DNA from: Bdellovibrionota bacterium
Lineage (GTDB): Bacteria; Bdellovibrionota_C; UBA2361; OMII01
Reading direction: 5' to 3'
NCBI GenBank assembly: GCA_044345405.1
Contig: JBIJBE010000043.1
Coordinates: forward strand, 1-29,481
Length of the DNA stretch: 29,481 nt
Shown here: positions 1 to 29,481 of the stretch, in pieces
Layout of the letters: each line of letters starts with the position of its first letter
Numbering within the stretch: the first letter of the stretch is position 1
Translations under genes and position numbers: made by a program
Notes under the pieces: generated by a model
Told to the model about the DNA's origin: nothing
Databases searched by the model: none
What the model saw: the letters and a program-made list of their open reading frames with translations, nothing else

Positions 1-839
1 TAGACAATTCCCTCAATCTCGTTAACGCGAGCGTCAGCACGAATCAAACCTCAAGTTTAAGTCTCTCCAACTCATCATCGAGCGTAGATAATAGCTTGAA
101 CATCGTGAACGCGAGTGTCAGCACCAATCAGACCTCAAGCTTACGTTTGTCGAACTCCTCTTCAAGTGTCGACAATTCGCTCAACCTGGTGAACGCGAGC
201 GTAAGTACAAATCAAACCTCTAGCTTACGTCTGTCGAACTCCTCCTCAAGCGTCGACAACTCGCTTAACCTCGTTAATGCGAGCGTCAGCACGAATCAGA
301 CCTCAAGCCTAAGCCTCTCAAACTCATCATCAAGCGTAGACAATTCACTTAACCTCGTTAACGCGAGCGTAAGCACCAATCAGACATCAAGCTTAAGCCT
401 CTCCAACTCCTCCTCGAGCGTTGATAATTCACTTAATCTCGTGAACGCTAGCATTAGCACCAACCAGACCTTTAGCCTTACCCTCTCCAACTCCTCGTCG
501 AGCGTTGATAACTCACTCAATTTGGTAAACGCGAGCGTCAGTACCAATCAAACCTCTAGCCTCAGGCTCTCGAACTCATCCTCAAGCGTTGATAATTCAC
601 TGAACCTTATTAACGCGAGCGTCAGCACCAATCAGACCTCGAGCTTGAGCCTTTCGAACTCATCTTCAAGCGTCGACAACTCACTCAATCTGGTCAACGC
701 GAGCGTGAGTACCAACCAGACCTCTAGCTTGAGCCTCTCAAACTCATCATCGAGCATCGATAATCGACTGAATATCGTCAATGCAAGTATTAGCACCAAT
801 CAAACATCGAGCCTGAGCTTATCGAACTCCTCCTCGAGC
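1..839 (+). repeat. Coding tandem repeat, 84-nt/28-aa unit (VDNSLNLVNASVSTNQTSSLSLSNSSSS), 10 copies in the window and probably more upstream
   Basis: Read directly. Units are nearly identical in amino acids but differ at many synonymous positions. A degenerate 11th unit follows (LDFELSDAAAKISSASLRVISLSSQSS). Confidence 0.97.
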
Positions 840-1616
840 TTGGACTTCGAACTCTCCGACGCCGCGGCGAAGATTTCGAGCGCTTCTCTCAGAGTTATCT
901 CTCTCTCATCCCAATCGAGTGAGGCGGGATTAGATATCGCCGGCGGGGAGACCATTCCGCGATACATTGAAACGTTAGAGGAACCACAACGTCTCATCCG
1001 GCAATTCATGTCCGCGCTTGAACTTGATTATTCGGACGAGTTATCAGCGGAGCTCTCCGACAGACGTATCCTTAATAGGCTCTACGAACTTCAGGGGCTC
1101 TTTAGTGGCGTGTCTCGTGCGACAGAATTAGTGGCAGAGATAGCGCAGGCGCGTGAAGGGATGCTTGCTGATAAGATGCGAGGCCTTAAGCTGCCGAAGT
1201 CCGATTCCCCGGACGAGCCGAAATCGGACTTTAGGTACGAGGTACTTCGCGCTATCCAGGAGCGCTTCGGTCTCTACGATCCAAACAATCCAACTGACGT
1301 GACCGACCGCTTTGATCCAGACTCGAATCTTCGAGTGGCACTCGGCGAGAATCTGCAGTTCCAAATGGGCAGCGACACCCTTTCAAGTCGAAACCAAGCC
1401 TTACCCCCACCTCGCACCGGGCTCTCCTCGACTCAACCGATCATTGACAACTACGGCCAGGGAGCCAGTCGGATCATATCGTCGGGACAAGCGGTGGTTC
1501 GTGAACTCGAAAATCGTGATGAGGCGAAGAGGGATCGTGATGAGGCGAAGAAGGACCGCGATAAGGACAAGACGGACGACCCCGACGACAGGCGGAGCGG
1601 CCGCTTTAGACGCTAG
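3..1616 (+). CDS. Ser/Asn-rich tandem-repeat protein, 5'-truncated by the window edge; putative glycosylated surface or secreted protein
   Basis: The frame is open from position 3 (DNSLNLVNASVSTNQ...), so the track's TTG at 96 is not the real start. Ten 28-aa repeats are followed by a unique acidic region and a charged RDEAK tail. No recognisable anchor or beta-barrel at the C-terminus. Confidence 0.85.
   Translation, partial: DNSLNLVNASVSTNQTSSLSLSNSSSSVDNSLNIVNASVSTNQTSSLRLSNSSSSVDNSLNLVNASVSTNQTSSLRLSNSSSSVDNSLNLVNASVSTNQTSSLSLSNSSSSVDNSLNLVNASVSTNQTSSLSLSNSSSSVDNSLNLVNASISTNQTFSLTLSNSSSSVDNSLNLVNASVSTNQTSSLRLSNSSSSVDNSLNLINASVSTNQTSSLSLSNSSSSVDNSLNLVNASVSTNQTSSLSLSNSSSSIDNRLNIVNASISTNQTSSLSLSNSSSSLDFELSDAAAKISSASLRVISLSSQSSEAGLDIAGGETIPRYIETLEEPQRLIRQFMSALELDYSDELSAELSDRRILNRLYELQGLFSGVSRATELVAEIAQAREGMLADKMRGLKLPKSDSPDEPKSDFRYEVLRAIQERFGLYDPNNPTDVTDRFDPDSNLRVALGENLQFQMGSDTLSSRNQALPPPRTGLSSTQPIIDNYGQGASRIISSGQAVVRELENRDEAKRDRDEAKKDRDKDKTDDPDDRRSGRFRR
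1513..1551 (+). repeat. 21-nt-period duplication encoding RDEAKRD/RDEAKKD
   Basis: ATCGTGATGAGGCGAAGA occurs at 1513-1530 and 1534-1551. Confidence 0.85.
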
Positions 1617-1704
1617 GGACGCCGACGCATCGTGCGCGCCCCTTCTATATATATAGTGTGGCCGCCGTGCGGATCTGCTAACCTCCTGTACTCGCTAGGC
1701 ACGC

Positions 1705-1732
1705 TCAAGATCTTATCTTCGCCTGCCGACAC
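1705..1732 (+). promoter_or_regulatory. Sigma28/FliA-like promoter for the methyltransferase gene
   Basis: TCAAG-N15-GCCGACAC, about 60 nt before the ATG at 1795. Same geometry as four other intergenic sites. Confidence 0.6.
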
Positions 1733-1794
1733 TACGTTACGAGAGTATATCGGGGATTGCCGTGCCGAAGCCCCGGACTTAACAATGGTTTTCT

Positions 1795-2526
1795 ATGGAT
1801 CATCCACTCTTCAAGGAACGCACCTTTAGAGACGCCTGTCAGAGCGTCGTGGGCCCGTGCAACGGTTTCACCTACCAGGAGCGATGGGAGAAGGAGACCC
1901 CCGATATGGTACGGGCGATCCTTAAGCAAACGGATGCCCCCTCTCCCCGCATCCTCGACTACGGATGCGGTGTCGGTCGGCTCGCCCGAGAGGTGATCAT
2001 GCAACACCCTTCGGCGACCGTTGTTGGCATCGATGAGTCTCCCGTTCAACAACAACACGCTCGCGATTACGTTGATAGCTCTCGATTCACCGCCTGCTTT
2101 CCCCATGAAGCAGATGGATCCTTTGACCTTATTTATTGCATCTACGTTCTTCAACACGTTCCAGCTCTAGACCTTCGGGGTGCCATAGCTCGAATCCATC
2201 ACCGACTCAAACCGGAGGGCCTGTTTGTCTACTGCTCAAGCGATACCCGTATGTCGGTACGTTGGGATAGCTTCTCGTTTTTTGACGATCGATTCTTGGG
2301 AGTCAATATTCGAGCGGAGATAGAAAAACTTTTTGAACCGGTGGGAGATCTCTTTGACAAGGAAACTCTTCGAGAGAATCCGCTACTCCATCGAATGATT
2401 CTCGGGGTAGACCCCGGACAGGACGGCATCGGCGTTACACCAACAGCGTTGGCCCATCCCGCCATAGTCTACAAGCCACGGCCGTACCGGGGGCAGTACT
2501 TTGATGTGCCGCCGATCCCTCGGTAA
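1795..2526 (+). CDS. Class I SAM-dependent methyltransferase
   Basis: Motif I RILDYGCGVGR, VVGIDES, SFDLIYCIYVLQHV and LKPEG. Confidence 0.9.
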   Translation: MDHPLFKERTFRDACQSVVGPCNGFTYQERWEKETPDMVRAILKQTDAPSPRILDYGCGVGRLAREVIMQHPSATVVGIDESPVQQQHARDYVDSSRFTACFPHEADGSFDLIYCIYVLQHVPALDLRGAIARIHHRLKPEGLFVYCSSDTRMSVRWDSFSFFDDRFLGVNIRAEIEKLFEPVGDLFDKETLRENPLLHRMILGVDPGQDGIGVTPTALAHPAIVYKPRPYRGQYFDVPPIPR

Positions 2527-2611
2527 CTCGAATTGACAGGGGAGCCTCTCCCGGGATCGAGATACGGCCGCGGTCGAGCCACGCCCGGGGCGAAATTTGA
2601 GGCGCTAAACT

Positions 2612-3814
2612 CTAGCTACTCGCGAACACCGCTCGCTCTCCTTGGGGAGACTTTGGTTTCGGCGCATCCTCATCCCGCTTCTTCTCAACCTGCGCGGTAA
2701 CGGGCTCAGGAGCCTTAGGGGGATCGTCATCATAAAAGTAGGCGCCACCATCAAAGTGAAGTTTTACCCGGTCAATAACCATCTTCACGGTGATCATATC
2801 GAGGCATTTGGGGATAACCCCTCCGCGACCTATCTGCACCGGCATCTCACAGAGCTGTTCGGGACTCCGCTCTAATCGGTGGCGAACCTCACACCGAGTT
2901 TTTCCGCATCCTCCGACCTCACAGCACGGAAGCATCCCATTGACGTGCAACACATGATGCCCCTCGTACGCGAACCACTGGTATGGCTCCTGGCCTCCGC
3001 TAATGACGACGGCGGCGCGGGAATTAGGGCGAGGCCTCCCATTTCGCTCAAAAGGACGGACCGGTGTAGCGGCGGCGAGATGCATGAGAAAGCCAGGGGC
3101 ACCCACATACCCGGCTGCGTGATACATGAGGCGAATGATCTGACGCAGATCGGTTTTACCCACCAGATCAATAACACCCTTAAGCCGTGGGTGATGCTCC
3201 CCCTCCAGTCCACACTGAACGAACGTTATCTTCCCTTTGAATTCATCCACCACCTTTTGGTATCGCTGTGGATCCCACCATTGCGAGCTCTGGGCATCTG
3301 GACCGCCAGTAACGATGATCCAGAAATTATTAAAGCTGTTCGCCTCCTCAACCTGCGACATCCATCCCCGTTCGATATCCGAGATCGTCACTACCCCTCG
3401 CATCTCGCCGATCGGTAAGAAGGCGGTCAATCCAAGTTTATTGGCGATGTCTTGACCGAACGCGTGAATTTGGTGGTACGAGTTAATATTTCGTAGCCGT
3501 TCAGAGGAGGGAAAGTGGCCCTTTTTCGAGCATACAACGACCTGAATCTCCGTATCATAACAGATAATCTTAGTTTGTTGTTCAGCGAAACCGTACTCGT
3601 TCGCCGCAAGCTCACTTTCACCATCCCAAGGCACAGAGCGCCAATCGAGGCGGGTGAGATGATTATTATAGTCCCATATCGGCATGCCTAGGGTGTGAAC
3701 ATCCACCTGATATCCCCCGTACGAGTGAACCTGCAGATCACGTACCGCGGCCGTCAACAAGAGGGCGTCCGTTAAACTGTCATAATTGACGAGTAGAATC
3801 TTTCGAACCGTCAT
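2612..3814 (-). CDS. GT9-family (ADP-heptose heptosyltransferase-like) glycosyltransferase with Cys-rich C-terminal motif; divergent paralog
   Basis: N-terminal SLTDALLLTAAVRDL, IDLVGKTDLRQIIRL, FLMHLAAA and LPCCEVGGCGKTRC...LC...KCLDMIT. Colinear with 6058-7701. Confidence 0.85.
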   Translation of the reverse strand: MTVRKILLVNYDSLTDALLLTAAVRDLQVHSYGGYQVDVHTLGMPIWDYNNHLTRLDWRSVPWDGESELAANEYGFAEQQTKIICYDTEIQVVVCSKKGHFPSSERLRNINSYHQIHAFGQDIANKLGLTAFLPIGEMRGVVTISDIERGWMSQVEEANSFNNFWIIVTGGPDAQSSQWWDPQRYQKVVDEFKGKITFVQCGLEGEHHPRLKGVIDLVGKTDLRQIIRLMYHAAGYVGAPGFLMHLAAATPVRPFERNGRPRPNSRAAVVISGGQEPYQWFAYEGHHVLHVNGMLPCCEVGGCGKTRCEVRHRLERSPEQLCEMPVQIGRGGVIPKCLDMITVKMVIDRVKLHFDGGAYFYDDDPPKAPEPVTAQVEKKRDEDAPKPKSPQGERAVFASS

Positions 3815-3822
3815 GGCCTCCC

Positions 3823-6033
3823 CTATCCCCCATGCTTCTGGAATACATCCAGAAGAAACTGCTCACACTCAGTAACTACCCTCTGATTAGAATAGAGAAC
3901 CGAACTCTTCTCAACGAGCTCCTTTCGAGTCGCCTCACGCAGATCGTTGTTACGTCCGAGCTCCACAGCGATGCGACAATAGTCATCGATATCTTGAGCA
4001 ATCAGGGATTCGACCCCCATATGCCGATAGCACGCGTAACTGATGCGGGCACGAAGGAATTCACTCGGCAGCGTGACTACCGGAGTCCCAAACGACAGTG
4101 CTTGAATAGTGGTGCTTCCGCCGCCAAAATGAATAGGATCAAGCATCACGTCGGCCATCTTAATCAAGCCGAGGAACCCCTCGTGCGACAATCGAGGAAT
4201 AAACCGAATACGATCCATGACACCGGGAACATTTCGCTGAAGGCGCTCTTTAATAAGTGTAGAGTGATGAGCGCAGGTCCCCTCAAGGAGCACAAGCTCA
4301 CCTTTCGGATCGCCCTCAAGTACGCCTTGGACGATGCGGTCGAAATCAGGATGAAATTTAAAGAGCGTCTGCGGACACATGTAGACGTTAGCGTCCGCTC
4401 CTACACCTAGAGAGTCTCGTGTCACAATCTCCCGCGCCTCGGGACGAAGGTAGTACGTATTCAGGGTATCAAGCTTTACGAGCTCCTCTGTGTAGTGATC
4501 CTGGGCGTGGGGCAACTCTAATTCCTTTGAGGACACGAAGTAATCAATCGTAGAGATCCCGGTAGTTAACGGATGCCCCCAGGTGGTGCATTGCACGGGA
4601 GCGAGCCTGTTAAAGGCGAGGAAGTAGGTTAATGGCTCCATCCCAAGGTCGGGATAGTACAGAATATCGAGCTCTTGACCCTGTATGACCTCACGAGCGG
4701 CCTTCATGTCAATCGGCAACCGAAACTCGTGATCTACCCGCTGAATGAGCGATTGGGGAATGCGGTGCGCCAACGGTTGTGTGTGGAAGAGGGATATCTC
4801 AAAACGATCTCTATCGAGACGGGCGAAGAGGTCTGCCCAGAGAATACCGATAGTGTGGAACGATAGGTGTCGGCTACAGATACCGAGCCGGATCTTTCCT
4901 TCACGTCGACGGCGACCGATATGTGGCGCTTCATACGTAAGAATGGGAGTGAACTGGCGAAATATATCCGCGGTCTTTTTCTGCAACTCGCGGTCGTTGT
5001 ACCCGTGGTACGCTAAGTAAAAGTTCGTCGAGCCAACCTGGCCTAAGGGATCCTCAATCGTGCCAGAATAGTTTTTAAGGTCGTCAAGAGCCGCATGCAA
5101 CTCCTCTCGGGTGCGTGTAATACCTTCATTCGACTCCATGATAGCGGGAATAATTAAAGCTTTGCGAACCCGAACGCCCATAGCTTTTGGGTCAATCTCG
5201 AGCAAATCGCCACAAAGTTTTTGAGCCTCCCGATATTGACCATCGTTGGCGAACACGCATGAAAGGTTTCCCTTCGCGTCAACATGCTTCGGATCAACCT
5301 CGATCGCCTTCTCATACGCGGCGATGGAGCGGGGGGTATCCGACATATCTCGGTAAAGACCTCCGATCTCATTCCACGCGTTCGCGTTGGTCGGCTCAAT
5401 TCGAACGGCTCGTTTAAGGATGGCGAGGGCCTCCATGTCCGTTCCCATCTCTCGAAACAATTTGGCTAAACTTCGATAGGCGTCAACGAGGGATGGTCGC
5501 TCCTTAATCGCCTCCATAAAGAGGGCTCGAGCGAGACCGAACTGTCGCTGTTCGAGATATACCGTGCCGAGATTATTCATCGCCTCAGCATAGTGAGGCT
5601 CTAGCTCTAAAGCCTTCTTAAAGCTCGTTTCAGCACCGGCCAGGTCCTCCGTACGTTGCTGTATCAGACCTAACGTTAACCACGCCTGATGCTGTCTTGG
5701 GTCGGTGGCCACACATCTGTCGAGCAGTTCCCCGGCCTCATCCAACTTTGAGGCGGAGTACAGTACTAAACCTAATCCTCTAAGGGCATTCACGTCCCGC
5801 GGATTGATCGCGAGCGCTTTCCGTAAAACCTCTTCACCTTCCCCAGATCGGTCGAGACGCCAATAGGAGAGGCCTAATCCAACAAGGGCATCTACCGAGA
5901 GAGGCTGGCCTTCCAGGATTAACTCAAACAAAGGAACAGCAACGTCGATGTCACCAACGTTATAGGCTCGCAGGGCTTGCTCCAGGGTCGCCGTGGTTTC
6001 TTTCGATGTTTGCGCAAGCGCCTTAGCGTTCAT
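3823..6033 (-). CDS. TPR-containing GT41-family glycosyltransferase (O-GlcNAc transferase/SPINDLY-like)
   Basis: About 8 N-terminal TPRs (AEAMNNLG, AWNEIG), then SRHLSFHTIG, RLAPVQCTTWGHPLTTGISTIDYF, CPQTLFKFHP and DVMLDPIHFGGGSTTIQALSFGTPVVTLP. Confidence 0.9.
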   Translation of the reverse strand: MNAKALAQTSKETTATLEQALRAYNVGDIDVAVPLFELILEGQPLSVDALVGLGLSYWRLDRSGEGEEVLRKALAINPRDVNALRGLGLVLYSASKLDEAGELLDRCVATDPRQHQAWLTLGLIQQRTEDLAGAETSFKKALELEPHYAEAMNNLGTVYLEQRQFGLARALFMEAIKERPSLVDAYRSLAKLFREMGTDMEALAILKRAVRIEPTNANAWNEIGGLYRDMSDTPRSIAAYEKAIEVDPKHVDAKGNLSCVFANDGQYREAQKLCGDLLEIDPKAMGVRVRKALIIPAIMESNEGITRTREELHAALDDLKNYSGTIEDPLGQVGSTNFYLAYHGYNDRELQKKTADIFRQFTPILTYEAPHIGRRRREGKIRLGICSRHLSFHTIGILWADLFARLDRDRFEISLFHTQPLAHRIPQSLIQRVDHEFRLPIDMKAAREVIQGQELDILYYPDLGMEPLTYFLAFNRLAPVQCTTWGHPLTTGISTIDYFVSSKELELPHAQDHYTEELVKLDTLNTYYLRPEAREIVTRDSLGVGADANVYMCPQTLFKFHPDFDRIVQGVLEGDPKGELVLLEGTCAHHSTLIKERLQRNVPGVMDRIRFIPRLSHEGFLGLIKMADVMLDPIHFGGGSTTIQALSFGTPVVTLPSEFLRARISYACYRHMGVESLIAQDIDDYCRIAVELGRNNDLREATRKELVEKSSVLYSNQRVVTECEQFLLDVFQKHGG

Positions 6034-6057
6034 AGTGCTACCGATATGCTCCGTACC

Positions 6058-7701
6058 CTATGGCTTCATGAAAATTAACTCTTTCCCCATCGAGCCGACA
6101 CGGTGAGTAACTCGCCGAATTCGATCCGTTTCATCCTTTAAAAGAGAAAGCCCGGCGTCCTGTAATCGCCCCTGCCATTCCTCTATCCATGCGGCGCCGG
6201 CATTTTTATTGTCGGCGGGTGGCATAAGAACGAGCACTCCTCCCTTCGCCAAATTGCTCACGATCGTGTCGGAAAGATTCTCGGCGGAGCGCCCCACATG
6301 ATTCGCGGCGCTTGCGGTTAGGATGAGGTCGTATTTCACCGGGCTCTTCCAATAGTCCCGCCCTAGATCACACATCGATATTCGCGAAACGGGAAGGTCC
6401 TCATCAAGCTCAACAATCTCGGTGTGTTCGCGAATACCATACAGGTCGACACCGCTCTTATGGAGAATCTTGATAAGCTCGGTCCGGTCACACCCGATAT
6501 CGAGCATCATTCGAGGTTGAAATCGGTCAAGGAGATATTTGGCTAACATACCACTCTCCCATTTCTCAATCTCAGGGTCTCGCTCTTCCAGTGAGTCGTG
6601 ATTGTTGTATCGAAGGAGGTCACCCTCGTAGTAGAGCGAGATCGACTCGCACACCATCTGAGGGGTAATCATGGTTTGGCACTTCCCTATTTGCAGGGTC
6701 TCGGAGACCTTAACGGGATAGGTACACAGGTTTTCGTCTTTGGGATCGTTGTCTCCTACCGGTTGGCACCGACTCTTCCAACATCCACCTCGAGTGCAAC
6801 ATGGAAGCGCCCCGACCGTGTGCATGAATTGGTGATGTGGGTAGGCCTCCCAGTGCATCGCCTCACGGCCCCCCGCCAAAACGATACAGGGCCGATTGGC
6901 TGGCAACTTGTTACCGTTTGCGTCAAAGGTCCTCATGGGGACCGCCGCGGCAAGGTGCATCGCAAAAGTAACTGGACAGATAACCCCGGTCGCGTGATGC
7001 ATCAAACGAATCAGTTGGCGCGCCGAAGTCTTACCGATCAGATTAACAACGCCCTCAAGTGGTGGATGGAAGTGAGATGGATCACCGCACTGCACGAAGA
7101 GAATGCGACCTTTGAAGTGGTCAACCACCGCTTGATATGAGTCAGGATTCCACCATTTGGCGGTGTAATCGTACTTTCCTCCTGAGAAGATCAACCAAAA
7201 GTTTTCGTGGATGCCGAGCTCCTGGACCTGGCTCATCCACAACTTCTCCTCGTGAGAGAGATGAATATCTCCCTTGAATTCAGTAACCGGCACCCTTACT
7301 CCGAGCTTCTGCTCTAGGTCTTGAGCGTACCCGTGAATAAAGTGATAGGCGTTCTGATTACTGCGATTAATTGAAGCTTGATAGTCACCGTCATACCCGC
7401 AGTCAAAAACCTCGATATCAGGGTCATCAACGATAATTTTAAGTTCACGCGCCGGGACGAGTCTCTCCCTCTCATTCTCCGGCTCGGTCTGATCGCCTAG
7501 CCTCTCCACCCGATAGGGAAGTCGGGTGATATATGGATTATGCTCCCAAATCTCTCCCACCGAGGTATAGACATCCGTGATAAATTCCCCAGGATGCGCT
7601 CTGTGAAGATCACGAACAGCGGACGTCATCATCATGATATCCCCCGGCGAGAGGAGATTGATCAGAAGAAGCTTTCGCTTTCGTGTAAGGATCTCAACCA
7701 T
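6058..7701 (-). CDS. GT9-family glycosyltransferase with Cys-rich motif, fused to a C-terminal methyltransferase-like domain
   Basis: SPGDIMMMTSAVRDL, GGKYDYTAKWW, NLIGKTSARQL, FAMHLAAA and LPCCTRGGCWKSRC...C...KCQTMIT. C-terminal MLDIGCD...YDLIL...LAKGGVLVL. Confidence 0.85.
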   Translation of the reverse strand: MVEILTRKRKLLLINLLSPGDIMMMTSAVRDLHRAHPGEFITDVYTSVGEIWEHNPYITRLPYRVERLGDQTEPENERERLVPARELKIIVDDPDIEVFDCGYDGDYQASINRSNQNAYHFIHGYAQDLEQKLGVRVPVTEFKGDIHLSHEEKLWMSQVQELGIHENFWLIFSGGKYDYTAKWWNPDSYQAVVDHFKGRILFVQCGDPSHFHPPLEGVVNLIGKTSARQLIRLMHHATGVICPVTFAMHLAAAVPMRTFDANGNKLPANRPCIVLAGGREAMHWEAYPHHQFMHTVGALPCCTRGGCWKSRCQPVGDNDPKDENLCTYPVKVSETLQIGKCQTMITPQMVCESISLYYEGDLLRYNNHDSLEERDPEIEKWESGMLAKYLLDRFQPRMMLDIGCDRTELIKILHKSGVDLYGIREHTEIVELDEDLPVSRISMCDLGRDYWKSPVKYDLILTASAANHVGRSAENLSDTIVSNLAKGGVLVLMPPADNKNAGAAWIEEWQGRLQDAGLSLLKDETDRIRRVTHRVGSMGKELIFMKP

Positions 7702-7865
7702 ACAAACGTAGTAGAACGCGATGGCGGCAAGGGATTCATTTCTCTCGCCGCGTTACACATCACTCGAACGTGAACAGCCACTTCACAACTACAACGTACG
7801 TCGGGAGAGGGCCCCCCGGGAGAATTCGGGGGACCCGTGCAGGGAAGGAACTCCCTGCACCTCTC

Positions 7866-7893
7866 ATATCGACAGTTTAGAGTCTGGGATTGA
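7866..7893 (-). promoter_or_regulatory. Sigma28/FliA-like promoter for the GT9-GT41-GT9 operon
   Basis: Minus strand reads TCAAT-N15-GTCGATAT. Confidence 0.55.
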
Positions 7894-7907
7894 GTGAAAA
7901 GTTTGGG

Positions 7908-7935
7908 TTAAGTCCTCGGAAAGTTTTGCCGACCC
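7908..7935 (+). promoter_or_regulatory. Sigma28/FliA-like promoter for the FkbM gene, back-to-back with the previous site
   Basis: TTAAG-N15-GCCGACCC. Confidence 0.55.
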
Positions 7936-7990
7936 TCTAGGTAGAAACAGCAAACAATTATCGTTGGATTATCAATGGGTTAGCCAATAT

Positions 7991-8731
7991 ATGGAGAGTG
8001 GAGAGGCAGACACCATTGAGGTTGAGGGCCAAGGGAAGCGATACACCGTTACCTTCGCCAACTCCCATAACGTCCGCGACCACCTTCTCGAGGTGCTATT
8101 CGGCAACGCCTACGTCCTTCCGAGGAGTGGCACCTTAAAGCCGAAACAGATAATCGACGTCGGGGCGAATGTTGGAGCATCCGCGATCTTTCTTCGACAC
8201 AACTATCCGAACGTACCGATCGTCTGCTACGAACCGGCCGTAGACAACCTCGCCTTTCTTCGCCTTAACGCCAAACAGGCGGAGCCGATCGAGATAGTTC
8301 CGTGTGGCTTAGCGGAGCGAAGCGGTACAGCTCGCCTTTACCATGGGGTTCTGTTTCAACTTCAAAACTCGATCTACCCAAGTCGAGAGACTGATTCGAG
8401 TACGTACGAGGAGATTCAGGTTCTCGAAGCGGGCAAAGAGCTTGAATCTAGGATCGTACCGGGGACACTGCTTAAAATGGACACCGAGGGTTGCGAACTT
8501 GAGATCCTTCGGTCAATTACCAACCGTCTCAACGACCTGGCCATCATCTTTCTTGAGTTTCACAGCGAGTCGGAGCGCCGTGAGATAGACAGGATTCTTG
8601 AGTCCACGCATACCCTTTTCTCCGGGAAGATAACGGATCCACATCGAGGAACGTTGGGGTATATCCACTCAGAAACCCTTCGCCAACATCCCGATATAAG
8701 CTGGCTCGAGATACGACACGGTAAAAACTAG
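7991..8731 (+). CDS. FkbM-family methyltransferase
   Basis: IIDVGANVG, CYEP, LKMDTEGCE and LEFH. ATG 7991 chosen; TTG 7964 is an alternative start. Confidence 0.88.
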   Translation: MESGEADTIEVEGQGKRYTVTFANSHNVRDHLLEVLFGNAYVLPRSGTLKPKQIIDVGANVGASAIFLRHNYPNVPIVCYEPAVDNLAFLRLNAKQAEPIEIVPCGLAERSGTARLYHGVLFQLQNSIYPSRETDSSTYEEIQVLEAGKELESRIVPGTLLKMDTEGCELEILRSITNRLNDLAIIFLEFHSESERREIDRILESTHTLFSGKITDPHRGTLGYIHSETLRQHPDISWLEIRHGKN

Positions 8732-9906
8732 GCGGCACCTCGCCGATGTCCGGGCATGCGAATATGTCTCCCCACACAACGCACCAAGGTCTGAGACCTA
8801 TCGAAGGCGAAGATCCATCCACCGTAGAGCTGATACCGCTCTCCTTTGACTCCGAAACGCTCTACTGAGCTCTTAATCTTGTGAAACTCGATCGGCTGAG
8901 AGAGTTGGTACCACTGCGAGAACTTTTCAAAACACTCAGGCGCGGTAAAGAATCCTTGAAAGCGCTCTCGAGCGTCACGCGTGCGACGAACTCCCTCCTC
9001 GAACTCCGCGAACGCTCGGGCGTGAACCGAGCGACGTTTCCCAAATACCTCGTAAAATCCCATCAAATCGCGGTGTTTTGGCGTTAATTTAAAAGACCCC
9101 ACCTTCTCTCGTGGAGCCCGAACAAGCTCGGCTCGAAGGAACCCACTGAGGTTACGCCCACTCAGCTCAATCGTTCGAAGCAAGGTCCCCTTCTCCTCGA
9201 CGAACATGAACTTGCCCGCCATACGGATATTTTTACTCTTCGAATTCTTTACATCGTAGGGAACCACGATCGGAAAGGTCCGCGGGATAGGTCGAGCGCG
9301 TCGAATAAGGGAGACGAGGAGTTTTAAAGATCCGGCGAGGGTACGAAGCGCCTCAGGATATCGGCGTTCAACGAATCGAGAATCCTTAATCAGAGCGGCG
9401 AAGTCTCGAACGACCTTCTCGTGAACAACGATGACGGCGCGTCGTGCCGTTATATGAAACTCCAAACCGAACTTGCCTTGGCGCGCCTCTACTTTAGGTA
9501 TCTTTGAGATACTTGGGTCGGCCGGATGAATATAGCTCTCTCCGGAGAGAAGTGAGCCGAGGTAGTATGGGAGCCCGAACTGTTGCGGATTCGAGATGGG
9601 CACAGGGGCGACGAATCCAACGAGGACGTTCTTTCCCTCTACGAGGTAGTGTTTTACCGGGTCCCTTCCCTCGAAGAGCCATTGAAAGCTCTTCTCGGGA
9701 GACTTATGCGCCTCTCCGTGACTCTCTTTCTGAATCCACGATTGATAATGCTCGACCAAAGCTGAGACAGCGCGCTCATCGATGAAGATGCCCTTCGAGA
9801 TAACTCGTAGGGACAGGAGCATCTCCTGAGCCCCCTTGTGCCCCTTCAAAAAAACTAGAAATGCTGTGAGCTGGGACCGCTCATCGGTCCGCGCCTGCTC
9901 TGTCAT
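8728..9906 (-). CDS. Hypothetical basic protein, 392 aa, with three apparent internal domain repeats
   Basis: Long ORF with AAGGAG RBS upstream of the ATG. No family recognised with confidence. Confidence 0.8.
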   Translation of the reverse strand: MTEQARTDERSQLTAFLVFLKGHKGAQEMLLSLRVISKGIFIDERAVSALVEHYQSWIQKESHGEAHKSPEKSFQWLFEGRDPVKHYLVEGKNVLVGFVAPVPISNPQQFGLPYYLGSLLSGESYIHPADPSISKIPKVEARQGKFGLEFHITARRAVIVVHEKVVRDFAALIKDSRFVERRYPEALRTLAGSLKLLVSLIRRARPIPRTFPIVVPYDVKNSKSKNIRMAGKFMFVEEKGTLLRTIELSGRNLSGFLRAELVRAPREKVGSFKLTPKHRDLMGFYEVFGKRRSVHARAFAEFEEGVRRTRDARERFQGFFTAPECFEKFSQWYQLSQPIEFHKIKSSVERFGVKGERYQLYGGWIFAFDRSQTLVRCVGRHIRMPGHRRGAA

Positions 9907-9986
9907 GGCCCGCTCCTTGCCGCGTCAACGTTTATGCGAGCATATACCGAGACCTCTCGGCGGTGGTAGTGCGAAGAACGGGACAT

Positions 9987-10017
9987 AAAAAAAGCCGCCG
10001 CGGTTTCCCGCGACGGC
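9987..10017 (-). terminator. Rho-independent terminator of nrdAB
   Basis: Minus strand GCCGTCGCGG-GAAA-CCGCGGCGGC-TTTTTTT, 28 nt after the nrdB stop. Confidence 0.9.
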
Positions 10018-10045
10018 CCTAACCGACCCTTAAGGTCGCATCGTA

Positions 10046-11128
10046 CTACCAGTTAAGAGCGCCAGCGGTCTGGTACTCAGTAACTCGGGTCTCGAAGAAG
10101 TTCTTCTCCTTACCCAAATCGATCGTCTCGCTCATCCATGGGAATGGGTTCTTCGAGCCGTACTGAGGCTTAAGTCCAATTCGCTCAAGACGACGGTCAG
10201 CGATGTACTGAACGTAGTCACGGAACATCGGAGCTGTCAGACCAAGGATTCCCCGTGGAAGACAATCAGCAGCATAGTTGTACTCAAGCTCTACAGCCTG
10301 ACGGATCTTATCTACAATATGCGCCTGGAACTCCTCAGTCCAAAGTCCTGGGTTCTCAGCCTTGATCGTGTTGATGAGATCGATACCAAAGTTGAGGTGA
10401 ATCGACTCATCACGCAAGATGTACTGGAACTGCTCTCCGATGCCGGTCATCTTGTTCTGACGGTGGAACGAGAGGATCATCACGAATCCGCTGTAGAAGA
10501 AGATTCCTTCCATGATCACGTAGTAGCCAATAAGGTTCTCAAGGAATTTTTGAGCGCCTTCTGGGGTTTCCGTCGTGAAGTTCGGCTTGAGGATCTCCTC
10601 GGTCAACTTCATCTCGAAGCTGTCTTTCGCGTGGATTGAGTTCACCTCGTTGTACATGTTGAACACTTCGCCCTGATCAAGCGAGAGCGACTCAACGATG
10701 TAGTGGAAGGTGTGGTTGTGAACAGCTTCCTCAAACGCTTGGCGTAGGAGAAACTGGCGGCACTCCGGGTTCGTCACATGCTTAAAGATGGCGAGCACGA
10801 TGTTATTTCCAACCAAGCTCTCAGCGGTGCTGAAGAAACCAAGGTTTCGCATGATAACACGGCGCTCATCGTTGCTGAGGCGATCTGACTTCCAGAGCTC
10901 GATGTCCTTACCCATCGGTACCTCTGTTGGGAGCCAGTTATTCGCGCATCCGTTGAGGTAATGCTCCCACGCCCACTTGTACTTAAGCGGCATGAGTTGG
11001 TTTACGTCGACCGTGCTGCAGTTGATAAGGCGCTTGTCGGCTACCTTAACGCGCTTCGCGGTCTCGTTGCCGTCGTCGTTAGACGAGCTCGAACTTCCTG
11101 TTGTATCTGAATCATCAAACGTAAGCAT
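10046..11128 (-). CDS. nrdB: Ribonucleotide reductase beta subunit, class Ic (R2c, Mn/Fe) type
   Basis: FFSTAESLV (Glu as first metal ligand), EEAVHNHTF (Phe at the radical-Tyr position), [16 protein letters not shown] and [10 protein letters not shown]. Confidence 0.95.
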
Positions 11129-11161
11129 ATTCCTTCTCCTTACAGTATAACTCTAAAAATC

Positions 11162-14100
11162 CTACTGACAGCTCTCACAATCACCATCAAGTCCGCACAC
11201 CTTAGGAACCTCCGCCTTAGCGGCGGTCTCCGCTACCGGTTTGCGCTCAACAACAACTTCACTTGACGCTGACTTGTTCTTCATCCATCGAGGCTGAAGA
11301 CCTCGGCGGTTGATGTCTGTCGTCGACTTCTCAATCTGCGTAGCTCCAAGCGAACGGAGGTAGTACGTGGTCTTAAGTCCCTTCGTCCAAGCCTGCATGT
11401 ACATGTCGTTCAACTTCTTACCGCTCGGTTGAGCCATGTAGAGATTGAGAGACTGTCCCATGTCGATCCACTTCTGACGACGGCTACCACACTCGATCAA
11501 CCACTCAGGCTCGATCTCGAACGCTGTGAGGTAGATCTTCCGAAGGTCCTCTGGAATCCGCTCAATCTCTTGAATGGACCCATCGAAGTACTTCAGGTCA
11601 TCGATCATGTCCTCATCCCAGAGGTCAAGAGCCTTGAGCTCGTCAACCAGGAAGGTGTTATGAACGATGAACTCTCCCGACAAGTTGGACTTAGCGTAGA
11701 GGTGCTTATAGTTCGGCTCGATAGACTGACTCACTCCGGTAATGTTGGAGATAGTCGCTGTCGGCGCAATCGCCATGGTGTTGCTGTTGCGCATGCCGTT
11801 ATTCTTAACCGCCTCACGTACGACCTTCCAGTCGAGTGTGGATGAGCGATCAACCTCAAGGTTTCCGCCACGCTCCTCCTCAAGGACCTTAAGCGTATCG
11901 ATCGGAAGCAATCCACGATCCCACTTCGACCCCTTGTAACTTGAGTACGCTCCCTTCTCCTGCGCGAGCTCGGTTGAAGCGAGAATCGCGTAGTACGAAA
12001 TGGCCTCCATACTCTCGTCCGCGAACTTCACAGCCTCTGGACTCGCGTAGCTGATGCGTTGAGCATACAACGCGTCTTGAAAGCCCATGAGTCCGAGACC
12101 AATCGGTCTGTGTCGGAGGTTAGCAGTTTTGGCTTCTGCTGTCGGGTAAAAGTTGATGTCGATGACGTTATCCAACATGCGGACCGCTGTTCGCACCGTC
12201 TTCTCGATTCCCGCTCGATCAAGCCCGTCTTTGCTTACGAACTTCACGAGATTAATAGAACCGAGGTTGCACACAGCGGTCTCTTCTGGAGAGGTGTTGA
12301 GCAAGATCTCTGTGCAGAGATTCGAGCTGTGCACCACTCCAACGTGATCCTGTGGCGAGCGAAGGTTCGATGGATCCTTGAAGGTGATCCAAGGGTGACC
12401 TGTCTCGAACAACATGCTGAGCATCTTTCGCCAGAGAGCCACAGCCTCGATCTTCTTGTGAAGCTTAAGCTCTCCGCGCTCAGCCTTCTTCTCGTACTCA
12501 ACGTAACGCTCCTCGAACTTCTTACCGTAGAGGTCGTGAAGATCTGGAACATCACTTGGGCTGAAGAGTGTCCAGGTGCCGTTAGCGGCCACACGCTTCA
12601 TGAAGAGGTCTGGAATCCAGTTAGCCGTATTCATGTCGTGCGTACGACGACGCTCGTCACCGGTGTTCTTACGGAGCTCAAGGAAGTCCTCGATATCCAA
12701 GTGCCATGACTCAAGGTACGCGCACATCGCGCCCTTTCGCTTACCGCCCTGGTTAACGGCGACAGCGGTGTCGTTCGCGACTTTAAGGAATGGGATAACG
12801 CCCTGACTGCGTCCGTTCGTTCCCTTAATGCGAGAACCAGTAGCGCGCACGTTCGTCCAGTCGTTACCAAGTCCTCCAGCCCACTTCGAGAGCTGCGCGT
12901 CGTCAGCGACACACTTGAAGATGTGCTGAAGATCGTCGGCGATCGTGGTGAGGTAGCAGGAGCTCAATTGCGGGTGCAACGTTCCAGCGTTGAAGAGGGT
13001 CGGCGTACTTGAGGTGAACACGCACCGCGAGAGTACATCGTAGAACTCGATAGCTCGCTCGTTCTTCTGAGCGCCCTCGTTGACGCTCAATCCCATCGCG
13101 ACTCGCATCCAGAAGATCTGTGGAGTCTCAAGGCGAATATCCTCGTGGTGGATGAGGTAACGATCGTAGAGGGTCTGAAGTCCAAGGTATTGGAACTCAA
13201 AATCTCGATCGAGCTTGAGAGCCTGTCCAAGCTTGTTGAGATCGAACTCAAGCAGCTTAGGATCCATACGCTCTACCGAAACCGCCTTCTTGAGGCAGTC
13301 CTTGAAGTATTGCTGATGAGCCTTATCAAGCTTGGCGCTATGAGCGTCAACGCCCATCGTCTCACGATAGATGATGTCGAGGAGCAATCGAGCCGCTACA
13401 TAAGAGTAGGCTGGGTCCTTCTCGATCTTCGCGCGAGCGGCCATGATGATAGCTTGGTCAACTTCCTCAAGCTTGATCCCCTCGTAGAAGTTGCGAACAG
13501 CCTCTTGAAGAACCTCTTCGCTCGACGCGATAGACTCCAAGCCCTTACAGGCGTGAACGATACGCTTGCGAAGCTCTCCCTCCGAGAGGTCGATCTGTGT
13601 GCCTTCCTTTGTTACTGCCTTGAAGACGGTTCCAGGAGCGACCTCAACGACCGCCTCTGTTGTCTCCTCGGTCTCGCCCTCTACTTCACGCTGCGCCGCG
13701 CGAGTCGAACGATAGAGAATGAAATCCTTAGCCACCTGATAGAAGCCCGACGCCATCATCTCACGCTCAACTTCATCCTGGATGAGCTCGATATCGACCT
13801 GCGTGCCAGCCGCTGAGAGCGCGACCACTCGAGCGACCACTTTATCGGTGAGCGCGTTGACGTTAGCGATGGTCTCGCCTGGTGTCTGACCCTCGATCTT
13901 GAGGGAGGCCCGGAAGGCGCTCTCGATAGCCGAGGCGATCTTCATCGGGTTGAAACGAACCAGTGTCTTCCCGTCACGTCGAAGGACCTTGATGTTACGA
14001 GGAGAGTCCTCGCGGGTAGCCTTCTGCTCATTTCGGTAGATAATGTAGTTACGACCAACATCGAAGTACCCACCCTTAACGAGCTTCACCTCAACAAGGT

Positions 14101-14434
14101 CCTGAATCCCCTCTACGGTTACGCACGCGCCCTTCCCGGCCTCCAGAGCGACAGCCTGAGCAACCTGCTCGGTAAGGCTTTGAACTACCGTGAGAAGCTC
14201 CTGCGGAAGGGGGGTCCCCTCAGCGATATCTTTCGTAGCTCGAAACGCCAGCTCAATAGCGCGAGCGATGCGCTCCTTGCGGAAAGGGACGAGCGAACCG
14301 CTTCGCTTTACGACCGTGATAGAGTTAAGGTCTACCGTTCGCACACCCTCTTCTTGGGTAGCGCCAGTTGCCGCCAACATACCGTTAATACTCTTTTTTC
14401 CGCCTACTTCTGAGCCACTCGATGCTACCGTCAT
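11162..14434 (-). CDS. nrdA: Ribonucleotide reductase class I alpha subunit with three N-terminal ATP-cone domains
   Basis: [40 protein letters not shown] and C-terminal CESCQ. Cones begin at VVKRSG, VLRRDG and VTKEG. Confidence 0.96.
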
Positions 14435-14570
14435 ACGCCTCTTAATCCCTCGCTACCTACGCACTCCTTAGCCAATTCCAGACAACACGAATCCCGTTCG
14501 CCTAAATAGGCGTTCTCAAAAATCGCTATGCCATACCACCTAATGTGAAGATTAGTATTTGGGGGCCTTC

Positions 14571-14618
14571 CTACTATATATAGTAGCCGCCCAGGGAACT
14601 AACTACAATATATATGTA
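14571..14618. promoter_or_regulatory. Tandem NrdR boxes upstream of nrdA
   Basis: Perfect 16-bp palindrome CTACTATATATAGTAG (14571-14586) fits acaCwAtATaTwGtgt. A degenerate second copy CTACAATATATATGTA starts 32 bp later, the usual NrdR-box spacing. Confidence 0.8.
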
Positions 14619-15072
14619 TGAGTAACTCCCACCTGCTGTCTACCTGAAATATGCTGGGTGCGACAAAAAAAAACCCTTCCGCACCTAACACCTTATAACA
14701 ACAAGAGCCACGACTTTGAGACCGCGTTTTTATAGCAGCATCACATACCGCCTTCAACGAAAATCGACTCAACAGGTCGACCTAACAATCTATTTTTATT
14801 GATTTTATTTTCAACGACCCTCAAAAACCTCTTGCTTTCCAAATGGCGTTAGAGCAGCCACCGTCATGCTGGAGTCTCATTCGCGAAGCGGTCCAAAAAG
14901 CTCGTCATCAGCTGCGTCACAGATCACTTTCAGGCGCGCGATACGATGAACTCGGAAAAAGCCTCAGAAATGGGGCTCTTTCAGCGATCACGAGAACCTG
15001 CTCCTGACCGCAATCCGAGCGACGTTCGCGACATGACGACGAACATCCCTATCTTGAGCTTATTTTTCGGGC

Positions 15073-15435
15073 TTATTTGGAGAGTCTTTGGCTCTGCGCT
15101 TCAAGAGAATCGACCTCTCGCTCGATCTCACGTAATGAATCATCGCTGGTTGGTGTCGTGGGCGCATGTGCTGTTGCCACCGTCGTAGGCGTGCTGGACG
15201 CCACATCCGCTATCGCCACATCCTTGAAGATCTCATTTTTCAGCGATTTTTCGGCGGTATTCTTGAACTCGCCAAGATCCTGACCCGCGTCCGCGAACGC
15301 GCTATTCTCACTGACCTCAAGATCATCAGCTAAGAGCGTTGTGTCGTCCGCCTCCTGCCCGTACGCGCTCGATGCCAATATAAGGCCGAAAAACAACACT
15401 CCCAGTATCTCGATTCCTCTCTGCGCGGTTCTCAT
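15073..15435 (-). CDS. Hypothetical small acidic exported protein
   Basis: ATG 15435 follows GAGGTG. Signal-peptide-like N-terminus (MRTAQRG...LILASSAYG/QEA) and a coiled-coil-like C-terminus. Confidence 0.7.
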   Translation of the reverse strand: MRTAQRGIEILGVLFFGLILASSAYGQEADDTTLLADDLEVSENSAFADAGQDLGEFKNTAEKSLKNEIFKDVAIADVASSTPTTVATAHAPTTPTSDDSLREIEREVDSLEAQSQRLSK

Positions 15436-15583
15436 GCGTCGTGCCACCTCAAACATATCTCGCTGCGGCGACCGTAGCATCAACGACAAAAAAGGTCGCC
15501 ACGAAATCGGCACTCGCCATGAAACAACGGTTTTTCATGGCTTATCACTTGAAAACCCACTCAACTAATCGCATCGTACCGAC

Positions 15584-16708
15584 ATGATGTCACATGACGC
15601 CAAGCGATCTCTTCGAATCCCTCTCCTCTCCGCTCTGATCGGGGCGGCGATCGTGGTTGGAGCGTTCTTCGGCGTTAAGCGATGGTACACCTCTCCTCTT
15701 CGCCAGGGGCAACGCGCGGTAACCCCTCGCGGCGAATTAAGCCCAGAGGAAAAAGGCACGATAGATCTCTTCCAAATCGCGGCTTCATCCGTTGTCTACA
15801 TCACGAGCGTGGCGGTTGAGCGTGACGCGTTCTCCATGAACGTGTTTGAGATTCCGCAAGGCGCTGGTTCCGGTTTTATCTGGGATAAGCGTGGGTACAT
15901 CGTCACCAACTTCCACGTCATTCAAAACGCGTCGGCCGCGCGCATCACCCTTTCAGATCATTCGTCGTGGGAAGCGAAACTCGTCGGAGTTGAGCCAGAC
16001 AAAGACATCGCGGTTCTCAAGATAGAACCCTCGGGAACGGATCTCATCCCTATTGCGGTCGGCACCTCAAAAGATCTTCGTGTTGGACAACGGGTGTACG
16101 CTATCGGAAATCCGTTCGGATTCGACCACACCCTCACTACCGGTGTTATCAGTGGACTTGGTCGAGAGATTAAATCCGTCACCGATCGTCCGATTCAGGG
16201 AGTCATTCAAACGGACGCGGCGATTAATCCCGGAAACTCTGGAGGGCCTCTGCTCGACAGCGCGGGAAGGCTGATCGGCATGAACACCGCGATCGTGAGT
16301 CCGTCGGGATCGTACGCGGGAATCGGGTTCGCGGTACCTGTCGACACGATTAATCGCGTTGTCCCTCAACTGATCAGGAATGGTGTCGTGAAAAAGCCCG
16401 GTCTTGGCATTCAAGTGCTTGAGAGCGACCTTCTGCGTGGCAACGGGATTATCGGGGGGATCGTCGCCAACGTCTTGCGGGGTTCGCCAGCGGACCAAGC
16501 CGGCTTGATTCCTCTCGGAAGAGATAGCAATGGGAAGATTCAGTTGGGGGATATCATCGTCGCTGTTGATGATACACCTATCACCGATGGGGACGACCTC
16601 TTGAATATCCTCGACGAGAAGCAGCCGGGAGATAAGCTCCGCATGAAGGTGATCAATAACGGCACCGAACGAACAGTTACGGTTACCCTCGGGCTTCTTC
16701 AGGAATAG
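15584..16708 (+). CDS. HtrA/DegP-family serine protease with one PDZ domain (HhoA/Deg1-like)
   Basis: N-terminal TM segment, GAGSGF, VTNFHV, DIAVL, TDAAINPGNSGGPL and a C-terminal PDZ (GSPA...GDIIVAVD). Confidence 0.93.
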   Translation: MMSHDAKRSLRIPLLSALIGAAIVVGAFFGVKRWYTSPLRQGQRAVTPRGELSPEEKGTIDLFQIAASSVVYITSVAVERDAFSMNVFEIPQGAGSGFIWDKRGYIVTNFHVIQNASAARITLSDHSSWEAKLVGVEPDKDIAVLKIEPSGTDLIPIAVGTSKDLRVGQRVYAIGNPFGFDHTLTTGVISGLGREIKSVTDRPIQGVIQTDAAINPGNSGGPLLDSAGRLIGMNTAIVSPSGSYAGIGFAVPVDTINRVVPQLIRNGVVKKPGLGIQVLESDLLRGNGIIGGIVANVLRGSPADQAGLIPLGRDSNGKIQLGDIIVAVDDTPITDGDDLLNILDEKQPGDKLRMKVINNGTERTVTVTLGLLQE

Positions 16709-17561
16709 CTTGTAGGAAATCTCTGATCACTCGAAGAGTCTCCTCACGCTCCGTCGCGAACGGATGATGAGCGCTTCCTTCAAGGATGTGAAGCGTGGAT
16801 TCGGGCACAAGCGACGCGAAATAGGCGTGCGCCTCTGGCGTCGCCTCGTCGAATCGACCACACATAAACATGGTGGGAACGCGCAATTGTGGCAACCGCG
16901 GCGAGAGGTTGTATTCGCGCGCCAGTCCATTCACCACAAGCTCGTTGGTTCCCCACACCGTGTGATAGGTCTGCGCGTCAGCTTCAGCCTCGGAGCGACG
17001 GATCGACTCCGGAATATCATCACATCCGTAGATATGCTTCTTGTAGTACGCGGATAAGGCCGTCAGATACTGAGGAGAATTGGTGGCTCCCGTTCGAGCC
17101 CCTTCACGCAATACCATTTTATGCATGAGGGAGAGTTGCCCGACTAGACGATCACCGTCGGCGACCCAGCGGGGAATATCGATCGACGCGCACGCGAAGA
17201 TGAGGCTCGTGACGCGATCCGGATAACGCAACGCGTACTCTCCGATGACAAGCCCCCCAAAGGAGTGCCCGAGAAGGTGCATCTTCTCGATCTTGAGCTC
17301 ACGACGAAGATCCTCAAGCTCAGAGATGAAGCCGTCGATCGAGAAAACCTTGCGGGCGCCACCGCGACGGGAACGACCACACCCCGCTTGGTCAAACAAG
17401 ATAACCGGAACCGCTGAAGTGAGTTCGGCCAGTGGCTCCAAATAGTAACTCGTGAAGCCCGGCCCACCGTGCACGCATACCAATGGCGCGCCGCTCTCAG
17501 CTCCGTGCCGTTCGAAGAAGACCTCCCCCGCGCTCGTTTCTATGTATCCGCTCAGTGACAT
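16683..17561 (-). CDS. pip: Proline iminopeptidase-family alpha/beta hydrolase
   Basis: HGGPG, DQAGCGRS, GHSFGG nucleophile elbow, GRFDEATP and SAHH. GTG 17567 is an alternative start. Confidence 0.85.
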   Translation of the reverse strand: MSLSGYIETSAGEVFFERHGAESGAPLVCVHGGPGFTSYYLEPLAELTSAVPVILFDQAGCGRSRRGGARKVFSIDGFISELEDLRRELKIEKMHLLGHSFGGLVIGEYALRYPDRVTSLIFACASIDIPRWVADGDRLVGQLSLMHKMVLREGARTGATNSPQYLTALSAYYKKHIYGCDDIPESIRRSEAEADAQTYHTVWGTNELVVNGLAREYNLSPRLPQLRVPTMFMCGRFDEATPEAHAYFASLVPESTLHILEGSAHHPFATEREETLRVIRDFLQAIPEEARG

Positions 17562-17667
17562 ACTCACGTTCCTATCCCGTCAATACATTCGACGAGGTCG
17601 TATCAATACGTTATATAGAGTCCGTTGCGCTACAAGTAGCACATTCATGCTTTTTAGCCGCAAAAAG

Positions 17668-17695
17668 TAATGCTTTTTCGTATCTCGGCCGATCT
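17668..17695 (+). promoter_or_regulatory. Sigma28/FliA-like promoter
   Basis: TAATG-N15-GCCGATCT, 32 nt before ATG 17728. Confidence 0.5.
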
Positions 17696-17727
17696 TGGGA
17701 AACGAAAGGGAGCGGGTACGTACCCAT

Positions 17728-18723
17728 ATGGCACCACTACATAAAGACCTCCATCTGACAGCTGAATTCATCGCGTTTCTGCGTGGAGGGTTCTACTCGC
17801 AAGTGATGTTAGAGGGCGCGGCCTCTCGTCTGAGCTCTACCTTCCTTCAAGAGGATTATGTTGAGGGTGCCCATAAAGCGTTTGATAAGCTCGACGCGTG
17901 GATGAAGGAGCTTGAGGATGGCATGCCCCTCTTCTCAACATCGTGGTCAACTCCAGATACCTTCGAAGCGATTAACGCGATGGGATTGATGAGGGATCTC
18001 AAGAGAGACCTCCTCTGGTTCTCGGATCTTGTGGACAACGCGCTCGGAGCGCCGAACCTCGTTGAGGATCGAGAGGCAACGAAGATTCTCGCGGCTGGCG
18101 TGCTACGCTCCGCGGCGACACGACTCTCCTATATCGAAACGCTTAACGACGCTTTTGTTAAACTAAAAGCCCCAGAACGCGCTCAACAGTTCGCCGCGGA
18201 GCTTCCAGAGGCGAAGAACTTTCTCCAAACAGCGAATACGATCGTCGATCTCTTCTCTGTTGATAATCCCTACTCACCAGATCTGTGTGAGAGGCTTCGC
18301 GTAGAAGCGAGTCTGGTGCCCTCAAGTATGCGCGCATACGCGCACGATGCTCGGGTGCTCCTGAATGTCTACTCCAAGGAGTTCACCTATGAGCTTGCGG
18401 AGATTCCCGCGCACGCCGCCAAGCCATGGCTCGACATGAATGTGCCGGCGGTCGCCGCTGGGTATTGGTTCGCGTACAACTTCACACCGCAGGATTACGT
18501 TCGATGGGCCTCAGTGGGAATTCGCGGGGCCCCTCTCGCCGCCTATTGGCGACGAGCTCGCTTCGATCCGGAGGATGCCGTTCAATGGATTCAACAGGGA
18601 ATCCCTCCCATGATCGCGATTGAGTGGGCCCGAGCCGGCTTCGATGCGGGGAGGACCGTCGCGATGCTTCAACGGGGCATTACCGATCCGACAAAGGCAC
18701 CCCGCAATCGGGACGGCGAATAA
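17728..18723 (+). CDS. Hypothetical protein: helical N-terminus plus C-terminal ~13-aa Trp repeats
   Basis: Long ORF. ATG 17728 preferred to TTG 17695. W-x3-G-[FI]-x-P-x2-A-x2 periodicity at the C-terminus. Confidence 0.8.
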   Translation: MAPLHKDLHLTAEFIAFLRGGFYSQVMLEGAASRLSSTFLQEDYVEGAHKAFDKLDAWMKELEDGMPLFSTSWSTPDTFEAINAMGLMRDLKRDLLWFSDLVDNALGAPNLVEDREATKILAAGVLRSAATRLSYIETLNDAFVKLKAPERAQQFAAELPEAKNFLQTANTIVDLFSVDNPYSPDLCERLRVEASLVPSSMRAYAHDARVLLNVYSKEFTYELAEIPAHAAKPWLDMNVPAVAAGYWFAYNFTPQDYVRWASVGIRGAPLAAYWRRARFDPEDAVQWIQQGIPPMIAIEWARAGFDAGRTVAMLQRGITDPTKAPRNRDGE

Positions 18724-18804
18724 GGCTAAGCCCTCAAGAGCAGTTTGTTATATTAACCAAACATTCGCTCGCCGGCAAAAACATGCATTTCATACCGCAA
18801 CCAA

Positions 18805-18834
18805 TTGACATAAACCACAAACGCAGAGTATACG
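18805..18834 (+). promoter_or_regulatory. Possible sigma70 promoter of the feo operon
   Basis: Perfect TTGACA at 18805-18810, with TATACG 18 nt later (weak -10). Confidence 0.4.
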
Positions 18835-18905
18835 AATAAACAGGCGTTCGGGATTGTCGCCTGGCAGATTGAGATACATATCTGCCATAACTAACGGAAA
18901 CCACT

Positions 18906-19169
18906 GTGGAAAATTCGGCTACCACCGTCATCAAGGAAGAGAAGGCCCTCAGCTCCGTTAAGGTCGGCCAAAGAGCAATGATCTCAGCTATTAAGAGCTG
19001 CCCAGCCGAACTCCTCCACAAGCTCGTGTCCATGGGGATCGTTGCAGGTTCGGAAGTAACCGTGACACAGCGAGGGTTCTTCGGCTCTCCTATTAATATC
19101 CACCTCCTCGGCTCAGTACTCTCCCTGCGTAGTGCTGAGGCTGCTCACATCCACGTACAACCTCTGTAA
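18906..19169 (+). CDS. feoA: Ferrous iron transport protein A
   Basis: LSSVKVGQRAMI...KLVSMGIVAGSEV...GSPI...LSLRSAEA, directly upstream of feoB. Confidence 0.93.
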   Translation: MENSATTVIKEEKALSSVKVGQRAMISAIKSCPAELLHKLVSMGIVAGSEVTVTQRGFFGSPINIHLLGSVLSLRSAEAAHIHVQPL

Positions 19170-19195
19170 TCGGGGTTAACCAACGTCGCGGCCCA

Positions 19196-21193
19196 TTGGA
19201 AGGCTGCTCACCAGTCGTGACAGACATAACCACCACCCCCGACGACGATTGCCCTAAGTCGATAGCTCTTGTCGGAAATCCAAACTGCGGCAAGACCACC
19301 CTCTTTAATGGACTTACAGGTTCTCGCTACAAGGTCGCGAACTATCCCGGTGTAACGGTCGAGCGCAAAGAGGGATCGCTTTCCCTTCCCGGCGACTCCT
19401 GCGCCAAGATCGTCGATCTTCCCGGCACCTATGCCTTGGTCGGCTCCTCACTCGATGAGAAGATCGTCACTCAATTCTTACGAGGAGAGCTCGCTGGAAA
19501 TTCAAAGCCGGATCTTATTGTCGCCGTTGTCGACGCTACGAATCTTGAACGAAACCTCTTTCTCATCTCAGAGCTGATCGACACCGGCTATCCGATCGTG
19601 CTCGCTATCAACATGATGGACGCGGCGGAGCGCGCCGGCATTAAGGTATACGGCGAGCTCCTCTCACGGGCGCTCGACATCCCCATCGTGCCGATCACCG
19701 CTCGCACTAAGTCCGGCTTTCAAGCGTTACTCAGTGAGATCACCAAAGCGCTCGCGACGCCAACCCTCTCATCCAAAAAGCTCGCGTGGATTCCGCAGGA
19801 ACACGCGCTTCGTCACACCATTGAGACGCTCAGCCCCCTTGGCCCCGCAAGCTCCGATCCGAACGTAATCACCACCATCGGCTCACTTCGCTACGCATGG
19901 ATTCGGTCGATCGTTCGCAAGACAACCTCTCAAAGTTCAAATGACGACATCGCGGTGGTGTCCCCTCTTGATCGACTCTTTACGAGCAGGATCTGGGGAC
20001 TACCGGTCATGCTCGTTATCTTCGGTGTTATCTTCCAAGCGATCTTCCTGTGGGCGCAACTTCCGATGGAGATTATCTCCGGCGTTGTGGATAGCTTAAG
20101 CGCATGGGCCTCCTCGACCTTGCCACCGGGTATCCTTACCAGCCTTATCGCCGAGGGAATTATTCCCGGCGTTGGGAACGTGGTCGTCTTCGTCCCACAA
20201 ATAGCGATCCTCTTTTTCTGTATCGGGTTTCTTGAGGACTCCGGCTATCTCTCTCGCGCCGCGTTCCTGCTCGATAACTTTATGCGTAAAGTTGGGCTGC
20301 AGGGTCGCGCGTTTATTCCCCTCTTAAGCTCCTTCGCGTGCGCGGTTCCCGGCATCCTTTCAACCCGTTCGATTCCGACCCGCTCAGACCGATTAGCGAC
20401 TATCATGATCGCTCCCCTTATGAGCTGCAGCGCTCGGCTCCCCGTGTACGCGGTGCTCATCGCGGCCTTTATTCCCCCAACGCTCGTCGGTGGTTTCATC
20501 TCACTGCAAGGTCTCGTTCTTCTTGGAATGTATTTACTCGGAGTCGTGGGCGCGTGCGGTGTCGCGTGGGCGCTCAAGAAGTGCCTCCTGTGGAAGGAGT
20601 CCTGCTTCTACGTGATGGAGATGCCGCCACTTCGAAAGCCGATCCTTCGGATTATTTTTCGAGGTGTCTATGACAGCGTGACCTCCTTCCTCAAAAACGC
20701 CTCTACTATCATTCTCGCGTGCTCCGTCATCGTGTGGTTCCTCGCATCGTATCCGAAACCGGAGCCTGGCCATCAAGGGAATCCAGTTCAAGCAAGCTAC
20801 GCCGGGCAACTAGGCACCGCGATTGAGCCCGCAATCAAGCCGCTCGGATTCAACTGGGAGATAGGGATTGCGATACTTTCATCGTTCCCAGCTCGAGAGG
20901 TCTTCGTAACCACGTTGAGCACTATCTATAACATCGGCGACGATGACGATGAGCACACGGGACTCGTCAAAACGCTCCAAGAGCGAAATCAGTCGGGGCT
21001 CTTCTCGACCCTCACCGCGCTCTCGCTCATGGTATTCTACGTCTTCGCGTGCATGTGCATGTCGACCCTGGCGGTGTGCAAACGAGAGACCGGCTCGTGG
21101 GGATGGACGCTCGGTATGTTTGGATACATGACAGCGCTCGCCTACATCGCGTCGTTCGCCGTGTTCCAACTCGGAAGTTTATTTGTAAAGTAA
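19196..21193 (+). CDS. feoB: Ferrous iron transport protein B
   Basis: GNPNCGKT, NYPGVTVE, DLPGTY, NMMD, LEDSGY and MSCSARLPVY, plus a multi-TM C-terminus. Start uncertain (GTG 19217 possible). Confidence 0.96.
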   Translation: MEGCSPVVTDITTTPDDDCPKSIALVGNPNCGKTTLFNGLTGSRYKVANYPGVTVERKEGSLSLPGDSCAKIVDLPGTYALVGSSLDEKIVTQFLRGELAGNSKPDLIVAVVDATNLERNLFLISELIDTGYPIVLAINMMDAAERAGIKVYGELLSRALDIPIVPITARTKSGFQALLSEITKALATPTLSSKKLAWIPQEHALRHTIETLSPLGPASSDPNVITTIGSLRYAWIRSIVRKTTSQSSNDDIAVVSPLDRLFTSRIWGLPVMLVIFGVIFQAIFLWAQLPMEIISGVVDSLSAWASSTLPPGILTSLIAEGIIPGVGNVVVFVPQIAILFFCIGFLEDSGYLSRAAFLLDNFMRKVGLQGRAFIPLLSSFACAVPGILSTRSIPTRSDRLATIMIAPLMSCSARLPVYAVLIAAFIPPTLVGGFISLQGLVLLGMYLLGVVGACGVAWALKKCLLWKESCFYVMEMPPLRKPILRIIFRGVYDSVTSFLKNASTIILACSVIVWFLASYPKPEPGHQGNPVQASYAGQLGTAIEPAIKPLGFNWEIGIAILSSFPAREVFVTTLSTIYNIGDDDDEHTGLVKTLQERNQSGLFSTLTALSLMVFYVFACMCMSTLAVCKRETGSWGWTLGMFGYMTALAYIASFAVFQLGSLFVK

Positions 21194-21205
21194 GGAGCGC
21201 ACACC

Positions 21206-21355
21206 GTGACACAAACCGTTATCGCAATCCTTATCCTCGCCGTCGCTGTCCTGTACATCGTGCGCAAAACGATGAGCGCCATCGCCCCCAAAAAGAAGCC
21301 GTGTGGATGCAGCGGATGTGGGTGTGGGGGGAAGAAGAAGGTCGAGGGGGCGTAG
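21206..21355 (+). CDS. FeoB-associated Cys-rich small membrane protein, 49 aa, not in the ORF track
   Basis: TAAGGAG RBS, then GTG: MTQTVIAILILAVAVLYIVRKTMSAIAPKKKPCGCSGCGCGGKKKVEGA. Confidence 0.88.
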   Translation: MTQTVIAILILAVAVLYIVRKTMSAIAPKKKPCGCSGCGCGGKKKVEGA

Positions 21356-21489
21356 GGCGCCCTCCGGCCGTACAACCCGGGATCTCGGAGGGCGCGCATT
21401 CCTGCGCGCCACGTGATCGCGTACGGCGATAACCGCTTACGATGCGGGATGATGGGCAGCTAGAGAAATTTGGAAATGAAATGTAAGAA

Positions 21490-21585
21490 GAGTCTCACAA
21501 GACCGAAATACACAAACCTTGATGAATCAAGATTGCATACCTGGACACTCGTGAGACTCAACTTAGCAAGCGAACTCGCTAAGTT
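21490..21585 (-). other. Structured 3' RNA segment (UUCG hairpin plus long rod hairpin, then UUCUU) directly after the orphan's stop codon; may include its terminator
   Basis: AACUUAGCGAG-UUCG-CUUGCUAAGUU, then GAGUCUCACGAG...CUUGUGAGACUC with inner GUAUGCAA/UUGUGUAU. The G-U pairs form only on the minus strand. Confidence 0.6.
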
Positions 21586-21948
21586 TTAGAGGCCTCTCAA
21601 CTTGTCAGGGTCGAGAAAAGCCAACACGAGGGGGTGATTTTCGAAGAAAACCTCCAACGGACGAACGTTGCGAGTCGAAAGCAGGGATTTTGACCTGCTC
21701 GGCTCGAGACGGATCGACACCTCGGGATTGCGTGGCGTTCGGAAGTGGACCCGTCCGTTCTCGTCTCGATGGATGCGAACGATCCCGTCCGATTCCGGTT
21801 CCCGATATTCCACCACCTTACCTCCTCTATACTGGGTCTTATCCAGTACCTTTAGCACGAGCTCCGCGATGGAGTGCGCTAACTTGGGGGTGGTGACCGG
21901 AGTGGCGACGTTGCGCCCCTGTGCTTGTGCGACTGACTGTTTGCTCAT
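21586..21948 (-). CDS. Hypothetical protein, 120 aa (orphan)
   Basis: ATG 21948 follows AGGA. The track's extension to 22080 runs through hairpin-rich sequence and is probably leader. Confidence 0.65.
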   Translation of the reverse strand: MSKQSVAQAQGRNVATPVTTPKLAHSIAELVLKVLDKTQYRGGKVVEYREPESDGIVRIHRDENGRVHFRTPRNPEVSIRLEPSRSKSLLSTRNVRPLEVFFENHPLVLAFLDPDKLRGL

Positions 21949-21954
21949 TTTGTG

Positions 21955-22195
21955 TCCTAGGTTAGAAACCAGGAGAAACCCAACCGTGGGTAGTCTCCAT
22001 TCAGAGACGCGAACATCTCTCAAGGGGAGACTACCGAAAGAAAACCTTTTGATTTCGGTCGTTGTGAGTCCTCGTCGCAACTCGTGATGGCGGTATCGAT
22101 CTTAAGAGACGGATACACCCTCCGAGCTCCGATGAGGACTCAGCGTGTGCTGCTCGTATAGCGATGGGAAAGAACGGACCTACAAGAGCGGTCCG
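21955..22195 (-). ncRNA. Candidate structured 5' leader or ncRNA of unknown family
   Basis: Successive stems at 22175-22195, 22065-22142, 22033-22059, 21989-22035 (UUCG loop on the minus strand) and an RBS-covering stem at 21955-21974. Confidence 0.4.
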
Positions 22196-22322
22196 ACAAG
22201 GGAGGCCGTCAACTTTGTGGCATTCAATCAACCTAACAAAGAGAGGATTCAGAGCCAATAAAAAACTAACACAACCCTAATTTTTTGGTTGGTTGCGATG
22301 CTGGCCTAGCCTTTGACGCGGG

Positions 22323-22655
22323 TTAGTACTTTTTAAACGAAGGGTCGACATCATCCGACCACCGAAGCATGCCACCGGCCAAATTGGAAACTTTCGTGTA
22401 GCCGTGACGGCCAACAAGCTCCCGAGCGATCCAATCGCTCCGTCCACCACTTCGGCAGTACACGACGACCTCTTTATCTTTTGGAATCTTCTCAAGATGT
22501 TGCGTGACCGTATCCTTCGGGATGAGCTCGCCACCGATGTTACAGATGTCCCGCTCATGAGCCTCCCGCACATCGAGGAGGAAGAGGTCCTCACCGGCAT
22601 CCATTCGAGCTTTTAATTCCTTCGGTGTTATCTGTGGGATGATAGGTGTCGTCAT
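22323..22655 (-). CDS. Stand-alone rhodanese-domain protein (MoeZ/MoeB C-terminus-like)
   Basis: LLDVREAHE, VVYCRSGGRS, NLAGGMLRW and DVDPSFKKY. GAGGAG RBS upstream. Confidence 0.9.
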   Translation of the reverse strand: MTTPIIPQITPKELKARMDAGEDLFLLDVREAHERDICNIGGELIPKDTVTQHLEKIPKDKEVVVYCRSGGRSDWIARELVGRHGYTKVSNLAGGMLRWSDDVDPSFKKY

Positions 22656-22706
22656 CTGTTCTCCTCTGTTTGAAAAAGGCTCGAGGTCCCGAAGCGGTCA
22701 GTTTGT

Positions 22707-23315
22707 TTATCTGCGAGTCCCGTAGAGACCGTGGGACCGACAGAATGCTATCACGGACGGGGGTAAAAGTCCCGAGCAAGAAAGTCCCTGAGCGAGCATG
22801 GCGCGAATGGTCGTACTTGATACCAATACACCCGCTTCGTGGGGCGAGCTCAGCCACGACGCCGTTATATCCTGCGGGAGTTCTGGCGAGACGGTACCCG
22901 GGCGACGAATCACAAGAAAGCTGGTTAGGGACTTGAGGCGAGAGATCTCTTTCCACGCCGAAAGATCTCCAAGTAGCTCCTGACCGATCACAACCCATGG
23001 GGATGTATCCGCTTGCTTTAAAAAATGCTCAACCAAATCGATCGTCCCATATCCGACCTTTCCGGTCGCGTGAATGTCAGACACAGAAACTCGGAGGTCA
23101 TTTGGAAATGCTTCCTCAATAGCGAGCCGCGTCATCGCCAATCGATCCGCGGCGGATACCGTTATCTTCTTGTCGGGTCTATCTCCGCTCGGGACGACCA
23201 CAACCGAGTCCACCTGCCCGCTCGCCAAGAGCTGCGCGATAGTCACGAGATGTCCGTTGTGGATAGGATCGAAGGCGCCGCCGTAGATAGCCAATCGATT
23301 CGTCTTCGCGTGCAC
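22707..23315 (-). CDS. nadD: Nicotinate-nucleotide adenylyltransferase
   Basis: AIYGGAFDPIHNGH, VIGQE...WKE and VSSTTIR. Directly downstream of nadE. Confidence 0.93.
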   Translation of the reverse strand: MHAKTNRLAIYGGAFDPIHNGHLVTIAQLLASGQVDSVVVVPSGDRPDKKITVSAADRLAMTRLAIEEAFPNDLRVSVSDIHATGKVGYGTIDLVEHFLKQADTSPWVVIGQELLGDLSAWKEISRLKSLTSFLVIRRPGTVSPELPQDITASWLSSPHEAGVLVSSTTIRAMLAQGLSCSGLLPPSVIAFCRSHGLYGTRR

Positions 23316-23320
23316 GGCCG

Positions 23321-25303
23321 TTACCTCCTCCTCTTTGGGGAGGGAGAGAGCTTTTGCAGCTCCTCAGCATATCCTCCAGAGAGGATCGGAAATCGACACC
23401 AGCTCTTAGGATCAAGACTTTCATCATCAAGATGGAACGATGGGGCATACCGCTCACGTTTCCACTGATTAGCGCTCCATAGTTTAAAGAAGCGCACGAC
23501 CCAGGAGGTGAGATCGCTCTCTGCATAGCGCTTTTGGTACTGTTCTTTGATGAGCGTAAGCACGTCTTCGGGAAGGAGTTTGTCTCGAATCGCGTACCGC
23601 TCAATAGAGTCGAGAACCTCGTACGGCATAAGGTCCTTCTCATCGGTTTGTTTCTCTTTCTGCGGACGCAACTCCGCGGTTGGCGCCTGTACGTTCACAC
23701 GCTTCAAGGATGGATATTTGCTAAGACCCTGTGGCCCCTCTTTCTCAAGCCACTCAAGCCACGTTCGTAGATACGCTTTGTCTATGCCGCCGAGCGGGCT
23801 CAAGCCACCACTACTATCGCCATCCATCGTAGTGTAGCCCACCGCGGCCTCACTTCGATTACTTGTGGCTAAAAGAAGCGCCTTCCTTAGATTGGTGAGC
23901 AACCACACCGAGGGAGATCGAACACGAGCCTGGATATTTTGAAGCGCGATATCGTGCTCTTTCCACGAAAGCTTGGTACCCGTCGCCTTTGATATCAAAT
24001 CCTCATACCCTTTAACGAGCGAGGAGATATCAACGTCAAAGAAATCAGCGCCGAGCTCCTTGGCGAGGCCAGTAGCCGCGTCGTGGGTAACTTTTGAACT
24101 ATTCGTAGTTCGTTGATACACGCAGCCAAGTATCCGCTTCATCACCTGAGCCTCGTTCGTAACGCTCTTCATCCATGAGATGTATGAGAGCTTCTTCTTG
24201 AAGCCAGAAAATCCGAGCTCCGCGCACGCGCGCTCTACCATCAACGCGACGAGACAACTCGCGGCGCTTGAATCAACTCCACCGCTTAGCGAGATAACGA
24301 ACCCCTCACTGCGGCTCTTACGCATGTAGTCGAAGAGCCCGAGCGTCACGGCTTGCGTAAACTCCTCATGCTTTGATAGCGGGACGTTTTGGTTCGCTTG
24401 AGAGCTCTTGAGCGTTCGCTTGATCTTCACTTCCGGAGCGGAAACGCGGTGAATCTGATCCGCAACCGCCGGGTCAAAGCACGCTTGCTGACGACGCCGT
24501 TCCCTTCCACGCTCGATATCGATAGTGCCTGTAGCGAGACAGACGTCGCGGAAGGAGAATCGGGGCCCCTCGCTCACTACTTCGCCATGCGAACAGATGA
24601 GCGCGTCACCATCATAGATAATTCTGCCAGCTTCGCAGCCAAGAAGATTAGCGTAAACGTAGCCAACGCCAAAAGCACGCGAGCCCTCAAGAGCTATACG
24701 CTTTCGAACCTCATGTTTGCCGAATGAGAAATGGCTGGCGCTCAAATTAAGGATCAGATCGACGCCACAGGAAGAGAGCCGCGCCCCAGGCCTATCAGCA
24801 ACCCACGCGTCCTCACAGATCTCAAAGCCAATCTTTATTCCATCGAGAGAAAAGACAAGGTCGCCAACCGGAAGCTCTCGACCATCAACGGTAACCGAGG
24901 CTTGAGCGCCCCGAGGCCACGGCTTGAACCACCGAGGCTCGTAGTGAACACCATCACCAGCGAGGTGCTGCTTTCCGACAAAACCAAGAAGTTTGCCGTT
25001 TGCCGCCAACGCCGCCACATTATACACGGTGCCCGACACCGCGAGAGGAAGACCGAACGCCACAACCAGGCCCTTCGTTTCTCGAGCGACCTTCGTCGCG
25101 TAGGCGAGCGCGGTGGCAACAACTCCCGCAGAATGAAAGGCGTCTTCACACCCGTAGCCTGTTACGCACAACTCTGGGAGACAGAGAACCTGCGCGCCCG
25201 CGGCCCGCGCCTGACGAATGGCCTCGCGAATATTCGTGAGGTTTCCTTCCCATGAGAGGGGGGTCTGATTTAACGCCGCTGCTGCTACAAGAATTCGGTC
25301 CAT
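23321..25303 (-). CDS. nadE: Glutamine-dependent NAD+ synthetase
   Basis: Nitrilase domain (LPELCVTGYGCED, YEPRWF, EICEDAW) plus synthetase domain (SLSGGVDSS, QNIQARVR, TSNRSE, PTAEL). Confidence 0.96.
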   Translation of the reverse strand: MDRILVAAAALNQTPLSWEGNLTNIREAIRQARAAGAQVLCLPELCVTGYGCEDAFHSAGVVATALAYATKVARETKGLVVAFGLPLAVSGTVYNVAALAANGKLLGFVGKQHLAGDGVHYEPRWFKPWPRGAQASVTVDGRELPVGDLVFSLDGIKIGFEICEDAWVADRPGARLSSCGVDLILNLSASHFSFGKHEVRKRIALEGSRAFGVGYVYANLLGCEAGRIIYDGDALICSHGEVVSEGPRFSFRDVCLATGTIDIERGRERRRQQACFDPAVADQIHRVSAPEVKIKRTLKSSQANQNVPLSKHEEFTQAVTLGLFDYMRKSRSEGFVISLSGGVDSSAASCLVALMVERACAELGFSGFKKKLSYISWMKSVTNEAQVMKRILGCVYQRTTNSSKVTHDAATGLAKELGADFFDVDISSLVKGYEDLISKATGTKLSWKEHDIALQNIQARVRSPSVWLLTNLRKALLLATSNRSEAAVGYTTMDGDSSGGLSPLGGIDKAYLRTWLEWLEKEGPQGLSKYPSLKRVNVQAPTAELRPQKEKQTDEKDLMPYEVLDSIERYAIRDKLLPEDVLTLIKEQYQKRYAESDLTSWVVRFFKLWSANQWKRERYAPSFHLDDESLDPKSWCRFPILSGGYAEELQKLSPSPKRRR

Positions 25304-25340
25304 ACCTTTACGAGTGGCCTACCCTACCACGTCGTATCTA

Positions 25341-25368
25341 ACATCGGCATAAGCGCATGATACTTTTA
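25341..25368 (-). promoter_or_regulatory. Sigma28/FliA-like promoter upstream of nadE
   Basis: Minus strand TAAAA-N15-GCCGATGT, 37 nt before the nadE ATG. Confidence 0.55.
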
Positions 25369-25544
25369 ATGGTTTAGCGATAGCGGGTTAGTTTAGGGAA
25401 GAGACCTGATGATTGAGAGCTCCGTGTAAATTTTCCGTGAAATCAATTTGTTACCACCTCACCTCGCGACCTTGACTAGTAAACAACGTTACTTTTCGCC
25501 CAAATTCGTTCCACACCTCCTCATTCTGAAGTACTTTGTGCCGA

Positions 25545-26168
25545 ATGAACGTTCGCATCATCGACCTCCTCGCTCGTATCAAGCTCGTGCTCCTTAGCCC
25601 TCGTCTCTGTTGGGATACGATCGCTCGCGAACAACCAACAGCTCGCATGACCGCGTTCACACTGGTCGCTCCATTAGCCGTTTTCGCTGTTATTGGGCCC
25701 GTACTCGGCCACATGATCTTCGGTATGGATGTTGAGTTCTTCGGATTGTGGCGGGCGCCTATCTTTTACGCCTTCACGCATCAATCCCTTGAGATCTCCA
25801 TGATGATCACCGCGCTCTTTCTTGATGGGTGGGTGTTGCACAAGTTGGCGCCCCACTTTCATCGAAAGCTTTCTTTCGATCGAGCCTTCTCCCTCATCGT
25901 GAACGCCTCCATTCCAGGATTTATCGCGTGGGCGCTGGGAATCATTCCGATCTTGTTGTACTTCAAGTTCTTCGCGTTCGCCTATTCCTTCTATATCCTC
26001 TTCATCGGTTTCGATTCGATGATGGAGCGAAGCGATAACGCCCCTCAAAATGACACAAAGCCAGCGTTCTTTTCAGCCGCGTTAGCGCTCATCTTGATTA
26101 TTCACATCGTGATGCACGCTCTTGTTGAGCCGATGACACCCTCGCCGTTTTTTGATATCGCGAGCTAG
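25545..26168 (+). CDS. Yip1-family membrane protein
   Basis: N-terminal RIKLVLLSPRLCWDTIARE, LAPHF...FDRAFSL and about five hydrophobic segments. Confidence 0.75.
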   Translation: MNVRIIDLLARIKLVLLSPRLCWDTIAREQPTARMTAFTLVAPLAVFAVIGPVLGHMIFGMDVEFFGLWRAPIFYAFTHQSLEISMMITALFLDGWVLHKLAPHFHRKLSFDRAFSLIVNASIPGFIAWALGIIPILLYFKFFAFAYSFYILFIGFDSMMERSDNAPQNDTKPAFFSAALALILIIHIVMHALVEPMTPSPFFDIAS

Positions 26169-26204
26169 ACCCTGTCAAGGGCGGTAGCATGAGCGACTGC
26201 AGAG

Positions 26205-27698
26205 TTAACTCGGCGCAGAGGTAGCAACCACGGCTGGCGCGTGACCCGTATCATCGATCACTTCGATAACCTGTTCTGTGCCAAGCGCATCATCCCAACC
26301 GCCACCGAGGGCCTTGAAGAGCTGAACGAGTGAGGTCAAAAGATTTGTCTCGCTCGCAACGAGTTCAACTTGCGCGAGAAGCGCGACACGTTGCGCGTCA
26401 AGCACGGGGAGGAGATCTATCAAACCATTCTCATACTGCGTGCGCGCGATCGTGACGGCTTTACCACTTTGATCAACGCTTACTTTGAGATAGTCGCGGC
26501 GTTGCTTGGCAGCGGCAAAGCGCGCGAGCGCCCCTTCGGTCTCCTCAAGCGCCAGCAAGATGGACTGCTCATAGCGAGCGAGCTGCTCGGCGGTTAGCGC
26601 TTCAGCTTGATCAACCTGGGCGAGTACGCGACCGAGGTTAAACGCTGGCCATGAGATGGTCGGAACCAAACTCCAAGCGTCGTTATCTCCGGACGTAAGT
26701 TCAGGAACACTTGGAGCTTGAAGTGAGATCGAGCCGTTGAAAGTTACTTTAGGAAAGAGATCACCTTGGGCGACACCGATATTCGCGGTGGCCGCCGCGA
26801 GTTGCCGCTCTACCGCGCGAATATCGGGTCGACGCTTGAGAAGTAACGATGGGTCTCCCAGTTTCACAGGACCGGAATAGTTTGGAAGGGGTTCTTTCGT
26901 TGATAATCGCTCAACGAGCTCCTGAGGCTGACGCCCCGTCAAAACACCGAGTCGATAGATTGCGCCCTTCTCCTGCGCTTCAAAGGGAGGAATCGCCGCC
27001 ATCGTGTTCATGTACTGCGCTCGAGCGCGAACAACATCGAATTCAGTGGATTGGCCACCCTTAAAGAGCGCCTCAGCGACCTTAACCACCTGCTCCTGGG
27101 TACGCGCGTTCTGTTGCGCGACCTCTTTCTGCTGTTGGGCGCCACGAAGTTCGAGATAATTACGAGCAACCTCACTCACTAAGATACGGATGGCGTCTTG
27201 AAGACCGGCAACGGACGCGTCGATCTGCGCGTCTTGAGCCTCAACGCTTCGACGAACACGCCCAAAGATATCGAGCTCCCACACTGCGTCGAATCCCGTG
27301 GAGAAGTAATCGTTGTCGATGTGCGACTGTGGGACCCTAATTGCTCCACCGGCGAAGGTCGATGTTGGGACATGGGTGTTCGTGTATTGCCCGTTCGACG
27401 TAATCGTCGGAAAAAGATTTAAGAAGGTCTGGTTGTAGAGGGCTCGCGATTGATTAACCCGGGCGATAGCGCCCTGAAGATCGTTGTTATTACGAACGGA
27501 GTCGGTAACGAGTTGTGTGAGAATCGGGTCGTTAAAGTTACCCCACCACCTCTCAAGAGAGATCTCCTCCGGAGTTGGTTTTCCCTCGTCGCCAAGGAAC
27601 TGCTTAGGGAAGGTGGTATCCGGCGTTACGTAATCGGGCCCCACGGCGCATCCCGCGCTCATCAAAGCCACCACCACCGCCGATAACGTCCTATTCAT
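26205..27698 (-). CDS. RND efflux outer-membrane lipoprotein (NodT/OprM family)
   Basis: Lipobox SAGC-AVGPDY, WWGNFNDP, WELDIFG, RRPDIRAVE and LFKALGGGW. ATG 27698 follows AAGGA. Confidence 0.93.
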   Translation of the reverse strand: MNRTLSAVVVALMSAGCAVGPDYVTPDTTFPKQFLGDEGKPTPEEISLERWWGNFNDPILTQLVTDSVRNNNDLQGAIARVNQSRALYNQTFLNLFPTITSNGQYTNTHVPTSTFAGGAIRVPQSHIDNDYFSTGFDAVWELDIFGRVRRSVEAQDAQIDASVAGLQDAIRILVSEVARNYLELRGAQQQKEVAQQNARTQEQVVKVAEALFKGGQSTEFDVVRARAQYMNTMAAIPPFEAQEKGAIYRLGVLTGRQPQELVERLSTKEPLPNYSGPVKLGDPSLLLKRRPDIRAVERQLAAATANIGVAQGDLFPKVTFNGSISLQAPSVPELTSGDNDAWSLVPTISWPAFNLGRVLAQVDQAEALTAEQLARYEQSILLALEETEGALARFAAAKQRRDYLKVSVDQSGKAVTIARTQYENGLIDLLPVLDAQRVALLAQVELVASETNLLTSLVQLFKALGGGWDDALGTEQVIEVIDDTGHAPAVVATSAPS

Positions 27699-27814
27699 CT
27701 TACTATCCTTGCTTCCGAGCTCCTCTACATTCCCACACTCACTCCGAGGTGGGAAGGGATGAATGTCGTACGACCGCGTCTCATCTGACGCGTATCGGCA
27801 CACGAAGCGACCGG

Positions 27815-29481
27815 TTACTGAGCAACGCGAGTCAATCCGACCGTCACGTCCCTGTGTTCACGTGGCGCCGCCACGACGTTGCCCGCGACAGCACGCTTCG
27901 TGCGTCCACCTATGAGGGTATAGAACACCGGAACAGCGAAGAGGGTAAACACGGTTCCCAAGATCATTCCGCTCACGAGCATAATACCGATGCTGTTACG
28001 AGCTCCGGCGCCAGCGCCGGTGGCGATAACGAGCGGGAAGTGTCCTACAACCGTCGCGACGGTTGTCATCAGGATAGGTCGAAGACGGGTCGTGGCGGCT
28101 TGAATAGCCGCCTCAAATCGGGCGACGCCCTCCTCTTGAAGCCTATTCGCGAACTCCACAATCAGGATTCCGTTCTTCGCTACCAATCCCACAAGGGTAA
28201 CGAGACCTACCTGCGAGTAGATGTTGAGGGAGGTAAAGTCCAGGAACACAAAGAGCAGAGCTCCAGCGAGAGCGAGCGGCACCGAACCAGCCAAGATGAT
28301 CAGAGGATCAATGAAGCTCTCAAACTGCGCCGCGAGAACGAGGAAGATAACGATGAGCGCCAAGACAAGGGTGCTCGTCATCGAGTTCCCCTCCTTTCGA
28401 AGTTGCCTCGACTCGCCGGCGTAATCGGTGACGTATCCGACGGGAAGGATCTCTTTAGCTTTATCCTCAAGCACCTTCAATCCGTCATTAATCGTTACAC
28501 CAGGAACGATAGCGCCTCGAATCTTGGCGGAGTTGAGCTGCTGGAATCGGTTGAGCTGTCGCGGCTCCGTGGTGTTTTTCAGCGATGCCACAGTCGCTAG
28601 GGGGATTAGTTTTCCTTGCGGTCCACGAATATGAAGCTCAAGAAGCTGTTCCGGTGTAAGCCGATTTCCACGTTGAACTTGAGGAATGACCTTGTAACTT
28701 CGCCCCTGAATAGAGAACCGATTCACGTAATTCCCGCCCAGATAGAGAGAGAGGTCCTGCCCGATGCTCGCGAGCGACAGGCCCATCGCGTTAGCCTTAT
28801 CTCGATTGATATCGATCTCCGTTTGAGGAATATCAAAATTAAGGTCCGTATCGGCGAACATAAACTTGCCGCTCTGGAACGCCGCGCCGACAAGTTGGTT
28901 CGCGTACGTCACAAGCTCACGTGGTTCAGCGGTCGAGGAGATAACGAACTCTACCGGAAAGTCGCTCCCACCTGGCAACGCTGGTCGCGTGGTAACAATC
29001 ACACGAGCGCCCGGAATCTGCGCGACCTTACCCCACAACTCCGGCTCCATCTGAAAGATCGAACGAGAGCGCTCAGCCCACGGTTTGGTAACCAGCCCCG
29101 AGAACCCTCCGCCAGGACTAGTGAGTTGAAACGCGCCCCGATACTCTGGGAATGATGCGTACGCTTTATAAATCTCCTCAGTCGGAGTCTCTAGTTGCTC
29201 AAGGGTTGAATTTGGCGGCCCCTGTACGATTCCAAAGAGAACTCCTTGATCCTCTTCCGGGGCGAGCTCCTTCATCGCGAGCATGTAGAACGGCGCGATG
29301 AGGAGCGATATCCACAGCGCCGCCGCGACCACCGAGGGACGATATCGCAATACAACGCGCAAGAGCTCCTCGTACTTTGCTCGTAGCCACTCCAAACGAG
29401 CGTCGATTCTCTGTTTAAACGCGCTGTCAGCGTGAGCCTTCTTTACCAGCCGAGAGGACATCATAGGTGAGAGGGTCAACG
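27815..29481 (-). CDS. RND efflux permease (AcrB/MexW-like), C-terminal part, 5'-truncated by the window edge
   Basis: TLSPMMSS, APEEDQG, VLAAQFES, GLVAKNGILIVEFA and RLRPILMTT. Confidence 0.95.
   Translation of the reverse strand, partial: LTLSPMMSSRLVKKAHADSAFKQRIDARLEWLRAKYEELLRVVLRYRPSVVAAALWISLLIAPFYMLAMKELAPEEDQGVLFGIVQGPPNSTLEQLETPTEEIYKAYASFPEYRGAFQLTSPGGGFSGLVTKPWAERSRSIFQMEPELWGKVAQIPGARVIVTTRPALPGGSDFPVEFVISSTAEPRELVTYANQLVGAAFQSGKFMFADTDLNFDIPQTEIDINRDKANAMGLSLASIGQDLSLYLGGNYVNRFSIQGRSYKVIPQVQRGNRLTPEQLLELHIRGPQGKLIPLATVASLKNTTEPRQLNRFQQLNSAKIRGAIVPGVTINDGLKVLEDKAKEILPVGYVTDYAGESRQLRKEGNSMTSTLVLALIVIFLVLAAQFESFIDPLIILAGSVPLALAGALLFVFLDFTSLNIYSQVGLVTLVGLVAKNGILIVEFANRLQEEGVARFEAAIQAATTRLRPILMTTVATVVGHFPLVIATGAGAGARNSIGIMLVSGMILGTVFTLFAVPVFYTLIGGRTKRAVAGNVVAAPREHRDVTVGLTRVAQ

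Follow-up and report, generated by a model that had tools for sequence, protein, structure and literature searches.

A diderm bacterium of the Bdellovibrionota type, a lake member of the Bdellovibrio group, encodes a very long, serine-rich, probable coiled-coil protein beside a conserved set of sugar-adding and methyl-adding enzymes, a combination without earlier description. We think it fairly likely that these genes form a dedicated module for cytoplasmic O-glycosylation and methylation of a giant coiled-coil fibre, with GT9-like enzymes acting directly on serines. The window (the whole 29,481-nucleotide stretch that was analysed) opens inside the fibre gene, as the P0001 reading frame (3-1616, plus strand) is open at the window edge and truncated 5′. 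Residues 1-280 (3-842, plus strand) are an array of ten 28-residue units, followed by a non-repeat C-terminal region of about 257 residues (843-1616, plus strand) without known family. Directly 3′ on the same strand lies P0002 (1795-2526), a class I SAM-dependent methyltransferase. A minus-strand enzyme operon, convergent with the fibre gene, encodes first the GT9b-methyltransferase fusion P0005 (6058-7701), then the OGT-like TPR-GT41 protein P0004 (3823-6033), and last GT9a, the divergent Cys-rich GT9-fold glycosyltransferase P0003 (2612-3814). Divergent from the operon is P0006 (7964-8731, plus strand), an FkbM-family methyltransferase. Open reading frames and family profile matches bear out the genes and positions given in a preliminary description of this DNA, as well as its remark that no export gene is visible; the profile scan of the window found none adjoining the cluster.

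Tandem Repeats Finder recovered an 84-nt unit in 10.0 copies (positions 3-839), and the repeat part is 36.8% Ser and devoid of Pro, Gly and Lys, in agreement with the ten serine-rich repeats described earlier. The ten units are more alike as protein (92% identity) than as DNA (78%), third codon positions account for 665 of 846 pairwise differences, and synonymous differing codon pairs outnumber non-synonymous ones by 603 to 103, which indicates a coding repeat under purifying selection. Full-length relatives were searched for and none was found, every copy being open at its 5′ end, including one at a related locus that already exceeds 3,061 residues. The C-terminal region opens with a short neck of heptad-like character, continues with two conserved motifs and ends in a charged tail. 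It matched no Pfam family, an ESM Atlas search gave no usable match, and its nine relatives among 1.84 billion representatives are all fragments of at most 399 residues.

The architecture of the repeats favours a giant coiled-coil fibre over a beta-helical passenger. Motif spacings are 28 residues throughout the window repeats (9/9), 21 or 28 residues at 113 of 114 positions in P0127, and multiples of seven in P0128 (11/11) and P0129 (25/26). The Fourier power of hydrophobic residues in the repeat region is concentrated at periods of 3.5 and 7.0, with almost none at 2.0 or 3.6, and proline is missing from all 2,780 residues of P0127. It is this conjunction of 21/28-residue units, 3.5/7 periodicity and absent proline that suggests the coiled coil. 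The best PDB matches of an alignment profile of the C-terminal region are the coiled-coil parts of trimeric fibres, reovirus sigma-1 (6gaj, E=0.0015) and P22 gp26 (4lin, E=0.022). Since the heptad register continues through the units almost without a break, the protein most likely forms a parallel coiled-coil rod with a length of several hundred nanometres, in which hydrophobic and Asn/Ser core positions would face inward and the serine runs would face solvent. Serine and asparagine, both of low helix propensity, make up about half of the repeat residues, as might be expected if the repeat were instead a flexible, mucin-like disordered chain or a beta-rich fibre that is still glycosylated. Known bacterial hyperglycosylated substrates are likewise disordered (SRRPs) or beta-helical (AIDA-I and TibA; PMC4358343, in the sections cited here). 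We nevertheless judge such a structure unlikely, given the strict multiples of seven, hydrophobic power at 3.5 and 7 with none at 2.0, the lack of proline and the coiled-coil fibres among the best profile matches; a solenoid in particular would not be expected to accommodate 21- and 28-residue units combined freely.

The repeat protein and the enzymes travel together. A five-gene core of repeat protein, methyltransferase, GT9a, GT41 and GT9b-MT is syntenic in five Bdellovibrionota-type MAG loci, as judged by tblastn in L001, L002 and L003 and by tblastn with translation in L004 and L005, the repeat protein of L004 being read from translation and the L005 core extending only as far as the contig reaches. 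Enzyme identities across related loci range from 30% to 78%. Orthologues of P0002 (47-78% identity) adjoin a Ser-rich gene in L001-L006, and those of P0005 (60-72%) occur in L001-L004, the L001 copy being partial (69% over 312 residues). The flanks vary: an RNR gene in the window and L002, a sigma factor and a Methyltransf_24 gene in L003, and two carbamoyltransferases and a GT2 gene in L004. A reduced form in L006 comprises GT9b, a methyltransferase and a complete 783-residue protein of about 20% Ser, the C-terminus of which aligns weakly with the window C-terminal domain (E=3e-4). The preliminary description had proposed synteny as a test of whether acceptor and enzymes belong together, and the outcome, one conserved unit in five loci with varied flanks, supports that they do. 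No LPS-core or flagellin genes were seen among the neighbours scanned at 23 loci.

The two Cys-rich GT9 paralogues proposed at the outset also hold up. P0003 and P0005 are 41% identical, with 9 cysteines in the 400 residues of P0003 and 11 in the GT9 part of P0005. The latter combines a GT9 fold (about residues 1-370) with a SAM-methyltransferase-like domain (about 385-547) and scores 28.9 bits against Glyco_transf_9 (PF01075), above the cut-off of 22. P0003 falls below that cut-off at 19.7 bits, and its AF2 model (pLDDT 91.7) has best Foldseek matches that are all GT9: 3tov, WaaF (1psw), TibC (4rap/4rb4) and WaaC. A profile of 95 family members had no match among PDB sequences at E≤1. Cys297, Cys303, Cys322 and Cys337 of P0003 are invariant in 95/95 sequences, and alignment and model place this cluster within a C-lobe insertion, recalling the Cys4 metal (iron) finger inserted in the C-lobe of TibC (PMC4358343, in the parts cited). 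The resemblance to TibC goes little further. The P0003 model matches TibC with a TM of about 0.45-0.5, no better than it matches the LPS enzymes WaaF and WaaC, sequence similarity is negligible (E=0.19, 54 residues aligned), and the cysteine spacing differs, the aligned offset probably putting only two cysteines near those of TibC. The N-terminal beta-barrel, beta-hairpin thumb and dodecamer of TibC were not recognised in these enzymes, which are known from sequence and model. The GT9-like enzymes have a GT9 fold and are not TibC/AAH members. GT9a and GT9b form one clade (SH-aLRT 98) in which GT9a, sister to GT9b, sits on a stem branch of 1.21 changes per column; this topology and long stem fit duplication and specialisation within this lineage.

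Distant relatives of the GT9-like enzymes occur in Acidobacteriota, Vulcanimicrobiota/Eremiobacterota, Planctomycetota and Armatimonadota, and there too serine-rich neighbours are common. Counting ORFs that reach 35% Ser or more over some stretch of 60 residues, we found 21 of 159 within 4 kb of a GT9-like gene and 1 of 111 farther away (Fisher p=1.5e-4), on a crude ORF caller and phylogenetically non-independent loci. The enrichment persists when the window and L001-L006 are left out (15/114 near, 1/89 far; p=1.2e-3). Eleven of 17 distant loci carry a Ser-rich ORF, although in high-GC genomes some small ones may be wrong frames, as the counted L021 ORF appears to be. The neighbours scanned include methyltransferases either fused to the GT9-like gene or next to it, namely Methyltransf_24 in L009, L010, L012 and L013, and FkbM in L022; an HldE-like gene (E=1e-125) adjoins it in L011, one of 23 loci. 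The Ser-rich ORFs beside these distant relatives are Asn-poor, with no GT41 seen nearby. The preliminary description had GT41 priming the protein and the GT9s extending the sugar; that order is not supported, and the occurrence of Ser-rich neighbours without GT41 favours direct action of the GT9-like enzymes on the protein.

These associations bear on whether the enzymes instead build or modify a non-protein glycan (LPS core, capsule or a small-molecule glycoside), the repeat protein being a mere neighbour. GT9 is best known for LPS heptosyltransferases, to which the P0003 model is as similar as to TibC, and the methyl- and carbamoyltransferases and GT2 of related loci are typical of polysaccharide tailoring. 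We regard this as improbable, however, because the repeat gene keeps its place in five loci despite changing flanks, because Ser-rich ORFs are enriched beside the clade in other phyla, and because neither the window nor the neighbours scanned contained lipid-carrier, flippase, polymerase, export or LPS-core genes. In addition, all TPR-GT41 enzymes with known substrates act, to our knowledge, on proteins, with which the PDB matches of P0004 are consistent.

P0004 has an N-terminal TPR superhelix of about 290 residues and a C-terminal GT-B catalytic domain; with 71.6 bits against Glyco_transf_41 (PF13844, cut-off 25) and matches to many TPR families, it is the TPR-GT41 that had been claimed. Its closest solved relatives are the OGTs of Thermobaculum terrenum (5djs, E=1e-21) and human (E=1e-19), with weaker matches to XcOGT (E=9e-17) and the NGTs (E=3e-14). 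A His and a Lys, which we take to be catalytic, coincide with conserved residues of human OGT. By its profile matches, P0004 is classed as OGT-like and not NGT-like, with 60 bits against the NCBIfam NGT model for a cut-off of 1000, which makes glycosylation at N-X-S/T less likely. The question arises because 30 of 50 Asn in the window repeats (three sequons per 28-residue unit) and 172 of 291 in P0127 stand in N-X-S/T, each unit shows one or more N-x-S sequons in all lineages read, and NGTs are themselves GT41 members detectable from P0004. The main modification would then be N-linked, with the GT41 working like HMW1C/NGT and the GT9-like enzymes extending the sugar. The repeats had been called sequon-saturated, which is numerically true and mostly explained by composition: about 60% of Asn are in sequons where S+T make up about 44-46% of residues, a modest excess. 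Strong conservation at Asn positions could reflect either a structural role in the core or N-glycosylation, and one conserved Asn falls on a predicted heptad core position in the register assigned here, which offers a structural explanation for its conservation. Moreover, we know of no NGT with a TPR domain, and the GT9-like relatives beside Ser-rich, Asn-poor ORFs have no GT41 nearby. N-linkage is accordingly doubtful in our view, and we retain O-linkage to serine as the probable modification.

The preliminary description counted three methyltransferase domains. Two are clear: P0002 matches Methyltransf_23/25/12/11 (E=1e-16 to 6e-13, Methyltransf_23 being best at 1e-16), and P0006 matches TIGR01444 (75.3 bits) and PF05050 (31 bits). 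The third, at the C-terminus of P0005, matches Methyltransf_23 weakly and below the cut-off (E=8e-4). P0006 is an accessory gene outside the conserved core, because L002 has the RNR gene immediately next to GT9b-MT; tblastn across 23 loci found no match to it. A promoter motif said to be common to the three enzyme units was not found. The best candidate 8-mer has three copies for 0.55 expected, a count equalled in 3 of 100 shuffles; one copy lies inside the RNR gene, and the equivalent intergenic regions of related loci lack the 8-mer. A sigma-70 scan gave 3 sites for 6.8 expected, none intergenic, and no repeat family links the intergenic regions.

Several known systems resemble parts of this locus. 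The first idea of a dedicated acceptor stands insofar as the repeat protein forms a conserved unit with the enzymes; it does not stand as an AIDA/TibA-like beta-helical passenger or a Gram-positive SRRP. AIDA-I/AAH and TibA/TibC likewise pair a soluble GT9-fold enzyme with a repetitive protein encoded beside it, whose serines the known enzymes hyperglycosylate; here, however, the substrate would be a heptad-repeat protein without an autotransporter domain, and two paralogues are joined by a GT41 and methyltransferases. The Gram-positive SRRPs (GtfA/B, accessory Sec) share a very long Ser-rich repeat protein beside glycosyltransferase genes. GtfA/B are GT4-type, in contrast to the GT9-like and GT41 enzymes here, SecA2/SecY2 genes are absent from the window of this diderm, and the 21/28-residue heptad-phased units differ from short dipeptide-like SRRs. 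Thermobaculum terrenum OGT, Xanthomonas XcOGT and eukaryotic OGT/SPINDLY have the same TPR superhelix and GT41 GT-B domain and include the best solved relatives. For these bacterial enzymes we know of no dedicated adjacent repetitive substrate, whereas the P0004 gene is flanked within its operon by two GT9-like genes and converges on the gene of a giant candidate substrate. Cytoplasmic glycosylation of very long Ser-rich repeats by enzymes encoded beside them, followed by export, is described for SRRPs in the cited sections of PMC6973325, PMC7661464 and PMC5578698. HMW1C, similarly, is a cytoplasmic GT41 whose gene accompanies that of its substrate, a large adhesin modified at numerous sites (PMC3012730, in the part cited); a GT41 is also encoded with a large candidate substrate here, but P0004 falls short of the NGT model and the window has no two-partner secretion gene.

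As fibres, reovirus sigma-1 tail, P22 gp26 tail needle and trimeric autotransporter adhesin stalks share Ser/Asn/Thr/Gln-rich heptads and polar core layers with the repeat protein. The likeness is one of repeat character only; the array is far longer (>2,780 residues in P0127), and a viral context, head or anchor domain was not recognised. The same phylum also has long surface fibre proteins, the mosaic adhesive trimer (MAT) fibres of Bdellovibrio bacteriovorus, which serve prey recognition. MAT fibres form beta-prism trimers, carry a Sec signal peptide and have a conserved domain at the N-terminus, in an account whose main text does not contain the string 'glycosyl' (PMC10769870, in the parts cited). 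They differ from the coiled coil predicted here, and no sequence relation to them was seen.

We therefore propose, as the probable reading, that soluble cytoplasmic enzymes would decorate the serines of this fibre before its export or assembly, possibly at the cell surface. The GT9-fold paralogues with a Cys4 cluster, GT9b and the fast-evolving GT9a, would transfer a sugar, probably heptose from ADP-heptose, directly onto serines. The OGT-like TPR-GT41 would hold the repetitive substrate with its TPR domain and add a second kind of O-linked sugar, and the SAM methyltransferases (P0002, the GT9b fusion domain and lineage-specific extras such as FkbM) would methylate the sugars.

Positions 1-8731 of the window hold six genes, and the families of the window proteins were assigned with Pfam and NCBIfam models. 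The Ser-rich repeat protein P0001 (3-1616, plus strand) is encoded by an ORF still open at the 5' window edge and comprises ten 28-aa repeats followed by ~257 non-repeat residues. The next gene on the same strand (1795-2526) encodes P0002, a class I SAM methyltransferase. Convergent with this pair lies a three-gene operon on the minus strand, composed of P0005 (GT9b fused to a methyltransferase-like domain; 6058-7701), P0004 (TPR-GT41; 3823-6033) and P0003 (GT9a; 2612-3814), and the gene for the FkbM methyltransferase P0006 (7964-8731, plus strand) diverges from it. A promoter motif common to the enzyme units, proposed in the preliminary description, was not reproduced in the window. Outside this region the window consists of unremarkable bacterial chromosome, with genes for ribonucleotide reductase, HtrA, an alpha/beta hydrolase, FeoB, NAD synthetase and an RND efflux pair, and Rfam and tRNA scans of the window returned no RNA family and no tRNA gene. 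Between the GT9b-MT and FkbM genes, positions 7798-7865 contain G+C-rich palindromic stretches that include a near-perfect hairpin of ~24 nt. A 392-aa ORF on the minus strand (8728-9906) is convergent with the FkbM gene, its end overlapping the FkbM stop by 4 nt; it has no Pfam or NCBIfam match and no usable ESM Atlas match. The large subunit of the ribonucleotide reductase (11162-14434, minus strand) is 1,090 aa long and shows three N-terminal ATP-cone stretches in Pfam, an unusually long regulatory region.

Relatives of P0003 numbered 717 at E<=1e-3 among 4,145 candidates. The closest share 54-87% identity; the more distant ones, many of them from Planctomycetes, are annotated as GT9 or 'ADP-heptose:LPS heptosyltransferase'. 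When the close relatives were aligned and the alignment was searched against one genome per species, 23 loci emerged, six of which (L001-L006) come from MAGs labelled Bdellovibrionota or 'delta proteobacterium'. The order GT9b-MT, GT41, GT9a, followed by the convergent methyltransferase and repeat-protein genes, was found in L001, L002, L003 and L004 by tblastn and translation, and L005 has the same five-gene order as far as its contig extends. The preliminary description had proposed homologous clusters beside repeat ORFs as a check, and this conserved order favours a functional unit. The flanks consist of a ribonucleotide reductase gene in L002, as in the window, of a sigma factor and a Methyltransf_24 gene in L003, and of two carbamoyltransferases and a GT2 in L004; the tailoring enzymes seem to differ from lineage to lineage. 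The L004 carbamoyltransferases are of the NodU/CmcH type and precede the enzyme operon together with the GT2 (265-5140, plus strand); the same locus has a 213-aa ORF of no known family between GT41 and GT9a (9354-9995, plus strand). Neither FkbM nor the 392-aa ORF of the window has a counterpart in any of the 23 loci, which makes both accessory genes. L006 represents a reduced form with GT9b lacking the fusion, the methyltransferase and a complete 783-aa protein of ~20% Ser (P0130), in which no obvious signal peptide was seen by eye and whose C-terminus aligns weakly (E=3e-4) with the C-terminal domain of the window repeat protein.

Within P0001, TRF delimits an 84-nt unit in 10.0 copies. The units are 92% identical as protein versus 78% as DNA, third codon positions hold 665 of the 846 pairwise differences between them, and differing codon pairs are synonymous in 603 cases versus 103 non-synonymous. 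The repeat is real; it is translated and under strong purifying selection, and is no recent product of slippage. Ser makes up 36.8% and Asn 17.5% of the repeat part, which is devoid of Pro, Gly and Lys; 30 of its 50 Asn residues stand in an N-X-S/T context. Across lineages the unit is 21 or 28 aa. In P0127, the giant repeat protein of L003, which is at least 3,061 aa long with its 5' end still open, 113 of the 114 spacings between unit-boundary motifs are 21 or 28, the remaining one being a +1 shift. The same two spacings account for 9/9 in the window and for 11/11 and 25/26 in P0128 and P0129, the repeat proteins of other related loci.

Over a stretch of 2,780 residues of P0127, hydrophobicity had a Fourier power of 444 at a period of 3.5 and 335 at 7.0, against 0.1 at 2.0 and 0.3 at 3.6, and proline is absent from that stretch, so that the repeat protein combines the long-range heptad hydrophobic periodicity and the lack of helix breakers looked for in a coiled-coil fibre. 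In a heptad register that is our own assignment, 28-mer positions 4, 7, 11, 14, 18, 21, 25 and 28, which have a/d spacing, are L, V, V, N, S, L, S and V. Trimeric coiled coils in viral fibres and adhesin stalks have similar polar layers of Asn and Ser in their core. When a profile of the C-terminal region and last repeats was compared with the PDB, the tail of reovirus sigma-1, a coiled coil (E=0.0015), and the tail needle of P22 (E=0.022) matched best. On the strength of the heptad spacing, the 3.5 and 7.0 periods, the complete lack of proline and these coiled-coil matches, we read the repeat protein as a putative, very long coiled-coil rod. As a coiled coil rises ~0.15 nm per residue, 2,780 residues would give a rod of roughly 400 nm. 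A homotrimer prediction with three copies of residues 141-400 (repeat and neck), in which the fold of the partner itself was uncertain, scored 0.00 against a mark of 0.42 and weighs neither for nor against a trimer. In the L003 repeat protein (11959-21144, minus strand), one heptad phase runs through 59 units and a second through 56, with the single 22-residue spacing between them; this +1 shift is like a coiled-coil skip. In L005 (1650-5006, minus strand), a Ser-, Tyr- and Gly-rich non-repeat stretch several hundred residues long separates two 21-aa repeat arrays, which suggests a globular or hinge domain inside the rod.

The C-terminal domain of the repeat protein carries two conserved motifs and yielded no known family in Pfam and no usable match in the ESM Atlas; neither the domain nor the repeat protein as a whole matched an autotransporter or other Pfam family. 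An exhaustive phmmer search of 1.84 billion representative proteins returned just nine matches to the domain, all of them fragments, so the family appears rare and never fully assembled. Word-based searches for full-length relatives found none, neither when proteins of 941-2,685 aa were searched with the C-terminal domain nor when proteins of 1,683-5,357 aa were searched with the P0127 C-terminus. A flagellin identity, considered from the likeness by eye of the C-terminal motif and the P0130 N-terminus to flagellin termini, was rejected. Fifteen C-terminal domains gave no Pfam match at E<=10 to Flagellin_N, Flagellin_C or related domains, and no flagellar protein was among the PDB matches of the C-terminal-region profile or of P0130 searched with phmmer.

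The two GT9-like proteins of the window share 41% identity over 361 residues, and against Pfam PF01075 (cut-off 22) P0005 scores above the threshold at 28.9 bits and P0003 below it at 19.7 bits. The best score with NCBIfam heptosyltransferase models was 17 bits against cut-offs of 135-467. A structural model of P0003 built from 18 close homologues was poor (pLDDT 51.7) and was discarded; a 95-sequence alignment raised the pLDDT to 91.7. Among the Foldseek matches listed for this model, ranks 1-29 are all GT9 (E 8e-9 to 9e-6; 3tov, 1psw, 4rap/4rb4, 6dfe and 2gt1/2h1h/2h1f), and other GT-B families begin at E=2e-3. The best structural matches are a Veillonella GT9, WaaF, TibC and WaaC, with TM scores of ~0.45-0.5. 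P0003 is thus modelled as a GT-B fold closest to solved GT9 enzymes, a fold that by itself does not separate LPS-directed from protein-directed enzymes. In sequence, the GT9-like family appears distant from all solved GT9 enzymes: phmmer of P0003 against the PDB reached TibC at E=0.19 over 54 residues, short of recognisable sequence homology, P0005 did not match TibC there, and the family profile found nothing in the PDB at E<=1.

Four cysteines (Cys297, 303, 322 and 337) are invariant in 95/95 GT9-like sequences, with Cys298 present in 93/95 and Cys308 in 82/95, and in the P0003 model the cluster lies within a structured insertion towards the C-terminal end of the C-lobe. The TibC account (PMC4358343) describes an iron finger of Cys 339, 342, 358 and 370, an insertion in the catalytic domain that caps the C-lobe and is required for oligomerisation and substrate recognition. 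The likeness of the Cys4 cluster to this finger is suggestive, though the spacing differs. A quick ML tree of 26 rows omits L021 and L022, whose GT9 gene was split into two tblastn pieces, the partial GT9b of L001 and the metagenome proteins P0007-P0126, and in two of its rows, L003_a and L011_x, which ran past a stop, the stop was masked as X. In this tree GT9a and GT9b of the Bdellovibrionota group together in a single clade (SH-aLRT 98) and the GT9a stem measures 1.21 changes per column; the single clade and long stem suggest a lineage-specific duplication followed by rapid change.

P0004 contains both a GT41 and a TPR part, scoring 71.6 bits with PF13844 (cut-off 25) and matching several TPR families at E<=1e-20. 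Its PDB relatives include 5djs (E=1e-21) and human OGT (E=1e-19), and NGT structures match more weakly at E=3e-14; the NGT equivalog model NF049992 gave 60 bits against a cut-off of 1000. By sequence comparison, this GT41 appears nearest to the bacterial and eukaryotic OGTs. Aligned with human OGT, the His of the N-lobe motif, the C-lobe Lys and a Thr-Thr pair are identical, and the catalytic role of individual residues among these is our presumption. The C-terminal methyltransferase domain of P0005 is a weak match (E=8e-4).

We also examined what surrounds the GT9-like gene in the 17 distant loci. Methyltransf_24 is its fusion partner or direct neighbour in L009, L010, L012 and L013, and FkbM takes this place in L022. 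In L011 the GT9-like gene is preceded on its own strand, at a distance of 75 nt, by a bifunctional HldE-like gene for heptose kinase/adenylyltransferase (3-1823, plus strand; E=1e-125, 419.7 bits, short of the 521-bit cut-off), the sole and indirect pointer to ADP-heptose as the donor. No heptose-pathway genes were found in the window, and no LPS-core genes among the 73 neighbours scanned around the GT9-like genes of the distant loci. Ser-rich ORFs, defined as holding at least 35% Ser in some 60-aa window, were counted with a simple ORF caller that allows no overlaps. In the window and all loci taken together they make up 21/159 of the ORFs within 4 kb of a GT9-like gene versus 1/111 of those farther away (p=1.5e-4); when the window and L001-L006 are set aside the counts are 15/114 and 1/89 (p=1.2e-3), the caller being crude and related genomes not independent. 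A Ser-rich ORF of this type is present in eleven of the 17 distant loci, and small ones in high-GC DNA may be wrong frames, as that of L021 looks to be.

These neighbours are of several kinds. In Acidobacteriota (L013, L014) they are membrane proteins with long poly-Ser linkers, in Vulcanimicrobiota/Eremiobacterota (L018-L020) a peptidase M15 and an esterase-like protein whose N-terminal stretches are acidic and Ser-rich, in Planctomycetota (L008, L009, L012) small ORFs at the same relative position in all three, and in Armatimonadota (L016) one protein. Because Ser-rich neighbours recur in several phyla without a nearby GT41, we think that protein serines are direct targets of the GT9-like enzymes, and for the same reason we do not follow the order of the preliminary description, in which GT41 primes and the GT9s extend. 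The GT9-like gene is much longer in the Acidobacteriota loci. It encodes 891 aa in L013 (4249-6924, plus strand), where a GT9 match and a Methyltransf_24 domain accompany the GT9-like domain of the clade, and 608 aa in L014 (9236-11062, plus strand), and in both it adjoins the Ser-rich membrane protein and zinc-ribbon/RDD proteins. The peptidase M15/esterase-like proteins, which start with an acidic, low-complexity stretch rich in Ser and Asp (L018 3298-4281, L019 8019-9955 and L020 7433-8656, plus strand), are encoded directly upstream of the GT9-like gene. A large Ser/Thr kinase-nSTAND protein is encoded within ~3 kb of that gene in L008, L009, L012 and L021 of the Planctomycetota, with an FGE-sulfatase domain on the same protein in L009 and L012 and on a separate adjacent ORF in L008; this neighbourhood may be simply shared ancestry.

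In its layout the window system resembles AIDA/AAH, TibA/TibC, SRRP/GtfAB and HMW1/HMW1C, in each of which a single giant repetitive substrate is encoded next to its cytoplasmic glycosyltransferases. It belongs to none of these families. Sequence homology of TibC/AAH (BAHT) to the window GT9-like enzymes is not recognisable, and the Cys spacing differs. The BAHT substrate is an autotransporter passenger with a beta-helix and a C-terminal translocator, whereas the window repeat protein has no such domain and shows heptad rather than beta periodicity. In Gram-positive SRRP/aSec systems, export genes and GtfA/B stand beside the SRRP; no SecA2/SecY2/Asp export genes or GtfA/B were found among the 22 window ORFs scanned or the neighbours scanned in L003, L004 and L006. 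The window GT41 stays far from the model cut-off for an HMW1C-like NGT. In the portion of the open-access literature covered by our search, neither a GT9+GT41 cluster nor a Ser-rich coiled-coil glycoprotein of Bdellovibrionota was described.

On balance, we favour a dedicated glycosylation system with the repeat protein as its acceptor, and each mechanistic detail is offered with less assurance than this core. From the gene content, synteny, folds, periodicity and neighbourhood enrichment shown here, we infer the following steps. The rod protein would be synthesised in the cytoplasm, where GT9b and GT9a would place a sugar, probably heptose, on its solvent-facing serine runs. The TPR-GT41 may hold the repetitive chain and add a second O-linked sugar, and the sugars could then be methylated by P0002, whose gene always adjoins that of the substrate, and by the domain fused to GT9b. 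Lineage-specific extras (FkbM, Methyltransf_24, carbamoyltransferases and GT2) might vary the glycan, and the coated rod would then be assembled, or exported by some route. A wider reading, speculative and in our estimate less likely than not as a whole, would make the Cys4 GT9-like enzymes and their partner SAM methyltransferases a phylum-spanning, unrecognised group of soluble protein serine (methyl-)heptosyltransferases. They would decorate Ser-rich stretches of many kinds of protein, as an autotransporter-independent bacterial counterpart of mucin-type O-glycosylation. Under the same joint proposal, one Bdellovibrionota lineage would have duplicated the GT9-like enzyme, gained an OGT-like GT41 and turned a coiled-coil rod of >400 nm into a sugar-coated 'bottle-brush' fibre.

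To our knowledge, dedicated hyperglycosylation of one giant substrate is restricted to a few bacterial systems, the four named here, almost all of them from pathogens. The module would add an example from the environment. Its substrate architecture, a heptad-perfect coiled coil thousands of residues long with 37% Ser, would be new, as would its enzyme combination of two GT9-fold paralogues and an OGT-like GT41. It would also offer a testable natural substrate for a bacterial OGT homologue, a class largely without one. The repeat could be used to model coiled coils with polar cores and to scaffold glycans in a dense, regular display. The Ser-rich ORF and methyltransferase neighbours of the GT9-like enzyme in four other phyla may outweigh this single system, and if the neighbourhood pattern holds, they would point to a large family of protein O-glycosyltransferases now annotated as 'ADP-heptose:LPS heptosyltransferase'.
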